A DNA stretch of 64,000 bases from assembly GCF_055900595.2 (NCBI RefSeq), contig NZ_CM148325.1; one strand, written 5' to 3'. The notes under the pieces are model-generated. The model was not told the origin of the DNA. It did not search any database and was given only the letters and a program-made list of their open reading frames with translations. The position numbers and the translations under genes were made by a program. Positions 1 through 64,000 of this stretch are shown here, piece after piece. How positions within the stretch are numbered: the first letter of the stretch is position 1; every line of letters starts with the position of its first letter.

Positions 1-220
1 CAAAGGTATAAAGACTACGTAGTGCAACTTCGCCAAGGAAATCAAAAGGCACTTTATCAAATGCCATACGGTGGAGATCAAACGCCTTCATTTTTATGCT
101 CTTATCGTGGTTTATCCACTAAAAGCATAGTCAACAGTTCATCTGCCTGGCGGCGGTGATAGCGCCTTTGAGATAAAACCCGTATTATTGCGCGCTTTCC
201 GTACGACTAAAGTGATTTTC

Positions 221-1981
221 ATGACGCAAACATTTATCCCCGGCAAAGATGCCGCTCTGGAAGATTCCATCGCTCGCTTCCAGCAAAAACTTTCAGACCT
301 CGGTTTTCAGATTGAAGAGGCCTCCTGGCTGAATCCCGTGCCTAACGTCTGGTCTGTACATATTCGCGACAAAGAGTGCGCACTGTGTTTTACCAACGGT
401 AAAGGCGCAACCAAAAAAGCGGCGCTGGCTTCTGCACTCGGTGAATATTTCGAGCGTCTGTCTACCAACTACTTTTTTGCTGACTTCTGGCTGGGCGAAA
501 CCATCGCCAACGGTCCATTCGTGCATTATCCCAACGAAAAATGGTTCCCACTGACCGAAAACGACGATGTACCAGAAGGGCTGCTCGATGACCGTCTGCG
601 CGCATTTTACGATCCGGAGAATGAACTGACCGGCAGCATGCTGATTGACCTACAATCTGGTAACGAAGATCGTGGTATTTGCGGTCTGCCGTTTACGCGC
701 CAGTCCGACAATCAGATCGTTTATATTCCGATGAATATCATTGGTAACCTGTACGTTTCTAACGGTATGTCCGCTGGCAATACCCGAAACGAAGCACGCG
801 TTCAGGGGTTGTCCGAAGTTTTCGAACGCTACGTGAAAAACCGCATTATTGCTGAAAGCATCAGCTTGCCGGAAATCCCGACAGACGTGCTGGCGCGTTA
901 CCCAGCGGTGGTTGAAGCCATCGAAACGCTGGAAGCAGAAGGTTTCCCAATCTTTGCTTATGATGGTTCGCTTGGCGGCCAGTATCCGGTGATTTGCGTG
1001 GTACTGTTCAATCCTGCTAACGGTACCTGCTTTGCCTCTTTCGGTGCGCATCCTGATTTTGGCGTAGCACTGGAGCGTACCGTGACCGAGCTGCTGCAAG
1101 GTCGTGGCCTGAAAGATTTGGATGTGTTTACTCCGCCAACCTTCGATGATGAAGAAGTTGCTGAACATACCAACCTCGAAACGCACTTTATCGATTCCAG
1201 CGGTTTAATCTCCTGGGACCTGTTCAAGCAGGATGCCGATTATCCGTTTGTGGACTGGAGCTTCTCAGGCACCACGGAAGAAGAGTTTGCTACGCTGATG
1301 GCTATCTTCAACAAAGAAGATAAAGAAGTTTATATTGCCGATTACGAGCATCTGGGCGTTTATGCTTGCCGCATTATCGTGCCTGGCATGTCCGATATTT
1401 ATCCGGCAGAAGATCTGTGGCTGGCGAATAACAGCATGGGCAGCCATTTACGTGAAACGATTCTTTCACTCCCAGGCAGCGAGTGGGAAAAAGAAGATTA
1501 CCTGAACCTCATCGAGCAACTGGATGAAGAAGGTTTTGATGACTTTACTCGCGTGCGTGAGCTGTTGGGTCTGGCGACCGGGTCGGATAACGGTTGGTAC
1601 ACCCTGCGTATCGGAGAATTAAAAGCCATGCTGGCGCTGGCTGGTGGCGATCTGGAACAGGCTCTGGTCTGGACCGAATGGACGATGGAGTTTAACTCAT
1701 CAGTATTTAATCCGGAACGCGCCAACTATTATCGCTGCCTGCAAACGTTGTTATTACTGGCGCAGGAAGAAGATCGCCAGCCGCTGCAATATCTGAATGC
1801 GTTTGTTCGCATGTACGGCGCAGATGCCGTGGAAGCCGCCAGTGCGGCAATGAGCGGCGAAGCGGCGTTTTATGGCTTGCAACCAGTAGATAGCGATCTG
1901 CACGCGTTTGCTGCACATCAGTCGTTGTTGAAGGCATACGAAAAGCTGCAGCGCGCCAAAGCAGCATTCTGGGCAAAATAA
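221..1981 (+). CDS. ycaO: YcaO-domain protein (ribosomal protein S12 methylthiotransferase accessory factor)
   Basis: 586-aa ORF recognised as YcaO; start taken at MTQTFIPGKD inside the longer six-frame ORF; conserved position upstream of focA-pflB. Confidence 0.9.
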   Translation: MTQTFIPGKDAALEDSIARFQQKLSDLGFQIEEASWLNPVPNVWSVHIRDKECALCFTNGKGATKKAALASALGEYFERLSTNYFFADFWLGETIANGPFVHYPNEKWFPLTENDDVPEGLLDDRLRAFYDPENELTGSMLIDLQSGNEDRGICGLPFTRQSDNQIVYIPMNIIGNLYVSNGMSAGNTRNEARVQGLSEVFERYVKNRIIAESISLPEIPTDVLARYPAVVEAIETLEAEGFPIFAYDGSLGGQYPVICVVLFNPANGTCFASFGAHPDFGVALERTVTELLQGRGLKDLDVFTPPTFDDEEVAEHTNLETHFIDSSGLISWDLFKQDADYPFVDWSFSGTTEEEFATLMAIFNKEDKEVYIADYEHLGVYACRIIVPGMSDIYPAEDLWLANNSMGSHLRETILSLPGSEWEKEDYLNLIEQLDEEGFDDFTRVRELLGLATGSDNGWYTLRIGELKAMLALAGGDLEQALVWTEWTMEFNSSVFNPERANYYRCLQTLLLLAQEEDRQPLQYLNAFVRMYGADAVEAASAAMSGEAAFYGLQPVDSDLHAFAAHQSLLKAYEKLQRAKAAFWAK

Positions 1982-1989
1982 AATCAAAT

Positions 1990-2058
1990 AGCCTACGCAA
2001 TGTAGGCTTAATGATTCGTCTGAGTTATATTACGGGGCGTTTTTTTAATGCCCCGTTT
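1990..2058 (+). terminator. hairpins downstream of ycaO (AGCCTACGCAATGTAGGCT and ACGGGGCG...GCCCCGT)
   Basis: two inverted repeats directly after the ycaO stop, second with T-rich loop/tail. Confidence 0.5.
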
Positions 2059-2312
2059 TACATATATTTGCATTAATAAAATAATTGTAATTATAAAGTT
2101 AAATATCGGTAATTTGTATTTAATAAATACGATCGATATTGTTACTTTATTCGCCTGGTGCTCCCTTTTAATTAACTGTTTTAGCGGAGGATGCGGAAAA
2201 AATTCAACTCATTTGTTAATTTTTAAAATTTATTTTTATTTGGATAATCAAATATTTACTCCGTATTTGCATAAAAACCATGCGAGTTACGGGCCTATAA
2301 GCCAGGCGAGAT

Positions 2313-2327
2313 ATGATCTATATCAAT
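2313..2327 (+). promoter_or_regulatory. FNR-box-like site (aTGATctatATCAAt) in focA-pfl promoter region
   Basis: matches TTGAT-N4-ATCAA consensus with one mismatch, in the AT-rich region upstream of focA. Confidence 0.45.
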
Positions 2328-2386
2328 TTCTCATCTATAATGCTTTGTTAGTATCTCGTCGCCGACTTAATAAAGAGAGAGTTAGT

Positions 2387-3244
2387 GTGAAAGCTGACAA
2401 CCCTTTTGATCTTTTACTTCCTGCAGCAATGGCCAAAGTGGCCGAAGAGGCAGGTGTCTATAAAGCAACGAAACATCCGCTTAAGACTTTCTATCTGGCG
2501 ATTACCGCCGGTGTTTTCATCTCAATCGCATTCGTCTTCTATATCACAGCAACCACTGGCACAGGAACAATGCCCTTCGGCATGGCAAAACTGGTTGGCG
2601 GCATTTGCTTCTCTCTGGGGCTGATTCTTTGTGTTGTCTGCGGAGCCGATCTCTTTACTTCCACAGTGTTGATTGTTGTTGCTAAGGCGAGTGGGCGCAT
2701 CACCTGGGGTCAGTTGGCGAAAAACTGGCTAAATGTCTATTTTGGCAACCTGGTCGGCGCACTGCTGTTTGTACTTTTAATGTGGCTTTCCGGCGAGTAT
2801 ATGACCGCGAATGGTCAATGGGGACTAAACGTCCTACAAACCGCCGACCACAAAGTGCACCATACTTTTATTGAGGCCGTCTGCCTTGGTATCCTGGCAA
2901 ACCTGATGGTATGTCTGGCAGTATGGATGAGTTATTCTGGCCGCAGCCTGATGGATAAAGCGTTCATTATGGTGCTGCCGGTCGCGATGTTTGTTGCCAG
3001 CGGTTTTGAGCACAGTATCGCAAACATGTTTATGATCCCGATGGGTATTGTAATCCGCGACTTCGCATCTCCGGAATTCTGGACCGCTGTCGGTTCTGCA
3101 CCGGAAAATTTTTCTCACCTGACCGTGATGAACTTCATCACTGATAACCTGATTCCGGTTACGATCGGTAATATTATCGGCGGTGGTTTGTTGGTTGGGT
3201 TGACATACTGGGTCATTTACCTGCGTGAAAACGATCACCATTAA
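2387..3244 (+). CDS. focA: formate channel FocA
   Basis: 285-aa product from GTG start (MKADNPFDLL...), polytopic membrane protein; the 398-aa six-frame ORF is an upstream extension through the promoter region. Confidence 0.9.
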   Translation: MKADNPFDLLLPAAMAKVAEEAGVYKATKHPLKTFYLAITAGVFISIAFVFYITATTGTGTMPFGMAKLVGGICFSLGLILCVVCGADLFTSTVLIVVAKASGRITWGQLAKNWLNVYFGNLVGALLFVLLMWLSGEYMTANGQWGLNVLQTADHKVHHTFIEAVCLGILANLMVCLAVWMSYSGRSLMDKAFIMVLPVAMFVASGFEHSIANMFMIPMGIVIRDFASPEFWTAVGSAPENFSHLTVMNFITDNLIPVTIGNIIGGGLLVGLTYWVIYLRENDHH

Positions 3245-3298
3245 TGGTTGTCGAAGTACGCAGTAAATAAAAAATCCACTTAAGAAGGTAGGTGTTAC

Positions 3299-5581
3299 AT
3301 GTCCGAGCTTAATGAAAAGTTAGCCACAGCCTGGGAAGGTTTTACCAAAGGTGACTGGCAGAATGAAGTAAACGTCCGTGACTTCATTCAGAAAAACTAC
3401 ACTCCGTACGAGGGTGACGAGTCCTTCCTGGCTGGCGCTACTGAAGCGACCACCACCCTGTGGGACAAAGTAATGGAAGGCGTTAAACTGGAAAACCGCA
3501 CTCACGCGCCAGTTGACTTTGACACCGCTGTTGCTTCCACCATCACCTCTCACGACGCTGGCTACATCAACAAAGCGTTGGAAAAAGTTGTTGGTCTGCA
3601 GACTGAAGCTCCGCTGAAACGTGCTCTTATCCCGTTCGGTGGTATCAAAATGATCGAAGGTTCCTGCAAAGCGTACAACCGCGAACTGGACCCGATGATC
3701 AAAAAAATCTTCACTGAATACCGTAAAACTCACAACCAGGGCGTGTTCGACGTTTACACTCCGGACATCCTGCGTTGCCGTAAATCCGGTGTTCTGACCG
3801 GTCTGCCAGATGCTTATGGCCGTGGTCGTATCATCGGTGACTACCGTCGCGTTGCGCTGTACGGTATCGACTACCTGATGAAAGACAAATACGCTCAGTT
3901 CACCTCTCTGCAGGCTGATCTGGAAAACGGCGTAAACCTGGAACAGACTATCCGTCTGCGCGAAGAAATCGCTGAACAGCACCGCGCTCTGGGTCAGATG
4001 AAAGAAATGGCTGCGAAATACGGCTACGACATCTCTGGTCCGGCTACCAACGCTCAGGAAGCAATCCAGTGGACTTACTTCGGCTACCTGGCTGCTGTTA
4101 AGTCTCAGAACGGTGCTGCAATGTCCTTCGGTCGTACCTCCACCTTCCTGGATGTGTACATCGAACGTGACCTGAAAGCTGGCAAGATCACCGAACAAGA
4201 AGCGCAGGAAATGGTTGACCACCTGGTCATGAAACTGCGTATGGTTCGCTTCCTGCGTACTCCGGAATACGATGAACTGTTCTCTGGCGACCCGATCTGG
4301 GCAACCGAATCTATCGGTGGTATGGGCCTCGACGGTCGTACCCTGGTTACCAAAAACAGCTTCCGTTTCCTGAACACCCTGTACACCATGGGTCCGTCTC
4401 CGGAACCGAACATGACCATTCTGTGGTCTGAAAAACTGCCGCTGAACTTCAAGAAATTCGCTGCTAAAGTGTCCATCGATACCTCTTCTCTGCAGTATGA
4501 GAACGATGACCTGATGCGTCCGGACTTCAACAACGATGACTACGCTATCGCTTGCTGCGTAAGCCCGATGATCGTTGGTAAACAAATGCAGTTCTTCGGT
4601 GCGCGTGCAAACCTGGCAAAAACCATGCTGTACGCAATCAACGGCGGTGTTGACGAAAAACTGAAAATGCAGGTTGGTCCGAAATCTGAACCGATCAAAG
4701 GCGACGTCCTGAACTACGATGAAGTGATGGAGCGCATGGATCACTTCATGGACTGGCTGGCTAAACAGTACATCACCGCACTGAACATCATCCACTACAT
4801 GCACGACAAGTACAGCTACGAAGCCTCTCTGATGGCGCTGCACGACCGTGACGTTATCCGCACCATGGCGTGTGGTATCGCTGGTCTGTCCGTTGCTGCT
4901 GACTCCCTGTCTGCAATCAAATATGCGAAAGTTAAACCGATTCGTGACGAAGACGGTCTGGCTATCGACTTCGAAATCGAAGGCGAATACCCGCAGTTTG
5001 GTAACAACGATCCGCGTGTAGATGACCTGGCTGTTGACCTGGTAGAACGTTTCATGAAGAAAATTCAGAAACTGCACACCTACCGTGACGCAATCCCGAC
5101 TCAGTCTGTTCTGACCATCACTTCTAACGTTGTGTATGGTAAGAAAACTGGTAACACCCCAGACGGTCGTCGTGCTGGCGCGCCGTTCGGACCGGGTGCT
5201 AACCCGATGCACGGTCGTGACCAGAAAGGTGCTGTAGCATCTCTGACTTCCGTTGCTAAACTGCCGTTTGCTTACGCTAAAGATGGTATCTCCTACACCT
5301 TCTCTATCGTTCCGAACGCACTGGGTAAAGACGACGAAGTTCGTAAGACCAACCTGGCTGGTCTGATGGATGGTTACTTCCACCACGAAGCATCCATCGA
5401 AGGTGGTCAGCACCTGAACGTTAACGTGATGAACCGTGAAATGCTGCTCGACGCGATGGAAAACCCGGAAAAATATCCGCAGCTGACCATCCGTGTATCT
5501 GGCTACGCAGTACGTTTCAACTCGCTGACTAAAGAACAGCAGCAGGACGTTATTACTCGTACCTTCACTCAATCTATGTAA
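3299..5581 (+). CDS. pflB: pyruvate formate-lyase (formate C-acetyltransferase 1)
   Basis: 760-aa ORF, recognisable PflB sequence including the C-terminal glycyl-radical motif region (RVSGYAV). Confidence 0.95.
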
Positions 5582-5620
5582 TTAGTTTTGACTGAAATCG
5601 TACAGTAAAAAGCGTACAAT

Positions 5621-5650
5621 AAAGGCTCCACGAAAGTGGGGCCTTTTTTA
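5621..5650 (+). terminator. rho-independent terminator after pflB
   Basis: GGCTCCAC-GAAA-GTGGGGCC hairpin followed by TTTTTT. Confidence 0.6.
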
Positions 5651-5772
5651 GCACGAGAGCCTTTTTTGTCAGCTATCTATACTTTAAGGTGACTGCCAAA
5701 ACAGACTCGACGTAGCCTTCGAGCTGCGCACCAACACGGCCTCAGATGGGCCACATCTGGAGAAACACCGCA

Positions 5773-6513
5773 ATGTCAGTTATTGGTCGCATTCACTCCT
5801 TTGAATCCTGTGGAACCGTAGACGGCCCGGGTATTCGCTTTATCACCTTTTTCCAGGGCTGCCTGATGCGCTGCCTGTATTGTCATAACCGCGACACCTG
5901 GGACACGCATGGCGGTAAAGAAGTTACCGTTGAAGATTTGATGAAGGAAGTGGTGACCTATCGCCACTTTATGAACGCTTCCGGCGGCGGCGTTACCGCA
6001 TCCGGCGGTGAAGCAATCCTGCAAGCTGAGTTTGTTCGTGACTGGTTCCGCGCCTGCAAAAAAGAAGGCATTCATACCTGTCTGGATACCAACGGTTTTG
6101 TTCGTCGTTACGATCCGGTGATTGATGAACTGCTGGAAGTAACCGACCTGGTAATGCTCGATCTCAAACAGATGAACGACGAGATCCACCAAAATCTGGT
6201 TGGAGTTTCCAACCACCGCACGCTGGAGTTTGCTAAATATCTGGCGAATAAAAATGTGAAGGTGTGGATCCGCTACGTTGTTGTCCCAGGCTGGTCTGAC
6301 GATGACGATTCAGCGCATCGCCTCGGTGAATTTACCCGTGATATGGGCAACGTTGAGAAAATCGAGCTTCTCCCCTACCACGAGCTGGGCAAACACAAAT
6401 GGGTGGCGATGGGTGAAGAATACAAACTTGATGGTGTTAAACCACCGAAGAAAGAGACCATGGAACGCGTGAAAGGCATTCTTGAGCAGTACGGTCATAA
6501 GGTAATGTTCTAA
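5773..6513 (+). CDS. pflA: pyruvate formate-lyase activating enzyme (radical SAM)
   Basis: 246 aa from [20 protein letters not shown]; CxxxCxxC radical-SAM cluster motif ([10 protein letters not shown]). Confidence 0.93.
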
Positions 6514-6522
6514 TTTCCCCGT

Positions 6523-6552
6523 AAAGCGGCAACTTTATTGAGTTGCCGCTTT
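6523..6552. terminator. bidirectional hairpin between convergent pflA and ycaK
   Basis: AAAGCGGCAACT-TTATTG-AGTTGCCGCTTT inverted repeat. Confidence 0.55.
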
Positions 6553-6594
6553 GTTATTCCGCGCTTCATTCTGCTACAGCGTTTTTAACACATC

Positions 6595-7185
6595 TTATAG
6601 TGCATCTACCATATCCCGTACCTGAGATAATAACGACTGATAATAGCTCGCGTGAAGTTCTTCCCCATCGAATACCACTGTATTACACAAGAAAGTGACA
6701 TCGGCATCTTCAATACCAAGATAACTGCACATATTTATCAAATAATCGCTTATATTTTTTTCCCAGCCCATCTGGACAAATGATTCTTTGTCTCCTCCAA
6801 CCAGCGCCACCCAACGAACTTTATTGAATGGTAATTTGTGCCCATCTCCATAAGCCAGCCCATTATTCCATACTCTGTCAATATATCCTTTTAGCATTGC
6901 TGGGAAGCTGTACCACCAGAGAGGAAAAACCACCACTAACGTGTCATGTTCAAGCAGCTCTGAATAAAGCTGATGAACCTCTGGAGAATAACGTTTATCC
7001 ATATTCTTCCAGTCTGGTTCATCTTCCGGCGTCATCACCGGGTTGAAATTACGCCGATATAAATCGAGTTCCGTCACCTGTATTTTCCGCTCCATTGCCC
7101 GCTGATGGATCGCATCAGCAATATGTGCGGTCAATGAATCATGACGAGGATGGGCCCATACCAAATAAATACGTTCAGACTGCAT
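6595..7185 (-). CDS. ycaK: putative NAD(P)H-dependent oxidoreductase (flavodoxin-like fold)
   Basis: 196-aa ORF in the conserved position next to pflA. Confidence 0.8.
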   Translation of the reverse strand: MQSERIYLVWAHPRHDSLTAHIADAIHQRAMERKIQVTELDLYRRNFNPVMTPEDEPDWKNMDKRYSPEVHQLYSELLEHDTLVVVFPLWWYSFPAMLKGYIDRVWNNGLAYGDGHKLPFNKVRWVALVGGDKESFVQMGWEKNISDYLINMCSYLGIEDADVTFLCNTVVFDGEELHASYYQSLLSQVRDMVDAL

Positions 7186-7284
7186 AATTTTACCTCCACG
7201 TTAAGTTCTGGAGCGCACTTTACGCAGGCGGCATCATCCTGTAAACGTGATGATTCAGGATGAGTTAATGAAGGATTTTCACTA

Positions 7285-8193
7285 ATGCGGATGAATATGT
7301 CTGACTTTGCCACTTTCTTTGCCGTGGCCCGTAATCAAAGCTTTCGTGCAGCAGGCGATGAGTTAGGCTTATCTTCGTCCGCCATTAGCCATAGTATTAA
7401 AACACTGGAACAACGTCTTAAAATTCGCTTATTCAATCGGACAACCCGAAGCGTATCGTTAACGGAAGCGGGTTCTAATCTCTATGAACGATTGCGCCCA
7501 GCTTTCGACGAAATCCAGATCATGTTAGATGAGATGAATGATTTTCGTCTGACACCGACAGGTACGCTCAAAATCAATGCCGCCCGGGTAGCTGCACGTA
7601 TATTTTTAATGCCTTTACTGGTTGGTTTCACACGTGAATATCCTGATATTAAAGTCGAGCTCACAACTGACGACTCTCTTGTTGATATCGTCCAGCAGGG
7701 CTTTGACGCTGGCGTTCGACTTAGTGGCATCGTCGAAAAAGATATGATCAGCGTGGCGATCGGCCCGCCAGTGAAATTATGTGTAGCAGCAACGCCAGAG
7801 TACTTTGCAAGATATGGCAAACCCCGCCATCCTCATGATCTGCTTAATCATCAATGTGTTGTTTTTCGTTATCCCAGCGGCAAACCTTTCCACTGGCAAT
7901 TTGCAAAGGAGCTGGAAATTGCTGTCGCAGGAAATATCATTCTGGATGATGTTGATGCTGAACTGGATGCCGTTTTGATGGGTGCTGGTATCGGGTATCT
8001 GCTCTATGAACAGATCAAGGAGTACCTTGATACCGGTCGTTTAGAATGTGTACTGGAAGACTGGATCACAGAGCGTCCAGGCTTCCAGATCTATTACCCA
8101 AACCGCCAGTATATGTCCTGCGGCTTGCGCGCATTTCTCGATTATGTAAAAACGGGTCAGATCTGCCAGAGTCAGCGTCACCGACCACAATAA
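7285..8193 (+). CDS. ycaN: LysR-family transcriptional regulator
   Basis: 302 aa; N-terminal HTH (LGLSSSAISHSIKTLEQRL) and LysR substrate-binding architecture. Confidence 0.85.
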   Translation: MRMNMSDFATFFAVARNQSFRAAGDELGLSSSAISHSIKTLEQRLKIRLFNRTTRSVSLTEAGSNLYERLRPAFDEIQIMLDEMNDFRLTPTGTLKINAARVAARIFLMPLLVGFTREYPDIKVELTTDDSLVDIVQQGFDAGVRLSGIVEKDMISVAIGPPVKLCVAATPEYFARYGKPRHPHDLLNHQCVVFRYPSGKPFHWQFAKELEIAVAGNIILDDVDAELDAVLMGAGIGYLLYEQIKEYLDTGRLECVLEDWITERPGFQIYYPNRQYMSCGLRAFLDYVKTGQICQSQRHRPQ

Positions 8194-9624
8194 TTATTTG
8201 CTATTCGCTTTACGCGCCAGCAGCGGGAATATCAGCCCTAATCCCACCAGCACAAACGGCGTTGCAACATTCAGCGCCAACTGGAATGTCCACTCTGCGG
8301 TGAAGGCTTCCATTTTCGGGAAAATACCAGTCAGGCAGGCAAAAGCGGTAAAGGCAAAACACCAAATTCCGACGGTCATTGCCAGCGGCTTATTACGAAT
8401 AAAGACATATTCCGGCTTATATTTCTGCGCCAGGCGAACAACTGCAATAAATGCAACAAATACCCATAAATAACGCAGCGGCATCACTACCGAGTTAAGA
8501 TTCAACAGCCATTTATAGAGATTGTTCATATCACCGATGCTGAGAGTCGGCAGCATAATCAGGATCGCCACCAGCACCAGGGTCAGAAAATAGCCATTAA
8601 CGGGCGTACCAGATGCGTTGGTACGACATAAACTGGCAGGAATATATTTGCTGTCAGCATCGCCTAATAATACTTTAAGCGGCGCATCAATCGAGAATAC
8701 CAGCGCAGCTACTTGACCCAGAGTATTCGCAATGGCGTAAATCACCATTAAAGTATTACCCATGCTGTAATACTCGCCCAGCTTCTGGAAGGCGTAATAC
8801 TGGCCGTTGGTCATTAAGTCATCGGGAATATTGCGGGAGTCAAACATCATCCCCATTGCAAGCGATCCAAGGATCGCGCACACCGCAACCATCACCGCCA
8901 GGCATAACATCCCTTTTGGAAATTCTTTTCCTGGGTTGCGCGTTTGATTAACGTAGGGAGAAATCTTCTCTGCTCCACCAACCGCAAAGACCAGCATTGA
9001 AATAGTGGTAATGTAGGTAAAGTCGATATGAGGAATAAACGTTTCCCAGGTAATGTTTGTGGTCGCAATATGCACTTCAGTAATCGCAGGCGCGGTTACC
9101 GCCATCGCCACATACAGGAGCGACATAACAAACATCGCAATCCCTGCCACAGAACCGACGATTTTCAGCGATTTCATACCGCGTGAAGCAACCCACATAA
9201 AGAAGACAAACAGCACCAGCGTTAACCCCTGTAACGCTACGACGGAATATTCTTTGATTAACGAACCGTCGCCTTTCATCGCCCAACCGAGCGCAATCAG
9301 TATTGCCTGGGGTTTTTGTGCCAGATAGGGAATATGCACTACCCAGTAGGTCCACGCGGCGAGGTAAGCCAGTCCGGGTCCCATCGTGTGTTTAATCCAG
9401 GTACTGACCCCGCCCTTCCCATCTTTGAAGGTCGAGCCTAACTGACCAACAATTAGCGCATAAGGTGTGAAATAGAGCGCAAAGATAAACACCCATGAAA
9501 AAACAACCACCAGCCCCTGGTTGGCGTAGTTATTAACAACGTTGCCAAAACCCCAGACAGTGATAAAAGACATCAGCGCAATGTTGTACCATCGCAGCTG
9601 TTTTTCCTGAACATTCCCAGCCAT
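8194..9624 (-). CDS. ycaM: APC-family amino acid transporter-like membrane protein
   Basis: polytopic membrane protein; start set at MAGNVQEKQ (476 aa) rather than the longer six-frame ORF. Confidence 0.8.
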   Translation of the reverse strand: MAGNVQEKQLRWYNIALMSFITVWGFGNVVNNYANQGLVVVFSWVFIFALYFTPYALIVGQLGSTFKDGKGGVSTWIKHTMGPGLAYLAAWTYWVVHIPYLAQKPQAILIALGWAMKGDGSLIKEYSVVALQGLTLVLFVFFMWVASRGMKSLKIVGSVAGIAMFVMSLLYVAMAVTAPAITEVHIATTNITWETFIPHIDFTYITTISMLVFAVGGAEKISPYVNQTRNPGKEFPKGMLCLAVMVAVCAILGSLAMGMMFDSRNIPDDLMTNGQYYAFQKLGEYYSMGNTLMVIYAIANTLGQVAALVFSIDAPLKVLLGDADSKYIPASLCRTNASGTPVNGYFLTLVLVAILIMLPTLSIGDMNNLYKWLLNLNSVVMPLRYLWVFVAFIAVVRLAQKYKPEYVFIRNKPLAMTVGIWCFAFTAFACLTGIFPKMEAFTAEWTFQLALNVATPFVLVGLGLIFPLLARKANSK

Positions 9625-9833
9625 AGACAAATCCTTCGCCAAAATTAAAGGGGCATCTGTAAAACGAGGGATTATGCGCGGCAAATAAGAAGTGCGGAAA
9701 TAGCGAAATGCAAAATTATAACCTGCTGCACATTTTATTTTGAAACGAATAAAATTTTGAAAAAAGCAAGTCAGAGAGAAGAAACAAAAAAGCAGAGTGT
9801 GAAACAGTAAGTTCACACTCTGCGTTAATTCAT

Positions 9834-10982
9834 TTACACGTGAGCAACGGGTTTCGGCGTATGACCGGCGTTGCGAAGCAGCATCAGCAAATAGATAAAC
9901 GATACGCTGGCGATCATGATAAACAATAAATTATCGGAGAAATTCTGCATTAGCATGGCAGTAAATGACGGGCCAAGCAGACTTCCCACAGTATAGCTCA
10001 ACAGTAAGGCCTGGTTCATCGCCACCAGTTGATGATGTTCAACTTTCTCGCAAGCCCATGCCATCGCCACCGGATATAGCGTAAAGCCAGCGGCACCGAG
10101 GATGAATAACGCTGGGGCCATCGCCGCCTGGCTAAGCATCGCGATACTGCCGAGAATGACGACAAAGACCTGGACACGCAACACCAGCAGTCGACCAAAC
10201 TTATCCGCCAGACGTCCAATCGGCCATTGTCCAAGGATACCCGCACTGACCAGTACCGCCATCCAGAAACCAATGCTGGCATTGCTCACCCCTTTGTGAT
10301 TGAGGTACAGCGGCATCAGGCCATATAGAGATCCCAGAACGATTCCTGAGATAATGCAGCCATTCACGCCAAGCCGCGCCTGACGGAGTTTTAGCATGGA
10401 CGTAATTGACGTCGAATCATGGTTTTCAGCCTGCTGATTCAGCACACGCGTAAACAACAGCGGTAAGATCCCTGCCAACGTCAAACCTGTAACCCACGGC
10501 AATACGGACATCAGCTCGGTTGAAACTTTGCTGACCAGTAACTGGCCTAAAAACGTTCCCACGTAATAAACCATCATATACGCAGCAAGCAAACGCCCAC
10601 GGTTACGTGACGTCCCACTGCACATCAGCGCGCTCTCAACAACCACCCAAATCATGGCACAGCCGACGCCGGCGACAAAACGCCACGCCAACCAGCTCCA
10701 GAATCCAATCATCAGGCCAAGGCCGGCACAGCCAGCGGCAAAAATGAAGGAGGCCAGATAATAGCTGCGGTTAAAGCCAATGCGCTTAATGACATACCCT
10801 GTCAGCAATGTACCGACCAGGTTGCCGGTAAAATAGGATGAGCTGACAACGCCTACCTGCCATGTGGACATATGTTCCTGGGCGAGCCAAAGCGGCACGA
10901 GTGTATTTAACACTGCGATCGCCAAAGTCAACAAAAGCAGGCCAGACAGCAAAAGCATGACAGGCCGGGTATACGTGGACAT
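9834..10982 (-). CDS. ycaD: MFS transporter
   Basis: 382-aa 12-TM protein in conserved position. Confidence 0.85.
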
Positions 10983-11296
10983 GAATTAAAACCGTGAGGA
11001 AGTTCAAATTTCATGCGCATCATGCCACCGCCAAAAACATTGTCAATGGGTGAAAATACGCGCATATCGCAGCTGAGGTATTATCGATTTATATTACTCA
11101 TTCATAACGCTAATGCTGGAGAGACGATTAATCTCATCTGATTGTTTTTATTGATCTAACACAAATTTCATACGCTTCGTTCAGTCGAAAAATTTCATGG
11201 TCACAGCAAACTCATATTTCCCGTCTATGCTTTCAGAGCAATGCATCGCGTCTGACCGATTTCAGACGTACCGCTGACTCTCGAAAGGAGAAGAGG

Positions 11297-11923
11297 ATGA
11301 CCAAACCGTATGTTCGTCTCGATAAAAATGATGCTGCCGTTTTGCTTGTTGATCACCAGGCTGGTTTACTTTCCCTTGTACGGGATATTGAACCCGATAA
11401 GTTTAAAAATAACGTGCTGGCGCTGGGCGACTTAGCTAAATACTTCAACTTACCAACAATTCTTACTACCAGTTTTGAAACCGGCCCTAACGGCCCATTA
11501 GTTCCGGAACTGAAAGCACAGTTCCCTGATGCACCTTACATTGCTCGCCCGGGAAATATTAACGCCTGGGATAACGAAGATTTTGTGAAAGCGGTAAAAG
11601 CGACAGGTAAAAAACAATTGATTATCGCTGGTGTGGTAACCGAAGTTTGCGTTGCGTTCCCGGCACTTTCGGCAATTGAAGAAGGGTTTGATGTCTTTGT
11701 CGTGACTGACGCGTCAGGAACCTTTAACGAAATTACCCGGCACTCGGCGTGGGATCGAATGTCGCAAGCGGGTGCGCAATTGATGACATGGTTCGGCGTG
11801 GCGTGCGAGCTGCATCGCGACTGGCGTAATGATATTGAAGGACTGGCGACGTTGTTCTCTAACCATATTCCTGATTATCGTAATTTGATGACCAGTTATG
11901 ACACGTTAACGAAGCAGAAATAA
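11297..11923 (+). CDS. ycaC: isochorismatase-family hydrolase
   Basis: 208-aa ORF, conserved position between ycaD and dmsC. Confidence 0.85.
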   Translation: MTKPYVRLDKNDAAVLLVDHQAGLLSLVRDIEPDKFKNNVLALGDLAKYFNLPTILTTSFETGPNGPLVPELKAQFPDAPYIARPGNINAWDNEDFVKAVKATGKKQLIIAGVVTEVCVAFPALSAIEEGFDVFVVTDASGTFNEITRHSAWDRMSQAGAQLMTWFGVACELHRDWRNDIEGLATLFSNHIPDYRNLMTSYDTLTKQK

Positions 11924-11928
11924 AAGAG

Positions 11929-11950
11929 AACCGGGGCCGAAACCCCGGTT
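11929..11950. terminator. bidirectional terminator between ycaC and dmsC
   Basis: AACCGGGGC-CGAAA-CCCCGGTT hairpin. Confidence 0.55.
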
Positions 11951-11958
11951 GTTACTCA

Positions 11959-12822
11959 TTAACTTGCGACGGCCATCCCCACGGTCATATGCAAACCATA
12001 GAATACGCCACGACCGATTAATTCCCCTGCCAGAAGCAGAATGAATGATACGGAAAGTAGCGGAACCGCAGGCTGATAACCTTTTAGCTGTGGTGCAATC
12101 CACAAGCACAGGGCAACAGCCAAAAGCACGATCCGCCAGGACATCAGCGCACCATAGTCCGGCACCAGCGCTGCGGCCTGCTGCACAGAGCTATGAATAG
12201 TCGCCAGCTCTGCGCCCTGCATCACTGACACCTCGCCACTCACTACCAGGGCCAGTACAGAAATAGCTGGCAGCAGACGCATCGCCCAGCCATCGACGCC
12301 AGCCAGACTCAGTAACAGGTAACCCAGTAACGGGCCGCCCATGAACATCGTCAGGAAGAAGCCCATCGGTGTCCAGATGCTGTACCAGGTGGGTACGGTA
12401 TCGATGCTGTTATAGACACGCACCATCATCCAGACAAAGACTACGCCAAGAACCATCGTCACCACCAGCCACAGCGTACGCAATGCCGGTGACAGCTTTT
12501 TCAGCATTGCCAGTAACCAGCCGATGCCACCAACAGCAAAAAAGATCGAACCGCTGGCGATTTCGTTACTGAGTGCTGAAGCCCCTACCCGGTTGAGCGA
12601 GTTAAAGGCGCGCATCGGTGAACCAAGATGAAGCATAGAGGCGATAAAGCCAATACCCATCAGCACCCATAAGCCAAACATGCAGGCAATAACACGCTGC
12701 TGGGCTTCTGCTCGCAGGTCGCCTTTGAGCAGCGCCAAAGCCAGAACGATAAAACCACCTGCTACACATTGCCCGAAGACCGTGAAGATCATCAGCGGCC
12801 ATTCATGCCATCCACTTCCCAT
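11959..12822 (-). CDS. dmsC: DMSO reductase membrane anchor subunit
   Basis: 287 aa from MGSGWHEWPLMIF; 8-TM protein downstream of dmsB. Confidence 0.9.
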   Translation of the reverse strand: MGSGWHEWPLMIFTVFGQCVAGGFIVLALALLKGDLRAEAQQRVIACMFGLWVLMGIGFIASMLHLGSPMRAFNSLNRVGASALSNEIASGSIFFAVGGIGWLLAMLKKLSPALRTLWLVVTMVLGVVFVWMMVRVYNSIDTVPTWYSIWTPMGFFLTMFMGGPLLGYLLLSLAGVDGWAMRLLPAISVLALVVSGEVSVMQGAELATIHSSVQQAAALVPDYGALMSWRIVLLAVALCLWIAPQLKGYQPAVPLLSVSFILLLAGELIGRGVFYGLHMTVGMAVAS

Positions 12823-12823
12823 C

Positions 12824-13441
12824 TCACACCTCCTTCGGGTTTGCCAGATAGCCAGTGGTATCCCCGGTCGGGCGGCTGTTGGCATTGGGTTTGATCACAA
12901 TATTCGGTTTGGTAAAGTGAGCTCGCGGCAACGGCGCAACAGCCGCCAAATCGCCATGTTTTTTACGCAGCTCGTCGATAGGGCCGAAATCCAGCGCCCG
13001 CAGCGGGCAAGATTCAACACAGATCGGCTTCTTCCCCTCCGCAACACGGTCATAACAACCATCGCATTTGGTCATATGGCCTTTCGTTTCGTTATATTGC
13101 GGTGCGCCATACGGGCAAGCCATATGGCAGTAACGGCAGCCAATGCATACATCTTCATCGACCACAACAAAACCATCTTCACGTTTATGCATCGCACCGC
13201 TCGGGCAGACTTTAGTACAAGCCGGATCTTCGCAGTGGTTACATGAAATCGACAGATAGTAGGCAAACACGTTCTGGTGCCAGACACCGTTATCTTCCTG
13301 CCAGTCGCCGCCAGCATATTCATAAATGCGGCGGAAACTGACTTCTGGCGTCAAATCTTTGTAGTCTTTACAAGCCAGCTCGCAGGTTTTGCAACCGGTG
13401 CAACGGCTGGAATCAATAAAAAATCCATACTGGGTTGTCAT
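12824..13441 (-). CDS. dmsB: DMSO reductase iron-sulfur subunit
   Basis: 205 aa with four CxxCxxCxxxCP ferredoxin-type motifs. Confidence 0.93.
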   Translation of the reverse strand: MTTQYGFFIDSSRCTGCKTCELACKDYKDLTPEVSFRRIYEYAGGDWQEDNGVWHQNVFAYYLSISCNHCEDPACTKVCPSGAMHKREDGFVVVDEDVCIGCRYCHMACPYGAPQYNETKGHMTKCDGCYDRVAEGKKPICVESCPLRALDFGPIDELRKKHGDLAAVAPLPRAHFTKPNIVIKPNANSRPTGDTTGYLANPKEV

Positions 13442-13451
13442 CGGTTACTCC

Positions 13452-15896
13452 TTACACCTTTTCAACCTGAACAAGGTTTGTATGTGACGGATTCCCCTTA
13501 GCGAGAGGAGACGGACGTTGAGTGGTCAGTACGTTGATACAACCGCCCTTATCGACACGTTTTGCATCCGGGTCATACCAGGCACCTTCACCCAGTGCGA
13601 CCACACCCGGCATCATTCGTGGCGTCACTTTCGCCTCAATATGAACCTCACCACGATCGTTAAAGATCCTGACTTTATCGCCGTTGTTGATACCGCGTTT
13701 TTGCGCATCAAGCGGGTTGATCCACATTTCCTGACGGCAAGCCGCTTTCAGCACATCAACGTTGCCGTAAGTTGAGTGAACGCGAGATTTATAGTGGAAA
13801 CCCGTAAGCTGCAGCGGATATTGTTTGTTCAGCGGATCCTGATAACTTTCAAAGCCCGGCGTGTAGATCGGCAGTGGATCGATCACATCGCCTTCTGGCA
13901 ATTCCCAGGTAGCGGCAATGTCAGCAAGCGCCTGCGAATAAATCTCAATTTTACCCGATGGCGTGGTCAGTGGATTTGCCTGCGGATCTTCACGGAAGGC
14001 TTTATAAGCAACGTGATGCCCTTGTGGGTCGCGCTTTTTAAAGATCCCCTGCTTGCGGAACTCTTCAAACGTTGGCAGTTCAGGAATCGCTTCCCGCGAC
14101 TGGGCATACAGATGCCGCATCCACTCTTCCTGTGTACGGCCTTCAGTAAACTGTTGCTCAACGCCAAGACGTTTTGCCAGTTCGCTGGTCATTTCATAGA
14201 TGGTCTTACATTCAAAGCGCGGTTTAATCACCTGATCGTTGAAAATCACGTAAGACATATTCCCGCAGGATGCATCCAGTGCAAAGTCCATCTGTTCGGA
14301 AGCGGTGCAGTCAGGCAGCAGGATGTCAGCATATTTCGCCGATGAAGTCATGTGGCAGTCGATAACCACAATCAGCTCGCACTTCTTATCATCCTGAAGG
14401 ATTTCATGGGTACGGTTGATTTCAGAATGCTGGTTAATCAGGCAGTTACCGGCATAGTTCCAGATCATTTTGATCGGCACATCCAGCTTATCTTTCCCGC
14501 GCACACCATCACGCAGCGCTGTCATTTCCGGGCCTCGTTCAATGGCATCGGTCCACATAAACATCGAAATGCTGGTCTGGATCGGGTTTTCGAGGGTCGG
14601 CATACGGACAAAAGGTAAGCTGTATGAACCTTCACGCGCGCCGCTGTTGCCCCCGTTAATACCAACGTTACCGGTCAGAATCGCCAGCATCGAGATAGCA
14701 CGGGTTGCGATTTCACCGTTAGCGTGACGCTGCGGGCCCCATCCCTGGCTGATAAACGCCGGTTTGGTACTACCGATTTCACGAGCCAATTTGATGATTT
14801 TGTCTGCCGGAACACCGGTGATTTGCGAGGCCCATTCCGGCGTTTTAGCCACGCCATCTGGCCCTTCACCCAGAATATAAGCTTTATAGTGACCATTTTT
14901 CGGCGCACTGGCTGGCAGTGTTTTCTCGTCGTAGCCAACGCAATATTTATCGAGGAATGCCTGATCCACCAGGTTTTCGGTGATCATGACATACGCCAGA
15001 CCGTTAACCAGTGCGGCATCTGTTCCCGGACGAATAGGGATCCACTCATCTTCGCGCCCGGCACCGGTGTCAGTATAGCGCGGATCGATGATGATCATGC
15101 GAGCATTAGATTTCTGGCGCGCCTGTTCAAGATAGTAAGTCACCCCACCGCCACTCATTCGCGTTTCGCCAGGGTTATTACCAAACAGCACTACCAGTTT
15201 ACTGTTTTCGATATCCGACGGGCTGTTACCATCTGCCCAGCCGCCGTAGGTATAGTTCAAACCTTCCGCAATTTGCGCGGAAGAGTAGTCACCGTAATGG
15301 TTCAGATAACCGCCGCAGCAGTTCATCAGGCGAGCGACCAGGGTATTTCCCGGCGGCCAGGAGCGGGTCATGGTGCCGCCCAGCGTACCGGTACCATAGT
15401 TCAGATAGATAGACTCGTTGCCGTACTCTTTGATCAGGCGCTGCATATTGGTCGCGATGATGTCGTAGGCTTCTTCCCAGCTAATGCGCTCGAATTTGCC
15501 TTCACCGCGCGCCCCGACTCGTTTCATCGGATATTTCAGGCGGTCCGGATTGTAGACACGGCGACGCATGGAACGCCCACGCAGACAGGCGCGCACCTGG
15601 TGCAGGCCGTCATAGTTGTCATCGCCGGTATTATCCGTTTCAACATATTTAATTTCACCGTCCACAACGTGCATACGTAGCGGGCAGCGGCTACCACAGT
15701 TAACTGTACAGGCGCTCCAGATTACCTTTTCGTCTGACTTTGCCGGAAGGGCACTATCAACAGCGTGCGCAATCCGACTAAAAGGTAATGTTAATGCGCT
15801 GCTGGCCATTGCCAGGCCGCCGATCGCTGTCGTTTTTACCAAACCACGGCGACTCACCTCAGCAGCCAATACCGCATCAGGGATTTTCGTTTTCAT
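13452..15896 (-). CDS. dmsA: DMSO reductase catalytic molybdopterin subunit
   Basis: 814 aa; N-terminal twin-arginine signal (SRRGLVKTTAIGGLAMA). Confidence 0.95.
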   Translation of the reverse strand: MKTKIPDAVLAAEVSRRGLVKTTAIGGLAMASSALTLPFSRIAHAVDSALPAKSDEKVIWSACTVNCGSRCPLRMHVVDGEIKYVETDNTGDDNYDGLHQVRACLRGRSMRRRVYNPDRLKYPMKRVGARGEGKFERISWEEAYDIIATNMQRLIKEYGNESIYLNYGTGTLGGTMTRSWPPGNTLVARLMNCCGGYLNHYGDYSSAQIAEGLNYTYGGWADGNSPSDIENSKLVVLFGNNPGETRMSGGGVTYYLEQARQKSNARMIIIDPRYTDTGAGREDEWIPIRPGTDAALVNGLAYVMITENLVDQAFLDKYCVGYDEKTLPASAPKNGHYKAYILGEGPDGVAKTPEWASQITGVPADKIIKLAREIGSTKPAFISQGWGPQRHANGEIATRAISMLAILTGNVGINGGNSGAREGSYSLPFVRMPTLENPIQTSISMFMWTDAIERGPEMTALRDGVRGKDKLDVPIKMIWNYAGNCLINQHSEINRTHEILQDDKKCELIVVIDCHMTSSAKYADILLPDCTASEQMDFALDASCGNMSYVIFNDQVIKPRFECKTIYEMTSELAKRLGVEQQFTEGRTQEEWMRHLYAQSREAIPELPTFEEFRKQGIFKKRDPQGHHVAYKAFREDPQANPLTTPSGKIEIYSQALADIAATWELPEGDVIDPLPIYTPGFESYQDPLNKQYPLQLTGFHYKSRVHSTYGNVDVLKAACRQEMWINPLDAQKRGINNGDKVRIFNDRGEVHIEAKVTPRMMPGVVALGEGAWYDPDAKRVDKGGCINVLTTQRPSPLAKGNPSHTNLVQVEKV

Positions 15897-16066
15897 AATG
15901 GCTCACTCAAGCTTGCTCACGATTGATTCCAGTAACAAACCGTATTGTGTAATTATTTCTATAGCAGGTCGCTATATAGGCTTGTATATATCGAATAATT
16001 TGAAAATCAAAGAGATATGTAGATTTTCACTCGAAAGTAGTATTACGTGTAAGTGAGGAGTAATTA

Positions 16067-16080
16067 TTGTTCGGTATCAA
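16067..16080 (-). promoter_or_regulatory. FNR-box-like site upstream of dmsA (TTGATACCGAACAA on the minus strand)
   Basis: matches TTGAT-N4-ATCAA consensus with one mismatch; lies 12 bp from the prophage att core. Confidence 0.5.
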
Positions 16081-16091
16081 AGGGAGACAAA

Positions 16092-16106
16092 AAAAGCGCC
16101 CGCAGG
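16092..16106. repeat. att core copy, integrase-proximal
   Basis: exact 15-mer shared with 53386..53400. Confidence 0.8.
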
Positions 16107-16192
16107 AGATTTAACGGTACTTACTCCTCTTGCTGATTTCCTTATTTTTCAATAAGTAAACAAAAACAAGGGGAGCAAATTATCACAAATAA

Positions 16193-17197
16193 TTACTGGT
16201 CGATGGACAGTTTATGGACACTTTCAGCCAGCGGATTAAAGCTGATCGCATCCTGTAAAAAGTCCGGTGAAAAATGCGCATACGTCATCGTTTGCTGAAT
16301 CGTGGCGTGACCCAGGATCCTCTGCAACGTGACGATGTTCCCGCCGTTCATCATGAAATGCGTGGCGAACGTGTGCCGCATGACATGCGTGGCCTGCCCT
16401 TTGGGTAAGTCGGGCTTCACCTCCTGAAGGATCTCCCTGAAACTGAGATAATCAACCTGATATAACAGGCCGGTCCGGCGGGTTTTAATTAACGGCACAA
16501 CGGAATCAGCTACAGGAACCGAGCGCGATTTCCCGTTCTTTGTGTTAAAGAACGTCACCCTGTTACCCACGATGTGTTCCCCGCGAAGCGTTGACGCCTC
16601 TTTCCATCTGGCCCCGGTCGAAAGGCACAGAATGGCAATGCGTCGTGCATCACCCTCAAGCCGTTTCAGAAGGCGATCAATCTCGTCATCTGAAAGAAAG
16701 GCCATTTCTGTATTCTGAACCTTGAGTTTACGTATTCCGCGCACAGGGTTTTCGTTATGATAAACCTCCGCGTCAATTAACAACGAAAACATCGCAGATA
16801 AGGCGCACAGGTCGCGATTGATACTGGACGGCATCAGTCCCGCCTGCAACTTATCCGAGCGATACTCAATCACGAATTTTCGTGTCATCTGGCTGGCGCG
16901 CGGGTCCCCCATTTCACGTATCACCTTCTCCAGTCTGGTTCTGTAGGTATCACCATATGCCTGATTACGACCATCAAGCATCCACCACACCTCAATCAGT
17001 TCTGATAACCGCCGTTGATCGGCGGGCCTTGCCTGCCACGGGTTATTGTGGAAATTCTGAAGAACGTATCTTTCGAATTCCTGCGCCTTTGATTTCAGGG
17101 TGAAAATCTTACGAATCCGCCTTCCTCCCGCCCCCTGAGGCCTTACATCAACCTGATAACGTCCGTCTTTGAGTTGCTTAATCGACATGATCAGCAC
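16193..17197 (-). CDS. int: P2-family tyrosine integrase
   Basis: P2 Int-like sequence (KQLKDGRYQVDVRP..., ILCLSTGARW..., catalytic region HVMRHTFATHFMMNGGNIVTLQRILGH...YAHF); true start may be the MSIKQL Met. Confidence 0.9.
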   Translation of the reverse strand: MLIMSIKQLKDGRYQVDVRPQGAGGRRIRKIFTLKSKAQEFERYVLQNFHNNPWQARPADQRRLSELIEVWWMLDGRNQAYGDTYRTRLEKVIREMGDPRASQMTRKFVIEYRSDKLQAGLMPSSINRDLCALSAMFSLLIDAEVYHNENPVRGIRKLKVQNTEMAFLSDDEIDRLLKRLEGDARRIAILCLSTGARWKEASTLRGEHIVGNRVTFFNTKNGKSRSVPVADSVVPLIKTRRTGLLYQVDYLSFREILQEVKPDLPKGQATHVMRHTFATHFMMNGGNIVTLQRILGHATIQQTMTYAHFSPDFLQDAISFNPLAESVHKLSIDQ

Positions 17198-17257
17198 CTC
17201 CGACGGATAAACCTGTTAACCCCTGCTTACTGAACGCCGCCCGTTCAATATACAGCG

Positions 17258-17599
17258 TCAGCCAGCATTGCGGCCTGATTGGGGTGATTTTTGGGTATTG
17301 CGGGTTGAAACCTGATCGTCCTCCGACTGCGTGGAGCCATCAAGAGAGAGAGCCGGGGCGATCTGACCGGCAACAGGTAGCGTCTTATCTTTGATTAGCC
17401 AGAACATATATTTTTCAAACCGATCCACTTGAAGGACGGCCTCAACAATCTTTGCTCTGGCGATCTTTTGCCCTGACTCATAATTCCTGACAGTTGCCAG
17501 AGATAACCCTGTAATATCAGCAAATTGCTTTTGAGTTAGCCCTTCCGTCTTGCGTATCAAACGCAACTTTTTCGCATAGTCTATTGACAAGATACTCAT
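17258..17599 (-). CDS. P2 C-type immunity repressor
   Basis: 113 aa, HTH (LTQKQFADITGLSLATVRNYESG) and GQIAPAL motif resembling P2 C; divergent from the early operon. Confidence 0.8.
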   Translation of the reverse strand: MSILSIDYAKKLRLIRKTEGLTQKQFADITGLSLATVRNYESGQKIARAKIVEAVLQVDRFEKYMFWLIKDKTLPVAGQIAPALSLDGSTQSEDDQVSTRNTQKSPQSGRNAG

Positions 17600-17648
17600 T
17601 TGGGGATTAATCTCCTACAAAAGATAACCGTACGATTATCTTTACAAG

Positions 17649-17667
17649 TCATCAAAAATCATCAAAA
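17649..17667. promoter_or_regulatory. direct repeats TCATCAAAA x2 in the C/early divergent promoter region (candidate operator)
   Basis: two 9-bp direct repeats 10 bp apart between the repressor gene and the first early gene. Confidence 0.4.
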
Positions 17668-17702
17668 GGCGCAACAAGCGCACCAATGCAAGAGGATAAC
17701 AA

Positions 17703-18224
17703 ATGCGGGAGATTATTGCCGACAAAGAGTTATCTGGCGCTCAACCGGTTCAGGATGATGGCGCGGACAATGAATTCATTGAAGCTGCCAACGACAACGA
17801 ACACCTGGAAACCAAAACCAGACCGTCCTACAAAAAGGGCGCAACCCTACGACTGGACGGCCCAGTCGCAGGACTTGTGTCACTGGAAAAAGGGGCTGCC
17901 TATCTGGGGGTAACAAAATCTGCGCTACGCGCCGCCATTCAGCGCGGGCAGATGCCGGGTCACAAAACGCGCTCAAATCCCGAAGATGAAAAGTCAGACG
18001 GTACATGGTGGTTTAACGCCAAAGCCTGGGACGAACTAGCCGACGAACTACTGGAGTGCGAACCGCCAGAGTGGCACAACTGGAAAAGCTACTGGACGTA
18101 CGACCGCAAGAAAAGAAAGTTTTCACCGGCAAACAAGGAGGACTGCCAGACCGTTAAAGGTAAGCAGGTTTACTCCCCCAGAGTTTCAAAACTGGAGCAA
18201 CTCAAAAACAACCAGCCCGGCTAA
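17703..18224 (+). CDS. first early-operon gene, HTH protein (Cox/excision-control analogue, putative)
   Basis: position equivalent to P2 cox; HTH-like segment LGVTKSALRAAIQRGQMPG; longer than P2 Cox. Confidence 0.5.
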   Translation: MREIIADKELSGAQPVQDDGADNEFIEAANDNEHLETKTRPSYKKGATLRLDGPVAGLVSLEKGAAYLGVTKSALRAAIQRGQMPGHKTRSNPEDEKSDGTWWFNAKAWDELADELLECEPPEWHNWKSYWTYDRKKRKFSPANKEDCQTVKGKQVYSPRVSKLEQLKNNQPG

Positions 18225-18232
18225 ACACGAAA

Positions 18233-18439
18233 ATGACCAGCAATATCATCAATGCCGTTTTGAACATTATATTCCTGGAATTAGGCGTAGTGGTGATTTA
18301 TCTGCTTGGCAAGCTAACAGGACAAAAAGAACGTTTTATTGTCCTCAACGTTCATTACGTCGCAGCTTATTCTAAAGGGCTTTTTCCAATAGTTGTTGGC
18401 GCGGGACTTACAGCGTTTGTCATCTGGCTCATCAGGTAG
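18233..18439 (+). CDS. small membrane protein (2 predicted TM)
   Basis: 68-aa hydrophobic ORF in early operon. Confidence 0.4.
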   Translation: MTSNIINAVLNIIFLELGVVVIYLLGKLTGQKERFIVLNVHYVAAYSKGLFPIVVGAGLTAFVIWLIR

Positions 18440-18721
18440 AGGCACACAACGTAATCATTCGTAGCTATATTTCCGCAATAGTATTCAAGTAAAGGAAGAC
18501 AACAACATGAAACCAAGACAAAGATTAACCTCCAGAAGTAGTGACGCATTGCACTTTAAAGCAAAAGACATAATAGCCACAACAAAGGTAGGAGCATAAG
18601 TCTATATACACTTTCAGAATTTCTATCTGGAGAGAACATTAAAAACGGAAGAGGAAGCCAATGAGTATTTGTTATTCATGAAAGATTGCATAGAAGGAAA
18701 AATAAGCGCAGGAGATAAATA

Positions 18722-19030
18722 ATGCGAAAACATTATTCACAGCCACATTTCCGCAACAGTGCACCACGCAGCAATAACCGCTGGAGCCTGCGCGAAACAC
18801 ACGCAACGCCGGGCGGTCATGCTGTAAAACAGACTGGTCAACACACCTGGCTGATTGAGCAGGCCGGACTCGTGATCCACAGATGCCACCGCAATCCGTT
18901 TACCGGAAACCGCATTTTTGCACTGAGCAGCGGCGACAATCAGTTCGGACAGGATTTCACACTGCACGAAGCCTTGCGAACTGCCGACCGCTTAATCGAG
19001 GGGCGCAGCTTTCAGCATACCGACTACTAA
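18722..19030 (+). CDS. hypothetical early protein
   Basis: 102-aa ORF with AGGAG RBS. Confidence 0.45.
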   Translation: MRKHYSQPHFRNSAPRSNNRWSLRETHATPGGHAVKQTGQHTWLIEQAGLVIHRCHRNPFTGNRIFALSSGDNQFGQDFTLHEALRTADRLIEGRSFQHTDY

Positions 19031-19068
19031 GGCAAAAGGAGTCTTAATAAGACAGAAGAGGCAGCAAG

Positions 19069-19311
19069 ATGAAAAGAGCCTATAAAGAACTCATTAACGA
19101 CGCGCTTCAGAATTACCATTACGGACTTACAAGCCGTGGCACTAACGGTGACGCTGTTTCACTTGCAGCACTGACTACAGCAATCAAGGGCCTGACCTGT
19201 TGCGCCTTTGGTTCCGGAGATAATGAAGCTCTGACGGAATTACAGGCCATTAATAAAGACCTGTCTGAAGGAAACGTAATAACCCCCTTTGTAATTCAGG
19301 AGGAAGCATGA
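19069..19311 (+). CDS. hypothetical early protein
   Basis: 80-aa ORF co-directional in early operon. Confidence 0.45.
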   Translation: MKRAYKELINDALQNYHYGLTSRGTNGDAVSLAALTTAIKGLTCCAFGSGDNEALTELQAINKDLSEGNVITPFVIQEEA

Positions 19312-19433
19312 GCGTATTTATGTCATGGTTAATTCTTATCCTTGCCATTATTTGCGCTGTGGAGATTATGCGGGTAATTAACAGCATTAACACCATTGAA
19401 TCGTTATTTACTGGCGATAAGCGCCGTAAATAA
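19308..19433 (+). CDS. tiny hydrophobic protein (41 aa, single TM)
   Basis: ATGA overlap with upstream stop; MSVFMSWLILILAIICAVEIM...; below six-frame size cut-off. Confidence 0.3.
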   Translation: MSVFMSWLILILAIICAVEIMRVINSINTIESLFTGDKRRK

Positions 19434-19513
19434 ACAGGCGTTTAACACCAGAAACAACCAGAAACATCCGCTCACGCGGAGGGGTTGACCCGCTCAAAAA
19501 GGAGAAATCAGGA

Positions 19514-19807
19514 ATGCTTAATAATAAAAAAAACCGAATCATTGATAACAGTGAACAGGTCAACAAAATAATCGAAGGCACAAACAAATTAATTAAGAAA
19601 AAAAACAAACTAAGCCGTGAATTAATGGAACATCCGGAAGAAATATTATTAGCCATGATGCACCAGACAGAAGCGATAGCCATCGCCCTTGCCGTGCAGG
19701 CGCTTTCTGAGTTCCGGGAAGAAAACATCAGGCTGGCTCAGGAGCTGAAAAACCTCAGACGTCAGCTTCAGAGCACTGAGGCTGGCACGTCATCACGAAT
19801 ACACTGA
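19514..19807 (+). CDS. hypothetical coiled-coil protein
   Basis: 97 aa, strong RBS AAAAGGAGA. Confidence 0.5.
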   Translation: MLNNKKNRIIDNSEQVNKIIEGTNKLIKKKNKLSRELMEHPEEILLAMMHQTEAIAIALAVQALSEFREENIRLAQELKNLRRQLQSTEAGTSSRIH

Positions 19808-19817
19808 GGGCCACACC

Positions 19818-20027
19818 ATGACTGCAATTCTGAGAAGACGCAATAAAACGCTTTTTACCGATACATCCGGGATGGAATACGAAGTGGAAAGCAGTGTCAT
19901 CGCCACCACCACCCGATGCCCGGCAGGTGACGAACTGATTTACGTCCACCTGACGGACGGGTCACAGATAACCGTCCTGACAGAGTCATGGCGCGAACTC
20001 GAGATAATAAGCGAGGTAAGAACATGA
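19818..20027 (+). CDS. hypothetical protein
   Basis: 69-aa ORF with GAGGG RBS. Confidence 0.45.
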   Translation: MTAILRRRNKTLFTDTSGMEYEVESSVIATTTRCPAGDELIYVHLTDGSQITVLTESWRELEIISEVRT

Positions 20028-20236
20028 GCAGCAAACACGATACCAACGCACGCAGACCAGGCAAAGAGGCGCGTCACCATATCGCCGTAATGCGCAACCT
20101 GCTTATGAGTGAAATCGACGATTTTGTGGCAGGCCTGGGGCAACCGGGCGAACCAGCAACACCAGGCCAGATACACAGGGAATTACGCCGCCGCGTGGAA
20201 AACGTCGTGGATTACGTCATAAACCCGAACGACTGA
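20024..20236 (+). CDS. hypothetical protein
   Basis: 70 aa from MSSKHDTNARRPG, ATGA-overlap with upstream gene. Confidence 0.45.
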   Translation: MSSKHDTNARRPGKEARHHIAVMRNLLMSEIDDFVAGLGQPGEPATPGQIHRELRRRVENVVDYVINPND

Positions 20237-20275
20237 CGGGAACATGGCGAGCGTCAGATGACACACGCAGGGCAC

Positions 20276-20758
20276 TTATCGGGAAAAACCGATCGTAATG
20301 GCAGCCATCATCTTTTCAGCGAAAGAGAGAGATTCACGATGACTGATATTCAGAGACATACAGGCTTTGTTGTACGCCACATTTTCCATGCATTCCAGGA
20401 CAGGAGAGTCATGCATCTCAAGCTCTGGAAGGCGTGCCAGCAGAGCTTCCGTACTGAGGAGGGCGCTTTTGGTAATCAACTCATTGTAGCGATGGGCATG
20501 CTCACTCGCCGCCTGCGCACGTTGCCCGAAACGACATATGAAATTACAGGCTCCGAGAACCACCACCACTGCCCCAAGCACCCAGCCGAAATGCCAGCCG
20601 GCTACGATGAACGCACCCGCCGCAAGGATCAAAATGTTGATGATCGCATCAAGGCGACGATTGAATACCGCCGCGATGCGCTCCAGCCAGTAGCTGTACC
20701 AGAGACGGAACATGACCTCATCCCGTTCTCTCGATTTTTTACGTTGGTTGTTTTGCAT
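20276..20758 (-). CDS. membrane protein encoded antisense to the early operon (moron candidate)
   Basis: 160 aa, RBS GAGGGAT, two hydrophobic helices (IINILILAAGAFIVAGWHFGWVLGAVVVVLGA) plus soluble C-terminal domain. Confidence 0.5.
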   Translation of the reverse strand: MQNNQRKKSRERDEVMFRLWYSYWLERIAAVFNRRLDAIINILILAAGAFIVAGWHFGWVLGAVVVVLGACNFICRFGQRAQAASEHAHRYNELITKSALLSTEALLARLPELEMHDSPVLECMENVAYNKACMSLNISHRESLSFAEKMMAAITIGFSR

Positions 20759-20992
20759 GGTGTTTTATCCCTCATCGTCATCGCTCTGCCCCTAATCAGC
20801 GCAGAGTGCAGGGTAACCTGGCTCGTGGAATTTTTGCAGCCAGACATCTTTACCCCCGGGCGTGTTGAACAAAGTGTCCGCCAGATCCACTGAACGGCGG
20901 ATTCATCAATGCTAACACGCCCTTCTTTTCCGGTTGAAGGCGAAAAAACCGGACCATTACCCCGACACAAAACAGAACAACGGAGAACAACT

Positions 20993-21547
20993 ATGCCCGC
21001 ACTTAAACCTATGGGTGTATCAGGTGTACCACCGAAGCATGTCAGAGCCTGGACACAACAGGAAGATGCTCTACTGGTCGGTTTATACCCCTCCCACACC
21101 GTACCAGAACTGACAAAACACTTTCAGAGAACCGGGCCAGCAATACGAAGCCGCATCCGTCTTTTGCTCTCTCAGGGGGTTATCCACACCAAACAACCCC
21201 CCCTGAATACAAAAGAACTCAACACGCTCATCAGGAATCGCCACACAAAAACCATCCGGGAACTCGCGAATGAACTGGGGCGCTCGACATCCACGGTGGG
21301 ACTGAACCTGAGAAAAAGAGGGTACCGGTTCAGGAAATACGGGGAACTCCACCACAGAGCCAGATACAGCGATCACCTGGTGGAGTTGGTAACTGAACTG
21401 CGCGATGAACAGGGGATGACATTCAGCGAAATCAGAAAGTACATCCGGGACACGGCCGGGATATCCCTTAAAAGATGGGTCCTCGCCCGGCTTTACGCAC
21501 GATATACCGCCGCTGACACCGTGCTTTGCGAACTGCTACCGGACTGA
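20993..21547 (+). CDS. putative DNA-binding early protein (HTH)
   Basis: 184 aa from MPALKPMG with GGAG RBS; HTH-like TIRELANELGRSTSTVGLNLRKRGY. Confidence 0.5.
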   Translation: MPALKPMGVSGVPPKHVRAWTQQEDALLVGLYPSHTVPELTKHFQRTGPAIRSRIRLLLSQGVIHTKQPPLNTKELNTLIRNRHTKTIRELANELGRSTSTVGLNLRKRGYRFRKYGELHHRARYSDHLVELVTELRDEQGMTFSEIRKYIRDTAGISLKRWVLARLYARYTAADTVLCELLPD

Positions 21548-21638
21548 GTAACCACTATGCACACACAAAAAAACCGCTTGCCATGCCGCAATCAGTCAGG
21601 TTACATTTCCGCTGCACCTCATAAAACGGGTGCCGGGA

Positions 21639-21833
21639 TTGCAACCCCCGCTGACAACTACAGCGCACAACCGCGCCAGCGGTTTTTTTGTGCGTACCGT
21701 ATCGCCACGTCTTTTTCGCGCCAGAATTATGGCGGGGCGTATGGGGCCGACTTCGGTCGGGCCGGTTTCTGTAGTTGCCGGTGGTTGCAACCCTGTACGT
21801 CTCGCCACCCAGAATTGCAACCTCTGGATGGTG
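21639..21833. repeat. TTGCAAC direct repeats (4 copies; three at ~30-bp spacing upstream of the 21868 gene)
   Basis: copies at 21639, 21766, 21796, 21827 in a ~320-bp noncoding stretch. Confidence 0.6.
21669..21690 (+). terminator. hairpin plus T-run (ACCGCGCCAGCGGTTTTTTT)
   Basis: GC stem followed by seven T. Confidence 0.45.
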
Positions 21834-21867
21834 AGTTTTCAAAACTTGCAACTACAGAGGCCACACC

Positions 21868-22092
21868 ATGGCAAACCGCAAACAACAGCGCGCATACGCT
21901 GCGCGTCGTCACATCCAGACTGAAATCAACCGCAGACTTTTCCGCGCATTCCGCGTCGCGCATATCATGCACATCAATATGCTGCATGAGCGCAGCCACG
22001 CACTGTCAAACATGTATTCCGCCGCTGTATTCAGCTACCTGGCGGATGACCTGCGCGAGCTGCAGGACCTCATTAACCAGCACCACCACTAA
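21868..22092 (+). CDS. hypothetical small basic protein
   Basis: 74 aa, RBS AGAGG, preceded by the TTGCAAC repeats. Confidence 0.45.
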   Translation: MANRKQQRAYAARRHIQTEINRRLFRAFRVAHIMHINMLHERSHALSNMYSAAVFSYLADDLRELQDLINQHHH

Positions 22093-22160
22093 TCAACATC
22101 CCGGAGCCATCCCGCCCCCGTACGCGGGAGGCTTCCGCACGTCCGTTTCCGGAGGTTCTC

Positions 22161-22574
22161 ATGAAGAGCGTTAAGGGACTTTCAGATATTCAGGATTTTT
22201 TTAACTGGATGTGGGCGGTGGATCCACGCCTCGCTTCCCGTCTCAATGACCTGCACGACTATTACCGCCGCGCCTGTAAACAGGCAGCCCGCAGCGCTGC
22301 CACATACGGGGATTTTTCCTTCACCGTTGACGACCGTTACCGCGTGGATGTCAGAGACCAGAACCACAGCCTGGAGCTGGGCCTGTTCCACATCAACGGG
22401 TGCGACAGCAGCGTTATCAGCTGGTCATCGTCAGAAATGGTGCTCGTTCTGGAAATGACCACCCACAGCGTGGTCGTGAAAGGGATTAAAACAGCAGAAG
22501 ACTTTATCGCTGAATACCAGCGCCTTCTTGTGCTGTACCGGGCTGCATTTCAGAAGGCAACAGCAGGGGAGTAA
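22161..22574 (+). CDS. hypothetical early protein immediately upstream of A
   Basis: 137 aa, RBS GGAGG. Confidence 0.5.
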   Translation: MKSVKGLSDIQDFFNWMWAVDPRLASRLNDLHDYYRRACKQAARSAATYGDFSFTVDDRYRVDVRDQNHSLELGLFHINGCDSSVISWSSSEMVLVLEMTTHSVVVKGIKTAEDFIAEYQRLLVLYRAAFQKATAGE

Positions 22575-22579
22575 GCGGA

Positions 22580-25090
22580 ATGAGCCATCACCACACGCAC
22601 CTGGCGTACCCGTGGAACGCCCCGCTGCCGGTTATTGATCCTGAGACATTCGGCAGAGCATTACCGCAGAAGCCAACCGCATTACAACGGGCAATCCGTG
22701 ACTACCTCACCGAAGACATTCGCACTGAGGCCCGGCTGGATGAAGAAACCGTGGCCTTCCTGACAACCACGGACAAAGGTAAGCAAATTAATTCACACCT
22801 TCACCGGGACGAAGAGCGGCAGATAAGGCTGGATAAGCTGGCACGACACAGACGCGAAAATCCGCCAACGGCGGTATCGGAGGCGATAGCCGAACTTCGC
22901 ACCCTGCCCTCGTTTCTTGCCAGTGTGTTGATCCGTGATCTGGCACGACTGAACCGGAAACAGCAAAGTGCCCGCAGTGAAGGTGTAAAAAACAACAGCG
23001 CATACGTGGCCGATAATTTCGTTCGCCGTGGACTGCGTGCGCGCCTGAAACGTATTGAAAGGGTTAACGACCGCTTTGCAACGCCGGCATTCAAAACCAC
23101 CGTCGTGCGCCATCGCCTTGAAGAACTGCTCACACTGCCGCAACTCACCCGTGACGAAATCCAGCGCATCGCCACACTGACAGCCCAGGCATTCGCCGCA
23201 GAATTTGAACGCATATGTGATGAAGTTCTTGAACGGACAGGCAAGGATAATGACAGCCCGGTTATCTGGCTGCTGGCCTACCAGAAGGTGGCACGCACAG
23301 CCTTAATTCTGGGCATGGTCCCGCCATACTGGCCGGAACTCGAAATCAGGCACAACCGACGCACACCGCCGGACCCTGAACGGGTTCCGGGTGCGGTACT
23401 GCGCATCACCTGCGCGACCTGGTGGAACAACCAGTTACGCCACGTCGCCGATCTCTGGCGGGAGGAGTTACTGCGCGCCGCCGGCAGAGTGTCACGTAAA
23501 CAATCCCCCTATATCAGCCATGAGTCACTACTGGAGTTCCGCGAGAAGCGCCAGCGCACCTGTGACTTTCTCAAAAGCTGGGATATTGAAAACGAAGACG
23601 GCGAGCGCCTGAGTCTGGAGGACGTGTACTGGGCTGGCCTGGGTAATCCACGCAACCGCCGCAATGAAATGATGGTCTGCGTCAGAGGGATGGAGATGGT
23701 GGCCGAATTACGGGCTGACGTCGCATTCTTCATCACAGTAACCACCCCTTCCCGCTTTCACAGCGTGAACGAGAACGGCAGCCTGAACCCGAAATACAAC
23801 GGTGCCACAGTACGAGATGCCAGTGATTATCTGGTTTACGACTTCTTCGCAGCCGTAAGAAAAAAAATAAAAAAAGAGGGGCTGGGCTGGTACGGCGTGC
23901 GAACCGCTGAGCCACACCATGACGGCACGCCACACTGGCATATGCTGGTATTCACTTCCCCGGAGAACGCAGAGCGCATCATCGAAATTATGCGCGAAGC
24001 AGCAATTAAATCAGATCGCCACGAACTGGGGGACGATATTTCACCGCGCTTTAAATGCGAGAAGATAGACCCGGAAAAAGGCACACCGGCAAGCTATATC
24101 GCAACCTATATCGGTAAGAACCTGGACGCCAGCGCTTTCCACAACAATGATCCGAAAACCGGAAAACCTTACGTTGATGAGGAATCCGGGAAAACCATGG
24201 CGGAAACCGTGGAGAACGCCATTGCCTGGGCAAGCCTTCACCGCATCCGTCAGTTCCAGTTTTTCGGCATTCCGCCCCGCCAGGTATGGCGTGAACTCCG
24301 CCGCCTTGCAAGCCAGATGGAGCGCAACCCGGCATCACCGAAGCACCTCGATCATGACGATATTGACGCCATTATGGCTGCCGCAGATGTGGGATGTTTT
24401 GCCACCTACATCATGAAACAGGGTGGTGTGCTCATTCCGCGCAACCAGTATCTGGTCCGCACCGCATACGAAACCGCAGACGAAGCCAACGACTACGGTG
24501 AACTCCCTCAACGTATCTACGGAATCTGCGCCCCGTCGCTCGGAGAGCGGTACACCATATGCACCCATCCGGACGAGTGGAAACTGGTTAAAAAAGAAAC
24601 AATACCAGACAACCGCACGGGCGAGGGTTTTGACCTTCAGGGCGACCCCGTCGCCCCTTGGACTCGTGGCAATAACTGTCCCCGGGATGAAAAAACAGAC
24701 AATCACGGACCAGAAAACAGGCAGGACCCCGGACGACTGACGCTTCCCGAAGAGAACCTGGAAAGCTGGCTGAATACGTTAAGCAGGGGCGATCGGAGAA
24801 AACTGCGTAATCAGATTAAAAATCAGCCGTCGGGCGCAAAAACCGGACAAAACGACACCACACCGGCATCTGACACCCCTGTAAGGGTGGGGATTGTCGT
24901 GCCTGCGGATACCGCGACGGACACGCAAATCGCCCGCGAACTTGATGCGCTGGGTGTGCAGTTGCCTGACGCGGCCATCATCTCCGTGCGTAACGGTGCC
25001 CGTGTGCGTCTGGATAACGGGGGAACAGCGTACTGGGATGAGTCAGCCCGTCACATCATCACAGAGCAGCCAGTGGAGGCGGGAGCATGA
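22580..25090 (+). CDS. A: P2 gpA-family rolling-circle replication initiation protein
   Basis: 836 aa; HWHMLVF histidine motif and catalytic Tyr region (YIATYIGKN) typical of P2 A. Confidence 0.85.
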   Translation: MSHHHTHLAYPWNAPLPVIDPETFGRALPQKPTALQRAIRDYLTEDIRTEARLDEETVAFLTTTDKGKQINSHLHRDEERQIRLDKLARHRRENPPTAVSEAIAELRTLPSFLASVLIRDLARLNRKQQSARSEGVKNNSAYVADNFVRRGLRARLKRIERVNDRFATPAFKTTVVRHRLEELLTLPQLTRDEIQRIATLTAQAFAAEFERICDEVLERTGKDNDSPVIWLLAYQKVARTALILGMVPPYWPELEIRHNRRTPPDPERVPGAVLRITCATWWNNQLRHVADLWREELLRAAGRVSRKQSPYISHESLLEFREKRQRTCDFLKSWDIENEDGERLSLEDVYWAGLGNPRNRRNEMMVCVRGMEMVAELRADVAFFITVTTPSRFHSVNENGSLNPKYNGATVRDASDYLVYDFFAAVRKKIKKEGLGWYGVRTAEPHHDGTPHWHMLVFTSPENAERIIEIMREAAIKSDRHELGDDISPRFKCEKIDPEKGTPASYIATYIGKNLDASAFHNNDPKTGKPYVDEESGKTMAETVENAIAWASLHRIRQFQFFGIPPRQVWRELRRLASQMERNPASPKHLDHDDIDAIMAAADVGCFATYIMKQGGVLIPRNQYLVRTAYETADEANDYGELPQRIYGICAPSLGERYTICTHPDEWKLVKKETIPDNRTGEGFDLQGDPVAPWTRGNNCPRDEKTDNHGPENRQDPGRLTLPEENLESWLNTLSRGDRRKLRNQIKNQPSGAKTGQNDTTPASDTPVRVGIVVPADTATDTQIARELDALGVQLPDAAIISVRNGARVRLDNGGTAYWDESARHIITEQPVEAGA

Positions 25091-25518
25091 CGCGATTTTG
25101 CTGCACCATGCAGCGCCCACAGTTTGAGGCCATCATGCGCCAGCGTATGCCGGTGCTGACACTGTTCAGGCCTGCCACAAGGCCACAACCGGGCGACGAG
25201 CTGGAAATCACGATAGTCAGCCCCGATCGCACCACGGAGACCACCATCGCCGACATACTCAACAGGCGGCCGGGCAGCGAGAGCCATAGCTGGACTGTCG
25301 TCATTCGTCCGCGCCGTTCGCCGGAGGAACCGGAGCCGTGCACGCCTGCCGGGAAAATCATGCAGAGATATCACGAAGAGCGGACACGCAGGCACAACGG
25401 CGGACTGGCCAGAACACTGAACACAGTCAATCACAAGGCCGCGCTGGCGCGAATGGTCTTTTCACCACAACGCAATTCATTCGCCAGACCAGCACAGAAC
25501 GGGAGGAAACAACAGTGA
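25087..25518 (+). CDS. hypothetical Arg-rich protein, translationally coupled to A
   Basis: 143 aa; ATGA overlap with A stop; RBS GGAGG. Confidence 0.45.
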   Translation: MTRFCCTMQRPQFEAIMRQRMPVLTLFRPATRPQPGDELEITIVSPDRTTETTIADILNRRPGSESHSWTVVIRPRRSPEEPEPCTPAGKIMQRYHEERTRRHNGGLARTLNTVNHKAALARMVFSPQRNSFARPAQNGRKQQ

Positions 25519-25709
25519 GCAGAATATTACTTTTTCTGCTGTTTTTCGCGCCATTCGCACAATCAGCCACGCCGAACTGCGTAGCGAAAAAGAGCAACAC
25601 CGTTGTCATTGTCCAGTGTGATGACGGCACGGTAACAATCACCGACTCGAGCAAAGGAAGCGTCATTGTCTGCCGTAAAGAGAAACCCTGTCAGCGAACC
25701 GAACTTTGA
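25515..25709 (+). CDS. small secreted Cys-containing protein (64 aa)
   Basis: GTG start overlapping upstream stop (GTGA), RBS GGGAGGA; N-terminal signal peptide ILLFLLFFAPFAQSA; 4 Cys. Confidence 0.45.
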   Translation: MSRILLFLLFFAPFAQSATPNCVAKKSNTVVIVQCDDGTVTITDSSKGSVIVCRKEKPCQRTEL

Positions 25710-25720
25710 AGGAAAAATAT

Positions 25721-26035
25721 ATGAACAGGAAACAGAAGCAGGAACTGAAAGGCTTCTTACGTAAAGAAATTGCCAGGCTGGAAGATGTGGAATCTCAGTC
25801 ATCAGATATTCCATTCGGAATGGATATCAACGACGCCTGTATGCTCCAGGTATACCGCATAGCTCAGGCTGCACTACAGGCAAAACCGTCAGATGGACTG
25901 GTTAGAGCAGTACGTTTCTATGAACTGGTAAAGCGTGAGAATCCGCCAGTCGAAACCGGAGCATGGCAAGACGCTGTTGACTGGGTGCTCAAAGAGGCTT
26001 GTCAGGTTGTAAACACTGGCATCAAAGGAGACTGA
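25721..26035 (+). CDS. hypothetical protein (104 aa)
   Basis: co-directional, 12 nt after upstream stop. Confidence 0.5.
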   Translation: MNRKQKQELKGFLRKEIARLEDVESQSSDIPFGMDINDACMLQVYRIAQAALQAKPSDGLVRAVRFYELVKRENPPVETGAWQDAVDWVLKEACQVVNTGIKGD

Positions 26036-26036
26036 T

Positions 26037-26246
26037 ATGGCTATTGCCGCAAGTTACACCATGCATCTCTATTGTGATTGTCGCCAGTGTACAAATGGTA
26101 AATATCAAACGCCAGACTTCGGTGAATATATCGGTACGTCATGGACTGGCTGTGCAAAAGAGGCGCGTAAGGATGGCTGGCGAATAAGCAAAGACAAAAC
26201 TCGTGCTTTTGCGCCCGGGCATAAAGTTTTGAGGATTAACAAATGA
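26037..26246 (+). CDS. small Cys-rich (putative zinc-binding) protein
   Basis: 69 aa with CDCRQC...C; starts 2 nt after upstream stop. Confidence 0.5.
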   Translation: MAIAASYTMHLYCDCRQCTNGKYQTPDFGEYIGTSWTGCAKEARKDGWRISKDKTRAFAPGHKVLRINK

Positions 26247-26644
26247 CCACTATAACCAAAGAGCGACTACTGACAATCAGGCAGTGGCGCGAAACATACG
26301 GACCTGGTAGCAACGTTGTACTGCCAGCCGAAGAAGCGGAAAAACTGGCACGGATTGCTTTGGCATCGCTGGAAGCAAAACCAATAGGTGCTTTCCACAT
26401 TGCAGAACAGCAGGTCGATGGCACAAGTGACTACATCAAGGATGGGGAGTACCGCTTGCTGACATCTGAAGAACAAAAGATAGCCCAACTTTTAGGCGAT
26501 GCATGGAACCTGTATTTTACATTGCCAGTTGAGCATCCAATGGGTAGAGATGAATTTTGCCGGGCAATTCATCATTGCCAAAATATGGTGTTGGCACGCC
26601 CTGCCATCAGGGCGCTGGCCAGTAAGGGGCAAGGCTATAAATAG
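26243..26644 (+). CDS. hypothetical protein (133 aa)
   Basis: overlaps upstream stop by 4 nt; followed by terminator. Confidence 0.5.
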   Translation: MTTITKERLLTIRQWRETYGPGSNVVLPAEEAEKLARIALASLEAKPIGAFHIAEQQVDGTSDYIKDGEYRLLTSEEQKIAQLLGDAWNLYFTLPVEHPMGRDEFCRAIHHCQNMVLARPAIRALASKGQGYK

Positions 26645-26650
26645 ATGAGC

Positions 26651-26679
26651 AAAACGCCCTCCTCCAGGGCGTTTATTTC
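26651..26679 (+). terminator. rho-independent terminator ending the early/cargo operon
   Basis: AACGCCCT-CCTCC-AGGGCGTT hairpin followed by TATTT. Confidence 0.6.
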
Positions 26680-26681
26680 AA

Positions 26682-26708
26682 TGCACAATAGTGCACAAAT
26701 TTGCACAA
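26682..26708. promoter_or_regulatory. three TGCACAA direct repeats at exact 10-bp phasing
   Basis: copies at 26682, 26692, 26702. Confidence 0.5.
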
Positions 26709-26856
26709 TTTTTTTGAACGACTTTTTGCCCTTCCGGCCCGTGTGGCGTCTGGATCCGTCGGGGATCCGTGCGTGCACGAAAAAAGGCCTTTTTCTGCGC
26801 GCAGGTGACGGGGGAACAGCCCGCGTTTCAGGGGGTAAATAGCATTCCCTGAACGA

Positions 26857-26874
26857 TGTTGCAGCGACACAACA
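26857..26874. promoter_or_regulatory. TGT-N12-ACA dyad (candidate Ogr-type late activator site) upstream of the 27137 gene
   Basis: TGTTGCAGCGACACAACA; a bare TGT-N12-ACA match is expected by chance several times per 64 kb, so support is weak. Confidence 0.3.
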
Positions 26875-27136
26875 GAATGGCTGTATTTCTCACGCTGAGC
26901 GTAAAAAAGACGTAAAAGCTTGATTTGATGGGGGTGAAAGATAAGGCCGTCAAAATCGCACTGAGGCAGCGAGAATATGTCGTCAGAGTTGCGGGGTTGC
27001 GTAAGCATCCGCCCGGCGATGATGGCTACAAGGTTGGAGATGTTGTGAAATTATCTGAAGGAATAACCAGCTTGCAGGAGAACCCGGGCAAAGTCAGAAT
27101 AGCGGCAGGCATCAACTCAAAAGAGGATAATGTCAT

Positions 27137-27638
27137 GAGCCACTTTAATGATTTATGCCAGATCAATCGTGAAGCTGAAGAAAAACGCGCTGAGGCAGCT
27201 CAAATTTTGCGGGATGAAGCGGCAAGGCTGATTGATTTCTATGAAGAATGGCTGGGGCTTCCATCCATGTACTGGGAAGACGATGATGGCGACCTGCACC
27301 GCTACGTGGAGACAGGCTTGCCATGTAAGACAGCGGCGGATTTTAGTCCTCTTTCAGTCCACAATATCGCATCTGCACCAGACAATATTTTCCGCATGGC
27401 CGTGCGAACCTGGGTTAAGTCATCTGACAGCAGCTACCCGGTAAGCGTGGTTATTGCACTTGAATTATATTCAGTAGATGCGGAACGGGTGTCTCTGAGA
27501 GTCCGGGTGGAAGACGATATTTCTGTTCGCGTATTTATCAATAAACCCAGCGAAGAAGCCTGGGGCGATGTTGTTATGCACATGAAAAAGCACATCGCTA
27601 ATCACCTGAAAAAGCGAGCGCCATCAGCACTTCGTTAA
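27137..27638 (+). CDS. hypothetical cargo protein (167 aa; possibly 237 aa from 26925)
   Basis: strong RBS AAAGAGGA before MSHFNDLCQ; occupies the P2 tin/old position next to the portal gene. Confidence 0.5.
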
Positions 27639-27654
27639 GCAGAGCTGGAGAGTC

Positions 27655-27677
27655 GGGGCATAAATTTTTTATGCCCC
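27655..27677. terminator. hairpin GGGGCATAAATTTTTTATGCCCC between cargo gene and portal gene
   Basis: perfect inverted repeat between convergent genes. Confidence 0.5.
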
Positions 27678-27704
27678 GGCGAAGCAGCAGACAAGCGAAG
27701 CGCG

Positions 27705-28760
27705 TCAGGATATGGGCTGGGTGTCTAACAGTGCGTAAGGGTTAAAACGGATCACCTCTTCGCCCAGCCAGTCGTTGACGTGTTTCATTGCTTCCATGAC
27801 GGGCATCAGTTCGTTAATGGCAAACACACGGGCTGCCTTCTCCACATCCCCGAATGACCCCTTCTCACCCGGCATGGCCCCCATCAGCTGCGGCGGTACA
27901 CGGTGCACGGACAGCACATCATCACGCGATGCAGCCTTGACGTTCATGAACTCATCCTTTGCGGTGATTTGCTGAAACGGCAAAATCTGTACGCCATCCT
28001 TACCACCTCCCGCCGCGTGGATGAGCAGATTTTTAAACGCCCCGCCACCACGCGCGCTTTGCAGTGTTTCCCGCAGTTTTTCCATGCTTTCACGGTCAAC
28101 CTGCGCCGCACCGATGTAGACAATACAGCCCGCGTGTGAGCCGTTATCGTAGTAGAGCTTGCGGAAGATATCGGCGGAATGTGACAGGCTGGCAGACAGC
28201 AGGCCGCCCAGGTAATCCGGCATCCCGTAAATCTCCTGGTTGATATCAGGATTCATCAGGTGGCATATCGTCCCCTCACGAAAGCGGTACTCTTCCTGTC
28301 CTTCCTGTATATACCACCATGATTTCATATCGCTGCCACGTCGCATGTATTTCGCCAGCGCCCGGCGCAGGGCCAGCGGTTCGCCAAGCATGTTGCGCCG
28401 CAGCTCAAGACAGGCATTACCGAACACAAACCAGTCCATCGCCACCCCGGCGAACTCCTGGCGGGACAGCAGAGGATGTGGAATATAGCAGCCCAGCAGC
28501 ACATTACGTTTGAAGCTGAGCGCCGACTGGTGCCAGGACGTCTGGCGGGCAGCCCGTGCCAGTCCGTACCAGTCAACGGGCGTTTCAAACCACCGCCCGT
28601 TGTCGGCGCAGTACATGCTGTCCAGCAGGTCGGCCCCTGACAGCCGGTAAGGTCCTTCAAACGTGAAGGCACTCAGTGTCGGGTCGCTTCGCAGGGAATC
28701 CGCAAGGCTGCCCTGCGCTGCGCGGGCGTTCGTACGTCGTTGTTTATTTTTTCTGCTCAT
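27705..28760 (-). CDS. Q: portal protein (P2 gpQ family)
   Basis: 351 aa, size and position match P2 Q upstream of terminase P. Confidence 0.8.
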   Translation of the reverse strand: MSRKNKQRRTNARAAQGSLADSLRSDPTLSAFTFEGPYRLSGADLLDSMYCADNGRWFETPVDWYGLARAARQTSWHQSALSFKRNVLLGCYIPHPLLSRQEFAGVAMDWFVFGNACLELRRNMLGEPLALRRALAKYMRRGSDMKSWWYIQEGQEEYRFREGTICHLMNPDINQEIYGMPDYLGGLLSASLSHSADIFRKLYYDNGSHAGCIVYIGAAQVDRESMEKLRETLQSARGGGAFKNLLIHAAGGGKDGVQILPFQQITAKDEFMNVKAASRDDVLSVHRVPPQLMGAMPGEKGSFGDVEKAARVFAINELMPVMEAMKHVNDWLGEEVIRFNPYALLDTQPIS

Positions 28761-30511
28761 CAGAACTCCGTAACACTGAAGGGGGCGGCATCATGTTCAC
28801 CGCCGACAGGTTCGTTGATAACGGCCAGCATGGTGGCCCATGCAAGATCGCCATGGCTTACGCCTCTTGCGCGATCTGTTTCGTAGGTGATAAATCCGGC
28901 CTGCGTTTTTGTTTTGCGTACCGCGTTAAAGGCGCTCACCAGTTCGCGCTCGCTGCGGTCGTACTCCCACCGCCCGGCGCGCATGAGCTGCAGCATCTTC
29001 AGAACCAGCGTGCGCTTTGATGACAGGGTGAAGGTGTAGGGAATGGCTGCCGGAAAAAAGCGCTTCACAATCTGATACACCGCATCCCCGTGACCGCCGG
29101 TTACGTCAATACCGATATGCTCAACGTTATAGCGAAAGGTGAACTCTTCAATCACCTTCGCCTGCGCCTCAAACTCCAGCCCCTGCACCCGCCGCGTCTC
29201 CACGGTGCGAAAACGCCCGCCCGGTACGGCTGGCGGCACCACCACGACAACCGCCCCGCTGTCACCGTTCCCGCTACTGCCGTTGGCGTCGTACCCAATC
29301 CACACAGGGCGGTTCCCCATCGGACGCGGTGCAAACGGCTTCCAGTCCGGCCACTCGTCGTATCCGTCAACACCGCAGCCAATCAGGATATTCAGGTTAA
29401 ATGCCGATTCCCCTTCGCGAGCAAATTCACACATGTAGAGATTGCGGAACTCGTCTTCAGTGTTATTGCGCCGGATTTTGTCAATGTTGGTTAACGTCCA
29501 TCCCTGACTGACCACATCTTCCAGCGTCACAATTTGCCGCCAGATATAGTCAGGACAGATAAGGCCGTTATGAAGCGCATTCCAGCTCACATCAAAATGC
29601 TGACGTTTATGAGTACGAAGCCCTTCATTCCAGTGATCGCCGTTCCAGTATGCATACGCCTCATGTGTTTCACTTGATGGCGTGGAAAAATAGGTACACC
29701 GCAAACCATCCAGCGTTGCCATAGCAGCAGCCACCTTGCGCAGCTCTGCGAAACGCCCCGTCCAGAAAAACTCATCAAAATACAGATTCCCTGTGTACGC
29801 TTGCGCGGTGGCCGCAGAAGTGCCGAGAAAATGCAGCTCTGCACCGTTGGAGAGGATGACTTTATCGCCCCCTTTCAGTTCCACATCAACTTCAGATGCA
29901 GCCTTCTGAATAATGCTTTTAAACTGGAGCGCCTGACGACGAGACGCAGACAAAAAAATCTGGTTACGCTGGTAAGGTTGTGCCACATCGTCACGCAGCG
30001 CCATCAGCAGCGCTTCCTGCGCAAAATACCAGGTCGCCCCAATCTGGCGGGATTTCAGGATCATCCTGTCAGTAATTCCGGCACGCTCACAGGCACCGAT
30101 AGCATCAAGCCATTTGCGCTGGTGTCCGGCCAGCCTGTCGGTAATTTTTTCCCGCAGCGCCGCGATCTGTTCCGGCGTGAAATGATTTTTGTGTTTTTTC
30201 GCCCGGCCTTTCTTTCCTGTTGCCGTCTCATCCGGCAGACCGTCATGCAGCTTTTTAAGCTGACGGGTCAGCAAATCAATTTCCTTAAAGTCCCCGCCTG
30301 TTTTATTCTGTTTTTCCGTGAGCTGAATGAGTCGCGCATCCATGGACTGCGTGACACGCTGAACCGGGGGCGTCTCATCCCACTGGTCGCGTTTTTTCCA
30401 CGAATGGATCGTGTTCTGGTTGATACCCATAAGGCGGGAAATTTCCGCAACAGGGTAACCCTGCCAGTACAGCTGGCGTGCCCGCTGGCGAACAAATGTA
30501 TCCTGAATCAT
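28760..30511 (-). CDS. P: terminase large (ATPase) subunit (P2 gpP family)
   Basis: 583 aa, P2 P-like sequence. Confidence 0.85.
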   Translation of the reverse strand: MIQDTFVRQRARQLYWQGYPVAEISRLMGINQNTIHSWKKRDQWDETPPVQRVTQSMDARLIQLTEKQNKTGGDFKEIDLLTRQLKKLHDGLPDETATGKKGRAKKHKNHFTPEQIAALREKITDRLAGHQRKWLDAIGACERAGITDRMILKSRQIGATWYFAQEALLMALRDDVAQPYQRNQIFLSASRRQALQFKSIIQKAASEVDVELKGGDKVILSNGAELHFLGTSAATAQAYTGNLYFDEFFWTGRFAELRKVAAAMATLDGLRCTYFSTPSSETHEAYAYWNGDHWNEGLRTHKRQHFDVSWNALHNGLICPDYIWRQIVTLEDVVSQGWTLTNIDKIRRNNTEDEFRNLYMCEFAREGESAFNLNILIGCGVDGYDEWPDWKPFAPRPMGNRPVWIGYDANGSSGNGDSGAVVVVVPPAVPGGRFRTVETRRVQGLEFEAQAKVIEEFTFRYNVEHIGIDVTGGHGDAVYQIVKRFFPAAIPYTFTLSSKRTLVLKMLQLMRAGRWEYDRSERELVSAFNAVRKTKTQAGFITYETDRARGVSHGDLAWATMLAVINEPVGGEHDAAPFSVTEF

Positions 30512-30573
30512 TTCTCCCCCTCATGTGATTCAGGCAGTTTACTCACCCCTTACAGGCCTCCTGCCATGCCCGG

Positions 30574-30597
30574 TGTTGTCGGCATTCGCTTACAACA
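30574..30597. promoter_or_regulatory. dyad TGTTGT-N12-ACAACA (inner TGT-N12-ACA) between divergent P and O
   Basis: perfect 6-bp inverted repeat centred about 55 bp from inferred starts of both P and O. Confidence 0.55.
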
Positions 30598-30665
30598 AAC
30601 GCACTTTGTCTGTCCCTGCCCCGTTTTGCCATCATGAGACAAACGATCATCACGAGGGCCCGACA

Positions 30666-31502
30666 ATGCCTGAACAGAAAAAAACATCCCGTAAAACATT
30701 CCGCGTGGCCGTTTCCGGTCCCACCGCAGACGGTCGCGAAATCAGTGCCGCAGATTTGCGCGCGGCGGCCAGTAACTTCAACCCTGAGATTTACGGCGCA
30801 CGCGTGAACGTGGAGCACTGGCTTTCACCGGTTCCGTCCAGTGAATTTTCCGCCATGGGTGATGTGACGGCACTGAGCACAGAAGAAATCACCGAAGGTC
30901 CGCTGGTCGGTCGTACTGCGCTGTATGCGGAAATCGAACCCACCGACCGCATGAAAAATCTGGTCTCCCGGGGTAAGAAAATTTACTCCAGTATTGAGCT
31001 GGCACGAAATTTCACCCCTACGGGCACCCCGTATCTTATTGGCCTTGCCATGACAGACACCCCGGCAAGCATCGGCACGGAGCGTCTTCAGTTCGCCCTG
31101 CAGCAGCGCCGTTCGGTCATGACCTTCAATAATCAGCAGACGGAAGCACCGATGTTCTCTGACGCCATTGAGGCTGAAGTGATCGAACTGACGGAGCGCC
31201 GCAGCGAGGAAGGTGCGCAGTGGCTTAACCGCGTGATGAACATGATTGGGCGAGGACGCAGGGCTGACGACACCCGGTTCTCCCGCATTCATGACGCCGT
31301 TGAGGGGATAGCCTCATCGCATGCCGACCTTCTCGACCGCTTCAGTGCACTGGAATCGCGCCATCAGGCAGACAGACAGAAAATCGCCACCCTGTCCACT
31401 GAGCTGGCAGAGCTGAAAAACAGACTGCGCGGACTGGACGCTGATCAGGAAAGTCGTTTTACGGCAACCGGCGGGCAGTCCAGACAACTGGCTGACTACT
31501 GA
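30666..31502 (+). CDS. O: capsid scaffolding protein (P2 gpO family)
   Basis: start at MPEQKKTSRK within the longer six-frame ORF; position between P and N. Confidence 0.8.
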   Translation: MPEQKKTSRKTFRVAVSGPTADGREISAADLRAAASNFNPEIYGARVNVEHWLSPVPSSEFSAMGDVTALSTEEITEGPLVGRTALYAEIEPTDRMKNLVSRGKKIYSSIELARNFTPTGTPYLIGLAMTDTPASIGTERLQFALQQRRSVMTFNNQQTEAPMFSDAIEAEVIELTERRSEEGAQWLNRVMNMIGRGRRADDTRFSRIHDAVEGIASSHADLLDRFSALESRHQADRQKIATLSTELAELKNRLRGLDADQESRFTATGGQSRQLADY

Positions 31503-31530
31503 CAGAAATAACCACAAGAGGTGATAACCG

Positions 31531-32670
31531 ATGAATCTGATCATGAGCGATGCCGCGCGGGCCGAGCTTTTTGCTTACCAGGCACAACAGGCGGAGATGA
31601 ATAACATCACGATATCTGCGCTCTCCTCCCGCTTTTCGGTACAGCCGGCAGTGCAGCAGAGATTTGAAAACGCATCAAAGGAAAGCCATGATTTTCTTCA
31701 GAAAGCCAACAGCATTGGTGTGACAGAGCAGAAAGGTGAAAAGGTACTCCTGGACACCACCGGGCCGGTTGCGCGCACGAACAGCAGTTATGACGGTACA
31801 AATCGTCGTAACCCGCTGAATGTGGTGGACATGAAAGCGCGACGCTATGAGTGCGAGCAGGTGAACTACGACACCTTCATCTCCTACCCTCAGCTTGACA
31901 TGTGGGCCGGACACCCTGACTTCCAGCTGCGTGTGAGTCGCCAGATTGCCAGACAGGTGGCACTTGATCGCATCATGACAGGTTTTAACGGTACGCACCA
32001 TGCGGAAGTCTCGGATATAAAAAAACACCCGCGACTTGAGGACGTCAATAAGGGGTGGCTGCAGGATATCAGGGACCAGGCCCCGCAACGCGTCATGAAA
32101 GACGTGATGCTGACTGCGCGCAATATGGACAATTCGGTGGCATACACAGGCAGATACGCCAATCCCGATGCACTGGTCCAGGATGCACGCTCATCCCTGC
32201 TTGATGAATGGCACAAGGACGCAGACGACCTCGTTGTCATCATGGGGCGAAACCTCTTTAACTCCCTGCGCCTGCCGGTCCTGAACAGTATCAGCATGCA
32301 GAATGCGAATGCCGAACTGCTTGCCGGACAGCTCATTGTGTCAACGCGGACCATTGGCGGCCTTGATGTGTACCTTGCGCCATTTTTCCCGGCTCAGTCA
32401 ATGCTCATCACCTCATTCAGCAACCTGTCGGTTTACTGGCAGAAGGGGTCCATGCGTCGTCTCATGAAGGATGAGCCCGAATACAACCGTATCGCCATCT
32501 ATCAGTCCGTTAACGACTGCTATGTGGTTGAGGACCATGGTAAGTGCGCACTGATTGAGAATATCAGCTTTGCCACATATGACCATGACGCGCCGGACTG
32601 GTACCGGGAGGGCATAAAAGCACTGTCAGCGCAGGCTGAAGACAAGGATGCAGGGGAAGAGGAGGATTAA
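31531..32670 (+). CDS. N: major capsid protein (P2 gpN family)
   Basis: 379 aa with clear similarity to P2 N as recalled. Confidence 0.85.
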   Translation: MNLIMSDAARAELFAYQAQQAEMNNITISALSSRFSVQPAVQQRFENASKESHDFLQKANSIGVTEQKGEKVLLDTTGPVARTNSSYDGTNRRNPLNVVDMKARRYECEQVNYDTFISYPQLDMWAGHPDFQLRVSRQIARQVALDRIMTGFNGTHHAEVSDIKKHPRLEDVNKGWLQDIRDQAPQRVMKDVMLTARNMDNSVAYTGRYANPDALVQDARSSLLDEWHKDADDLVVIMGRNLFNSLRLPVLNSISMQNANAELLAGQLIVSTRTIGGLDVYLAPFFPAQSMLITSFSNLSVYWQKGSMRRLMKDEPEYNRIAIYQSVNDCYVVEDHGKCALIENISFATYDHDAPDWYREGIKALSAQAEDKDAGEEED

Positions 32671-32672
32671 CC

Positions 32673-33449
32673 ATGCTGACACCGGCACAGGCTCATTTCC
32701 AGCACGTGATGGCTTTACGGGCAGGAACGGCAGCAGAAAACGAGGATATCGTGGCCCGCACGGCTCATGAGCAGGTCCTTCACCGTCTGCGCCTGGCACA
32801 GCAACGCATAAAGGGCGTCCAGGCAAAAGCGGCAAAGGCCGCGCTCAAGCGTGAAATGCTGCCGGGTTTTGCAGGCTGGATAGACGGCACGCTGGAAGCC
32901 GACGGCGGACAGCAGGATGAGGTGATAGCCACACTCATGGTGTGGGCCGTGGACTGTGGCGACCTGGCGCTTGCACTGCGCATCGGGGATTATGTGGTTC
33001 GCCACAACCTCACGATGCCTGACAACTTCGGGCGTACGGCAGCCACGGTACTGACCGAGGAAATCTGCAACCCTGTTCTGACACAGGCCGGAACGGATGC
33101 ACACGCCGATTTGTCCGGCTACATCGAACCGCTGGACACCCTCTGGCAAATTGTCGCGAACCGGGACATGCCCGATGAGGTCCGCGCCAAGCTGTGCAAG
33201 GCATGCGCCTTTGCCCGTCGTGGCCTGACCGATGCCGACAGCATGGCGGTGAGTCTGAAGCTGTTCCGTGAGGCAATGCACCTTAACCCGAATGCGGGGG
33301 TAAAACGTGAGATTGCCACGCTTTCACGGGCCCTGAAAAAGGCCGGACAGGATGAAGCCGCTGCCGCACAGGAGCCTGCGGCACAGAAAGATACAACCAG
33401 AGAACAGACCACGACGCCGAAGGCGAAAGCGAAGGCGAAACGTGGTTAA
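32673..33449 (+). CDS. M: terminase small (endonuclease) subunit (P2 gpM family)
   Basis: 258 aa, position after N. Confidence 0.8.
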   Translation: MLTPAQAHFQHVMALRAGTAAENEDIVARTAHEQVLHRLRLAQQRIKGVQAKAAKAALKREMLPGFAGWIDGTLEADGGQQDEVIATLMVWAVDCGDLALALRIGDYVVRHNLTMPDNFGRTAATVLTEEICNPVLTQAGTDAHADLSGYIEPLDTLWQIVANRDMPDEVRAKLCKACAFARRGLTDADSMAVSLKLFREAMHLNPNAGVKREIATLSRALKKAGQDEAAAAQEPAAQKDTTREQTTTPKAKAKAKRG

Positions 33450-33550
33450 CGGCTGACCCCGTCAGAAGGCGGCGTGCCGGGCGTTCCGGTTACGGTTTTC
33501 CGTTCCCCTTACACCCGGCACCCACCGCTTTTTTTCTGAAGGAGCGATTT

Positions 33551-34045
33551 ATGAGCATGGTCGCAAGACCGGAAGCCGCCCCTGCACGGGACGATATCCC
33601 CGACACCGACGACGGCGACGCCACCATCACCGCCGGGGCATTCTGGCCGGAGATTGTGCTGCGGGAGCTGCGCCTTGCAGTACGCCTGCCGGGCCGCATC
33701 ACCTCCACACGTCTGGCGCACGTTGCCACGGGAGCCGTGGCTCACGTCACGCGGGAGCTGGAAGAGTGGCAGAAGGCGCAGTCTGCCGCAGGGTTCAGCA
33801 TCCTCGCAGAAGTGCCTGCCGCCACCATCAACGGTGAGAGCGTCAACGTATGGCATTACCGCAACGCCGTCTACAGCGCCACCCGCGCCCTGATTCTGGA
33901 ACGCTGGCGGGATGTGGACACCACTGATAAAGGGGACCGCCGGGCTGACGCACTGGATGAGCAGATGGAAGACTTATGGCGCGATGTGCGCTGGTCCGTG
34001 GCAGATATTCTGGGTCGCCCCCGTCTTTTTGCGGAGCTGGTGTGA
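33551..34045 (+). CDS. L: head completion protein (P2 gpL family)
   Basis: 164 aa, position and size. Confidence 0.75.
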   Translation: MSMVARPEAAPARDDIPDTDDGDATITAGAFWPEIVLRELRLAVRLPGRITSTRLAHVATGAVAHVTRELEEWQKAQSAAGFSILAEVPAATINGESVNVWHYRNAVYSATRALILERWRDVDTTDKGDRRADALDEQMEDLWRDVRWSVADILGRPRLFAELV

Positions 34046-34242
34046 TGAAAGTGAGGGCACTCCAGGGGGATACCGTCGATTTACTCTGTTTCCGGCACTA
34101 CGGCACCACGCAGGGGGTGACCGCACAGGTACTTGATGCCAATCCAGGGCTCTGCCGCCAGGTAATTCTGGAAGCGGGACAGGAGGTGGAGATGCCGGAG
34201 CCGGAAAGGAAACAGCAACGCGAAAAGGTAAAGCTATGGTGA
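34045..34242 (+). CDS. X: tail protein X
   Basis: 65 aa from MKVRALQGDTVD; ATGA-type coupling to L. Confidence 0.7.
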   Translation: MKVRALQGDTVDLLCFRHYGTTQGVTAQVLDANPGLCRQVILEAGQEVEMPEPERKQQREKVKLW

Positions 34243-34526
34243 CGGGATTTTTTCAGCGCGTCAGTGACTGGATCACCTTCTGGGCGTCAGTGACGGCAAC
34301 AACCATTGGTGTTATGACCATCAGCGAAAAAATTGCGCTGGCCGGGCTGCTTCTGGGGTCACTTTCCGCCATCCATGCCTGGTGCCACCGCAGGCGTACG
34401 GAGCAGGCAATGAAGCGCCGCAATGACCTTATCGCCCGCATCCTGGCACGTTCAGAAAACCGCGAGCTTCACGACGGTGAGAGACGGGCACTGGACAGCG
34501 TGAGACAGGACGGAGAAGAGCGGTGA
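34236..34526 (+). CDS. holin (putative)
   Basis: 96 aa, hydrophobic helices followed by charged tail, directly upstream of endolysin. Confidence 0.65.
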   Translation: MVTGFFQRVSDWITFWASVTATTIGVMTISEKIALAGLLLGSLSAIHAWCHRRRTEQAMKRRNDLIARILARSENRELHDGERRALDSVRQDGEER

Positions 34527-35068
34527 AACTGCCGGTAAAACGTTATGCGGTGGCGGCCATTGTGGCGCTGGGCGTCTCCATGGCACCCGGTGAACTGAGA
34601 ACCTCACGGGAAGCACAGATAAAAATCGCCACCCGGGAAGAGTGCCGGGCGACACCGTACCGTGATATTGCAGGAGTAATGACCGTGGGATGTGGTTCAA
34701 CAGGGGGCGTGGAGAACCGGGTTTACGGAGAAAAGGAGGTGGCCCGCCGCTGGGTGAATGACCTGCGGCACGCGGAAAACTGTATCAACCAGAACTTCAG
34801 CGGTGCCGCCATGCCCCAGTCCGCCTTTGAGGCGATGACCGACGCGGCGTTCAACGTCGGCTGTACCGGCCTGATGTGGTACCGGGACAGGAGCGGCAAC
34901 CGGCAGCGCACCACCATCTGGAAGCACGCACAGGCGCACCGCTGGGTGGCGATGTGCGGGAGACTGACCGATTTTGTCAACAGTGGCGGACGCCGCTCAC
35001 AGGGGCTGGTTAACCGCCGGGAGGAGTTCAGACAGTGGTGTCTTCGCGACACGGGAGGCAGCACATGA
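34523..35068 (+). CDS. signal-anchor-release (SAR) type lysozyme endolysin (putative)
   Basis: 181 aa; N-terminal hydrophobic segment YAVAAIVALGVSMAPG followed by E-8-D-5-T catalytic pattern (EECRATPYRDIAGVMT). Confidence 0.7.
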   Translation: MKLPVKRYAVAAIVALGVSMAPGELRTSREAQIKIATREECRATPYRDIAGVMTVGCGSTGGVENRVYGEKEVARRWVNDLRHAENCINQNFSGAAMPQSAFEAMTDAAFNVGCTGLMWYRDRSGNRQRTTIWKHAQAHRWVAMCGRLTDFVNSGGRRSQGLVNRREEFRQWCLRDTGGST

Positions 35069-35472
35069 GACCGGTTTACGCCGTGATTGTTGCCCTCATG
35101 GTGACCACCCTGACGGCGGCGGCCATGTGGCAGTCATACCGGCTGGGGCGTGCCGGTGAGGCACGTGACGCCGCAGAGCAGCAGCTGGGCGAATACAGCC
35201 GGGCGCTGCGTGAGTCCTCCGCCGTTATCAGCGATGCCTCCGCCGTACTGCATGAGGTGATGACGCAGCGACAGAAAAGGGCACAGGAAGGAGAAGTCAG
35301 ACGTGAACAGCTTCGCGAAATTGCTGCGACGGATGAGTGCGCCGGCACTCTTCCTGACCACCGTTTTACTGACCGGCTGCGCGAACACACGGAACGCGCC
35401 ACTGCCCGCGCCCTCCTTCCGGTTCATTCCGGCGGGACTGACGACGGGAACACGGCCCCCGCCCTTCCCTGA
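35065..35472 (+). CDS. i-spanin (Rz/LysB-like)
   Basis: 135 aa from MRPVYAVIVALMV, N-terminal TM then charged coiled-coil domain; ATGA overlap with endolysin stop. Confidence 0.65.
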   Translation: MRPVYAVIVALMVTTLTAAAMWQSYRLGRAGEARDAAEQQLGEYSRALRESSAVISDASAVLHEVMTQRQKRAQEGEVRREQLREIAATDECAGTLPDHRFTDRLREHTERATARALLPVHSGGTDDGNTAPALP

Positions 35473-35617
35473 ACACCCCACCTGGGGAAATATCGGGATA
35501 TGGAGCGACAGCCTCCTGGATGCACTGGAAACCTGCAACGCAGACAAACGGGCCATTGAGGCGATGGAGCGCCGGAGACTCAACCGACAGAACGGAGAGG
35601 CGCATGCTGAAAAGTAA
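35333..35617 (+). CDS. o-spanin lipoprotein (Rz1/LysC-like), overlapping the i-spanin gene in another frame
   Basis: lipobox LLTGC, Pro-rich; starts inside the i-spanin gene and extends past its stop. Confidence 0.6.
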   Translation: MSAPALFLTTVLLTGCANTRNAPLPAPSFRFIPAGLTTGTRPPPFPEHPTWGNIGIWSDSLLDALETCNADKRAIEAMERRRLNRQNGEAHAEK

Positions 35618-36068
35618 ATCCCTGAGCACACACATGAGTACAGCGTGCCGGTGGTGCAGGGCCAACCCGGAAAAGTTCACCGTGTTCATTGAACGTGGCG
35701 GGATAGAGACCACCGGCGAGACGCCGACGTTCGTGTACAACTACCGGCTGGTGATGTTCGTGATGGACTACACGGGCGATCTGGACAACCTGACGCTTCC
35801 ACTGATTGTCTGGCTGGCAGAGAACCAGCCGCAGTTGCTGCTTAATCCTGAGCGCAACAACGATATTCAGTTCACGGCGGCCATTAACGACGACGACAGC
35901 GCGGACGTGCTGTTTGAGCTGCCGTTACGTGAACGCGTGCGCGTCACCCGCAGGGATGACGGCACCCTCATGACAGAACATCTACCGGAGCCGAAATCAC
36001 GCATCCCGCAGGACGGCGACTGGTCACACATTCTGGAGGATGTGACGTGGAACATTGTCACCGGATAA
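35604..36068 (+). CDS. R: tail completion protein (P2 gpR family)
   Basis: 154 aa from MLKSKSLSTHM; position. Confidence 0.65.
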   Translation: MLKSKSLSTHMSTACRWCRANPEKFTVFIERGGIETTGETPTFVYNYRLVMFVMDYTGDLDNLTLPLIVWLAENQPQLLLNPERNNDIQFTAAINDDDSADVLFELPLRERVRVTRRDDGTLMTEHLPEPKSRIPQDGDWSHILEDVTWNIVTG

Positions 36069-36083
36069 CACGCGGAGAATGTT

Positions 36084-36740
36084 ATGGGGAAACTGAGATA
36101 CCGTAACCTCGTTCCCGCTGAAGGAATGAGTAACATGTTTGTCAATATCCGGCTGGCAACCAGCCCGCAGGCAGTGAAGCGCATTGCCGCGCATGTGGGT
36201 AAGGAGCTGCGGCGCGTGAACCAGAGCCGGATGCGCGCCCAGAAAGCGCCGGACGGTTCGGTGTGGACACGCCGTAAACGCCGTATATCACGCCTTCAGG
36301 AGCGCATCAGCTTTATCTGGCAAAACCAGAACCGCACCCTGAAAAACTGGCATCACGGTTCAGGAAAATACGGCCAGACCATCACCGGCTGGGATGAAGA
36401 CCGGAGCGGCATACGTACCTTTTACCGGAGTGATATCCTCCGTTTCCTTGAAATCAGGACACGCCGCATCAACCGTGACACCACAAAAACGGTGCCGATG
36501 TTTGCGAAGCTGCGCACGGCCCGTTATCTGAAAGTGAAGGCGGACGCATCAGGCGTGACGGTGGGCTACAGCGGCGTGGCGGCACGCATTGCCCGCGTTC
36601 ACCAGTTCGGGGAGCGCGACCGGGTGGCCGCAGGGATGTATACGGATTATCCGGCCCGTGAACTTCTTGGAATAACACCGGCAGATGAACGACTTATTCA
36701 GCGTATCATTATGGACAATATCGCGAGGGCTGTGGCATGA
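36084..36740 (+). CDS. S: tail completion protein (P2 gpS-like)
   Basis: position between R and V; start uncertain. Confidence 0.6.
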   Translation: MGKLRYRNLVPAEGMSNMFVNIRLATSPQAVKRIAAHVGKELRRVNQSRMRAQKAPDGSVWTRRKRRISRLQERISFIWQNQNRTLKNWHHGSGKYGQTITGWDEDRSGIRTFYRSDILRFLEIRTRRINRDTTKTVPMFAKLRTARYLKVKADASGVTVGYSGVAARIARVHQFGERDRVAAGMYTDYPARELLGITPADERLIQRIIMDNIARAVA

Positions 36741-37318
36741 ACGCGGAATTAATGCGCCTTATCAGCAACATCATCAGAACCGGCGTGATTTTCGACGTGA
36801 ACCCGCAGACCTGGGAGGTCCGGGTGCGCAGTGGCGGACTGGAGACAGGCTGGCTTCGCTGGAGCACCGCGCGGGCGGGCGCGTTCAGTGTCTGGGTGCC
36901 GCCAGCCACCGGTGAACAGGTGGCGTTCGTCTGTATCGGTGGTAATCCCGAAACCGCGATAATCATCGGCAGCCTCTGGAGCGATGATATCCCGGCACCG
37001 GGCAGCACACTGAAGGAAATCATCATGACAGCACCGGACGGTGCGGTATTCCGCTACGATGCAGACGCCGGTGCACTGGAGGTTAAGGGGATTAAAACAG
37101 CCAGCATTCAGGCCGACACGCGCATCACCCTGGACACGTCGGAGGTGGTGTGTACCCGCAAACTTATCACCGCCACCCTGGAGGTGCAGAACGGCGGCGA
37201 GATGCGCGGCAGCATATCCCACAGCGGCGGCAGCCTGACATCCAACGGTATCACCGTTCATACGCACACCCACGGTGGCGTCAGGACGGGCCCGGGCACC
37301 ACGGGAGGCCCGCAATGA
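36737..37318 (+). CDS. V: baseplate assembly protein V (spike)
   Basis: 193 aa, P2 V-like. Confidence 0.8.
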   Translation: MNAELMRLISNIIRTGVIFDVNPQTWEVRVRSGGLETGWLRWSTARAGAFSVWVPPATGEQVAFVCIGGNPETAIIIGSLWSDDIPAPGSTLKEIIMTAPDGAVFRYDADAGALEVKGIKTASIQADTRITLDTSEVVCTRKLITATLEVQNGGEMRGSISHSGGSLTSNGITVHTHTHGGVRTGPGTTGGPQ

Positions 37319-37665
37319 CCGCTGTTTACAGGGGGATGAACCCGCAGGGAACCGGCACGCTGAGCGACAGCGAACACCTGAAAAACAGCGTGCGGGATAT
37401 CCTGACCACACCGCCAGGCAGCCGGGTGATGCGCCGCGAATACGGCAGCCTGTTACCGGACCTCATCGACGAGCCCATGAACGACACCACGCGTTTACAG
37501 TGCATGAGCGCCACGGTGACTGCGCTGGCGCGCCATGAACCCCGTATAGCACTGCAGAACGTCGATGTGAACTGGCGGGCTGGCGGACGCGCCGTGGTGA
37601 CGTTATCCGGCATCATCACCGAAACCATGCAGAACATCACATTCAGTATCACCCTGAGGGAGTAA
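37315..37665 (+). CDS. W: baseplate protein W (gp25-like)
   Basis: 116 aa from MTAVYRGMNPQG; overlap with V stop. Confidence 0.8.
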   Translation: MTAVYRGMNPQGTGTLSDSEHLKNSVRDILTTPPGSRVMRREYGSLLPDLIDEPMNDTTRLQCMSATVTALARHEPRIALQNVDVNWRAGGRAVVTLSGIITETMQNITFSITLRE

Positions 37666-37668
37666 ATC

Positions 37669-38565
37669 ATGCCTTCCGTTGACCTGTCACAGTTACCGGA
37701 ACCGGCCATCATCGCGCAGCCGGATTTTGAGTCCATCCTGGCAGACATTAAAACCATGATGGTGAGCTCCTTCCCGGAAGAATACCGCGCCGCCGTCACC
37801 CGTGCCCTTACTCTGGAATCCGAGCCATTGAACATCATTTCCCAGGCCATGGCCTTTCGTGAAATGCTGCTTCGCCAGCGCATCAATGAAGCCGCCCGCG
37901 CCTGCATGCTCAGCCTCAGCCGGGGCAGTGACCTGGACAATCTGGCCGCCAACAACAACACCCGCCGCCTGGTCATTCATCCGGCCACTGATACCACGGA
38001 AGCAGTGATGGAAAGCGACACATCGCTGCGTCTGCGTGCCCAGTCAGCCTGGGACGGCCTGAGTGTGGCCGGACCGTCCGGCGCGTATGAGTATTTTGCC
38101 CGGAGCGCAAGCGGTCTTGTCCGTGATGCGCGCGCCATCAGCCCGTCACCGGCCACAGTCACCGTCTCCATCCTGTCAGCAGACGGTGACGGCACCGCCG
38201 GTGAGGCGTTACTGAACACGGTGCGCACCGCCCTGAATGCCGAGAACGTGCGCCCGGTTGCCGACCGCCTGACTGTGCAGAGTGCTACCATCGTGAACTG
38301 GGTAATGGAAGCGAAGCTGTATTTTTATCCAGGGCCGGAGTCTGAACCCATGCTTGCGGCCGCTGACGCCGCTTTCCGTGCATGGCTGGCAGACCAGGGC
38401 CGTATCGGTCAGGACGTGGCCCTGTCAGCCATCACTGCAGCGCTGCATGTTCACGGTGTCCAGCGCGTTGAGGTCATAAAACCCACGCAGAACATCACCA
38501 TCAGTGACACTCAGGCAGCCAGATGTACCACATTCAGCATCAGCGAAGGAGGACGCAATGAGTGA
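37669..38565 (+). CDS. J: baseplate assembly protein J
   Basis: 298 aa, P2 J-like. Confidence 0.8.
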   Translation: MPSVDLSQLPEPAIIAQPDFESILADIKTMMVSSFPEEYRAAVTRALTLESEPLNIISQAMAFREMLLRQRINEAARACMLSLSRGSDLDNLAANNNTRRLVIHPATDTTEAVMESDTSLRLRAQSAWDGLSVAGPSGAYEYFARSASGLVRDARAISPSPATVTVSILSADGDGTAGEALLNTVRTALNAENVRPVADRLTVQSATIVNWVMEAKLYFYPGPESEPMLAAADAAFRAWLADQGRIGQDVALSAITAALHVHGVQRVEVIKPTQNITISDTQAARCTTFSISEGGRNE

Positions 38566-39121
38566 CAGGAAAAAAACAGACAGCGCACAGCACAGTACAT
38601 CACTGCTTCCACCGTCCGCAGGGCCATTCATGCGCGCCACAGAGGCGACAGGAGTACGCATCAGTACCATACCGGTGGACGCCGACACCCTGTGGTCGCC
38701 GGACCGCTGCCCTGCTCACCTCCTGCCCTACCTTGCATGGGCATGTTCCGTTGACTGCTGGGACCGCAACTGGCCGGAAGAGACCAGGCGACAGGTGATT
38801 CGGGACGCATGGATGATACATCGCCACAAAGGGACCATCAGTGCACTCCGCCGCATCGTTGAACCACTGGGCTACCTCATCCGTGTATCAGAATGGTGGG
38901 AGTTTGACGGCTCGCCCGGGACCTTCACCATTGAGATTGGCACACTTGAAACCGGAGTAAGTGAAGAGCTGCATGAAGAAATGGAGCGTCTGATTGCCGA
39001 TGCGCGCCCCGTCAGCCGCCACCTCGTGGGGCTTAGTATCATCCAGGAAATACACGGTGCCATTTACGACGCTGCCGCAGGTTACGACGGCGACATCATC
39101 ACCATTTACCCGGAAGACTGA
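38558..39121 (+). CDS. I: baseplate/tail fibre-associated protein I
   Basis: 187 aa from MSDRKKTD. Confidence 0.75.
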   Translation: MSDRKKTDSAQHSTSLLPPSAGPFMRATEATGVRISTIPVDADTLWSPDRCPAHLLPYLAWACSVDCWDRNWPEETRRQVIRDAWMIHRHKGTISALRRIVEPLGYLIRVSEWWEFDGSPGTFTIEIGTLETGVSEELHEEMERLIADARPVSRHLVGLSIIQEIHGAIYDAAAGYDGDIITIYPED

Positions 39122-39124
39122 ACC

Positions 39125-41359
39125 ATGAGCACGAGAAAATTCAGAACCCTTATCACCGACATCGGGCTGGCAAAGCTGGCCGCAACAACGGCGCCTGGCG
39201 GTAGACCTGTACGCCTTACGCACATGGCTGTAGGGGACGGCAATGGAGAGCTTCGTCAGCCGCAGAAAAACCAGACATCGCTTTACAATGAGGTTTGGCG
39301 CCAGTCTGTCAACCGCGTCTTCACCGACCCGGAGAACCCGAACCGCCTCATCGCCGAACTGGTCATTCCTCCTGAAACCGGCGGATTCTGGGTGCGTGAA
39401 ATTGGTGTGTTTGATGATACAGGTACAATGATTGCAGTAGGAAATACCGCTGAAAGTTACAAGCCCACCAGAGAGGAAGGTTCAGGGCGGGCGCAGATAT
39501 TCCGTGCAGTAATCACCGTCACCTCCGACGCCGTGGTGGAACTGGTCATGGACACAACAACAATTCTGCCGACCACGGACTACATTGATGAGAAAATGGC
39601 GGAACACGCACGTTCCCGTAACCACCCTGACGCGACACTGACAGAAAAAGGATTCACCCAACTGAGCAGCGCCACAAACAGCACCTCTGAAACACTGGCC
39701 GCCACACCGAAGGCCGTCAAGGCTGCATATGACCTTGCAGCCGGTAAAGCACCCGCCAGCCACACCCACCCGTGGAATCAGATAACTGGTGTGCCATCAG
39801 CCTCGCTGACGGCAAAAGGCACCGTACAGCTGAGCAGTGCCACAAACAGTGAGTCAGAGACTGAGGCGGCCACCCCCAAAGCGGTTAAAGCCTTACACGA
39901 TATGGTGACGAGCAAGTATACAGGACAGGATGCAACCACCGGACGCAAAGGCATCGTACAGCTGAGCAGCGCCACAAACAGCAATTCCGAAACACTGGCG
40001 GCCACACCGAAGGCAGTAAGTGATGCACTGAGCATGGCGTTCGTGAAGCCAACAACATCCCTGGGGGAAACAGACCTGAACACTCTGGGGCGTAAGGAAG
40101 ACGCGGGAGATTATTACCAGCAGAGTGACTCAGGTGCGAGAACAGACAGAAACTATCCTGTAGAGAAGGCAGGAGAGTTACGCATCCGTGTTGGTGCATG
40201 GGGATTCTGCCAGCATGAATACACGAGCTGGGATCCGCCACGAAAATTTATCAGGACAGTTACCGGAAACTTTAACGGTAACGGCCCATGGTCAGAGTGG
40301 GTGGAGGTGACAAACACAGATGCAACAACTGGACGCAAAGGCATCGTACAGCTGAGCAGCGATACAAACAGCAATTCCGAAACGCTGGCGGCCACACCAA
40401 GAGCCGTCAAGGCTGCATATGACCTTGCAGCCGGTAAAGCACCCGCCAGCCACACCCACCCGTGGAATCAGATAACAGGTGTGCCATCAGCCTCGCTGAC
40501 GGCAAAAGGCACCGTACAGCTGAGCAGTGCCACAAACAGTGAGTCAGAGACTGAGGCCGCCACCCCCAAAGCGGTTAAAGCCTTACACGATATGCTGACG
40601 AGCAAGTATACAGGACAGGATGCAACCACCGGACGCAAAGGCATCGTACAGCTAAGCAGCGCCACAAACAGCAATTCCGAAACGCTGGCGGCCACACCAA
40701 AAGCTGTTAAAGCTGCGTATGACCTTGCCAACAGCAAAGCCTCGGCAGCCCACACTCATCGCTGGGCTCAGATCACAGACGCCCCTGTTTTTTCGTCTGT
40801 TGCCCGCGTCATCATGGGTAAACAAAGCATAAAAGATATTCTTGATTACTTTGGTTTAGGAGAAGGCTCGACGCTGCCAGTTGGCGTACCCGTTCCGTGG
40901 CCTTCGTCAAGACCACCTGAGGGGTGGTTACAGTGCAACGGTGCCGCATTCACGCGTACAAAATACCCAAAACTGGCGGTGGCCTACCCTGACCTCAGGC
41001 TACCAGATTTGCGCGGGGAATTTATTCGTGGATGGGATGACCTGCGAATGATTGACAGGGGACGCTTATTGTTATCCACACAGGAAGCAACATATATTTG
41101 TACCGCCATACAGGCGTACCACGGCGTAGCGGGAGGTGCAGATATTCAGGCAGGGATTTCATTTGCATCACATGATAACGACATCATAAACATAACCCCT
41201 GATCAACCCAGAACCGGTAACGGCATCCTGTACGGCACAAAACCAGTTGACAGATGGGCAATAGCCAGAGCCGGTAAGCTGGTGAGTAATGAAAAAGACA
41301 GATGGATAGCGATCAGACCGCGCAATATCGCTTTTAATTATATTGTGAGGGCAGTTTAA
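39125..41359 (+). CDS. H: tail fibre protein (P2 gpH family) with internal repeats
   Basis: 744 aa; repeated GxVQLSSATNSxSETxAATPKAVK units. Confidence 0.85.
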   Translation: MSTRKFRTLITDIGLAKLAATTAPGGRPVRLTHMAVGDGNGELRQPQKNQTSLYNEVWRQSVNRVFTDPENPNRLIAELVIPPETGGFWVREIGVFDDTGTMIAVGNTAESYKPTREEGSGRAQIFRAVITVTSDAVVELVMDTTTILPTTDYIDEKMAEHARSRNHPDATLTEKGFTQLSSATNSTSETLAATPKAVKAAYDLAAGKAPASHTHPWNQITGVPSASLTAKGTVQLSSATNSESETEAATPKAVKALHDMVTSKYTGQDATTGRKGIVQLSSATNSNSETLAATPKAVSDALSMAFVKPTTSLGETDLNTLGRKEDAGDYYQQSDSGARTDRNYPVEKAGELRIRVGAWGFCQHEYTSWDPPRKFIRTVTGNFNGNGPWSEWVEVTNTDATTGRKGIVQLSSDTNSNSETLAATPRAVKAAYDLAAGKAPASHTHPWNQITGVPSASLTAKGTVQLSSATNSESETEAATPKAVKALHDMLTSKYTGQDATTGRKGIVQLSSATNSNSETLAATPKAVKAAYDLANSKASAAHTHRWAQITDAPVFSSVARVIMGKQSIKDILDYFGLGEGSTLPVGVPVPWPSSRPPEGWLQCNGAAFTRTKYPKLAVAYPDLRLPDLRGEFIRGWDDLRMIDRGRLLLSTQEATYICTAIQAYHGVAGGADIQAGISFASHDNDIINITPDQPRTGNGILYGTKPVDRWAIARAGKLVSNEKDRWIAIRPRNIAFNYIVRAV
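39690..40010 (+). repeat. internal direct repeat copy 1 within tail fibre gene
   Basis: near-identical to 40350..40690. Confidence 0.7.
40350..40690 (+). repeat. internal direct repeat copy 2 within tail fibre gene
   Basis: near-identical to 39690..40010. Confidence 0.7.
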
Positions 41360-41970
41360 TGAGTAACACTGCAGTTCTGGATGAAAACGGTATCGCCACT
41401 TTCGCAGGCGATATCACTGTATATCACTATGATGAGGAAACCCGGGAATACACCTCATCCTCTGTGGAGTATCTCGCCCTGGGGGTGGGTACCCCGGCAC
41501 ATTCATGCGCCGATGCCCCGCCAGAGGCAATGCCGGGTTACGTGATTTGCCGGACGTCCACGCTGGACGGGTGGGAGTATGTCCCCGATCATCGTGGAGA
41601 GACGGTATACAGCACAGAGAACGGTAATCCGGTCCAGATTACCCAACCAGGTGACTACCCGGAAGGGACAACGACAAAACAGCCTGCCACACCATGGGAT
41701 ACCTGGAACGGTGAGGCGTGGGTAACCGATACAGAACGGCAGCAAGCCGAAGAGCTGGAGGTTGCCAGACAGCAACGCAAGGAACGGGTGGATCAGGCGA
41801 TGAAGTCCATCGACCTCATCAACCTTAAGTTGCGGGCAGGTCGCAGTCTGACACCAGAAGAAACGGCAAAACTGAATGCCGTGCTGGATTATATCGACGA
41901 GCTGAACGCACTGGATATCAGCACGGAGCCTGAAATAAGCTGGCCGGAAACACCACCAGAAATGGAATGA
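41359..41970 (+). CDS. G: tail fibre assembly chaperone (P2 gpG family)
   Basis: 203 aa immediately after H with ATGA-type coupling. Confidence 0.8.
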   Translation: MSNTAVLDENGIATFAGDITVYHYDEETREYTSSSVEYLALGVGTPAHSCADAPPEAMPGYVICRTSTLDGWEYVPDHRGETVYSTENGNPVQITQPGDYPEGTTTKQPATPWDTWNGEAWVTDTERQQAEELEVARQQRKERVDQAMKSIDLINLKLRAGRSLTPEETAKLNAVLDYIDELNALDISTEPEISWPETPPEME

Positions 41971-42023
41971 GCGGGGAAAAGGAACGGGCATTCATAAATA
42001 ATTCATCATGCAGGTGCCGCAAG

Positions 42024-42043
42024 AATGCGGCACATTACCTTCA
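42024..42043. terminator. bidirectional hairpin between convergent G and U (GTGCCGCA-AGAA-TGCGGCAC)
   Basis: perfect 8-bp stem. Confidence 0.5.
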
Positions 42044-42529
42044 CATCAGATCATTTACGCCGCTTACTGTGGTATTCCAGACCGAACTTAACTTCCCTTT
42101 CATTCCCGAAAGCATATCAGACACCGGCGACGAGGCCATACTCTCCCGCAAATCCTCATCACAGCGTTCCAGACTGACAGTGAACTCAATTTTTTTGGCC
42201 TTACCGTGGCGGTCAAGTTCGCTTCGCGTTGTGCGGACAGCCGTTATCACATACATGCCGTATATCTGCCCCACACCGTCAATCAGCGGCCATGGGCGAC
42301 CAGTGTAAGCCTGCGTCGTTAAAAGGCTGAGGGAAACCTCACCGCCGGTAATTTCGGGATAAAGCACACCGGACAACGTGATCTGGTCGTCACCCGCCCC
42401 GATATACTGCCAGCTGGCCGAACGATTGATGCGTTCATTTTTAACGTGGCGCCAGGTTTTATTATGTTGCAGTTGTTGATGAGGCAGCGTACGCAACTCA
42501 AAAACAAACATGCCGTAAATCATCATCAT
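42041..42529 (-). CDS. U: tail protein U
   Basis: 162 aa, P2 U-like (MMMIYGMFVFELRTLP...). Confidence 0.85.
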   Translation of the reverse strand: MMMIYGMFVFELRTLPHQQLQHNKTWRHVKNERINRSASWQYIGAGDDQITLSGVLYPEITGGEVSLSLLTTQAYTGRPWPLIDGVGQIYGMYVITAVRTTRSELDRHGKAKKIEFTVSLERCDEDLRESMASSPVSDMLSGMKGKLSSVWNTTVSGVNDLM

Positions 42530-42540
42530 GCGAGGTACTC

Positions 42541-45500
42541 CTAATCTCTGTCACGGAAACTACCGACTGTCTGGCGGATACGGCGTTCCATTTCCGCACG
42601 GACGGCATCACCCACCATTTTTGCCAGTTCGCGCGGGTTTTGCGTGTGAACATCATGCAGGTGAATATGCAGTTCGCCAGTTAATCCCCATGGTGCCGGC
42701 TCACTCTGGCGCGGTCGGGGCGATGCGGGGGATATGGGCTGGCGCACAGCCTCAACCACCGGACGGGATGTTGCCGCCATCACTGGTGTCATTAGCGGGG
42801 AGAACGTCGGCATGACATCGTGAGTCATAACCGGTTTGATCACCGGCGGAACCACTGGCGTAATATTACCGGACAGTACCGGACGGACGACCGGAGGAAT
42901 AACCGGCACATTATTCACGGACACCACCGGCTTCACGACCGGCGACACGTTCGCCGTGGTGGATATCAGCGGCGAAACACTGACAGGCGGTGGCGCTGGC
43001 AGCGGTGGCAACGAAGGCACACTGACCGACGGCACCTGCGGCAGTCTGACAGGTGGCTCACTGACACTACCCGGTAACAGGGAAGCTGCTCGGTTAAAGC
43101 GTTCCTCCTTCCACTCACCACGAACGGCCAGCGCTTCCGGCAGGTTTTTAAAGATAATATCGCCGGGACCAGCGCGTTTTTTCGCCTGTTTCGCCTCATC
43201 CAGCAGACCACCGGTGTTATCGACGATTTTGTTCAGGCGGCGCATAGTGCCGGTATTCTCCCCCGTCAGGGGTGGTTGCCCCCCTTTGGGTTTTTCGCCG
43301 TCTTTTTTATCCTCGTCCTTTTTCGGCGGATTAATGACGTTAACATCCGCCAGAAGCATGGCAGCTTTCTCGTTCAGCAACTCCTTCTGTTTTAGTTCTT
43401 CCGCCTTTTTCCGGGCGCGCTCAACCGCCGACGGAATCAGCCCGAGTTTTTCCAGCACCCGGGTTAATGAGTCAATCAGCAGCGTAACCGGACCGGTCAC
43501 CAGATTGCTGATAAACTCCCCGACCTTCTGCCCGAACGTACGCCCGGCTTCCGTGCACTTGTCCAGCTCATCCTTTGTTGTGCTTACCGGCGCGAACAAA
43601 TCCACGAACCACTGCCACACACGCCCGATTGTCTGCCCGACATACTCAAACAGCGGTCCCAGTGGTGCCACAGCCTCGCGCAGTGGCGTAAGCCCCTGCC
43701 ACAGGCCGGACAAGAACCCGCCCACGACAGCCTTCAGCTGGTCCCAGTGCCGCCAGATAAGCACTGCCGCACCGACCAGTGTCGCCACCACAAGGCCCAC
43801 CGGACTTAACAGAAAACCCAGCGCCCCGCCAAGTGCGCCCACCGCACCACTCACCATCCCCCACAGTGCGGGCAGACCTGACAGTCTGAGCGCCAGTATT
43901 CCGATACCGCGCCCCAGTGAAATCAGTGCGCCGCCAGGTGAAGTGAACGCAGCCAGCAGACCACCACGCAGCGCGCCAAGTCCCGCCTGCACACCACGAA
44001 GCCGCCCCGCAACTACGCCCAGCAGTGCAGCAAACCGTCCGGCACCGGAGGTGATACCGACAAACAGCACGCGCCAGCCACCGATACCGCCCAGCGGACC
44101 ACCGAGTACGCCGCGCAGCTGCGTCAGTAACGGCAGCGCACGACCGAGGCCGGATGTGCCGGTCAGCAGGGCAAACCCAAGACGCAGTTTTGCCAGCGGC
44201 CCCATCAACACACCAGTGGCAAGTGACAGCGCCCCCATGGCCGCAACCGCAGCCAGCAGTACACCACCGGCAATCAGCAGTTGTTTTGTCAGTTCAGGGT
44301 GCGCCTGAGCCAGCGCGGTGACTTTCGCAATAACCCGGGTGAACGACTGCGTGACAGAACGCAGCGGCCCGTCAACGAGGTCAGCGACACGGATACGCAG
44401 TCCTTCCCATGCGCTGTTCAGTGATTTCAGGTCACCGTCCAGGTTATCAGCCATAACACGGGCAGTGTGATTAAGTTCCCCGGTGGCCAGTTCAATCTCC
44501 TGCGTAAGACGGGGAAGATTATTTTCCCCCGCCGCAGTGACAAGATTCATCAGGGAAACATAGGACTCCTGCCCGGCAATAGCCCTGAAAAAGGAGACCT
44601 GCGCGGCATTACCGTATTTTCGGGTGGCCTGGTACAGCTCATTCAGGATATTTTCCATCCGGCGCATGTTCCCGTAAGCATCCTGCGTCTCCACGCCAAG
44701 CTCTTTCAGTGCCATTGCAGCGGCCTTCGGCGGATCAACCAGACGTGACAGACTGGCACGCAGCGCCGTACCTGCATCACTTCCACGGATCCCCACACTG
44801 CCAAGGACACCCGTCATGGCTGCCGCCTGTTCAAGGGACAGGCCAAGTGAAGCTGCAACCGGACCCGTGTACTTCATGGTTTCACCCAGCGAACGGAGAT
44901 CCGTATTGGTTCGTGTGAAGGTGGCGGCCAGCGTGTCACCCACGCGATCCATCTGGTCAGCGGACAGACCAAACTGTGTGAGGATATTCGAACTGATATC
45001 GGCAGTCTGTCCCAGGTCCATCCCTGCAGCCATTGCCAGATCAAGCACGCCGGGTAGCGCCGCCTGTATGGCCTGTGGTGTGAAGCCGGCCATGGCAAGG
45101 AACGCCTGACCGCTGGCAGCATCACCGGCGGTAAACTGCGTTTCAGAGCCCAGCTTAATGGCCTGTTCGCGCAGCGCCTTAAACTGCGGACTGTTTTTGT
45201 CAATACGGGTCAGCGCCTGGACGCGCGACATCTCCTTACCAAAACTGACCGCCGGTTGCAGGAAACGTCCGGCCGCATAGCCGCCTGCCGCCGCCGTACC
45301 AACCGCCGTAAGTCCGACCGTTTTAAGTTTTCCCGCCGTCTCCTGAGCACGGGAATATTGCTGGCGTGCCTGCGTGACACGTGCCAGCGCCTGCCGTTCG
45401 CGTTCCAGCTGGTCGTTGTATTGCTGTGTTCGCCGTATGGCCTGTTGAATGGTGTTGTCACTGCCGGAAAGCGCAATACCGTGGCGCCGCAGCTCACCAC

Positions 45501-45852
45501 CCAGTTCGCGCATTCGCTGAACTTCACGCGCACGGACCTCATTGAGACGCTCAAGTTTGAGGCTCAAATCGTTCATCAGCTTTTTCTGTTTGTCAGACAG
45601 CACGGTTCCGGCGCGCTGAATTTGCTGAAGTGCGCTTAACTGGCGTTGCGCCCTGACAATGCCGTTTCCGGCCTTGTTTGCAGCCTCGCGGGCGCGATCA
45701 AATGAACGGGCGTGGCGTTCCAGGTTTTTGATCGCACCCTGCGTTCTCTGTATGGAGTCGCCAAGCTGGCCCATCATGCGACGGGCGTTTTCGGTGGGAC
45801 GGGTCAGCCTGTCAACAGCGCTGAAGGCGACCCGTATATCAAGCGTTTTCAT
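42541..45852 (-). CDS. T: tail tape measure protein (P2 gpT family), extended
   Basis: about 1100 aa; start taken at MKTLDIRVAF where E' terminates; C-terminal Pro/Val-rich repeat region. Confidence 0.85.
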   Translation of the reverse strand: MKTLDIRVAFSAVDRLTRPTENARRMMGQLGDSIQRTQGAIKNLERHARSFDRAREAANKAGNGIVRAQRQLSALQQIQRAGTVLSDKQKKLMNDLSLKLERLNEVRAREVQRMRELGGELRRHGIALSGSDNTIQQAIRRTQQYNDQLERERQALARVTQARQQYSRAQETAGKLKTVGLTAVGTAAAGGYAAGRFLQPAVSFGKEMSRVQALTRIDKNSPQFKALREQAIKLGSETQFTAGDAASGQAFLAMAGFTPQAIQAALPGVLDLAMAAGMDLGQTADISSNILTQFGLSADQMDRVGDTLAATFTRTNTDLRSLGETMKYTGPVAASLGLSLEQAAAMTGVLGSVGIRGSDAGTALRASLSRLVDPPKAAAMALKELGVETQDAYGNMRRMENILNELYQATRKYGNAAQVSFFRAIAGQESYVSLMNLVTAAGENNLPRLTQEIELATGELNHTARVMADNLDGDLKSLNSAWEGLRIRVADLVDGPLRSVTQSFTRVIAKVTALAQAHPELTKQLLIAGGVLLAAVAAMGALSLATGVLMGPLAKLRLGFALLTGTSGLGRALPLLTQLRGVLGGPLGGIGGWRVLFVGITSGAGRFAALLGVVAGRLRGVQAGLGALRGGLLAAFTSPGGALISLGRGIGILALRLSGLPALWGMVSGAVGALGGALGFLLSPVGLVVATLVGAAVLIWRHWDQLKAVVGGFLSGLWQGLTPLREAVAPLGPLFEYVGQTIGRVWQWFVDLFAPVSTTKDELDKCTEAGRTFGQKVGEFISNLVTGPVTLLIDSLTRVLEKLGLIPSAVERARKKAEELKQKELLNEKAAMLLADVNVINPPKKDEDKKDGEKPKGGQPPLTGENTGTMRRLNKIVDNTGGLLDEAKQAKKRAGPGDIIFKNLPEALAVRGEWKEERFNRAASLLPGSVSEPPVRLPQVPSVSVPSLPPLPAPPPVSVSPLISTTANVSPVVKPVVSVNNVPVIPPVVRPVLSGNITPVVPPVIKPVMTHDVMPTFSPLMTPVMAATSRPVVEAVRQPISPASPRPRQSEPAPWGLTGELHIHLHDVHTQNPRELAKMVGDAVRAEMERRIRQTVGSFRDRD

Positions 45853-46002
45853 GCTCTGCGTTCCCGCTGCGAAGGGCCGCCCGCTCACGCCAGGCGACCA
45901 CCTCGCCGGGATCCATCAGGAAGATTTCAGCGGGAGACCAGTTGAAAATAACGGCGATATCCGCCACAAAGTCTTCAATGTGCTCAAAGGGCACGACGGT
46001 TA

Positions 46003-46365
46003 TCAGCCTGCCGTCGCCGCCCCACTCTTCCCGCCAGAGTCCTGACCGGCCAAAAAATTAACCGCCACCCCGCACAGCTGAATAAAATCAGCGGACCCCA
46101 TGCGCTTAAGCAGAACCTCGTCCAGTCGCGGCGAAGTGACGCGCGGGAGTAACTCAAACATCGCGTCCGTTTTCATGTTCAGCACGTCAAGCAGTGACAG
46201 CCCGCGCAGTGAACCGGCCTGCTGTACAGCAGGCGTGATTTCCACATACGTGATTTTTTTGTTACCGAGCACAAGGGGCGTTTTCAGCGTCACGCCGCGC
46301 TCACTGGTCACGTCCGCCGCATCAGCACCGTCAGTAACAGGGGCAACAACCGGATTTTCTTTCAT
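46003..46365 (-). CDS. E: tail assembly chaperone E (E' produced by -1 frameshift, extending to 45839)
   Basis: position between FII and T; slippery TTTTTTG near 3' end; -1 frame stays open until overlapping the T start. Confidence 0.75.
   Translation of the reverse strand: MKENPVVAPVTDGADAADVTSERGVTLKTPLVLGNKKITYVEITPAVQQAGSLRGLSLLDVLNMKTDAMFELLPRVTSPRLDEVLLKRMGSADFIQLCGVAVNFLAGQDSGGKSGAATAG
46051..46057 (-). other. programmed -1 ribosomal frameshift slippery heptamer TTTTTTG (E/E')
   Basis: heptamer 14 codons before the E stop; -1 frame open for about 70 codons. Confidence 0.65.
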
Positions 46366-46415
46366 GCATAAAACCTCAAATCAGGGGGCGACGCCGCGCG
46401 CCGCCGTGGGAAACA

Positions 46416-46934
46416 TTAACCACCAAGACCAATCGCCGAGCGCACGCGGTCCGGGAAGACGTTTTTGCCGTCCTTGCGTTCGATGTGGTTCAGTAAATCA
46501 ATCTCCAGCACCGGACGGTCGTTAATGCTGAGTTTGTAGTAGGTACTCCTGACCGCATAGGTGTGAGACGTGACCTCACCCTGTTTTGCCTCCCCCGTAT
46601 CAATTTCCGTCACGCGGCCGCGAAGCTCAATTTCATACAGGTCGCTCTGCTCTTCATCGTTGTAGTACTCACCGACAAAGCGCAGCAGCGTACCGTCGAT
46701 CGTGCCGCCGTACTTAAGGAACAGTTCGCGGGTCGGCCCGCCCATGGTGAAACTCGCATCCAGCGCGCCGTCATCCAGACCAAGGTCGATATTCACCGCG
46801 CCGGCCATACCACCACCGCGATAGGCTTCCGTTTTACGGGTCAGTTTGGGGGGGGTGAAGCCGGTCACCCTGCCAATCTGGTTCACCCCGTCAGTAAACA
46901 GCGTGAACACCCTGAGATTTTTTGGTACGGCCAT
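46416..46934 (-). CDS. FII: tail tube protein (P2 gpFII family)
   Basis: 172 aa, P2 FII-like. Confidence 0.85.
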   Translation of the reverse strand: MAVPKNLRVFTLFTDGVNQIGRVTGFTPPKLTRKTEAYRGGGMAGAVNIDLGLDDGALDASFTMGGPTRELFLKYGGTIDGTLLRFVGEYYNDEEQSDLYEIELRGRVTEIDTGEAKQGEVTSHTYAVRSTYYKLSINDRPVLEIDLLNHIERKDGKNVFPDRVRSAIGLGG

Positions 46935-48127
46935 TAAGCACCTCCAAGCGTCGCAAATGCAGGACCAAAGAATTCATCAGTAAACGTCTGGTAAAGTTCC
47001 ATATCCTCAAGCGGCGGAACGGGCGTGTACTTGTAGCGGATACGCACGCGTCCCTGACGAAGTTCCGTGGTGCTGTTATCCACCACGTCATACCAGCACT
47101 CCGCACCAATGAGACGTCCTGACGTAACCAGCGCATCCAGTTTTGCGCGAATTGCGCTTAACACGTCTTTCACATTAGCAGGGGTCAGCGGGGCATCAAT
47201 CGTTTCAAACTGCGCTTCCGCAATGGAATCAGCCAGCACCTGAGCGGTTCGCGTGTACACCTCAAAGAGATACGCCTTCGTTTCCGGCGTACGGTTGCCC
47301 CAGAAGCGGAAACCGTTACGGCAAATGATGGTAGTGATTTCCTTGTTGTTGAGATTGTTGGCATCGCTGTCTTCGGACTGAAGGGACCAGAACACCGGGC
47401 TGGAAATACCCAGCACATTTCTTACCGGCACGTTGGACAGCGATTTATGCCAGCCCTGTTCGTGGTCAATACGTGCACGTAAACCGCAGGCGTACGCCGC
47501 AGCCGGGAAGACCTCATTAGCGCCGGATTTCGGGTTATGGGCGATGAAGTCCGGCCAGACCAGCATAAGTTCGCGCTCGTTAAATCTGGCGCGGTAGCTG
47601 ATTGCATCGGCGGGCTTCTTGCAGTTGTGACAGCCCGCGTAGACAAATGCGCGAAGTTTTTCTGCAATTACACACAGGGATTTTGTGACAGCTTCAGTAT
47701 CCAGTCCGGGAGCTGCGATGATGCGCGGACGGTAACCGATGGCATCATCCTGTTCAGCTATCAGAAGTGCATACATGCCGGTATAGTTTCCGTCATCATC
47801 AGAACCACCGATAACGAGTTTGTCCTGGGTTTGTCCTGAATGCGTCTCTTCCTTAAATTCAGGAACGCGCACCACAATCACCTTCGTGCTCACCTGGTCG
47901 GCGACAGCCTTAAGCGATTTGTAAAGCGTCCCCTTTGTGCCGGCCTTACCCAGCACATCACTGACGCGGGTCAGCAGTGTGGGTTTGTTCAGCGGGAACA
48001 GAGTTTCATCCGCGTCATCTGCCGTAGCCACAATACCAATAACACTGGAATCCACATCATTAATGGCGGTGGCAAGGCCGGTACTTTCCCTTACGCGCGC
48101 ACCATGAAAGCGTGTTTCACTCATATG
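46934..48127 (-). CDS. FI: tail sheath protein (P2 gpFI family)
   Basis: about 397 aa from MSETRFHGARV; the six-frame ORF extends further upstream. Confidence 0.85.
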   Translation of the reverse strand, partial: HMSETRFHGARVRESTGLATAINDVDSSVIGIVATADDADETLFPLNKPTLLTRVSDVLGKAGTKGTLYKSLKAVADQVSTKVIVVRVPEFKEETHSGQTQDKLVIGGSDDDGNYTGMYALLIAEQDDAIGYRPRIIAAPGLDTEAVTKSLCVIAEKLRAFVYAGCHNCKKPADAISYRARFNERELMLVWPDFIAHNPKSGANEVFPAAAYACGLRARIDHEQGWHKSLSNVPVRNVLGISSPVFWSLQSEDSDANNLNNKEITTIICRNGFRFWGNRTPETKAYLFEVYTRTAQVLADSIAEAQFETIDAPLTPANVKDVLSAIRAKLDALVTSGRLIGAECWYDVVDNSTTELRQGRVRIRYKYTPVPPLEDMELYQTFTDEFFGPAFATLGGA

Positions 48128-48198
48128 TTTCACCCTTGTCTGGCTGGTTGATTTTGCGTAATCATTACCCACACACGCGGTAATCTCACCCCTTTGAT

Positions 48199-48220
48199 GT
48201 TGTCTCCTGACAGCGACAAC
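48199..48220. promoter_or_regulatory. dyad GTTGTC-N10-GACAAC (contains TGT-N12-ACA) in divergent FI/D intergenic region
   Basis: inverted repeat centred about 55 bp from inferred starts of both FI (minus) and D (plus). Confidence 0.55.
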
Positions 48221-48285
48221 AAAACAGCCATTCAACGCCGCTGCGGTGCATGAAACCATTACAGAACGCACCAGGAGAGAACACC

Positions 48286-49377
48286 ATGAAAGAGCTGTCA
48301 GTTACCGTTCCGTCACCGGATATCGACATCACCATCAACAACAACACACTGGCAAACCTCACAGAGCGACTCATGACGCTGACCCTGACGGATAACCGGG
48401 CCTTTGAGGCAGACCGCGTCACCCTCACCCTTGACGATACGGACGGGCAGTTACAGTTGCCACCACGTGGCGCACGCCTGAGAGTGATGATTGGCTGGCG
48501 AGGAGAATCACTGGTTAACAAGGGCACCTACGTCGTTGATGAGGTTGCGTGGGAAGGACCTCCAGATAAACTGATCATCACCGCCAGCAGCGCAGATTTT
48601 CGGGAAGAGTTCAACGTGAGGCGGGAGGTATCCTGGCACGACGTGACCGTAAAACAGGTTGTGTCAGCCATCGCTCACCGCTACGGCCTGAAGACACAGA
48701 TAAGCGAAATCCTCATGGATATCGAAATTGACCACGCTGACCAGACCGAAGAGAGCGATATATCCTTCCTGACCCGCATGGCTGAAATGCTGGGTGCGAT
48801 TGCCACCGTAAAAAACGGCAGCCTGTTATTCATTCTGCCGGGTGGCGGAACCGGGCCGGACGGAAGAGCCCTGCCTTCGTTCGCCATTACCCGCAGCAGC
48901 GGCGACAGTCACCGCTTTCGCATTGCTGACCGTGATGCGTATACGGGGGTCCGGGCGCACTGGCTCGATCTGAAGTTCGGGCAAAAGAAAAAAGTGAACG
49001 TGAAGCGACGCAGGGAAGCCGGGAAACAGAAACAGGAGAAGAGCAGCAGCCGGGAGGGTGATTACATGGAAGGCGCGGAAGGGAACGTCTACGTTCTGCG
49101 CAGGACTTACCAGAATGAAGAAACCGCACGACGTGCAGCTGCGGCAAAGTGGCAGGAGTTACAGCGGGGAGCAGCGGCATTCTCCATCACTCTGGCACGG
49201 GGTCGTGCCGACCTGTATCCCGAAATGCACGGCAGGGTAACAGGTTTTAAAAGCGAGGTGGACAATCAGGACTGGATTATTGCCAGGGTGGAGCACATCA
49301 TAGATGAAAGCGGCTTCACCACACAACTGGAGCTGGAAGCGAAAATCCCCGAATGGATAGCAGATTCAGGCGGATAA
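48286..49377 (+). CDS. D: tail protein D (late control D family)
   Basis: about 363 aa from MKELSVTVPSP (ORF opens at 48250). Confidence 0.8.
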   Translation: MKELSVTVPSPDIDITINNNTLANLTERLMTLTLTDNRAFEADRVTLTLDDTDGQLQLPPRGARLRVMIGWRGESLVNKGTYVVDEVAWEGPPDKLIITASSADFREEFNVRREVSWHDVTVKQVVSAIAHRYGLKTQISEILMDIEIDHADQTEESDISFLTRMAEMLGAIATVKNGSLLFILPGGGTGPDGRALPSFAITRSSGDSHRFRIADRDAYTGVRAHWLDLKFGQKKKVNVKRRREAGKQKQEKSSSREGDYMEGAEGNVYVLRRTYQNEETARRAAAAKWQELQRGAAAFSITLARGRADLYPEMHGRVTGFKSEVDNQDWIIARVEHIIDESGFTTQLELEAKIPEWIADSGG

Positions 49378-49420
49378 AATTAAAATGAGCCATCTCCACT
49401 CAGCCAGATAAGGAGAAGCC

Positions 49421-49672
49421 ATGTTCCGTTGTCCCCTATGCGGTGCATCCGCACGTATCCGCACCAGTCGCAATGAAAATGATTCAGGCACAGTTCGCCT
49501 GAAGTACTACCAGTGCAATAACCTCGAATGCGGGATCGGCTTTACCACACTGGAGGGTTTTAACAAATTCACATCAAAACGCGCCCCGTCGCCGCAGGGT
49601 ACAGAGCGGATACCGTGGGAAGATTTTCCGGGATCTCACAGGGGGAATACTCAGATTAATCTTGATATTTAA
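49421..49672 (+). CDS. ogr: Ogr/Delta-family zinc-finger late transcription activator
   Basis: 83 aa; CPLC...C..NLEC zinc-binding arrangement like P2 Ogr. Confidence 0.85.
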   Translation: MFRCPLCGASARIRTSRNENDSGTVRLKYYQCNNLECGIGFTTLEGFNKFTSKRAPSPQGTERIPWEDFPGSHRGNTQINLDI

Positions 49673-49784
49673 GAACAATAATCAGGTTGAGAGGACATCA
49701 TAAGGCAAGTAGATTAACGGCAGATACTTTCCCGCAACCACGGGCAAGTATTTAATTATCCATGATGAAATATGACCTAAATTG

Positions 49785-49817
49785 TTTTTTGCCCGCCGGA
49801 AAGCGGGCATTTTTTTA
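49785..49817 (+). terminator. terminator hairpin copy 1 (GCCCGCCGGAAAGCGGGC plus T-run)
   Basis: first of nine near-identical hairpins in 49.8-53.0 kb. Confidence 0.7.
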
Positions 49818-50030
49818 TTCTTTTGTGGTTATGGGGTCATCAGGAACCACGTGCAGATTATATTTTTGTTTTTTTGGCGTTCCTCCGGCAGCAACGAGTT
49901 CATCAATAAGACACTGACACGCCTGAACATCCCGGGCATGTCTTAGTTTCACCTTTATTGATTTAACCTTATCCTCACCGGAGGAGAAATGCAGTTCAAT
50001 CTCAATATCGTTTCTTCGGAACAATCTCAT
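49815..50030 (-). CDS. 71-aa hypothetical protein, intact copy of a repeated gene
   Basis: MRLFRRNDIEIELHFSSGEDKVKSIKVKLRHARDVQACQCLIDELVAAGGTPKKQKYNLHVVPDDPITTKE; decayed paralogues at 51101..51199 and 51784..51855. Confidence 0.55.
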   Translation of the reverse strand: MRLFRRNDIEIELHFSSGEDKVKSIKVKLRHARDVQACQCLIDELVAAGGTPKKQKYNLHVVPDDPITTKE

Positions 50031-50123
50031 ACGCCCCCTGAATATATCAGAAATACTAGTATCGAAAAATGAGAAAACAGTTAGACAGGAGAAACATATT
50101 AACACAAATCATTTATACCTATA

Positions 50124-50141
50124 GATGAAATTATAATTTCA
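50124..50141. promoter_or_regulatory. perfect 18-bp palindrome ATGAAATTATAATTTCAT with embedded TATAAT
   Basis: about 95 bp upstream of the 71-aa gene; related imperfect palindromes upstream of the decayed copies. Confidence 0.55.
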
Positions 50142-50250
50142 TTCATGAATATGATAGATAACTATATTGTGAACAAAATGAAAAATGGCTAAATTAAAAA
50201 TGGGCATGGAGGAATGCCCGGTTATCAATATAATGTGACGTAGATCATTG

Positions 50251-50281
50251 TTTTGCCCGCCGGAGAGCGGGCATTTTTTTT
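50251..50281 (+). terminator. terminator hairpin copy 2
   Basis: GCCCGCCGGAGAGCGGGC plus T7. Confidence 0.7.
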
Positions 50282-50450
50282 GCGCCTGCCATCGAGGCGC
50301 CTTCCCTGGCGCACACAAAGCAGCCCTGATTTTCCATGAAAACTTCAGGGTTGAGCTGCGGGCACAAAGTGAGTAGATTAGCTACGGGTACCTCCCCCTG
50401 ACAACAGGAAGGGTGTCCATTATCCATGATATACAAACGAAAAGTCTTGT
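50282..50450 (+). ncRNA. repeated ~170-nt structured module S1 (candidate small RNA)
   Basis: bounded by terminator hairpins; internal hairpins (GCGCC..GGCGC, CCCTGA..TCAGGG, CCTTCC..GGAAGG); four paralogous copies. Confidence 0.35.
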
Positions 50451-50481
50451 TTTTTGCCCGCCGAAGCGCGGGCATTTTTTT
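50451..50481 (+). terminator. terminator hairpin copy 3
   Basis: GCCCGCCGAAGCGCGGGC plus T-run. Confidence 0.7.
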
Positions 50482-50607
50482 ATGCATCAGACAAGATACA
50501 GCCCACCCCAACTGACACCTGAAATATTGCCGCAACAAAAAGAAACAGTTAAATTACGCGCGGGTGCCTTTCGGCTGATGGCCGGAGGGAAAACCTGAAG
50601 GCCGGAT

Positions 50608-50841
50608 GTGGAAAGGCCCCGGAAAACATTTCTGTTTAACCGAGGCCCTAACCGCATTACCTTGACAAGTGAAAGGTTAGCGCCTCTCCGGAAAAGGAGC
50701 AAGTGCTATGTCGCAAAAATCGCTTACGGCCATCACGTTCTGCGTGACGGCAATCCTCATCATCTGGATATTGCACGGTTCGCTGTGCGAAATACGGATG
50801 AGCTTCTGGGGAGCGGAGTTTGCGGCGTTCTTACAATGTAA
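50608..50841 (+). CDS. mok-like overlapping reading frame of hok locus
   Basis: 77-aa ORF starting upstream of and overlapping the hok-like frame, as in hok/mok/sok loci. Confidence 0.5.
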   Translation: MERPRKTFLFNRGPNRITLTSERLAPLRKRSKCYVAKIAYGHHVLRDGNPHHLDIARFAVRNTDELLGSGVCGVLTM

Positions 50842-50848
50842 GAAGTAA
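50708..50848 (+). CDS. hok: Hok/Gef-family type I toxin (intact)
   Basis: 46 aa MSQKSLTAITFCVTAILIIWILHGSLCEIRMSFWGAEFAAFLQCKK; single TM plus conserved SLCEIR motif; 5' GGGTGCCT (50552) complementary to 3' AGGCACCC (50906). Confidence 0.8.
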   Translation: MSQKSLTAITFCVTAILIIWILHGSLCEIRMSFWGAEFAAFLQCKK

Positions 50849-50934
50849 GGAAACCGCGACGGGGGAGCAATCCCCCGTCAATCGGTTGCCAGGGTAAGGT
50901 CGATAAGGCACCCTATCTCACAGACATGAACAAC

Positions 50935-50970
50935 AAACCCGCAGCATAAAAACTGCGGGTTTTCTTTTTG
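50935..50970 (+). terminator. rho-independent terminator of hok transcript
   Basis: AACCCGCAG-CATAAAAA-CTGCGGGTT followed by TTCTTTTT. Confidence 0.7.
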
Positions 50971-51100
50971 GTGTCCTCACCGACTTGAAACAGTGATCAG
51001 ACTATAAGACAAAGCCCGCAATGTTGCGGGCTTACTCTACCTCTCGAAAATGTGGTCACTGCGTGGACATACGCTGATACAAATCCTTTATATCAATAAA

Positions 51101-51199
51101 TTAAATCTTTGTTTTTTTCATCAACAATGATTTAACCTTATCCTCACCGGAGGAGAAATGCAGTTCAATCTCAATATCGTTTCTGTGGAACAGCCTCAT
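51101..51199 (-). pseudogene. truncated paralogue of the 71-aa gene
   Basis: MRLFHRNDIEIELHFSSGEDKVKS then divergent and stop after 32 codons; retains AGGAGG RBS. Confidence 0.55.
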
Positions 51200-51414
51200 A
51201 AGACAACCTCCTGAATTCATCAGAAACACAGTCAACTGAAAACCAGAAAGCAGACAAACAGTGGACACACATTAATACAAATCATTTATACCTATAGATG
51301 AAATTGCAGTTTCATCTATAACATGACAGGTAACAATATTGTGAAAAAACTCAAAACTCGTTAGATTAAAGACGGACAGAGCAATGCTACTTTATCAATA
51401 ACATGTAACCTGTA

Positions 51415-51445
51415 CTTCCTTATTTTGCCCGCCGAAGCACGGGCA
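51415..51445 (+). terminator. terminator hairpin copy 4
   Basis: GCCCGCCGAAGCACGGGC plus T-run. Confidence 0.7.
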
Positions 51446-51621
51446 TTTTTTTTGCGCCTGCCATCGAGGCGCCTTCCCTGGCGCACACAAAGCAGCCCTG
51501 ATTTTCCATGAAAACTTCAGGGTTGAGCCAAAAGCACAAAGACAGTAGATTAACCACGGGTGCCTTCCACCTGACAACAGGAAGGGTGTCCAGTATCAAT
51601 GACAGACAACTCACATTGCTG
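51446..51621 (+). ncRNA. structured module S2
   Basis: paralogue of S1. Confidence 0.35.
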
Positions 51622-51651
51622 TTTTGCCCGCCGGAAAGCGGGCATTTTTTT
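51622..51651 (+). terminator. terminator hairpin copy 5
   Basis: GCCCGCCGGAAAGCGGGC plus T-run. Confidence 0.7.
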
Positions 51652-51783
51652 ATTCTTTTGTGGTTATTGGGTCATCAGGAACAACATGCAGATTATGCTT
51701 TGATTTTTTTGGTGTTATTACAGCAGCAACGAGTTTATTAATAAGACACTGACATGCCTGAACATCCCTGACATATCATAATT

Positions 51784-51855
51784 TCACTTTATTTTTTTAG
51801 CTTGTCCTTTCTGGAGCAGAAATATCTCAACATCGTTTCTGTGGAACAACCTCAT
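51784..51855 (-). pseudogene. decayed paralogue of the 71-aa gene
   Basis: MRLFHRNDVEIF then frameshift; 3' region still alignable to the intact copy. Confidence 0.5.
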
Positions 51856-52071
51856 TTGCCCCTGAATGTATCATAAATATCAGCATCGGAAAACCAACAG
51901 CAATACAGAAGAAACATGTTAATGCAAATCACTTATACCTATAGATGAAATTACAGTTTTGTTCATAAATATGATAAGTAACTATATTGTGAATAAAATG
52001 AAAACTAGCTAAATTAAACGTGGGCATGGTGGAATGCCTCGTAATCAATAATACATGATCCGTACTTCCTT

Positions 52072-52102
52072 GTTTTGCCCGCCGGAAAGCGGGCATTTTT
52101 TT
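52072..52102 (+). terminator. terminator hairpin copy 6
   Basis: same hairpin. Confidence 0.7.
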
Positions 52103-52270
52103 GGCGGTTACCATCGCCTCACCTTCCTGGTTCACATGAAGCAACCCTGATTTTCCATGAAAACTTCAGGGTTGAGACAAAAGCACAAAGACAGTAGATT
52201 AACCACGGGTACCTTCCACCTGACAACAGGAAGGCTGTCCAGTATCAATGACAGACAACTCACATTGCTG
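52103..52270 (+). ncRNA. structured module S3
   Basis: paralogue of S1/S2. Confidence 0.35.
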
Positions 52271-52299
52271 TTTTGCCCGCCGGAAAGCGGGCTTTTTTT
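52271..52299 (+). terminator. terminator hairpin copy 7
   Basis: same hairpin, T-run after GGGC. Confidence 0.7.
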
Positions 52300-52471
52300 G
52301 GCAGTTATCATAGCCGCACCTTCCTGGCACATATGAAGCAACCCTGATTTTCCATGAAAACTTCAGGGTTGAGACAAAAGCACAAAAACAGTAGATTAAC
52401 CACGGGTGCCTGCCACCTGACAACAGGAAGGGGTGTCCATTATCCATGATATACAAACGAAAAGTCTTGTC
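52300..52471 (+). ncRNA. structured module S4
   Basis: paralogue, 3' end like S1. Confidence 0.35.
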
Positions 52472-52501
52472 TTTTGCCCGCCAAAGCGCGGGCATTTTTT
52501 T
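52472..52501 (+). terminator. terminator hairpin copy 8
   Basis: GCCCGCCAAAGCGCGGGC plus T-run. Confidence 0.7.
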
Positions 52502-52712
52502 ATGCATCAGACAAGATACAGCCCACCCCAACTAACACCTGAAATATTGCCGCAACAAAAAGAAACGGGTGCCTTTCGGCTGATGGCCGGAGGGAAAACC
52601 TGAAGACCGGATGTGGAAAGGCCCCGGAAAACATCTGTGTTTAACCGAGGCCTGACCCTTCCTACCGTGACAAGTGGAAGGTTAGCGCCTCTTTGTAAAA
52701 GGAGCAAGCGCT

Positions 52713-52853
52713 ATACCGCAAAAAACGATTATTGTTGGCATTTTATGCCTGACAATAACCCTGGTCATCTGGATGGTCCACGATTCGTTATGTGAATTCA
52801 GCTTTGATATCTGAGGAGCGCGTTTTGCGGCGTTCTTGCAGTGTAAACCGTAA
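52713..52853 (+). pseudogene. hok-like toxin pseudogene (second copy)
   Basis: paralogous to 50708..50848 but start codon is ATA and an in-frame TGA replaces the Trp codon; mok-like frame 52613..52795 retained. Confidence 0.7.
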
Positions 52854-52948
52854 GAAACCGCAGCGGGGGAGAAATTCCCCGCTATCCGGTTGTTGGGGTG
52901 GGCCGATATGGCGCCCTTTCCCTGTAGAGACAAAACAAAAAACCAGAT

Positions 52949-52975
52949 TTGCCCGCCATTGAGAGGGCTTTTTTG
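52949..52975 (+). terminator. degenerate terminator hairpin copy 9
   Basis: GCCCGCCATTGAGAGGGC plus T6. Confidence 0.45.
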
Positions 52976-53003
52976 TCACCCTCACCAGTGAGGGCATCAT
53001 CAT

Positions 53004-53231
53004 TCAGAGGCGCGTAAGCCACCCGGCGTTAACATCCTGCCTGTCAACCCTGGCCGCAGAGTCTGAACGGCAGGTACCGGAAGGAGTACCAAAAACATCC
53101 CTGACAAGTTCCGCCACCTTCCCGATATCATCAGGTGTCACATTCCTCACCTCGGCCGTGATCCGTGGCGTACCATCATCGTTAACAAGAGTGGCTTTAA
53201 AGCTGGTGCGAAGGGAAAACAACATCAACAT
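53004..53231 (-). CDS. hypothetical small protein at prophage end (75 aa)
   Basis: RBS AGGGAGGGG upstream of ATG; last ORF inside the att boundary. Confidence 0.4.
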   Translation of the reverse strand: MLMLFSLRTSFKATLVNDDGTPRITAEVRNVTPDDIGKVAELVRDVFGTPSGTCRSDSAARVDRQDVNAGWLTRL

Positions 53232-53385
53232 CCCCTCCCTTTGGTTCGTTGCACTGACGGCACGACACCATCAGGAAAAAGAAAAGCCCACAACGTCAGT
53301 ATTGTGGACTTTTTTCTTCAAAGATGGACATTATCTGGACACATGAAAATAAAATCCATTTATTTTCATATAGTTAAGTACCATG

Positions 53386-53400
53386 CAAAAGCGCCCGCAG
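53386..53400. repeat. att core copy, serS-proximal (forms the serS terminator hairpin)
   Basis: AAAAGCGCCCGCAGG identical to 16092..16106; continues as GCGCTTTTT. Confidence 0.8.
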
Positions 53401-53429
53401 GCGCTTTTTAGATTCAGAAAAATTGGGTA

Positions 53430-54743
<1,314 letters not shown>

Positions 54744-54812
54744 TTAAATGGGAGATGTGGCCACAGCCTGCGACCACAGGGATACAGTAACAACATTACC
54801 GCAACGATAACA

Positions 54813-56156
54813 TTAACGGTAGCGTTTTATGGGGCTATTTTGATCCTGTTCAGCCAGCCAGGCGAGCTTTTCGCCAATCTTGCCTTCAAGGCCCCTGTTT
54901 GTCGGGAAATAATAGCGTGTTTGTGCTATTTCCGGCGGGAAGTAAACCTCACCGGCAGCATAAGCGTTTGCTTCATCATGAGCATAACGATATTCCTGAC
55001 CGTAGCCCATTTCCTTCATTAATTTCGTCGGCGCATTACGCAAATGAACCGGCACGTCATAATCCGGACGTTCGCGAGCATCGGCCAGCGCGGCTTTAAA
55101 TGCGGTATAGACAGCGTTACTTTTTGGCGCGCAGGCCAGGTAAACAATCGCCTGAGCAATGGCACGTTCACCTTCAGCCGGACCAACGCGAGTAAAGCAA
55201 TCCCAGGCCGCAATTGCCACCTGCATCGCCCGTGGGTCAGCATTACCCACATCTTCAGACGCAATCGCCAGGCAGCGACGCGCGACATATAACGGATCTC
55301 CACCGGCGGTAATAATTCGCGCATACCAGTACAGCGCCGCATCGGGTGCGCTCCCACGCACCGATTTATGCAGTGCAGAGATCAGATCGTAAAAGCGATC
55401 GCCTTTGTTATCAAAGCGGGCGCTACGCTCACCGGCGATTTCGGTCAGTAATTCAGGCTTCAGGACTCGCTTACCGCTATCATCGACTTCAGCCATATCC
55501 GCCATCATTTCCAGCGTATTTAACGCGCGGCGCGCGTCGCCATTCACCAATTCAGCGATGGCGCGTCTTGTTTCACCCGGCAGAACGATATCCTGACCAC
55601 CATAACCGCGGGTTTTGTCTTCCATCGCCTGAGTCAGTACCTGTTCGATATCCTCTGTACTCAGGGATTTCAACAGGTAGACACGGGCACGGGAAAGCAG
55701 TGCCGAATTAAGCTCAAATGACGGGTTTTCAGTGGTTGCACCAATAAAAGTGATGGTGCCGTCTTCGATATGTGGCAGAAATGCATCCTGCTGACTTTTG
55801 TTGAAACGGTGAACTTCGTCAACAAAAAGAATAGTGCGGCGACCAGCATTGCGGTTTTGCCGAGCGCGCTCGATCGCCTCGCGAATCTCTTTCACGCCAG
55901 AGGTGACGGCAGAAATACGTTCCACATCAGCGTTCGCATAACGGGCTATAACTTCAGCGAGGGTTGTTTTGCCGGTACCCGGTGGCCCCCAGAGGATCAT
56001 AGAATGCAAATGCCCAGCTTCGATAGCGCGCGGCAATGGCTTCCCGGCAGCCAGCAAATGTTGCTGGCCGATATACTGTGCTAAATTTTCTGGCCGCATA
56101 CGCGCGGCCAGAGGTTGAAAAGTATTATCCGAAAAATCGAGCGACAGATTGCTCAC
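54813..56156 (-). CDS. rarA: replication-associated recombination protein A (AAA+ ATPase)
   Basis: 447 aa; Walker [10 protein letters not shown]. Confidence 0.93.
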
Positions 56157-56166
56157 TCAGGTGCCT

Positions 56167-56781
56167 CTACTTACGTTGATCATCTACCGTGACGCCTTGC
56201 GGCGGGGTGAAGGTAAATTTCGCTGCATCCACAGCCCCATTTTGCTGGGATTTCAGCTGATAACTGCTGCGCTGATCGTCCTGCTCCACCGCGCTAAACT
56301 GATGGATTGTGCCATCACGCCCTACGTTAATGGTGAACTGCTTCAAATTGCCATTGCTGGCTTTCGGCGTCAGGACAAAGTCATCGCCATTCTGTTTGAT
56401 ATTGTACTGCTGCCAGTCGCTGGACTGGTTGCGGGCAATCAGCATAAACGGCGTATTACCGGTGGCATCTTTCAGCCAGGTTGCCGTAGCTTGCTCAACG
56501 AACGGGTTATAGAACCACAGTGTTTTACCGTCAGAAACCAGAATGCTTTCGTCAGGTTGAGTCATATGCCAGTTGAATAAGTTTGGACGTTTCACCCACA
56601 GATCGCCCTGACCTTCCTGCACCGCAGCGCCGCTACCGTCAGTCACTTTTTGTGTGAAACTGGCGTGGAAGCTGCTGACTTTATCCAGACGGCTTTTCAG
56701 ATCGCTTGCGGCATCAGCCCAAACACTGGACGCCACTAAACTTGAGAGTAATGCACAGGTGATGGCAATTTTTTTCATCAT
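56167..56781 (-). CDS. lolA: outer-membrane lipoprotein carrier protein LolA
   Basis: 204 aa with signal peptide. Confidence 0.93.
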
Positions 56782-56890
56782 TGTTCCTCAAATTACGTCA
56801 CTCCCGATCGGGAGTTCCCTCTACTCTCTATTCCAGGCTAATAATCAGCTTGAGGAAAGAAGAAAATACTGAATTTTCAGTTGATAGAGT

Positions 56891-56926
56891 GCCGGATGCA
56901 ACGCTACCTCGCCTTATCCGGCCTAC
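56891..56926. repeat. REP (repetitive extragenic palindrome) element
   Basis: GCCGGATGCAACGCTACCTCGCCTTATCCGGCCTAC in the ftsK-lolA intergenic region. Confidence 0.75.
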
Positions 56927-56936
56927 GATGCATTAA

Positions 56937-59900
56937 TTAGTCAAACGGCGGTGGGGCCAGCACTTCACGATTACCGTTGTGCCCCTGTTCGCTGACAATC
57001 CCTTGCGCTTCCATCTGTTCGATAATACGCGCTGCACGGTTATAACCAATGCGGAACTGACGCTGTACGCCTGAAATTGACGCTTTGCGTTTTTCAATGA
57101 CAAACTGCACCGCCTGATCGAACAACGGATCCAATTCTTCAGCGCCATCGAAACCACCCGCACCACCTTCGCTTTCGCTGTCGGAGGTGATGCCGTCAAC
57201 ATACTGTGGGCGACCACGCGCTTTCCAGTCCTGCACCACGGCATGAACTTCCTGATCGCGAACAAAAGCACCATGAACACGTACCGGCAACGTGGAGTTC
57301 GGCCCAGAGTAAAGCATATCCCCCATACCCAGCAGTGATTCCGCGCCAGCCTGATCAAGAATGGTACGGGAGTCAATCTTGCTGGAAACGGTAAAGGCAA
57401 TACGGGTCGGAATATTCGCTTTAATCAGACCAGTAATAACATCAACCGATGGACGCTGCGTTGCCAGTACGAGGTGGATACCTGCAGCACGGGCTTTTTG
57501 CGCCAGACGTGCTATCAGCTCTTCCACTTTTTTACCTACCGTCATCATCAGGTCGGCAAATTCGTCCACCAACACCACAATGTACGGTTCTTTTTTCAGC
57601 ACCGGATGCTGGGCATCCATACTGTCACCCGGCTTCCAGTACGGGTCTGGAATCGGACGCATCATGCGATCGGCTTCAGCAATTTTTTCGTTATAACCCG
57701 CCAGATTACGCACACCCAGTGCAGACATCAGTTTATAACGACGCTCCATCTCGTTAACACACCAGCGCAGCGCGTTGGCGGCATCTTTCATATCGGTAAC
57801 AACTTCCGTTAACAGGTGCGGAATGCCTTCATAAACCGAAAGCTCCAGCATTTTCGGGTCGATCATGATGAAACGCACATCTTCTGGCTGTGCTTTATAA
57901 AGCATGCTCAGGATCATCGCGTTCACACCGACAGATTTACCGGAACCGGTAGTCCCCGCAACCAACAAGTGCGGCATCTTCGCCAGATCGGCAACCACCG
58001 GCTCACCGGCGATATCTTTACCCAGCACCACGGTTAATGGCGACGGATTATCGCGGAATTTGGCGTTATCCAAAACTTCGCGCAGATAAACGGTTTGTCG
58101 TTTTTTATTCGGTAACTCCAGACCTACATAAGGTTTGCCAGGAATAACTTCAACGACACGCACCGCGACCGTCGAAAGTGAACGGGCAAGGTCACGAGAC
58201 AAGTTAGAAATGCGCGCCGCTTTTACGCCCGGTGCCAGATTCAATTCAAAGCGAGTGATAACCGGTCCCGGAGAGTAATTGACGACATCGGCTTTAATAC
58301 GGAAATCAGCCAGACGCGCTTCCACCAGACGCGCCATTTGTTCAAGCGCAAAGGTATCTACCGGTTCCACTTCGCTCGGTGGCGGTGTCAGCAAATCCAG
58401 AGAAGGCAGCGGCGTCGTCGGTTTATGCAACGGACGGCTGTCGCCATTACGCATCAACAGCGGATGAAGCAGGGTATCCTGCGGCTGCGGCGCAACCGGT
58501 TGTTGTGGCTGCTGATACTGCGGCTGCGGCGCAACTGGCTGTTGCGGCTGCTGATATTGCTGCTGTGGTGCAACCGGCTGTTGCGGCTGCTGATATTGCT
58601 GCTGCGGTGCAACCGGTTGTTGTGGCTGCTGATATTGCTGCTGCGGCGCTACCGGTTGTTGTGGCTGCTGGTATTGCTGCTGCGGCGCTATCGGTTGTTG
58701 CGGCTGCTGATACTGCGCCTGTGGCACTACCGGTTGTTGCGGCTGCTGTACAGGTTCAACAATTGGCGTAAACAGCGGTTCGTGTGGCCCATCATCCAGC
58801 AAAGCTTTCATTGGCGAAAATTCGAAATCATCCAGCGAGAACGGATTCGCCCCAGCCGGTTGTTCGCCCGAATAACGTTGCTGTTGAGTTTGAGCAAACT
58901 GACGAGCCAGTTCTGCCTCTGCTGCAGCATCTGTATCTTCTGCGTTGACTGGCACATCATGTTGATACTGTTCGCCATAGCGTTGCTGCTGCGTCTGGGC
59001 GAACTGACGCGCCAGTTCATCCTGCTGCATCGCATCGATTTCATCATCGTTATACTGATCGCCGGAATCGTACTGATTGCGCTGGGCTTCACGGGCTTTT
59101 TCTTCTGCTGCACGCTGTGAGGGCAGCTTAATGCCATATGACGCCAGTTCACGACGAGTTGGCACCCGGATACGTTTCGGTCGTGGCAACTGCGGGCCAA
59201 TCCCCTCTTTAACCTGCGGACGCGGTCCACCGCTATTTGCCAGACTGAAGACTGGTGCGGCAACGGTTGCGGCAGCCCCCGTCGCCAATGTCGCTTTTTT
59301 CACGCCAGATGCCAGCGGAGAAACAGCGGCAGCGGCTTCTACTGGAGGTACTGCTGTAACAGAAGGTGCTTTCAGCGATGATTTAATCGGTTCTGGTTCT
59401 TTAACCGGTTCAGGAATCGGTTGATACCAGGCCGCAAGTTGTTCACGTTCACGGGCACGCTTCTCTTCCACTTCTTCAAAATAGTAAAGCGGCGGACGTG
59501 CGGGTTTTGTCTCTTCTACAACGGGTTCAGGCTCCGCAACAGGCTGCTGTTCAACGGATTGCGGCTGTTGGTATAACGGTTCTTGAGCGGCTGGCTGCTG
59601 ATAAGTTTGCTCCGTCTGGTATGTAGACTGTGGAGCAAAAGTGGATTGCTGCTCTTCGGCTTGCCAGGCGTTACCTGCCACCGGTTGTTCTGGCGCAGGG
59701 GCGTAATACGGCTGTTGCGCAGACTGTTCCGGCGCAGGAGCGTAGTAAGGTTGTTGCACAGGCTGTTCAGCTGCAGGCGCATAATACGGCTGCTGTGGCT
59801 GTACAGGTTGTTGCAGCGGCTCATTATATTGCACTGCAGGCTGCGCATATTGTGGCTGCTGAGGGTAACCTTCCGGTGCAGGAGCAATAACCGGCTCTCC

Positions 59901-61004
59901 CGTTTGTGGCCCCGGTACAGGCTGCCAGGCTACTGTAGGTTGCGCAGGTGGAACATCAACAGAGGCAACTGGCGGCGTCTGAGTCACAGGTTCAACCGGT
60001 GCAGCCCAGCTTTGTGTCGCCGTGGTAGCAGCAGCTGCTACAGCAACAGGTTCGGTAATTGGCGCACCGTTTAATAATGGATCGTATTCGTCATATTCTG
60101 GCTGCGTTGCACGATTGCCCGAAAAGAGGACGTCGTCAGGGTCGGCAGCCACACCGCGTGCAGTGTAGGTAATCTCTTCTTCATCATCCATCCGCTTACC
60201 GGAGAACAACGCAGCATCTGTTTGCCGCCCCATCGGATTAATGAATTTTTCCGCCAGACGTTTACGACGTGCTAGCGCGCCGCGAAGAATACGGGCACGG
60301 CGCGATTCATGCTGTTTGCCGCGATTTTCATCTTCATATTCTTCGTCGTCTTCATACTCATCTTCATCGACCCAGGTATCATCGCGACGGGTACGATTAC
60401 TGGCGAAGGTGAGAATGTTTAAAATCCAGCCGCCGAGTTTTTCAGCAATGGTCACCCATGACCAACCGGTGAACAGCGTCAGGCCCGCTGCCCAAACGCA
60501 GAGCAGCGCAATAGTTCCCCCGCTACTGTGTAGCAGTGGTTGTAGCGTAGTGCTTAGTAAGCTGCCGATGACGCCACCAGAGGCAAAATACCAGATATCG
60601 TCAGCGTTGATTGCCGCCAGACCACAAGAGGTAAGGATGAGCGCCAAAACGCCAATGATGCGTAGCGAAACGGCAAAATAATCAATGTATTCGTCACTGG
60701 ACTGATGACGCCAGGCAAACCAACAGCCGCCGACGATAATGACGGGAATGGTGTAAGCCATCACGCCAAAAATAAAGAACAGCGTATCTGCCAGCCACGC
60801 ACCGGGCATTCCACCTAAATTATGGATAGGCTCATGCCAGGCCGTTTGCGACCAGCTGGGGTCCGAAGGGTTAAAGCTTAGTAAGGCAGCCATCAACCAG
60901 ACGGCAAACAGGACAATAAGGATCAGCAACGCCTCCAGAAGGCGGCGGCCGCTACTTAACTTTGTCAATGTGACTTCTTTGTCTTCAGTGTATTCCTGGC
61001 TCAA
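56937..61004 (-). CDS. ftsK: DNA translocase FtsK
   Basis: 1355 aa; N-terminal TM domain, Pro/Gln-rich linker with tandem repeats, C-terminal motor with Walker A (GTTGSGKS). Confidence 0.95.
58478..58750. repeat. 39-bp tandem repeats (about 7 units) inside the ftsK linker
   Basis: repeating CTGCGGCTGCTGATATTGCTGCTGCGG units encoding [13 protein letters not shown]. Confidence 0.8.
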
Positions 61005-61137
61005 GAAAGGCTCTCCAGGTTACAGGCTTTTCCTGCCCGATGCTAAAACGGACAACAGTACCAGGTTACCCCAGTACTGTTGCTGTATGGATTAACAGGA
61101 GTGTAATCAAAATACGCCGATTTTGCACCTGTTCGTG

Positions 61138-61632
61138 TTAGCGCGTCTTAATAACCAGACGATTACTCTGCTTGACTTCTTCCATAACAACGTATGTCCG
61201 TGTGTCATTGACGCCAGGCAGACGCAGCAGGGTTTCCCCCAACAACTTACGGTAAGCTGACATATCCGGCACGCGTGTTTTCAACAGGTAGTCGAAATCA
61301 CCGGATACTAAATGACACTCCTGAATTTCTTCAAGTTTTTGTACAGCGGTATTGAATTGTTCAAACACATCCGGTGCGCCACGATTCAGAGTAATCTCAA
61401 CGAATACCAGAAGTGATGCATCCAGATAATGGGGGTTCAGCAGCGCTGTATAGCCCTGAATAAACCCTTGTCTTTCCAGCCGACGCACACGCTCAAGGCA
61501 CGGCGTTGGGGAAAGTCCCACACGTTTAGAAAGCTCGACGTTAGAAATACGCCCATCCTTTTGCAACTCATTAAGAATGTTACGATCGATACGGTCGAGA
61601 TCTTTGCCAGGGCGCTTCTTGCTATCTACCAT
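61138..61632 (-). CDS. lrp: leucine-responsive regulatory protein
   Basis: 164 aa from MVDSKKRPGKDLDRIDRNILNELQKDGRISNVELSKRVGLS. Confidence 0.95.
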   Translation of the reverse strand: MVDSKKRPGKDLDRIDRNILNELQKDGRISNVELSKRVGLSPTPCLERVRRLERQGFIQGYTALLNPHYLDASLLVFVEITLNRGAPDVFEQFNTAVQKLEEIQECHLVSGDFDYLLKTRVPDMSAYRKLLGETLLRLPGVNDTRTYVVMEEVKQSNRLVIKTR

Positions 61633-62059
61633 TATTATTGTCTCTCTGTATTCCTTCCCTACTCCTGTCTGACCCTGAAACATCACTGTTCAGAGTCGCT
61701 ACCCGTCACGATAGACCGAAATCATTAAGATTCACGGCGCGCAATGCCTGGTCTACGGTGAGAAGACCGTTGCCTGGTGGCAGCTATCGACATCACGAAT
61801 GGCGTCTGTCCACGCCATACGTAGATTTCACTAGCACGGTAAACATGGTATTTACATGCATGGTTATGCGCATATAAGAATACTGTTTTTTTTCTTCCTC
61901 GAATGTTTTCGCAAAACACCAGGGGATTGTCAAAGCAAAACATCGATTTTTAGTACAACATGCCAGATATTCATTAACAGGGGCGTTTATTCATCATTTA
62001 ATCGGCTTATAACGCGGGAAATTTAAGTAGCAGAGGTGATAATGCCGGAGGGAGTTTGA

Positions 62060-63142
<1,083 letters not shown>

Positions 63143-63170
63143 TTTTACAAATCAGTAACAAAAGTAAAGA

Positions 63171-63210
63171 AGGCGACACCATGCGACTATGGGTCGCCTT
63201 TATTTTTTCC
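63171..63210 (+). terminator. terminator after trxB
   Basis: GGCGACACC..GGTCGCC hairpin followed by TTTATTTTTT. Confidence 0.55.
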
Positions 63211-63264
63211 CCGTTGTAACATTGCTCTGCAAATAATTCTGATAACTCACCTGCTAAGCGTGCA

Positions 63265-64000
63265 ATGAATAAATCCCGTCAAAAAGAGTTAACCCGCTGG
63301 TTAAAACAGCAAAGCGTCATCTCCCAACGTTGGCTGAATATTTCTCGTCTACTGGGCTTTGTGAGCGGCATATTGATCATTGCCCAGGCCTGGTTCATGG
63401 CGCGAATTCTGCAACATATGATTATGGAGAATATTCCCCGTGAAGCCCTGCTGCTTCCCTTTACGTTACTGGTTCTGACCTTTGTACTGCGCGCATGGGT
63501 GGTCTGGTTACGAGAACGGGTGGGTTATCACGCCGGGCAGCATATCCGCTTTGCCATCCGACGTCAGGTTCTCGACCGTCTGCAACAAGCAGGGCCAGCG
63601 TGGATTCAGGGTAAACCGGCGGGGAGCTGGGCGACGCTGGTACTCGAGCAAATTGACGATATGCATGATTACTATGCGCGCTACCTGCCGCAAATGGCGC
63701 TGGCAGTGTCGGTGCCGTTGCTGATTGTGGTGGCTATCTTCCCCTCTAACTGGGCTGCGGCGCTCATTCTGCTGGGCACTGCTCCGTTAATTCCGTTGTT
63801 TATGGCGCTGGTTGGAATGGGGGCTGCCGATGCTAACCGACGTAACTTTCTCGCTCTTGCTCGCTTAAGTGGGCATTTTCTTGATCGCCTGCGCGGCATG
63901 GAAACATTGCGTATTTTTGGTCGTGGCGAAGCTGAAATTGAAAGTATTCGTTCTGCTTCGGAAGATTTCCGCCAACGGACAATGGAAGTGCTACGGCTGG
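63265..64000 (+). CDS. cydD: cysteine/glutathione ABC exporter CydD (5' part; continues past window end)
   Basis: MNKSRQKELTRWLKQQSVISQRWLNISRLLGF; ORF open to window edge. Confidence 0.85.
   Translation, partial: MNKSRQKELTRWLKQQSVISQRWLNISRLLGFVSGILIIAQAWFMARILQHMIMENIPREALLLPFTLLVLTFVLRAWVVWLRERVGYHAGQHIRFAIRRQVLDRLQQAGPAWIQGKPAGSWATLVLEQIDDMHDYYARYLPQMALAVSVPLLIVVAIFPSNWAAALILLGTAPLIPLFMALVGMGAADANRRNFLALARLSGHFLDRLRGMETLRIFGRGEAEIESIRSASEDFRQRTMEVLRL

Follow-up and report, generated by a model that had tools for sequence, protein, structure and literature searches.

A predicted SAR endolysin and an overlapped spanin pair in the lysis cassette of a P2-like Escherichia coli prophage

Introduction

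In SAR systems, the endolysin is exported through Sec without the holin, and its timed release normally comes after holin-driven depolarisation of the membrane. The best structural reference for the enzyme described here is Lyz of phage P1, which has been solved in an active (PDB 1XJT) and an inactive (1XJU) form. R21 of phage 21 (3HDE/3HDF) and RrrD of DLP12 (4ZPU) combine an E-8-D-5-T triad with a SAR segment that contains no Cys; the SAR domain of R21 is Gly-rich and longer than the segment studied here. A further class, that of Lyz103 from ERA103, reportedly has Cys residues flanking the catalytic Glu (C-E-x-C) in addition to a Cys in the SAR segment. The catalytic motif is defined as Glu-X8-Asp/Cys-X5-Thr (PMC3556154, PMC8228626).

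The prototype of the overlapped spanin is the LysB/LysC pair of phage P2, in which the o-spanin gene begins within the i-spanin gene, shifted to the +1 frame, and runs on past the i-spanin stop. Overlapped genes are the commonest spanin architecture and account for 228 of 528 systems (PMC6139136).

We analyzed one locus of this kind in a 64,000-nt stretch of DNA (the window; contig NZ_CM148325.1 of RefSeq assembly GCF_055900595.2). It is a real yet ordinary case of these well-described types. In our judgment it is probably the late-gene lysis cassette of a P2-like prophage, with a SAR lysozyme and overlapped spanins that would act in the order set out below.

Results and Discussion

The cassette and its host element

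A preliminary description of the window had assigned an endolysin and a spanin pair to positions 34523–35617, and these coordinates and the ORFs within them agree with the sequence. The features discussed below are as follows.

34523–35617, together with 34236–34526, plus strand: lysis cassette, the second interval being the holin-like gene; coupled or overlapping reading frames
34236–34526, plus strand: holin-like gene, 96 aa (PHROG 1350 "holin", E 7e-23)
34523–35068, plus strand: endolysin of 181 aa with a GH24/T4-lysozyme fold, homologue of P1 Lyz (PF00959, PHROG 7, PDB 1xjt)
34544–34591, plus strand: putative SAR segment, residues Y8–G23 (YAVAAIVALGVSMAPG), from sequence and conservation
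34637–34693, plus strand: catalytic region, with E39 (34637–34639), C41, D48, T54 (34682–34684) and C57 (34691–34693)
35065–35472, plus strand: i-spanin, 135 aa (PHROG 214 Rz-like spanin, E 1.3e-25)
35303–35617, plus strand: predicted o-spanin lipoprotein precursor, 104 aa (PF23793; PHROG 3001 and 456)

Annotation and profile searches place the cassette in a P2-type virion module, flanked by gpX and gpR. The host element is apparently a complete P2-like (Peduoviridae) prophage of E. coli, inserted in the chromosome between dmsA and serS and carrying a P2-type gene set that runs from integrase to ogr. As with LysB/LysC in the late operon of P2, the spanin genes lie just before gpR; unlike P2, the cassette has no lysA-like gene between endolysin and spanins. 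We found the cassette in 28 of 5426 complete E. coli genomes, and several RefSeq E. coli chromosomes carry it at 100% identity. A megablast of the cassette against the phage collection gave no matches, and its relatives were reached by protein-level searches.

The lysozyme

The lysozyme ORF runs from a GTG start at 34523 to a TGA stop at 35066–35068, with GGAG at 34512–34515, 7 nt before the start. Its first codon overlaps the stop of the holin-like gene in the sequence GTGA, through which the two genes are predicted to be translationally coupled. The product belongs to Pfam family PF00959 (Phage_lysozyme; 77.6 bits against a cut-off of 22.3, E 1.4e-21) and matches the PHROG 7 endolysins (E 9e-48). 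All NCBIfam matches for the lysozyme and the i-spanin were sub-threshold.

The closest solved relative is P1 Lyz (PDB 1xjt; HMMER, E 6.9e-36; 42% identity), and the sequence alignment extends into the SAR region. The two proteins share an architecture of charged N-terminus, weakly hydrophobic segment and GH24 domain, and they have in common the catalytic Glu and Thr, the Cys at the second position past that Glu (C41; C44 in P1) and four more Cys residues (C87, C114, C145 and C173). An AlphaFold (AF2) model of the lysozyme has a pLDDT of 86. It superposes closely on full-length, active Lyz (1xjt; TM 0.87/0.89, rmsd 2.2 Å over 178 columns) and poorly on inactive Lyz (1xju; TM 0.57), and its structural matches comprise the P1 Lyz, R21, P22 and T4 lysozymes. 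The model may simply echo a memorized P1 Lyz fold.

An E-8-D-5-T catalytic pattern had been noted in the preliminary description, and it is present as E39, D48 and T54. In an alignment of 29 homologues, E39, C41 and T54 are invariant. Residue 38, beside the catalytic Glu, is Arg in the E. coli allele and Trp, Tyr or Phe in aligned close relatives; the equivalent residue of P1 Lyz is Ala. Judging from this position, lowered activity of the Arg38 allele is possible.

The N-terminal segment

The protein begins MKLPVKR-YAVAAIVALGVSMAPG-E. Three positively charged residues (K2, K6 and R7) are followed, directly before the catalytic part, by 16 uncharged residues, 8 of which are Ala, Gly or Ser. This is what the earlier claim of a signal-anchor-like segment had anticipated, and the segment and the SAR region of P1 Lyz are homologous. 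By the standards of the family the segment is short and weak. Its best 19-mer has a crude Hessa insertion energy of +7.3 kcal/mol, a position-independent approximation like all such values given here, which ranks it 104th of 120 family members, at the weak end. This ranking uses retrieved sequences alone and is therefore safer than a comparison with P1 Lyz (about +0.5 kcal/mol) and R21 (about +0.8 kcal/mol), for which we used what we take to be the first 13 residues of Lyz and the N-terminus of R21.

On the combined evidence of sequence and predicted fold, the lysozyme is most likely a SAR endolysin held by an uncleaved, weak anchor. The main alternative is an ordinary Sec signal peptide removed by signal peptidase I, which would yield a soluble periplasmic lysozyme whose activity is restrained otherwise than by SAR tethering. 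Lys44 of the Oenococcus phage fOg44 is an example of a secreted, soluble endolysin with a cleaved signal peptide. The N-terminus has the textbook n/h/c layout for this, consisting of MKLPVKR, an h-region of 11–14 residues and the small residues G17, S19 and A21. The uncharged run of only 16 residues and its unfavorable insertion energy point in the same direction, and to judge by its sequence the segment could pass for a signal-peptide h-region as readily as for a TMD. There is also a precedent in T4 RI, which was long labeled SAR and has been reclassified as a cleaved signal peptide (PMC8385771).

Four observations argue against cleavage. The first concerns the candidate sites themselves: the best −3/−1 site, S19-M-A21, is the sole AXA-like one and immediately precedes P22, which is invariant among homologues. 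A Pro at +1 blocks cleavage by LepB. The other possible sites, A15-L-G17/V and G17-V-S19/M, have −1 residues that are poorly conserved in homologues, several of which have Thr. Second, the segment does not evolve like a disposable leader. Mean pairwise identity within the query's class is 0.78 for residues 8–23 and 0.71 for the catalytic part (residues 61–176), and omega is 0.07–0.15 for codons 7–23 against 0.12–0.15 for the catalytic part (pS 0.54–0.75), so that purifying selection acts on the segment no less strongly than on the catalytic domain. Third, AF2 packs a helix of residues 10–20 onto the enzyme body with high confidence (pLDDT of about 93), as in active full-length P1 Lyz. Fourth, close relatives (as much as 71.5% identical) carry every Cys of the P1-type set, one of which lies in this segment and is required for P1-type activation by those up to about 70% identical. 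Such a Cys is useful only if the segment is kept, and it therefore counts toward non-cleavage. We regard a cleaved signal peptide as unlikely, if still a serious alternative. For the SAR endolysin that we favor, we infer that the segment stays uncleaved and is released on depolarisation.

The preliminary description had gone further and proposed holin-independent membrane release. This holds for export, which does not depend on the holin in SAR systems, but it is imprecise for release, which when timed usually follows depolarisation by a holin; here a holin-like gene adjoins the lysozyme gene upstream.

A different N-terminus is implied by RefSeq, where PGAP annotates WP_202116435.1 in E. coli chromosomes from the ATG at 34580 (M20), and ATG is a commoner start codon than GTG. 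If this model were right, the protein would be a 163-aa soluble cytoplasmic endolysin needing a large-hole holin, and the upstream hydrophobic codons would be untranslated. We consider this very improbable. No Shine-Dalgarno sequence precedes 34580, whereas GGAG stands 7 nt before GTG 34523, and the GTGA overlap is typical of coupled phage genes. The position of M20 is mostly Leu or Ile in homologues, and codons 7–23 are under strong purifying selection at high synonymous divergence. The 181-aa protein is also called elsewhere, for example in a cluster of 139 member sequences (P0001), and the endolysin of Enterobacter phage phiT5282H is annotated from the equivalent upstream start. That the locus is a decaying prophage remnant with a non-functional lysozyme allele or spanins is scarcely credible, for although prophage genes often decay and the W38R change is specific to the E. 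coli allele, all four frames (holin-like, lysozyme, i-spanin and o-spanin) are intact with good ribosome-binding sites, the P2-type gene set is complete, the lysozyme allele is 99–100% conserved over many unrelated E. coli isolates, and P1 Lyz itself has Ala at the equivalent position.

The cysteine set of the lysozyme

The regulatory subclass of P1 Lyz is marked by a Cys in the SAR segment and a second Cys at the position of the catalytic Asp, and relatives up to 71.5% identical to the query have both. The query itself has neither. There is no Cys in residues 1–40, Tyr8 stands where close relatives have Cys, and Asp48 replaces the catalytic, regulated Cys51 of P1. The query further differs from P1 Lyz in an extra Cys57, at the position of P1 Ile60, and in a shorter, weaker hydrophobic segment. 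With the P1 regulatory cysteines missing, P1-type thiol–disulfide isomerisation cannot control this lysozyme.

With the R21 and Lyz103 classes defined partly from secondary sources, the lysozyme shows the sequence feature of the R21 subclass (E-8-D-5-T and no SAR-segment Cys) and lacks that of Lyz103, since it reads R38-E39-E40-C41 and its SAR segment contains no Cys. C-E-x-C does occur in two family members (P0099 and P0110). The triad shared with R21 and RrrD, in combination with the Cys-free segment, leads us to expect control by topology and by the SAR segment folding back onto the enzyme after its release. The resemblance goes no further. Similarity to R21 is weak (E 1.2e-4), R21 and RrrD are both distant from the query (E of about 1e-4, TM 0.63–0.65), and R21-type members in our family census lack a Cys after the catalytic Glu, whereas the query keeps C41 and adds C57.

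Positions 8, 48 and 57 covary perfectly in the 29 close homologues: 11 have Y/D/C and 18 have C/C/[ILM]. Among family members with a SAR-like N-terminus, C41 and D48, our census counted 13 with an N-terminal Cys, 19 plus the query with C57, and none with neither. The C57 state recurs in P0074 and P0088, which form a second, distant clade with a P1-type nearest relative; this suggests that the state arose at least twice independently. By its sequence, the lysozyme is thus assigned to a sub-lineage in which the SAR Cys has become Tyr8, the catalytic Cys has become Asp48 and Cys57 has been gained. We tentatively suggest that it constitutes a new regulatory sub-lineage among SAR endolysins of the P1 Lyz type, one in which the thiol-isomerisation switch would have been dismantled and rewired; the partnerless Cys41 and the new Cys57 may form a fixed intradomain disulfide by the catalytic Glu, replacing the bond from the SAR segment to C44 in active P1 Lyz. 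The putative C41–C57 disulfide is drawn from the covariation; reasoning from the strand registry of T4 lysozyme gave no clear answer and was set aside. We found no description of the sub-lineage in the literature that we searched, which did not cover Kuty et al. 2010.

The evolutionary interest of this is modest. Endolysins as much as 71.5% identical to one another swap Cys-controlled (P1-type) and Cys-independent forms through three coordinated substitutions, which makes the group a natural experiment in how a self-exporting lysozyme gains or loses its covalent safety catch.

The spanin pair

The i-spanin gene starts at ATG 35065, which overlaps the lysozyme stop in the sequence ATGA and is preceded by GGGAGG at 35053–35058. 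An alternative start at GTG 35035 was dropped on the position of the Shine-Dalgarno sequence. The predicted product has a single N-terminal TMD (approximately residues 4–22, with an insertion energy of about −0.05 kcal/mol) followed by a helical domain in the periplasm, in which Cys92 is conserved, as expected of an i-spanin. It is no equivalog of P2 LysB: TIGR03495 (LysB, NCBIfam) scored 17.8 bits against a cut-off of 92.75, and the broader PHROG 214 was matched instead.

The o-spanin gene had been described as starting within the i-spanin gene in another frame, and this proved correct. It lies in the +1 frame, overlaps the i-spanin gene by 170 nt and continues for 145 nt past the i-spanin stop, ending at 35617. 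We place its start at GTG 35303, with AGGAAGGAG upstream at 35285–35293. ATG 35333 was dropped in favor of this codon on account of the Shine-Dalgarno position and the conservation of the GTG in P88. The lipobox, L-T-G-C, is encoded at 35369–35380 in the context MNSFAKLLRRMSAPALFLTTVLL-TGC26-A27; the lipobox Cys is present and the +2 residue is Ala rather than Asp, from which lipidation is predicted. The mature protein would have a Pro-rich N-terminal part and a conserved Cys in the motif ETCNAD.

This out-of-frame ORF did not arise by chance. It matches Pfam PF23793 (LysC; 49.3 bits against a cut-off of 27, E 4.6e-13) and the PHROG Rz-like spanins (E 1.7e-19), the annotated o-spanins of Mu and SfII are among its relatives by tblastn, and P88, phiT5282H, L005 and L007, two of these being metagenomic/genomic relatives, carry the overlapped pair as well, lipobox included. 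The two genes are firmly predicted to encode an overlapped two-component spanin made up of a TMD i-spanin and a lipobox o-spanin. With P2 LysB/LysC they share the internal +1-frame start, the extension past the i-spanin stop and the LysC Pfam match. Their nearest relatives are those of Xuanwuvirus P88 (i-spanin 45% and o-spanin 67% identical), where the o-spanin ORF is unannotated but agrees in its GTG start and in the residues around the lipobox (LLTGC). DNA identity to P88 is 48% in the part that encodes only the i-spanin, 69% in the overlap, which aligns without gaps, and 77% in the part that encodes only the o-spanin.

A proposed order of events

The following sequence of events is, in our view, the best account of these data. 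The holin-like protein and the lysozyme would be made from their coupled genes, and the N-terminal segment of the lysozyme would most likely engage Sec, after which its uncleaved, weak signal anchor (SAR domain) would hold the enzyme at the inner membrane, on the periplasmic side. Collapse of the membrane potential by the holin, or slow spontaneous exit, would let the segment leave the bilayer and fold onto the catalytic domain. Given an anchor without Cys and an Asp in place of the P1 catalytic Cys, control should be exerted by topology and refolding, as in R21 of phage 21, and not by disulfide isomerisation. The active muramidase, with E39, D48 and T54, would then degrade the murein. In the last step, the outer membrane would be disrupted by the two spanins, which would jointly span the periplasm: the i-spanin from the inner membrane, as a type II protein, and the o-spanin from the outer membrane, as a lipoprotein translated from the overlapping +1 frame. 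Of this order, the gene structure, homology, conservation and predicted fold come from our analyses; export, non-cleavage, release, lipidation and timing we infer from them.

Annotation of the cassette

Both signals on which this order depends are missing from the RefSeq models. The lysozyme model loses its membrane anchor by starting at M20, and the LysC model loses its lipobox by starting at an ATT codon downstream of it. As a result of these truncations, both proteins would escape searches by function for SAR endolysins and spanins. The locus is a clean instance of a known problem, in which automated pipelines trim away precisely those N-terminal signals by which lysis proteins are defined. 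As antibacterial enzymes, SAR lysozymes have applied interest too.

The holin-like gene

The gene directly upstream of the lysozyme gene matched the Pfam HP1-family holins at 19.8 bits, below the cut-off of 28.8, and an NCBIfam search yielded no usable family for its product or for the o-spanin. Reading the topology by eye from the sequence, we predict two weakly hydrophobic TMDs (W12–I29 and I33–W49), the second of which contains G37xxxG41xxxA45, and a long, highly charged C-terminal tail. The two weak TMDs and the GxxxGxxxA motif are the features that might hint at a pinholin, an identity that we do not claim for this protein. A possible dual-start motif (ATG GTG) was dismissed since there is no charged residue between the two codons.

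The holin-like gene co-occurs with the endolysin in phiT5282H (a Novemvirus) and in P2-like prophages of Klebsiella (for example ST16-OXA48phi5.4 and KP12), in all of which the genes likewise run holin, endolysin, overlapped spanins, gpR. Identity to the query is 52% for their holins and 66–69% for their endolysins. The phiT5282H endolysin differs in keeping the P1-type Cys set (C8, C48 and I57), and the spanins of that phage are only distantly related to those described here, with an o-spanin that is 39% identical.

Organization of the lysis cassette

The preliminary description of 34523–35617 was accurate in its coordinates and gene content: three plus-strand genes lie there, with a fourth directly upstream.

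34236–34526, plus strand: holin-like gene, 96 aa; upstream of the three, adjoins the endolysin gene
34523–35068, plus strand: lysozyme (endolysin) gene, 181 aa; GTG start with GGAG 7 nt 5' of it
35065–35472, plus strand: i-spanin gene, 135 aa; ATG start, GGGAGG at 35053–35058
35303–35617, plus strand: o-spanin gene, 104 aa; GTG start, AGGAAGGAG at 35285–35293; +1 frame relative to the i-spanin gene
35604 (start): gpR, tail-completion gene, overlapped by the 3' end of the o-spanin gene

The end of the holin-like gene and the lysozyme start share a GTGA overlap, and the lysozyme stop and the i-spanin ATG share an ATGA overlap. All parts of the finding belong to known kinds. The cassette combines a GH24 endolysin of the P1 Lyz family, probably of the signal-anchor-release (SAR) type, with overlapped spanins in a P2-type setting, a combination already described in Klebsiella phage KP12 (PMC9902359).

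Two transmembrane domains (TMDs) of marginal hydrophobicity, the first rich in Thr, Ser and Ala and the second carrying GxxxGxxxA, precede a 47-residue charged tail in the holin-like protein, an arrangement that recalls class II holins or pinholins. From Pfam, the sole support for the holin assignment was a sub-threshold match to the HP1 holin family.

The endolysin and its N-terminal segment

The endolysin matched Pfam Phage_lysozyme (E 1.4e-21) and PHROG 7. Its catalytic pattern, numbered from GTG 34523, is E39-X8-D48-X5-T54, with E39 and T54 invariant among 29 homologues; Glu-X8-Asp/Cys-X5-Thr is the triad of the T4/GH24 family (PMC3556154, PMC8228626). By far the closest solved relative is the P1 SAR endolysin Lyz (E 6.9e-36), and two other SAR endolysins, R21 and DLP12 RrrD, come next (~1e-4). 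The AlphaFold model (pLDDT 86, pTM 0.84) resembled full-length active Lyz (1xjt; TM 0.87/0.89, rmsd 2.2 Å, 178 columns), whereas the TM score against inactive Lyz (1xju) was only 0.57.

Residue 38 (34634–34636), the N-terminal neighbor of the catalytic Glu, is encoded as Arg (CGG) by the E. coli allele and the cluster 99% identical to it, but is Trp, Tyr or Phe in the close relatives aligned and Ala in P1 Lyz. The single-base change from TGG to CGG may be neutral or activity-modifying.

RefSeq PGAP models of the same cassette (loci L001 and L003) start the lysozyme at ATG 34580, which is M20, giving a 163-aa product that has lost the hydrophobic N-terminus. We rejected this start. It has no Shine-Dalgarno sequence, whereas 34523 has a well-placed one, and most homologues carry Leu or Ile at the position of M20. 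Within the endolysin's own class, mean pairwise identity is higher for residues 8–23 (0.78) than for the catalytic domain (0.71), and omega for codons 7–23 (0.07–0.15 at pS 0.54–0.75) is the same as for the catalytic part (0.12–0.15). On this evidence we judge that the N-terminal segment is translated and that its sequence is under constraint.

The N-terminus carries K2, K6 and R7 and then YAVAAIVALGVSMAPG, half of it Ala, Gly or Ser. The preliminary description had called the protein a SAR-type endolysin and suggested holin-independent membrane release. Its interpretation is supported, with two corrections. The signal-anchor-like segment does precede the E-8-D-5-T pattern, and SAR behavior is probable; export, tethering and depolarization-triggered release are what we infer. 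In SAR systems the holin-independent part is export, not when release happens, and a holin-like gene sits upstream here.

A signal peptide that is cleaved is a serious rival, if an unlikely one, because the segment is short, with an uncharged run of only 16 residues, and weakly hydrophobic (best 19-mer, crude Hessa sum, +7.3 kcal/mol, rank 104 among 120 members of the family); the precedent of T4 RI calls for caution (PMC8385771). Cleavage fits poorly with the model, in which helix 10–20 (pLDDT ~93) lies packed against the body of the enzyme, as it does in active P1 Lyz. Relatives with as much as 71.5% identity have a Cys within the segment together with the remainder of the P1 regulatory cysteine set, and that Cys is useful only if the segment is retained. 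The sole AXA-like site, S19-M-A21, precedes the invariant Pro22, and Pro at +1 blocks signal peptidase I; at the remaining candidate sites, the −1 residue is poorly conserved.

Cysteine classes and mode of control

If the segment is a retained SAR anchor, the cysteines bear on its control. The 29 homologous sequences form two classes in which positions 8, 48 and 57 covary perfectly: a P1-type class (n = 18) with an anchor cysteine (Cys8), Cys48 where the other class has its catalytic Asp, and Ile, Leu or Met57, and a second class (n = 11, including the window's endolysin) with Tyr8, Asp48 and Cys57. Cys41 (P1 C44) is invariant across both. With Tyr8 and Asp48, the endolysin lacks the defining features of the P1 disulfide-isomerization subclass. 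The Lyz103 caging subclass is marked by a C-E-x-C motif and a SAR Cys, and the endolysin has neither. Since both subclasses fail, control should, by exclusion, be as in R21, through topology and refolding; R21, however, is only distant in sequence, and R21-type members lack the C41 that the endolysin keeps.

A profile search of 1.84 billion representatives yielded 179 more sequences of the family for a census, the endolysin itself not counted. Of those in which a SAR-like N-terminus was combined with C41, 77 were P1-type, 13 had D48 with an N-terminal Cys, and 19 (plus the endolysin) had D48 and C57 but no N-terminal Cys; none in the 179-sequence census had D48 with neither. The simplest hypothesis is that C41 changed its disulfide partner, from the SAR Cys to C57. 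Two library proteins, P0074 and P0088 (~37% identical to the endolysin), belong to a distant SAR-like clade with C41, D48 and C57 and no N-terminal Cys. The nearest neighbor of this clade is a P1-type enzyme, and the pair suggests that the same rewiring recurred independently. This cysteine-switch sub-lineage is the sole feature here that might merit more work.

The spanin pair

Near its N-terminus the i-spanin carries a genuine TMD (approximately residues 4–22, insertion energy ~0), and the protein matched PHROG 214 'Rz-like spanin' (1.3e-25); its score against NCBIfam LysB was far under the cut-off. The o-spanin matched Pfam LysC (49.3 bits, threshold 27). Its n-region is charged and is followed by a hydrophobic core; the lipobox, L-T-G-C26, has Ala in the +2 position, and the N-terminal part of the mature protein is rich in Pro. 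Annotated o-spanins of Mu and SfII are among its relatives.

As first described, the o-spanin gene begins inside the i-spanin gene in another frame and ends past its stop: it runs from GTG 35303 in the +1 frame to 35617, overlapping by 170 nt and reaching 145 nt beyond. Overlapped architecture is the commonest among two-component spanins (228 of 528 systems), with P2 LysB/LysC, also +1, as prototype (PMC6139136). Phage P88 (Xuanwuvirus) has the same overlapped pair, its o-spanin unannotated, with the same GTG start and lipobox context (LLTGC). DNA identity to P88 is 48% where the i-spanin alone is encoded, 69% and gap-free across the overlap, and 77% where the o-spanin alone is encoded, a pattern as expected for doubly coding DNA. 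The Enterobacter phage phiT5282H and two other relatives share the layout, with lipoboxes.

PGAP starts lysC at an ATT codon, 35426, giving a 63-aa product with neither signal sequence nor lipobox Cys; that o-spanins are left unannotated or given the wrong start has been documented as a problem (PMC6139136). Some genomes carry no lysC annotation and name the holin and i-spanin 'hypothetical protein'.

Prophage setting

The cassette has P2-type neighbors, with the small terminase, gpL and gpX upstream and gpR, gpS, gpV and gpW downstream; unlike P2, it contains no lysA-like gene. The window matches an E. coli prophage lying between dmsA and serS, from integrase through ogr. Of 5426 complete E. 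coli genomes, 28 carry the cassette, and several RefSeq chromosomes have it at 100% identity; a DNA-level search of phage records returned no close phage.

Judged by protein identity, the cassette is mosaic. The holin (52%) and lysozyme (66–69%) resemble those of phiT5282H (Novemvirus) and Klebsiella P2-like prophages, whereas the spanins resemble those of P88 (i-spanin 45%, o-spanin 67%), whose own endolysin is an unrelated M15 peptidase and which has a different holin beside its spanins.

Past ogr towards serS, 49780–52920 holds several degenerate direct repeats (~110–230 nt, 66–98% identical) spaced ~0.2–2 kb apart; a Hok/Gef family gene is annotated for this region in the matching E. coli genome. 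In the prophage tail-fiber gene region, at 39660–40780, internal repeats of ~350 nt that are ~95% identical showed up only as secondary BLAST matches between the window and L003.

What the first reader, a model, noticed from the sequence alone, without database searches (positions are those of the whole stretch)
39650..40720. Two near-identical ~330-bp direct repeats inside the tail fibre gene
The repeats encode the same collar-like TGRKGIVQLSSATNS...AATPKAV units. They are a substrate for homologous recombination that would lengthen or shorten the fibre, and can also cause assembly collapse.
Basis: seen in the sequence. Interest (0 to 1): 0.35.

Follow-up and report, generated by a model that had tools for sequence, protein, structure and literature searches.

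The report
Repeat modules in prophage tail fibre
A tail fibre gene of a P2-like E. coli prophage holds two nearly identical 300-370 bp blocks of ordinary fibre-shaft repeats on either side of a small knob domain; related prophages differ in the number and order of these repeats, which is a well-known way for phage fibres to vary.

Summary
Window 39647-40019 recurs 690 bp downstream at 40337-40709 (93% identity), with a 296-bp core (39713-40008 vs 40403-40698) that differs at 5 bases.

Both copies lie in frame in a 744-aa P2 gpH-type tail fibre gene (39125-41359). The repeats are not "collar-like". They are blocks of Pfam PF03406 fibre-shaft repeats, six units in all. They flank a 104-aa internal domain with the fold of the R-pyocin fibre knob.

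The recombination reading is supported by comparison:
- E. coli prophages with the same head and tip carry 5-8 units, with or without the knob (626-868 aa). Many of these alleles are on complete chromosomes.
- The exact products predicted for this allele exist in public data: a 690-bp deletion (514 aa) and a 390-bp knob deletion (614 aa). The 974-aa expansion does not.
- The 514-aa forms occur only in short-read metagenome-type contigs or contigs from highly fragmented NCBI assemblies of unchecked type.
- Alleles also differ mostly at the five copy-diagnostic sites, each changed to the other copy's base.

This is an ordinary, well-documented instance of a known kind. Interest is low to moderate.

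The parts
39125..41359 (+). Tail fibre gene (P2 gpH type), 744 aa
   Evidence: ORF. Pfam: PF12571 at aa 4-151, six PF03406 stretches, PF07484 at aa 587-634. Annotated 'tail fiber protein' in identical RefSeq loci.
39125..39640 (+). N-terminal domain (aa 1-172), the same in all length variants
   Evidence: PF12571 Phage_tail_fib. Found at 99% identity or more in 27 of 5426 complete E. coli genomes, 35 places.
39647..40019 (+). Repeat copy A (near-identical core 39713-40008). It covers most of unit 1 (all but its first two codons), all of unit 2 and the motif of unit 3.
40337..40709 (+). Repeat copy B (near-identical core 40403-40698). It covers most of unit 4 (all but its first two codons), all of unit 5 and the motif of unit 6.
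   Evidence: Copy B is 1-2 mismatches from the single-copy module of the 756-868-aa alleles.
39641..39808 (+). Unit 1, long type (56 aa, linker with an HTH motif: SHTHPW)
39809..39940 (+). Unit 2, short type (44 aa)
39941..40330 (+). Unit 3, knob type (130 aa: repeat motif followed by the knob)
40019..40330 (+). Internal knob domain (aa 299-402) with a pyocin-knob-like fold
40331..40498 (+). Unit 4, long type
40499..40630 (+). Unit 5, short type
40631..41356 (+). Unit 6 plus the C-terminal receptor-binding part (242 aa). The Collar domain is at 40883-41026.
   Evidence: PF07484. Sequence matches to the T4 gp37 tip (2xgf) and to Mu fibre S (5yvq).
41359..41970 (+). Tail fibre assembly chaperone (gpG/Tfa type)
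   Evidence: PF02413 Caudo_TAP, E 4.5e-27.
37669..39121 (+). Baseplate genes J and I, directly upstream
   Evidence: PF04865 and PF09684.

Best explanation
The two repeats are a segmental duplication inside the shaft-coding part of a P2 gpH-type tail fibre gene. Each copy encodes a long linker, a short unit and the next motif of the PF03406 fibre repeat. Together they bracket an internal pyocin-knob-like domain. Because the units are interchangeable, in-frame modules of a trimeric shaft, homologous exchange between them gives functional-looking fibres that differ in unit number, unit order and presence of the knob. The exchange could occur within the gene, between sister chromosomes, or with related prophages in the same cell. 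The exact runs of 80, 74, 58, 36 and 29 bp at the 690-bp offset, and of 31 and 20 bp at the 390-bp offset, would serve as crossover sites. Shown: the repeat, the domain layout, the allele series, the existence of the exact predicted deletion products, and the exchange of copy-diagnostic bases between copies. Inferred: that RecA-type recombination is the agent, and that shaft length or the knob changes adsorption or host range. The same repeats also mislead short-read assemblers, which most likely explains the 514-aa forms.
For: Repeat and reading frame.
Domain layout.
Knob fold. Knob is internal in homologues.
Allele series with the same N172 head and T242 tail. The arrangements are L-S-K-L-S-T (744 aa, this window), L-L-S-K-L-L-T (812), L-S-K-L-L-T and L-L-S-K-L-T (756), two 800-aa forms, 856, 868, 670 (L-S-L-S-L-T) and 626 (L-S-L-L-T, no knob). 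Several lie on contigs of 4.4-5.7 Mb.
The 296-bp module occurs once in five alleles and twice in two.
Four of the five differences between the copies are synonymous. Other unit pairs that encode almost the same motif are only 68-91% identical in DNA. The high identity therefore reflects recent common descent or gene conversion, not protein constraint.
Exact look-up: both 514-aa and both 614-aa predicted products exist. The 614-aa contigs equal the window minus 390 bp, with breakpoints in the 31-nt or 20-nt identity runs and no other mismatch.
Among 744-aa variants, residues 261/491 are V/L in 48, L/L in 14 and V/V in 11. In DNA, most differences between alleles sit at the five diagnostic sites and carry the other copy's base. 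This includes two complete genomes and a 4.76-Mb contig.
Co-resident related prophages with different alleles occur in single genomes.
Against: No experiment or read-level data shows recombination happening. All evidence comes from comparing finished assemblies.
The allele is stable at 744 aa in 22 complete-genome records, and one exact protein is on 444 contigs, so exchange is rare on the scale of strain divergence.
No lengthened (974-aa) derivative was found.
The 514-aa products, and possibly the base flips at diagnostic sites, may be assembly or polishing artefacts rather than biology.
The three 614-aa contigs are short (3.7-4.6 kb) pieces of draft assemblies.
The functional effect of unit number or of the knob is untested.
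Confidence: 0.85

Rival explanations
1. The duplication in this window is itself an assembly artefact: a false expansion of a single-copy module.
For: Repeats of this size can confuse assemblers. Forms with a single module (514 aa) exist in public assemblies.
Against: Twenty-two complete-genome records (about 15 distinct genomes) have the same 2846-bp gene pair at 99.8-100% identity. The exact protein is on 444 contigs, up to 5.8 Mb long. The two copies have different 5' flanks (76% identity) and five fixed differences. Each copy is closest to a different natural allele.
Confidence: 0.02
2. The 514-aa (690-bp deletion) forms in public data are real in vivo deletion derivatives that circulate in gut E. 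coli, not assembly collapses.
For: They are exact in-frame products. Seven of ten have a junction pattern consistent with a single crossover. Mosaic states at the diagnostic sites also occur in full-length alleles of complete genomes, so mosaic junctions do not prove an artefact. Deletion between 300-bp direct repeats that lie 690 bp apart is expected in E. coli (established knowledge of RecA-dependent and RecA-independent repeat deletion).
Against: All eleven contigs are from short-read metagenome, Logan or highly fragmented NCBI assemblies, and none exceeds 30 kb. None of the 22 complete-genome records has this form. Four MEGAHIT-style contigs from one ERZ2728xxxx series show three different junction patterns, which would need several independent deletions in one study. 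Six SPAdes-style metagenome contigs are all full length.
Confidence: 0.3
3. The gene is a fusion of two once-separate fibre genes. The knob would be the former C-terminal receptor-binding tip of the first gene, and the second repeat block the start of the second gene.
For: The layout reads as head, repeats, globular domain, repeats, tip. Tail fibre genes are known mosaics.
Against: In 149 homologue-bearing proteins the knob is internal. The median is 185 residues after the last knob, and only 2 have fewer than 40. It often occurs in 2-4 copies. Its structural matches are the internal knobs of R-pyocin fibres and T4 gp34. Copy B does not start with a fibre N-terminal domain.
Confidence: 0.05
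4. The DNA identity is kept only by selection on the protein repeat, and the repeats play no part in recombination.
For: The PF03406 motif is strongly conserved at the protein level across many phages.
Against: Synonymous sites are also nearly identical: four of the five differences are synonymous, in 296 bp. Units 1, 3, 4 and 6 encode almost the same motif with only 73-91% DNA identity. Allele differences concentrate at the copy-diagnostic sites and take the other copy's base.
Confidence: 0.03

Closest known systems
Bacteriophage P2 tail fibre gpH with its chaperone gpG (Haggard-Ljungquist, Halling and Calendar 1992, J Bacteriol 174:1462; cited from my own knowledge and from the reference list of PMC13100340)
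   Same: Same N-terminal family (PF12571). Same gene position after baseplate genes J and I, followed by a Tfa chaperone. Same PF03406 motif (QLSSATNSxSETLAATPKAV) after the N-terminal domain.
   Different: As I recall it, P2 gpH has two such units and no knob. This gene has six units plus an internal knob, and a different tip that contains a Collar domain. In this prophage the tube and sheath genes are inverted relative to P2.
R1/R2 pyocin fibres of Pseudomonas aeruginosa (PDB 6cl5, 6cl6, 6ct8, 6cu2) and the 'pyocin knob' mobile pseudo-domain of the RBPseg atlas (PMC12143355; PMC11871291)
   Different: Sequence identity is only about 20%. There is one knob rather than two, embedded between PF03406 repeats. 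No lectin-like foot domain was detected. Sugar binding is untested.
Motif-mediated shuffling of tail fibre genes: Sandmeier 1994 (Mol Microbiol 12:343) for P1, Mu, p15B and lambda Stf; Tetart et al. 1996 and 1998 (J Mol Biol) for T-even gp37 duplications and His-box recombination. Cited from my own knowledge; not held in the library.
   Same: Short conserved in-frame motifs inside fibre genes act as crossover points. They produce duplications, deletions and swaps that alter the fibre.
   Different: Here the evidence is a natural allele series in E. coli prophages, not selected host-range mutants. No host-range consequence is shown.
Phage Mu tail fibre S (PDB 5yvq, 8ju3)
   Same: Sequence match of unit 6 plus its HTH linker (aa 498-556) to Mu S residues 110-166, E 1.5e-7. 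Also chaperone-dependent.
   Different: Mu varies its fibre tip by site-specific inversion (G segment). No invertase and no inverted repeats are present here.

Membership tests
Pfam PF03406 Phage_fiber_2 (phage tail fibre repeat) | Match to the 42-position profile above the gathering score, in repeated copies | tested here: met
   342 bits against a cut-off of 22; six stretches; E 1.3e-104.
P2 gpH-type tail fibre | PF12571 N-terminal domain | tested here: met
   169.5 bits, aa 4-151.
P2 gpH-type tail fibre | Gene order J-I-H followed by a Tfa/gpG chaperone, inside a P2-like prophage | tested here: met
   PF04865, PF09684 and PF02413 on the neighbouring genes. P2-type portal, terminase, scaffold, capsid, gpA, gpU and gpD elsewhere in the window.
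P2 gpH-type tail fibre | Trimeric fibre attached to the baseplate that binds a host surface receptor | not testable with these tools
   Needs virion structure or adsorption assays.
   The only Collar match is aa 587-634, downstream of both repeats.
Pyocin-knob fold | Structural similarity of the inter-repeat domain to the knob domains of R-pyocin fibres | tested here: met
Pyocin-knob fold | Saccharide binding or a role in target recognition | not testable with these tools
   Only suggested for pyocin Knob2 in the literature (PMC11871291).
Repeat-mediated length polymorphism by homologous recombination | Alleles with identical flanks that differ by whole repeat units | tested here: met
   At least 13 arrangements, 626-868 aa.
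Repeat-mediated length polymorphism by homologous recombination | Exact predicted crossover products of this allele exist | tested here: inconclusive
   The 514-aa and 614-aa products were found and the 974-aa product was not. The 514-aa forms are probably collapses. The 614-aa forms are clean deletions but sit on short draft contigs.
Repeat-mediated length polymorphism by homologous recombination | Recombination observed in vivo, and its dependence on RecA or a phage recombinase | not testable with these tools
   Needs long reads or PCR on cultures.
Invertible tail fibre segments (Gin/Cin/Min type) | Inverted repeats flanking the variable part, plus a nearby invertase | tested here: not met
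   No inverted-repeat pairs in 38500-42500. The neighbouring genes are the chaperone and gpU.
Diversity-generating retroelement (template and variable repeat) | Differences between the repeats confined to adenines of one copy, a variable repeat at the 3' end of the target gene, and a reverse transcriptase nearby | tested here: not met
   The five differences are T/A, G/C, G/C, G/A and A/G, so they are not adenine-specific. Both copies lie in the shaft, not at the C-terminus. No reverse transcriptase is among the annotated or scanned neighbours.

The most novel reading that the evidence does not exclude
The repeat cassette could act as a built-in, high-frequency switch. Unequal exchange and gene conversion among the units, and with co-resident sister prophages, would keep every lysogen population seeded with fibres of different length and with or without the knob. 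That would be bet-hedging against variation in host surface polysaccharide, similar in effect to invertible or retroelement-driven fibre variation but needing no dedicated enzyme.
Probability: 0.08. Interest if true: 0.5.

Novelty: new member of a known kind. Interest (0 to 1): 0.25.

Why it matters
Biologically, this is a clear natural example of modular fibre evolution. One prophage lineage of E. coli carries a graded series of fibres that differ only in shaft units and in one knob domain. Such a series could be used to test how fibre length and knob domains affect adsorption.

Practically, it is a caution for databases. The 514-aa 'tail fiber protein' entries are probably collapsed assemblies. 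Single-base differences between alleles at the five copy-diagnostic sites may be repeat cross-talk rather than mutation. Neither point changes current understanding of phage fibres.

Tried and rejected
- Tandem Repeats Finder found nothing, because the 690-bp period is beyond its range. The fixed-offset comparison replaced it.
- Sequence searches of the knob against Pfam and PDB gave nothing usable. Structure prediction and fold search were needed.
- I first took mosaic junction patterns in three 514-aa contigs (ABABB, BAABB, ABAAB) as proof of assembly collapse. I withdrew that argument after finding similar mosaic states in full-length alleles of complete genomes.
- The association with assembler is suggestive only: 4 of 4 k141_ contigs are collapsed against 0 of 6 NODE_ contigs. 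The METAG-scaffold contigs, whose assembler I did not verify, are mostly full length.
- DGR, invertible-segment, RNA-element and internal-promoter readings were considered and rejected. There are no inverted repeats. Mismatches are not adenine-specific. There is no Rfam hit in the gene. Promoter-like and terminator-like sites are at the level seen in shuffles.
- No tRNA is present in the window, so the integration site was not pursued.
- Literature searches for prior descriptions of unit-number variation in P2-type fibres found no specific paper. The 1992 P2 fibre paper is not held.
Full report
**Observation**

The region holds a strong direct repeat. The repeat finder reports 39647-39946 and 40337-40636 at 94% identity, 690 bp apart. 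It also reports a four-copy 160-nt family starting at 39629, 39929, 40319 and 40619.

A base-by-base comparison at the 690-bp offset gives these figures:
- A 296-bp core (39713-40008 vs 40403-40698) with five mismatches, or 98.3% identity.
- A 66-bp 5' stretch before the core at 76% identity.
- The whole block, 39647-40019 vs 40337-40709, at 93.3% identity.
- A longest exact run of 80 bp. Fifty shuffles of 38500-42500 give a mean of 11.3 and a maximum of 14.

The other repeat families in the region are 22-24 nt at 75-77% identity, which is the level of chance.

**Anatomy**

Both copies lie in frame in one ORF, 39125-41359, of 744 aa. Pfam gives this layout:
- PF12571, the N-terminal domain of P2-type fibres, at aa 4-151.
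- Six stretches of PF03406, 'phage tail fibre repeat', at 342 bits.
- One PF07484 Collar domain at aa 587-634.

Upstream are baseplate genes J and I. Downstream is a Tfa chaperone, PF02413. The window is E. coli chromosome, with a complete P2-like prophage inserted between dmsA and serS.

Cutting the protein at the QLSS motif gives six units: long (56 aa), short (44 aa), knob-bearing (130 aa), long, short, and a last unit joined to the 242-aa tip. I write this as L-S-K-L-S-T.

Copy A runs from unit 1 to the motif of unit 3. Copy B runs from unit 4 to the motif of unit 6. The near-identical core is a long linker, a short unit and the next motif.

The Collar domain lies outside the repeats.

**The domain between the copies**

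Residues 299-402 match no Pfam family and no PDB sequence. They do match internal parts of several PHROG fibre families.

A full scan of 1.84 billion cluster representatives found 256 proteins with this domain at E of 0.001 or better. In the best 149:
- The domain is internal; the median is 185 residues after the last copy.
- Only two proteins have fewer than 40 residues after it.
- It is often present in two to four copies.

An AlphaFold model built from a 40-sequence alignment has a mean pLDDT of 93.3. Its structural matches are:
- Foldseek: best matches are R2 and R1 pyocin fibres (probability 1.00, TM 0.64-0.65).

The literature describes the pyocin knob as a mobile pseudo-domain of tail fibres (PMC12143355) and as possibly saccharide-binding (PMC11871291). 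This argues against reading the gene as a fusion of two complete fibres.

**Comparison across prophages**

Among 5426 complete E. coli genomes:
- The whole gene pair is present at full length and at 99.8% identity or more in 22 records, about 15 distinct genomes.
- The N-terminal domain occurs at 35 places in 27 genomes.
- The knob occurs at 29 places in 25 genomes.

Relatives with the same 172-aa head and 242-aa tail have different middles:

| Length (aa) | Arrangement |
|---|---|
| 812 | L-L-S-K-L-L-T |
| 756 | L-L-S-K-L-T |
| 626 | L-S-L-L-T, no knob |
| 670 | L-S-L-S-L-T, no knob, with the 296-bp module twice at a 300-bp period |
| 868 | L-L-S-K-L-L-L-T |

A 901-aa allele has ten units and a different tip.

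Among the best 120 database relatives there are further arrangements of 756, 800, 812 and 856 aa. Several of these lie on contigs of 4.4-5.7 Mb, so they are not short-read artefacts. Some genomes carry two or three related prophages with different alleles.

At the DNA level:
- The long linkers are 92-100% identical within and between alleles.
- Copy B of the window is 1-2 mismatches from the single module of the 756-868-aa alleles.
- Copy A is closest to the 626-aa allele, at 3 mismatches.

**Predicted products of this allele**

I built the proteins expected from a crossover between copy A and copy B: a deletion of 514 aa and a duplication of 974 aa. I also built the product of a crossover between the motifs of units 3 and 4, a knob deletion of 614 aa. 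I then looked each up by exact sequence among about 15 billion proteins.

Both 514-aa variants exist, on 8 and 3 contigs read. Both 614-aa variants exist, on 1 and 2 contigs. Neither 974-aa variant exists.

The 614-aa contigs equal the window with a clean 390-bp deletion. The breakpoints lie in the 31-nt run (two contigs) or the 20-nt run (one contig) of exact identity. There is no other mismatch in 1845 bp. Two different breakpoints imply independent events. A deletion from the common 744-aa allele is therefore more parsimonious than the reverse. These contigs are short pieces of draft isolate assemblies, so the case is good but not closed.

**Are the 514-aa forms real?**

They come only from short-read metagenome assemblies, highly fragmented NCBI assemblies and one Logan contig. 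None is longer than 30 kb. No complete genome has a 514-aa or 614-aa form. After the 22 full-length hits, the next-best match covers only 66% of the query.

Four MEGAHIT-style contigs from one accession series show three different junction patterns at the five diagnostic sites: BBBBB twice, AABBB and ABBBB. That would require several independent deletions in one study. Six SPAdes-style metagenome contigs are all full length.

I rate assembly collapse at about 70% for these forms. Read mapping would settle it.

**Exchange between the copies**

Among 73 distinct 744-aa variants, the one residue pair that distinguishes the copies (V261 and L491) is V/L in 48, L/L in 14 and V/V in 11. It is never L/V.

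At the DNA level, most differences between 744-aa alleles fall on the five diagnostic sites and carry the other copy's base. This holds in complete genomes:
- CP100500: copy A reads BBAAA and copy B reads BBABB.
- CP070393: copy B reads BBABB.
- A 4.76-Mb contig: copy A reads AABAB.

In CP100500, three of the seven differences hit these ten positions. By my rough estimate the chance probability is below 1e-6. This is either gene conversion, within the gene or with a co-resident prophage, or polishing cross-talk. It also means that mosaic junctions cannot be used as proof of collapse, an argument I first made and then withdrew.

**Mechanism and rivals**

The best-supported account is a segmental duplication of interchangeable shaft modules that serves as a substrate for homologous exchange. 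The products are fibres with different unit number and with or without the knob. My confidence is 0.85.

The exact runs at the 690-bp offset (80, 74, 58, 36 and 29 bp) exceed the roughly 25-bp minimum for efficient RecA-mediated exchange in E. coli. That figure is established knowledge and was not tested here. The 31-nt and 20-nt runs at the 390-bp offset are borderline, which fits the rarity of the 614-aa forms.

That recombination is the agent, and that length or knob affects adsorption, are inferences.

The rivals are:
- A false duplication in this window (0.02).
- Real circulating 514-aa deletions (0.3 for that sub-question).
- A fusion of two fibres (0.05).
- Identity kept by protein selection alone (0.03). 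This is contradicted because four of the five differences are synonymous, while other units encode the same motif at 68-91% DNA identity.

Readings as an invertible segment, a DGR, an RNA element or an internal promoter were tested and not met.

**Comparison with what is known, and verdict**

The gene is a member of the P2 gpH family and carries the known PF03406 repeat and a known knob fold. Motif-mediated duplication, deletion and swapping in fibre genes has been described since the 1990s: Haggard-Ljungquist 1992, Sandmeier 1994, and Tetart 1996 and 1998. I cite these from my own knowledge.

What is specific here is the allele series in one E. coli prophage lineage and the likely collapsed entries in public data. 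I rate it a new member of a known kind, with interest 0.25.

Noticed in passing
window 42041-49377: The tail tube and sheath module (gpU 42041-42529, tape measure 42541-45888, tube 46416-46934, sheath 46934-48271) is on the minus strand and converges on the fibre and chaperone genes. gpD (48250-49377) is on the plus strand, and ogr follows it on the plus strand in the identical locus of LH10-b-1. As I recall it, P2 has all of these genes co-linear, so this lineage carries an inverted tail block.
   Followed up: partly
L005 (NZ_CP100530.1 3140196-3157688) compared with window 16193-49700: At the same dmsA|serS site, strain LH10-b-1 holds a head-less remnant of about 17.5 kb. It has an identical fibre and chaperone and a frameshifted tape measure gene. 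The window has the full prophage, with portal, terminase, scaffold and capsid genes.
   Followed up: partly
window 39125-41359; proteins P0027, P0029, P0036, P0053 and others: Several NCBI and UniRef records name this tail fibre protein 'Short-chain fatty acid transporter'. This is an evident annotation error that has spread across entries.
   Followed up: no
window 39787, 39868, 39905, 39964, 39994 and the same positions +690: Differences between otherwise identical 744-aa alleles concentrate on these five copy-diagnostic sites and flip to the other copy's base. This also occurs in complete genomes (CP100500, CP070393). It is either gene conversion or polishing cross-talk.
   Followed up: partly
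window 21614-21812 and 15987-16121: Rfam hits: isrK (21614-21689) and C4 antisense RNA (21725-21812) lie side by side in the prophage early region. sRNA STnc130 (15987-16121) lies between dmsA and the integrase gene.
   Followed up: no
window 39740-39775 and 40430-40465 (L linkers); 40740-40765 (last unit): Every long linker carries an H-T-H motif (SHTHPW, or AHTHRW in the last unit). In a trimer this could form a six-histidine metal site, like the HxH sites I recall from the T4 gp37 fibre tip. This is inference only.
   Followed up: no
window 49700-53400: The roughly 3.7 kb between the end of the prophage (ogr) and serS has no ORF of 150 aa or more. The matching stretch in LH10-b-1 is annotated only with a small hypothetical gene and a Hok/Gef toxin gene, leaving about 2.6 kb without features.
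   Followed up: no

Follow-up and report, generated by a model that had tools for sequence, protein, structure and literature searches.

The 70-bp junction between the convergent tail genes G and U in a P88-like Escherichia coli prophage, a probable empty state of a variable accessory slot

The 64,000 nucleotides of contig NZ_CM148325.1 (assembly GCF_055900595.2) analysed here, referred to as the window, contain a P2-family prophage of Escherichia coli, in which the tail fibre assembly gene G and the tail gene U converge with only a short hairpin-containing gap between them. The original prediction took this gap for the place where P2 carries its nonessential Z/fun gene, left empty in this prophage. 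The locus raises the question of what the short junction represents: the P2 accessory position without its gene, a slot from which cargo was lost, a slot which was never occupied, or simply the point where two operons meet.

The gap itself is as short as predicted. The stop codon of G, a TGA, is located at 41968-41970 on the plus strand and that of U, also TGA, at 42043-42041 on the minus strand; the sequence and the list of open reading frames thus define an intergenic spacer of 70 bp (41971-42040), in which no accessory gene is found. The identities of both flanking genes were confirmed by PHROG and Pfam family matches and by comparison with P2 gpU. G (41359-41970, plus strand, 203 aa) matches PF02413 Caudo_TAP (E 4.5e-27) and phrog_105 (E 2.3e-87), and U (42041-42529, minus strand, 162 aa), the last gene of an inverted F operon, matches phrog_76 (E 3.4e-71) and PF06995 Phage_P2_GpU and is 49% identical to P2 gpU. 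Upstream of G lies the tail fibre gene H (39125-41359, plus strand, 744 aa; phrog_988/381, E ~1e-190), named 'tail fiber protein' by RefSeq in identical prophages. Within the spacer, no family-supported open reading frame was detected by the PHROG search and no promoter-like site by a promoter scan, and no Rfam family was found in the junction, even at a permissive threshold (E up to 1). Two open reading frames touching the spacer were considered as genes: one of 113 aa (41967-42308, plus strand), whose ATG overlaps the G stop (ATGA) and which covers the 3' part of U in antisense, and one on the minus strand (41503-41991). Both were treated as spurious, because they match no PHROG family and are absent from the RefSeq annotation.

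In a sensitive-mode search of 5,426 complete E. coli genomes, a 151-bp junction sequence was present in 27, many of them from poultry, in which the junction is identical; no match was found outside these identical-lineage genomes, and no other junction type or cargo stub was retrieved by this search. The spacer is invariant across seven aligned members of the lineage, even where G differs.

In the surrounding late region, V-W-J-I-H-G run rightward, U-T-E'-E-FII-FI run leftward, convergent with G, and D and ogr run rightward. The leftward block comprises, beyond U, the tape measure gene T (42541-45888, minus strand, 1115 aa; phrog_28, E 3.3e-183), the tail assembly chaperone pair E/E' (45839-46365, minus strand), the tail tube gene FII (46416-46934, minus strand; phrog_55; RefSeq 'phage major tail tube protein') and the tail sheath gene FI (46934-48124, minus strand; phrog_23, E 1.4e-117; 45% identity to P2 FI), whose start, an ATG at 48124 giving a product of 396 aa, was read from the sequence. 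In the chaperone pair, E corresponds to 46003-46365 (phrog_103) and E' to a GpE-family frame at 45839-45994, assigned from the list of open reading frames and from the RefSeq name 'GpE family phage tail protein' in one of the compared loci (L001; loci are cited by such numbers below). At the other end of the inverted block, a divergent FI/D spacer of 161 bp (48125-48285) precedes the tail/baseplate hub gene D (48286-49377, plus strand; PF05954 Phage_GPD; phrog_52, E 2.2e-148; 47% identity to P2 gpD), which the inversion separates from U, and an ogr-type late activator gene (49421-49672, plus strand; phrog_603; RefSeq 'ogr/Delta-like zinc finger family protein').

The T gene varies among these phages. 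It is intact in the window at 1115 aa, and its product measures about 935 aa in P88 and 815 aa in P2. Strain LH10-b-1 has a T region some 1.2 kb shorter (regions compared: window 42541-45888, minus strand; L001 10231-12385; L089 9601-13133), and in RefSeq T is frameshifted or incomplete in LH10-b-1 and CS5L, about 1-1.8 kb beside U being unannotated. These differences could be due either to an annotation artefact or to real decay.

In P2, according to its GenBank annotation, G is followed by a terminator, an oppositely oriented fun(Z) and pF, and then by FI-FII-E-T-U-D-ogr, co-directional with G. D comes straight after U, in the same orientation, and no G-U junction exists in P2. Compared with P2, the pF-FI-FII-E/E'-T-U block of the window is inverted, D and ogr having kept their orientation; for this reason G abuts U, and FI abuts D. 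The P2-type (Peduovirus) layout, with an accessory slot after G followed by pF-FI...U-D on the G strand, is not found in the window. Because of the inversion, the proper comparators are P88-like phages.

The window indeed reproduces the P88-type layout: FI-FII-E/E'-T-U lie on the strand opposite to V-W-J-I-H-G, and D and ogr are detached and divergent from FI. The same inverted block is annotated in P88 (Xuanwuvirus, Peduoviridae), Citrobacter phage Shae_phiSM, Enterobacter phage phiT5282H and Klebsiella phage ST16-OXA48phi5.4. The junction is therefore set here in a P88-type frame of synteny, a structure that can already be read from the public annotations of related phages. The 70-bp gap is real but ordinary. 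Genus assignment in ICTV practice uses about 70% identity over the whole genome. By megablast of the 22-kb late region, the window shows about 77% nucleotide identity to P88/phiSM-type phages over only 22-29% of that region, which marks it as a separate lineage of the group. In addition, the window U protein forms a cluster of its own, whose next relatives are 82% identical: in a collection of 5.8 billion proteins, identity jumps from 99% to 82%, and no U protein 85-97% identical, such as intermediate relatives that might carry cargo would have, was found. No sequenced phage isolate of the lineage was present in the collection searched. On these sequence comparisons, the window prophage is classified as having a P88-like (Xuanwuvirus-type, Peduoviridae) layout and as belonging to a separate lineage.

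The G-U position of the relatives is frequently occupied. In P88 it holds about 2.2 kb, comprising a second chaperone gene G', an alternative fibre tip Hv' and a DNA invertase gene, and two inverted crossover sites (TTCCTGTAAACCGAGGTTTT...) are present, one beside the invertase and one inside H. A census of 80 IMG/VR loci with a U homologue revealed an invertase next to U in 28 of them, a hexapeptide-repeat acetyltransferase (RefSeq name 'serine acetyltransferase') in 33 and a GT9-like glycosyltransferase in five; seven loci have a stub or another state, and seven a bare junction with spacers of 72-74 bp, two of these belonging to the window lineage and five to another one with a different G. 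Among the 5,426 complete E. coli genomes, a P88-type U was detected in 1,315; U is contiguous with an invertase in 621 genomes and with an acetyltransferase and a chaperone (TAP) in 495, and the other bare type (L005-type) occurs in 28. The 27 genomes with the window's bare junction are further ones, as their U type differs from the P88 type, so that bare junctions account for about 55 of some 1,340 E. coli genomes with P88-like prophages (~4%).

Outside E. coli, a Salmonella relative with a U 82% identical has a bare junction of 119 bp, another Salmonella relative (U 78% identical) carries a DUF1353 gene, Citrobacter relatives (U 77% identical) have bare junctions of 194 bp, Enterobacter phage phiT5282H (Novemvirus) has a bare junction of 154 bp, and Klebsiella phage ST16-OXA48phi5.4 (Reipivirus) carries a hypothetical gene and a DUF262 gene. 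Given such varied contents, the G-U position is a variable accessory slot, and the prediction was right to treat the place downstream of G as a site for cargo in phages of this family. A comparison of synteny with P2 and with related prophages had been proposed as the check, a bare junction as the norm counting against the prediction; the outcome is divided, the empty slot being rare in E. coli and common in the Salmonella, Citrobacter and Enterobacter relatives.

Partly degraded contents were also observed. In three loci (L059, L054 and L061), all that is left of the invertase beside U is its final 40-46 codons; another locus (L045) retains a G' stub and a fifth (L070) the first 37 codons of the acetyltransferase. 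In the 70 bp of the window, no stub of an invertase or of other cargo is detectable, and the loss of a cassette is consequently deduced there only from an orphan site in H, described below.

Two further features of the relatives were noted. In acetyltransferase-type relatives (L011 9849-10751, minus strand, and ~15 similar IMG/VR loci), a 300-aa open reading frame with a Macro domain (PF01661, E 1e-18) is located between the tail fibre gene and the chaperone gene, where one would not ordinarily expect an ADP-ribose-binding or -hydrolase domain. Downstream of U, five invertase-bearing loci (L007, L035, L039, L057 and L058) contain three or four crossover sites in the same orientation, about 440-950 bp apart (TTCCCCCAAACCAACGT), an arrangement more suggestive of shufflon-like (Min-type) fibre switches with several segments than of one invertible segment.

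Invertible fibre segments served by Gin/Cin/Pin/Min-family invertases are known as the G segment of Mu, the C segment of P1 and the P segment of e14. The features of such a switch, i.e. an adjacent invertase, two inverted sites, and an alternative fibre C-terminus with its chaperone in opposite orientation, are absent from the window. No serine invertase was found there by tblastn with the P88 invertase (no match of 90 or more aligned residues), nothing further resembling G or Hv lies downstream of G, and neither gix-type sites (26-mer, up to 8 mismatches) nor the AAACCNNGGTTT core occur near the junction. A pix-type template taken from the relatives was alone in exposing, inside H, a 26-bp crossover-type site (TTCTTGATTACtTTGGTTTAGGAGAA; 40839-40864, plus strand), which encodes ILDYFGLGE. 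It differs by one base, C to T at 40850, from the functional H-internal sites of invertase-bearing relatives, and lies about 515 bp from the end of H, a distance like that found in invertase-bearing systems; lineage members L003, L004 and CS5L retain the unmutated form. Clear matches to the site (at most 2 mismatches in 17) are confined to invertase-bearing loci, the window lineage and the stub locus L059, and in two bare-junction Citrobacter loci (L095 and L096) H contains a weaker match that also passes this threshold. Allowing up to 5-8 mismatches, the window yielded no further gix- or pix-type site.

With a single site and no invertase, the window system cannot invert in cis. An orphan site without partner or invertase makes it probable that the H-G module came from an invertible system, and descent from a Gin/Pin/Min-type fibre switch is the most likely origin of the module, judging from sequence. 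As the site is also coding, it could alternatively have entered by recombination within H, without an invertase ever being present in the phage. The fibre modules are mosaic: in the comparison with an unrelated phage record, G reaches 90% identity, H only 47-57%, and within the lineage H measures 744 aa in the window vs 901 aa in CS5L, at the same junction. Downstream of that closest G homologue (90% at the amino acid level, phage 503046) come an Hv' fragment, a crossover site and an invertase.

As predicted, a single hairpin, readable on both strands, separates G from U. It is formed by GTGCCGCA-AGAA-TGCGGCAC (42014-42033), with a stem of 8 perfect pairs, 6 of them G-C, and a 4-nt loop; it is the sole inverted repeat in the spacer, lies 7 nt past the U stop and 43 nt past the G stop, and occurs once in the window. 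The minimum free energy of the 70-nt spacer is -16.3 kcal/mol on the plus strand and -19.3 kcal/mol on the minus strand, corresponding to z-scores of -1.2 and -2.4 against shuffled sequences, the plus strand being not better than shuffles. The GC-rich stem-loop of an intrinsic bidirectional terminator is therefore present, but the sequences 3' of the stem, AUUACCUUCA on the plus strand and CUGCAUGAUG on the minus strand, contain no U-tract on either strand. The hairpin was not called by a consensus terminator scan, because no T-run follows it, so that 'bidirectional hairpin' is the right description, whereas a role as terminator is presumed only, the U-tract being absent. A stable hairpin is found about 4-45 nt past the U stop in every junction type, with unrelated sequences, and U-rich tails follow most of the relatives' hairpins (P88-, L012-, L036- and L005-type). 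Covariation could not be assessed, since the spacer is identical in the seven aligned lineage members, and thus speaks neither for nor against a structural role. It is plausible that the hairpin is a shared 3'-end element of the two convergent late operons.

The divergent spacer at the other end of the block contains a TGT-N12-ACA dyad (48201-48218), the known form of the P2 late-activator site, located 85 bp from the FI ATG; the equivalent distance for P2 pF is 83 bp. Within the window, this pattern taken alone is not rarer than expected by chance. The position of the dyad suggests that a late promoter, as this element would be, moved together with the inverted block. A possible TAATGA -10 element is located in the same spacer at 48167-48162 (minus strand), and no convincing rightward -10 element for D and ogr was seen in it.

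The original prediction also placed accessory cargo in the A-Q region and after ogr, which is broadly right as to location. Between A (22580-25090) and Q (27705-28760) there are about five small non-core open reading frames, which belong to PHROG families of unknown function, have no Pfam match and were not assigned by PADLOC to any known defence family. The A-Q region is a documented hotspot of P2 (PMC9122126). After ogr, a small hypothetical gene is followed by a hok/gef (MokW-like) gene. The corresponding open reading frame (50708-50848) has a probable second copy about 2 kb downstream, and the whole stretch after ogr (49800-52900) is low in GC and is built of reiterated units (e.g. 50561-50791 vs 52566-52796, 81%; 51477-51650 vs 52126-52299, 95%). 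In the early region, isrK (60 bits) and C4 antisense RNA (80 bits) were matched by Rfam in neighbouring positions, 21614-21689 and 21725-21812 (plus strand), a pairing otherwise known from P1/P7-type immunity and from Salmonella island RNAs. In addition, a full-length match to the STnc130 sRNA (128 bits; 15987-16121, plus strand) adjoins the prophage integrase gene (16193-17197) and may lie at or near the attachment site.

The reading which best accounts for these data, with a probability of roughly 80%, is that the 70-bp spacer is nothing more unusual than the place where two convergent operons meet, and represents the empty state of a variable slot, in a P88-like prophage whose H-G module most likely comes from a former switch. 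The rightward V-W-J-I-H-G operon would meet, at the spacer, the leftward FI-FII-E/E'-T-U operon, inverted with respect to P2, and the GC-rich hairpin, which follows the U stop by 7 nt, would most likely mark and stabilise both 3' ends and limit read-through into the opposing operon. The slot is variable across the phage group and empty in the window prophage. The H-G fibre module most likely descends from a Gin/Pin/Min-type invertible switch, the invertase and the alternative fibre segment having been either deleted or never transferred; as both are absent, the fibre would be fixed in one form.

An alternative is that the slot was never occupied, the bare junction being ancestral in the clade with the inverted F operon, relatives having gained cargo by insertion, and the site in H having arrived by homologous recombination of a fibre segment. 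The nearest non-E. coli relatives are often bare and devoid of a clear crossover site, which makes an ancestrally empty slot possible; their junctions of 119-194 bp, together with that of the Novemvirus phiT5282H, the lack of any cargo stub in the 70 bp of the window and the mosaic fibre modules are all in keeping with it. However, a site only one base off the functional ones, at the same distance of about 515 bp from the end of H, would not be expected from it, and cassette deletions are directly seen in relatives, so that this alternative appears possible but rather doubtful. Quite unlikely is a different account of the same site, in which Pin/Min-type invertases encoded by other prophages of the cell would still act on it in trans and recombine it with sites in other prophages, leading to fibre-tip swaps between prophages or to inversions of chromosome segments, and the bare junction would reflect an outsourced, not a lost, switching of host range.

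The view that the window is a P2-type genome, in which the Z/fun position is simply empty, draws on the fact that P2 fun(Z) lies directly downstream of G, convergent with it and behind a shared terminator; the region after G is hence a cargo position in both layouts, and the absence of an accessory gene between G and U stands. The P2 slot, however, has G and pF/FI as its borders, U not being one of them; in the window, D is detached from U and the pF-FI...U block runs the other way; and a P2 fun(Z) query matched P2 alone among loci L001-L089, none of which has a homologue at the G-U slot. Statements on Z/fun variability rest on the GenBank annotation of P2 and on established background. Exact positional homology of the G-U slot with P2 Z/fun is contradicted by these observations and the comparison is only an analogy, making this view unlikely. 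As to the hairpin, a perfect palindrome without U-tract, strictly conserved within the lineage, might instead act in recombination or protein binding, or belong to the mobile REP-like elements, and not mark transcript 3' ends. It is nevertheless single-copy in the window, its junction occurs nowhere else among the 5,426 E. coli genomes, Rfam gives no match for it, it does not resemble gix- or pix-type crossover sites, and unrelated hairpins occupy the same post-U position in all relatives, as fits a role at transcript ends; such an identity is highly improbable.

The finding means little by itself. The analysis corrects the frame of synteny, the tail-gene layout being P88-type and not P2-type, and adds a census of slot contents and the orphan crossover site in H. 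Beside the A-Q hotspot and the post-ogr region, these prophages have a third variable slot at the G-U junction, which in E. coli usually holds either an invertase cassette for fibre switching or enzymes that modify the surface. An empty slot combined with an orphan crossover site may provide a simple marker for prophages with a fixed host range, and the stub-bearing relatives document the decay of the cassette.

Compared with known systems, the window is closest in organization to P88 and other Xuanwuvirus members such as Shae_phiSM, with which it shares the order and strands of the modules, a hok/gef-type gene beyond D (ogr), and U and FI proteins 80% and 84% identical; it differs from them at the slot, where G', Hv', the DNA invertase and two inverted gix-type sites occupy about 2.2 kb between G and U, against 70 bp in the window. 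P2 has homologous structural genes (49% identity for U, 45% for FI, 47% for D), an accessory slot straight after G and a late-promoter dyad at a like distance upstream of FI, but its F operon together with D runs in the direction of H-G and its slot lies between G and pF, whereas the F block of the window is inverted. Switches of the Mu, P1 and e14 type resemble the window in having a 26-bp site in the fibre gene, at the boundary of the constant and variable parts and about 515 bp from the end, that of the window being one base off invertase-paired sites; unlike them, the window has a single site, without an invertase and without alternative copies of fibre or chaperone. Finally, phiT5282H and the Salmonella and Citrobacter prophages with a U 77-82% identical share convergent G-type chaperone and U genes with nothing between them over 119-194 bp. 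Their spacers are longer than that of the window and unrelated in sequence, the Salmonella and Enterobacter bare loci contain no crossover-type site, and the Citrobacter H genes show only the weaker match, with 2 mismatches in 17.

Follow-up and report, generated by a model that had tools for sequence, protein, structure and literature searches.

Divergent late operons that share one activator site are already annotated in P2-like phages. The record of P2 itself (NC_001895) lists one "activator binding site; pO, pP promoters" (3057-3087), with transcription starts at 3016 and 3127. This partially palindromic site, with a core GTTG-N14-CAAC that holds TGT-N12-nCA, lies between the divergent packaging and head operons, and on both sides the -10 elements are about 46-47 bp and the starts about 55-56 bp from its centre. 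A comparable arrangement has been described for the Stenotrophomonas phage Smp131, a distant P2-like phage in which the divergent late promoters PP' and PO' were both placed on one palindromic TGT-N12-ACA element (nt 4381-4398) read in both directions; this prediction, like ours, was made from sequence alone, and it concerns P/O rather than a tail operon (PMC3931495).

The tail genes FI, FII, E, E', T, U and D of P2 form the F operon, which is co-directional with V-G, has D as its last gene and is followed by ogr. Its promoter, pF, has an Ogr-type site upstream of FI, centred 47 bp from the -10. A different order is found in phages P88 (NC_026014; genus Xuanwuvirus), phiT5282H (Novemvirus), ST16-OXA48phi5.4 (Reipivirus) and 3LV2017 (Reginaelenavirus), where FI-U is inverted and D is divergent from it. 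We found no discussion of the FI-U inversion or of an FI/D promoter in the literature on this lineage, and the papers on P88 (PMC5285337), Citrobacter phiSM (PMC6456863), Burkholderia P2-like phages (PMC3091744) and BIS20 (PMC8986868) are silent on both.

Gene content and orientation of the tail block

The window, by which we mean the whole 64,000-nucleotide stretch of DNA analysed, carries a P2-like (Peduoviridae) contractile-tail module with homologues of FI, FII, E/E', T, U and D. Identities and strands were assigned by PHROG and NCBIfam searches, together with the annotation that RefSeq gives for an E. coli locus of identical sequence. NCBIfam gave no above-cut-off match for U, FI, E, D or ogr; these were identified from PHROG, precomputed Pfam matches of the orthologues in relatives, pairwise comparison and RefSeq names.

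The rightward baseplate and tail-fibre operon ends with the tail fibre assembly gene G (41359-41970, plus strand; phrog_105, E=2e-87), named "tail fiber assembly protein" in RefSeq. Facing it on the minus strand are the tail protein gene U (42041-42529; phrog_76, E=3e-71; PF06995 Phage_P2_GpU in the orthologues of relatives), the tape measure gene T (42541-45852, 1103 amino acids from the ATG at 45852; phrog_28, E=3e-183; TIGR01760, 262 bits), E (46003-46365) with its -1 frame E' (45839-46051), the tail tube gene FII (46416-46934; TIGR01611, 118 bits, above cut-off) and the tail sheath gene FI (46934-48124; phrog_23, E=2e-116). Matches for E/E+E' were to phrog_103 and phrog_1756. The slippery heptamer of the -1 frameshift, T_TTT_TTG at 46057-46051, is the same as in P2; downstream of it the E' frame is open to 45839, and the E+E' product spans 45839-46365.

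The plus strand resumes with D, the tail/baseplate hub or "late control D" gene (48286-49377; phrog_52, E=7e-148; PF05954 Phage_GPD in orthologues). Adjoining it, on the same element, is the gene of the cognate activator, ogr (49421-49672, plus strand; RefSeq "ogr/Delta-like zinc finger family protein"), encoding an Ogr/Delta-type zinc-finger late activator with a CX2C-X24-CX4C arrangement. The product has 42% identity to P2 Ogr over 53 amino acids (E=7e-15), retains the four cysteines, and has orthologues with PF04606. The hexamer TAAAAT in the 43-bp gap between D and ogr (49381-49386, plus strand) is similar to the -10 annotated for the P2 ogr promoter, and ogr appears to keep a -10-like element of its own.

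PHROG, NCBIfam and the RefSeq annotation agree with the original reading, in which the run from U through T, E/E' and FII to FI is encoded on the minus strand and flanked by G on one side and D/ogr on the other, both on the plus strand. Since FI-D is co-directional with V-G in the P2 reference, the FI-U block of the window, whose strand is opposite to that of G and D, is inverted relative to P2, and D is split from U.

Distribution of the inverted order

This orientation had first been put down either to a real rearrangement, implied to be novel, or to an inversion introduced by assembly. In 26 independent complete E. coli genomes the locus is collinear, with at least 99.6% identity, on one strand and over 99-100% of the query length. 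The order in P88 is identical, and phiT5282H, ST16-OXA48phi5.4 and 3LV2017, which together with P88 represent four ICTV genera, share the inversion. It was found in all 80 loci of IMG/VR relatives and in 18 of 18 species-level loci from GTDB whose FI is 66-85% identical, whereas P2-type FI loci (46-50% identical) have the canonical order in 62 of 62 cases. Synteny is therefore inverted with respect to P2 and standard in the P88 branch: an inverted FI-U block is the normal layout of this whole P2-like branch, comprising P88 and its relatives, and the rearrangement is not new.

The window belongs to this P88-type lineage by its inverted FI-U, by D/ogr divergent from FI, and by an FI that is 85% identical to that of P88 and 45% to that of P2 at the amino acid level. 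Megablast with an 8.8-kb query gave alignments to P88-like phages over about 1.8 kb of it (~21%), with ~78% identity; the ICTV genus threshold is ~70% nucleotide identity over the whole genome. P88 differs from the window in carrying a cassette of an invertase and alternative fibres between G and U.

Two explanations would make the orientation accidental or reversible. Mis-orientation of the 6.2-kb block by the assembler is excluded for practical purposes by the uniform order in the 26 complete genomes, the four isolated phage genomes, the 80 IMG/VR contigs and the 18 species-level genomes, and also by the smooth sequence divergence across both junctions. Equally improbable is a programmed invertible segment of the shufflon or Gin/Cin type that switches the orientation of the tail operon. 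Such a device is suggested by the DNA invertase and alternative tail-fibre genes adjoining U in P88 and some relatives; against it, the window has no invertase gene at the G/U junction and no long inverted repeats flanking the block, and a single orientation was seen in all of more than 120 loci. An origin of the inversion through the neighbouring Gin/Cin-type invertase likewise found no support: neither the FI/D spacer nor the junction between the invertase and U contains any 8-10-mer of the P88 crossover repeat (TTATCGAATACCTCGGTTTACAGGAAACGG...). For mis-orientation no evidence in favour was found; the suspicion had arisen from the short palindromic elements that bound the 6.2-kb block.

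For annotation, an inverted FI-U block in a P88-type prophage is no reason to flag misassembly or recent rearrangement. It serves instead as a clade marker that cleanly divides P88-type genera from P2-type and 186-type phages.

A candidate activator site shared by FI and D

FI and D diverge, as originally described, across a short spacer, which measures 161 bp from start codon to start codon (48125-48285) rather than 158 bp. The dyad reported there, GTTGTC-N10-GACAAC with an internal TGT-N12-ACA (48201-48218), is real and slightly longer than first given: the perfect repeat is TGTTGTC-N10-GACAACA (48198-48221, centre 48209.5), here a predicted shared Ogr-type activator site. TGT-N12-ACA alone was discarded as evidence because it is not significant: chance would give 16.7 matches in the window, and 10 were observed. 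The 26-nt motif TGTTGTC-N10-KACAACAAA, on the other hand, has exactly two mismatch-free copies in the 64 kb. One is in the FI/D spacer and the other, 17.6 kb away, is a sister site, TGTTGTC-N10-TACAACA (30574-30597), in the divergent spacer between the terminase gene P (minus strand) and the scaffold gene O (plus strand). A scan of the window with a PWM built from ten clade sites, the window's own two among them, returned no third site and only one site within the FI/D spacer.

Across the clade, the right half of the dyad, ACAACAAAA, is nearly invariant. The left half is a poor palindrome partner in most relatives (GGTCT or GTTCT versus the ideal TGTTGT), and conservation does not extend to the window's perfect dyad; P88, for instance, has GTTCT where the window has GTTGT. 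Paired P/O and FI/D sites are also present in P88, phiT5282H, ST16-OXA48phi5.4 and 3LV2017. Nine of nine phages have matching bases at the variable positions 3 and 5 of their P/O and FI/D left half-sites, a number of pairs whose apparent independence is inflated by kinship, and the forms seen in these phages are GTTGT, GTTCT or ATTCT, and GGTCT or GGCCT. Six of the phages have the same five-base left core at both loci, and the remaining three have a single difference, at another position.

Two further correlates of the half-sites were tried and dropped. The Ogr residue two positions after the fourth cysteine seemed to track the half-site type in ten phages; this failed across 34 distinct Ogr/site pairs because isoleucine pairs with GTTGT, GTTCT and ATTCT. 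The polarity of strong and weak half-sites relative to P2 fits a pF that moved with FI, but is opposite at P/O, and is uninformative.

Predicted -10 elements lie on both sides of the dyad. For FI, a leftward -10, AATGAT (48161-48166, minus strand), is predicted 46 bp from the dyad centre; for D, a rightward extended -10, TG-A-AACCAT (48251-48259, plus strand), is predicted with its hexamer centred at 47 bp. Among 21 distinct relatives, whose kinship inflates the apparent independence of their spacers, 20 keep an nAnnAT hexamer at 46-47 bp on the FI side and 20 an nAnnnT hexamer at 46-47 bp on the D side, where the TG is invariant. The right half-site, this TG and A2/T6 of both -10 hexamers are conserved, and the remainder of the spacers diverges. 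Both hexamers are weak, with 3-4 of 6 consensus matches, and no sigma-70-type -35/-10 pair was called within the spacer. The invariant extended -10 (TGn) on the D side could permit activator-independent transcription.

Transcription is predicted to start near 48154 on the minus strand for FI and near 48266 on the plus strand for D. The earlier statement that the dyad is centred about 55 bp from both starts agrees with these predicted positions (about 55.5 and 56.5 bp) and not with the start codons, which lie 85.5 bp (FI) and 76.5 bp (D) away. The layout is that of Ogr/Delta/B-dependent late promoters, with a TGT-N12-ACA partial dyad, -10 elements, a poor -35 and, as far as the predicted starts are relied upon, centring near -55. 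It is also that of a bidirectional region of the pP/pO type, in which a single site stands between two divergent late units with both promoters at class-I distance. Transcription that requires the activator and the C-terminal domain of the RNA polymerase alpha subunit characterises Ogr/Delta/B-dependent promoters, and a pair of activator-dependent starts about 110 bp apart characterises the pP/pO type. At P2 pP, pO and pF, taken by their annotated starts, the -10 centre is 45.5-47 bp from the site centre; the distance between the paired -10 centres is 93 bp at FI/D and 92 bp at P2 pP/pO, the motif is in the same register, and -10-like hexamers flank the P/O sister site at 47 bp on both sides. 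Unlike the window, P2 uses this layout for the packaging and head operons only, its site is the poorer palindrome, and its starts are mapped rather than predicted.

The FI/D dyad is thus most likely one Ogr-type late-activator site that drives both FI and D. The motif pair, the half-site co-variation, the spacing and the P2 precedent lend good comparative support to the bidirectional late promoter originally proposed, and it is from them that we infer that the activator binds here, where transcription starts and that it depends on Ogr. Alternatively, the site might serve the FI operon alone, as the homologue of P2 pF, with D/ogr transcribed from an independent extended -10 promoter that occupies the same spacer by chance. 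Extended -10 promoters are able to initiate transcription with neither a -35 element nor an activator, the TG upstream of D is invariant, and ogr also appears to have its own -10-like element. We nevertheless regard an independent D promoter as unlikely, given that the D-side -10 is fixed at 46-47 bp from the site centre in spacers that otherwise diverge, that the same distance recurs at P2 pO, at pF and on the O side of the prophage's own P/O region, which likewise has TGn, and that D codes for a tail structural protein whose stoichiometric partners are products of late genes.

Proposed origin and regulation of the divergent tail units

The reading in which one site serves both promoters leads to a model for the lineage that we consider probable: an ancestral inversion combined with a single Ogr-type site for the divergent FI and D promoters. 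The P2-like prophage of the window, a member of the P88 lineage, would be intact. A single inversion in the ancestor of the whole lineage, covering the segment with the F-operon promoter and FI through U, would have split a P2-type F operon into a leftward FI-FII-E/E'-T-U unit and a rightward D(-ogr) unit. In the 161-bp spacer, one (pseudo)palindromic site would be bound by the Ogr-type zinc-finger activator of the phage. The centre of this site would lie some 55-57 bp upstream of each of two divergent promoters that depend on the activator and have -10s and no good -35, and RNA polymerase would be recruited to both by the bound activator. This would match P2 pP/pO as annotated, and the prophage's own P/O spacer would repeat it; with the same layout at both places, two bidirectional control regions appear to govern the late regulon.

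A more far-reaching version, which we hold to have even chances, is that the late regulon in its entirety has come down to two symmetric control regions, at P/O and at FI/D, with one site in each firing two divergent promoters. The genes S and V overlap in every genome examined, P88, phiT5282H, ST16-OXA48phi5.4 and 3LV2017 included, which points to the loss of a separate pV. The P/O and FI/D sites would co-evolve with the Ogr orthologue of the phage that carries them. The ancestral inversion may have been viable because the activator site of pF was symmetric, so that D would have needed merely a -10 element 46 bp away.

The comparison predicts a second bidirectional Ogr-dependent control region, with starts near 48154 (minus) and 48266 (plus), and a late regulon that depends on no more than two activator sites. 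The concerted half-site change at two distant loci offers a natural data set on the DNA specificity of Ogr-family zinc-finger activators, which also governs cross-activation between helper phages and P4-like satellites. If the two-region reading is true, the locus would show, in a clean natural case, how a regulatory palindrome can make an operon-splitting inversion tolerable. The gain is incremental and brings no conceptual change.

The outer ends of the two tail units carry hairpins. Where U converges on G, the hairpin noted earlier is present at 42014-42033, with 8-bp arms (42014-42021 and 42026-42033) and a 4-nt loop; it has no clear T-run and was not called by the terminator scan. Its position, together with the clearer GC hairpins with T-runs at the G/U junction of relatives, suggests that it is probably a weak bidirectional terminator. 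Downstream of ogr, the terminator scan detected an intrinsic terminator-like hairpin with a T-run (49790-49819, plus strand).

Orientation and distribution of the tail block

The window consists of E. coli chromosome with a P2-like prophage (integrase at 16193-17197), whose tail genes were identified from PHROG, NCBIfam and RefSeq annotation. G (41359-41970) lies on the plus strand and is followed on the minus strand by U (42041-42529), T (42541-45852), E (46003-46365), FII (46416-46934) and FI (46934-48124), and then on the plus strand by D (48286-49377) and ogr (49421-49672). E' continues E in the −1 frame, which is open down to 45839; a P2-type slippery heptamer, T_TTT_TTG (46057-46051), is in phase with the reading frame of E. 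In the P2 reference record, FI, FII, E, E', T, U and D form one operon co-directional with V through G; the FI-U block is therefore inverted relative to P2, and gene strands and reference record together bear out the original prediction on this point.

That prediction had left an assembly inversion as one option, which the wide sharing of the order excludes. The region 41000-49800 has an identical copy in E. coli GF4, located between dmsABC and serS, and 26 independent complete E. coli genomes match 99-100% of the 8.8-kb query without a change of strand, at ≥99.6% identity. The order recurs in phage P88 (Xuanwuvirus), with H and G followed by U, T, E', E, FII and FI on the minus strand and D on the plus strand. 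Three more phage isolates, each from a further ICTV genus, share it: phiT5282H (Novemvirus), ST16-OXA48phi5.4 (Reipivirus) and 3LV2017 (Reginaelenavirus). The FI search of IMG/VR yielded 80 loci with FI 84-88% identical; in every one, D and ogr are transcribed away from FI, and U faces the tail-fibre genes. A GTDB scan limited to one genome per species yielded 80 loci. The order is inverted in 18/18 of those with FI 66-85% identical to that of the window, in Citrobacter, Edwardsiella, Kosakonia, Trabulsiella, Pantoea stewartii, Serratia, Izhakiella, Symbiopectobacterium, Klebsiella, Enterobacter and Erwinia psidii. It is canonical in the remaining 62/62, from Pantoea, Xenorhabdus, Photorhabdus, Burkholderia, Pseudomonas, Acinetobacter and others, whose FI is 46-50% identical to that of the window and closer to P2. 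The inverted order is thus neither an assembly artefact nor unusual. Since it occurs in all loci with a close FI and in phages of four genera, the inversion is fixed in one branch of the Peduoviridae; a single ancient event is the simplest explanation, and all outgroups are canonical. P88-type prophages are carried by E. coli, Klebsiella and Citrobacter rodentium strains, and one of them, phiSM, is spontaneously active.

A switchable segment was also considered and rejected, because no inverted repeats flanking the FI-U block were found in the window. A relic of the crossover site of the neighbouring invertase was looked for in P88 and not found. The arrangement itself is not new, as it is visible in deposited, annotated reference phage genomes; our search, which mostly did not reach the older P2 and 186 literature, found no paper commenting on it or on an FI/D promoter.

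A candidate activator site between FI and D

The start codons of the divergent FI and D genes are 161 bp apart, slightly more than the 158 bp first proposed. Between them, at 48198-48221, lies the dyad TGTTGTC-N10-GACAACA, whose 7-bp arms form a perfect inverted repeat across a 10-bp gap. It includes a TGT-N12-ACA element (48201-48218), which alone carries no statistical weight, with 10 matches in the window against 16.7 expected. The 26-nt motif TGTTGTC-N10-KACAACAAA has exactly two zero-mismatch copies in the 64 kb, one in this spacer and one at 30574-30599, where the terminase gene P and the scaffold gene O diverge. No third site was found with a weight matrix derived from ten sites of the clade, the two of the window among them.

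Both spacers were obtained for nine phages, in which the left half-site varies between phages and matches within each. Its core reads GTTGT at both P/O and FI/D in the window and in 3LV2017, GTTCT at both in P88, and GGTCT at both in phiT5282H, ST16-OXA48phi5.4 and a Serratia prophage. The P/O and FI/D cores are GTTCT and ATTCT in Edwardsiella and Citrobacter youngae-type prophages, and GGTCT and GGCCT in an Erwinia-type prophage. The two variable core positions agree between P/O and FI/D in 9/9 phages, and GTTGT appears in two lineages, those of the window and 3LV2017, which FI identity does not place as nearest relatives. Two sites 17.6 kb apart thus appear to change together, as would be expected if one phage-specific protein reads both. 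A perfect palindrome such as that of the window is not typical of the clade; what is conserved there is a strong right half paired with a weaker, phage-specific left half.

Promoter geometry was examined by sequence comparison, on which all our promoter statements rest. An alignment of the FI/D spacers of 21 distinct relatives is mostly diverged, and what is kept is the right half-site ACAACAAAA, a D-side TG followed by nAnnnT, and an FI-side nAnnAT. In 20 of the 21 spacers the two −10 hexamers lie with their centres 46-47 bp from that of the site, a count that, like that of the nine phages, overstates independence because the relatives are phylogenetically related. The corresponding −10 distances in the P2 promoters with annotated starts are 46.5 bp (pP), 45.5 bp (pO) and 47 bp (pF). 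In the window, the predicted −10 elements are AATGAT on the FI side (48166-48161, minus strand) and the extended TG-A-AACCAT on the D side (48251-48259, plus strand). From their positions, transcription would start near 48154 (FI) and 48266 (D), at distances of 55.5 and 56.5 bp from the dyad centre (48209.5). The separation of about 55 bp originally ascribed to both starts hence fits the predicted transcription starts; it does not fit the start codons, which are 85.5 bp (FI) and 76.5 bp (D) away. The predicted leaders, of about 30 nt for FI and 20 nt for D, include ribosome-binding sites. The extended −10 on the D side could also mean that D is transcribed from an activator-independent promoter, a reading we regard as unlikely; the kept spacing of both hexamers from the site is like that of the P2 late promoters. 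We favour the activated promoter pair, as five lines of evidence converge on the dyad as a very probable Ogr-type activator site.

In most relatives an alternating CG tract, CGCGCGCG, directly precedes the −10 on the D and P sides and not on the FI or O side (for instance 6690-6710 and 22320-22335 of the relative's locus L165); it is degenerate in the window (GCCGCTGCGGTGCA, 48232-48250). A small inverted repeat, ATTACC/GGTAAT with a 9-bp gap (48164-48169 and 48179-48184), overlaps the predicted FI −10, and its motif GGTAATCT resembles the P-side −10 region of relatives in the opposite orientation.

Ogr and the predicted late units

In the P2 record, a single feature at 3057-3087 is labelled 'activator binding site; pO, pP promoters'. 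The mapped starts of P (leftward, 3016) and O (rightward, 3127) flank it, each at about 55-56 bp. One Ogr site serving both directions at P/O is thus accepted architecture already, and in Smp131 PP' and PO' are likewise assigned to one palindrome (PMC3931495). The FI/D region is a predicted second instance of this architecture, here on the tail operon.

The ogr product carries four cysteines (CX2C-X24-CX4C); over 53 residues it shares 42% identity with P2 Ogr, and PF04606 is present in the orthologues. Orthologues found by tblastn directly follow D in P88 and 3LV2017, unannotated in both reference records. In the 43-bp gap between D and ogr, TAAAAT (49381-49386) aligns with the annotated P2 ogr −10 (AACTAAAATGGCACCATC in P2, AATTAAAATGAGCCATC here), with no −35 element evident for it; the sequence suggests that ogr keeps its own promoter.

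We propose that Ogr would accumulate after derepression and bind the candidate sites at 48198-48221 and 30574-30597. From about −55 it could contact RNA polymerase on either face; contact between Ogr and the alpha subunit is established by P2 rpoA109 genetics, rpoA109 (alpha L290H) being a host allele that blocks P2 late transcription. Two polymerases would not overlap, because the −10 elements of the FI/D pair are 93 bp apart. The rightward transcript would cover D and ogr up to the terminator at 49790-49819, and read-through from the D promoter would feed back positively on ogr, as pF read-through does in P2. The leftward transcript would run from FI through U and end at the hairpin facing G (42014-42033; 8-bp stem, 4-nt loop). 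This hairpin has no T-run and was not called by the terminator scan; relatives have clearer GC hairpins flanked by A and T runs at the same junction, and the one in the window is probably a weak bidirectional terminator.

S (36084-36740) and V (36737-37318) overlap by 4 bp (36737-36740), as they do in P88, phiT5282H, ST16-OXA48phi5.4, 3LV2017 and four further relatives (L170-L173), whereas P2 has orf30 and a terminator between them. The separate pV of P2 seems absent from this lineage, and the O transcript probably continues through V to G. If it does reach G, two bidirectional regions would serve four late units. Had the inverted segment been cut between G and the pF site at one end and between U and D at the other, that site would have come to lie beside D. 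D would then have needed only a −10 element 46 bp away to remain a late gene under control of the activator, because the site would work symmetrically, as at P/O. The practical value of these predictions is mainly for annotation.

Variation within and around the block

The junction between the tail-fibre genes and U is a cargo hotspot in relatives (5934-8082 in the P88 RefSeq record; 28611-30514 and 13298-13855 in the relatives' loci L166 and L173). A DNA invertase occupies it in P88 and in a Citrobacter-type prophage, accompanied in P88 by alternative fibre genes, and ST16-OXA48phi5.4 carries a DUF262 gene; the window has no cargo, and P2 has fun(Z) at the equivalent position.

The tape measure gene T is intact. 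At 1103 aa its product is long (that of P88 has 935 aa), and its C-terminal part is repetitive and Pro/Val-rich. The sequence is identical in GF4, where RefSeq marks a C-terminally truncated pseudogene and a fragment. An indel of about 93 bp within the 8.8-kb query separates most other strains from the window, and we suspect that it lies in this repetitive part.

The GF4 prophage has lost O to part of W (16416-16666 of the GF4 locus against 30511-37665 of the window, which is intact there), so that its terminase is directly followed by a truncated baseplate gene; the replication gene of this copy is also disrupted. Just outside the prophage, an identical 18-mer, TGTCCAGTATCAATGACA, occurs at 51587-51604 and 52236-52253, 649 bp apart, in the region that holds hok/gef and IS421 in GF4, suggesting that this stretch contains a direct repeat or a duplicated element.
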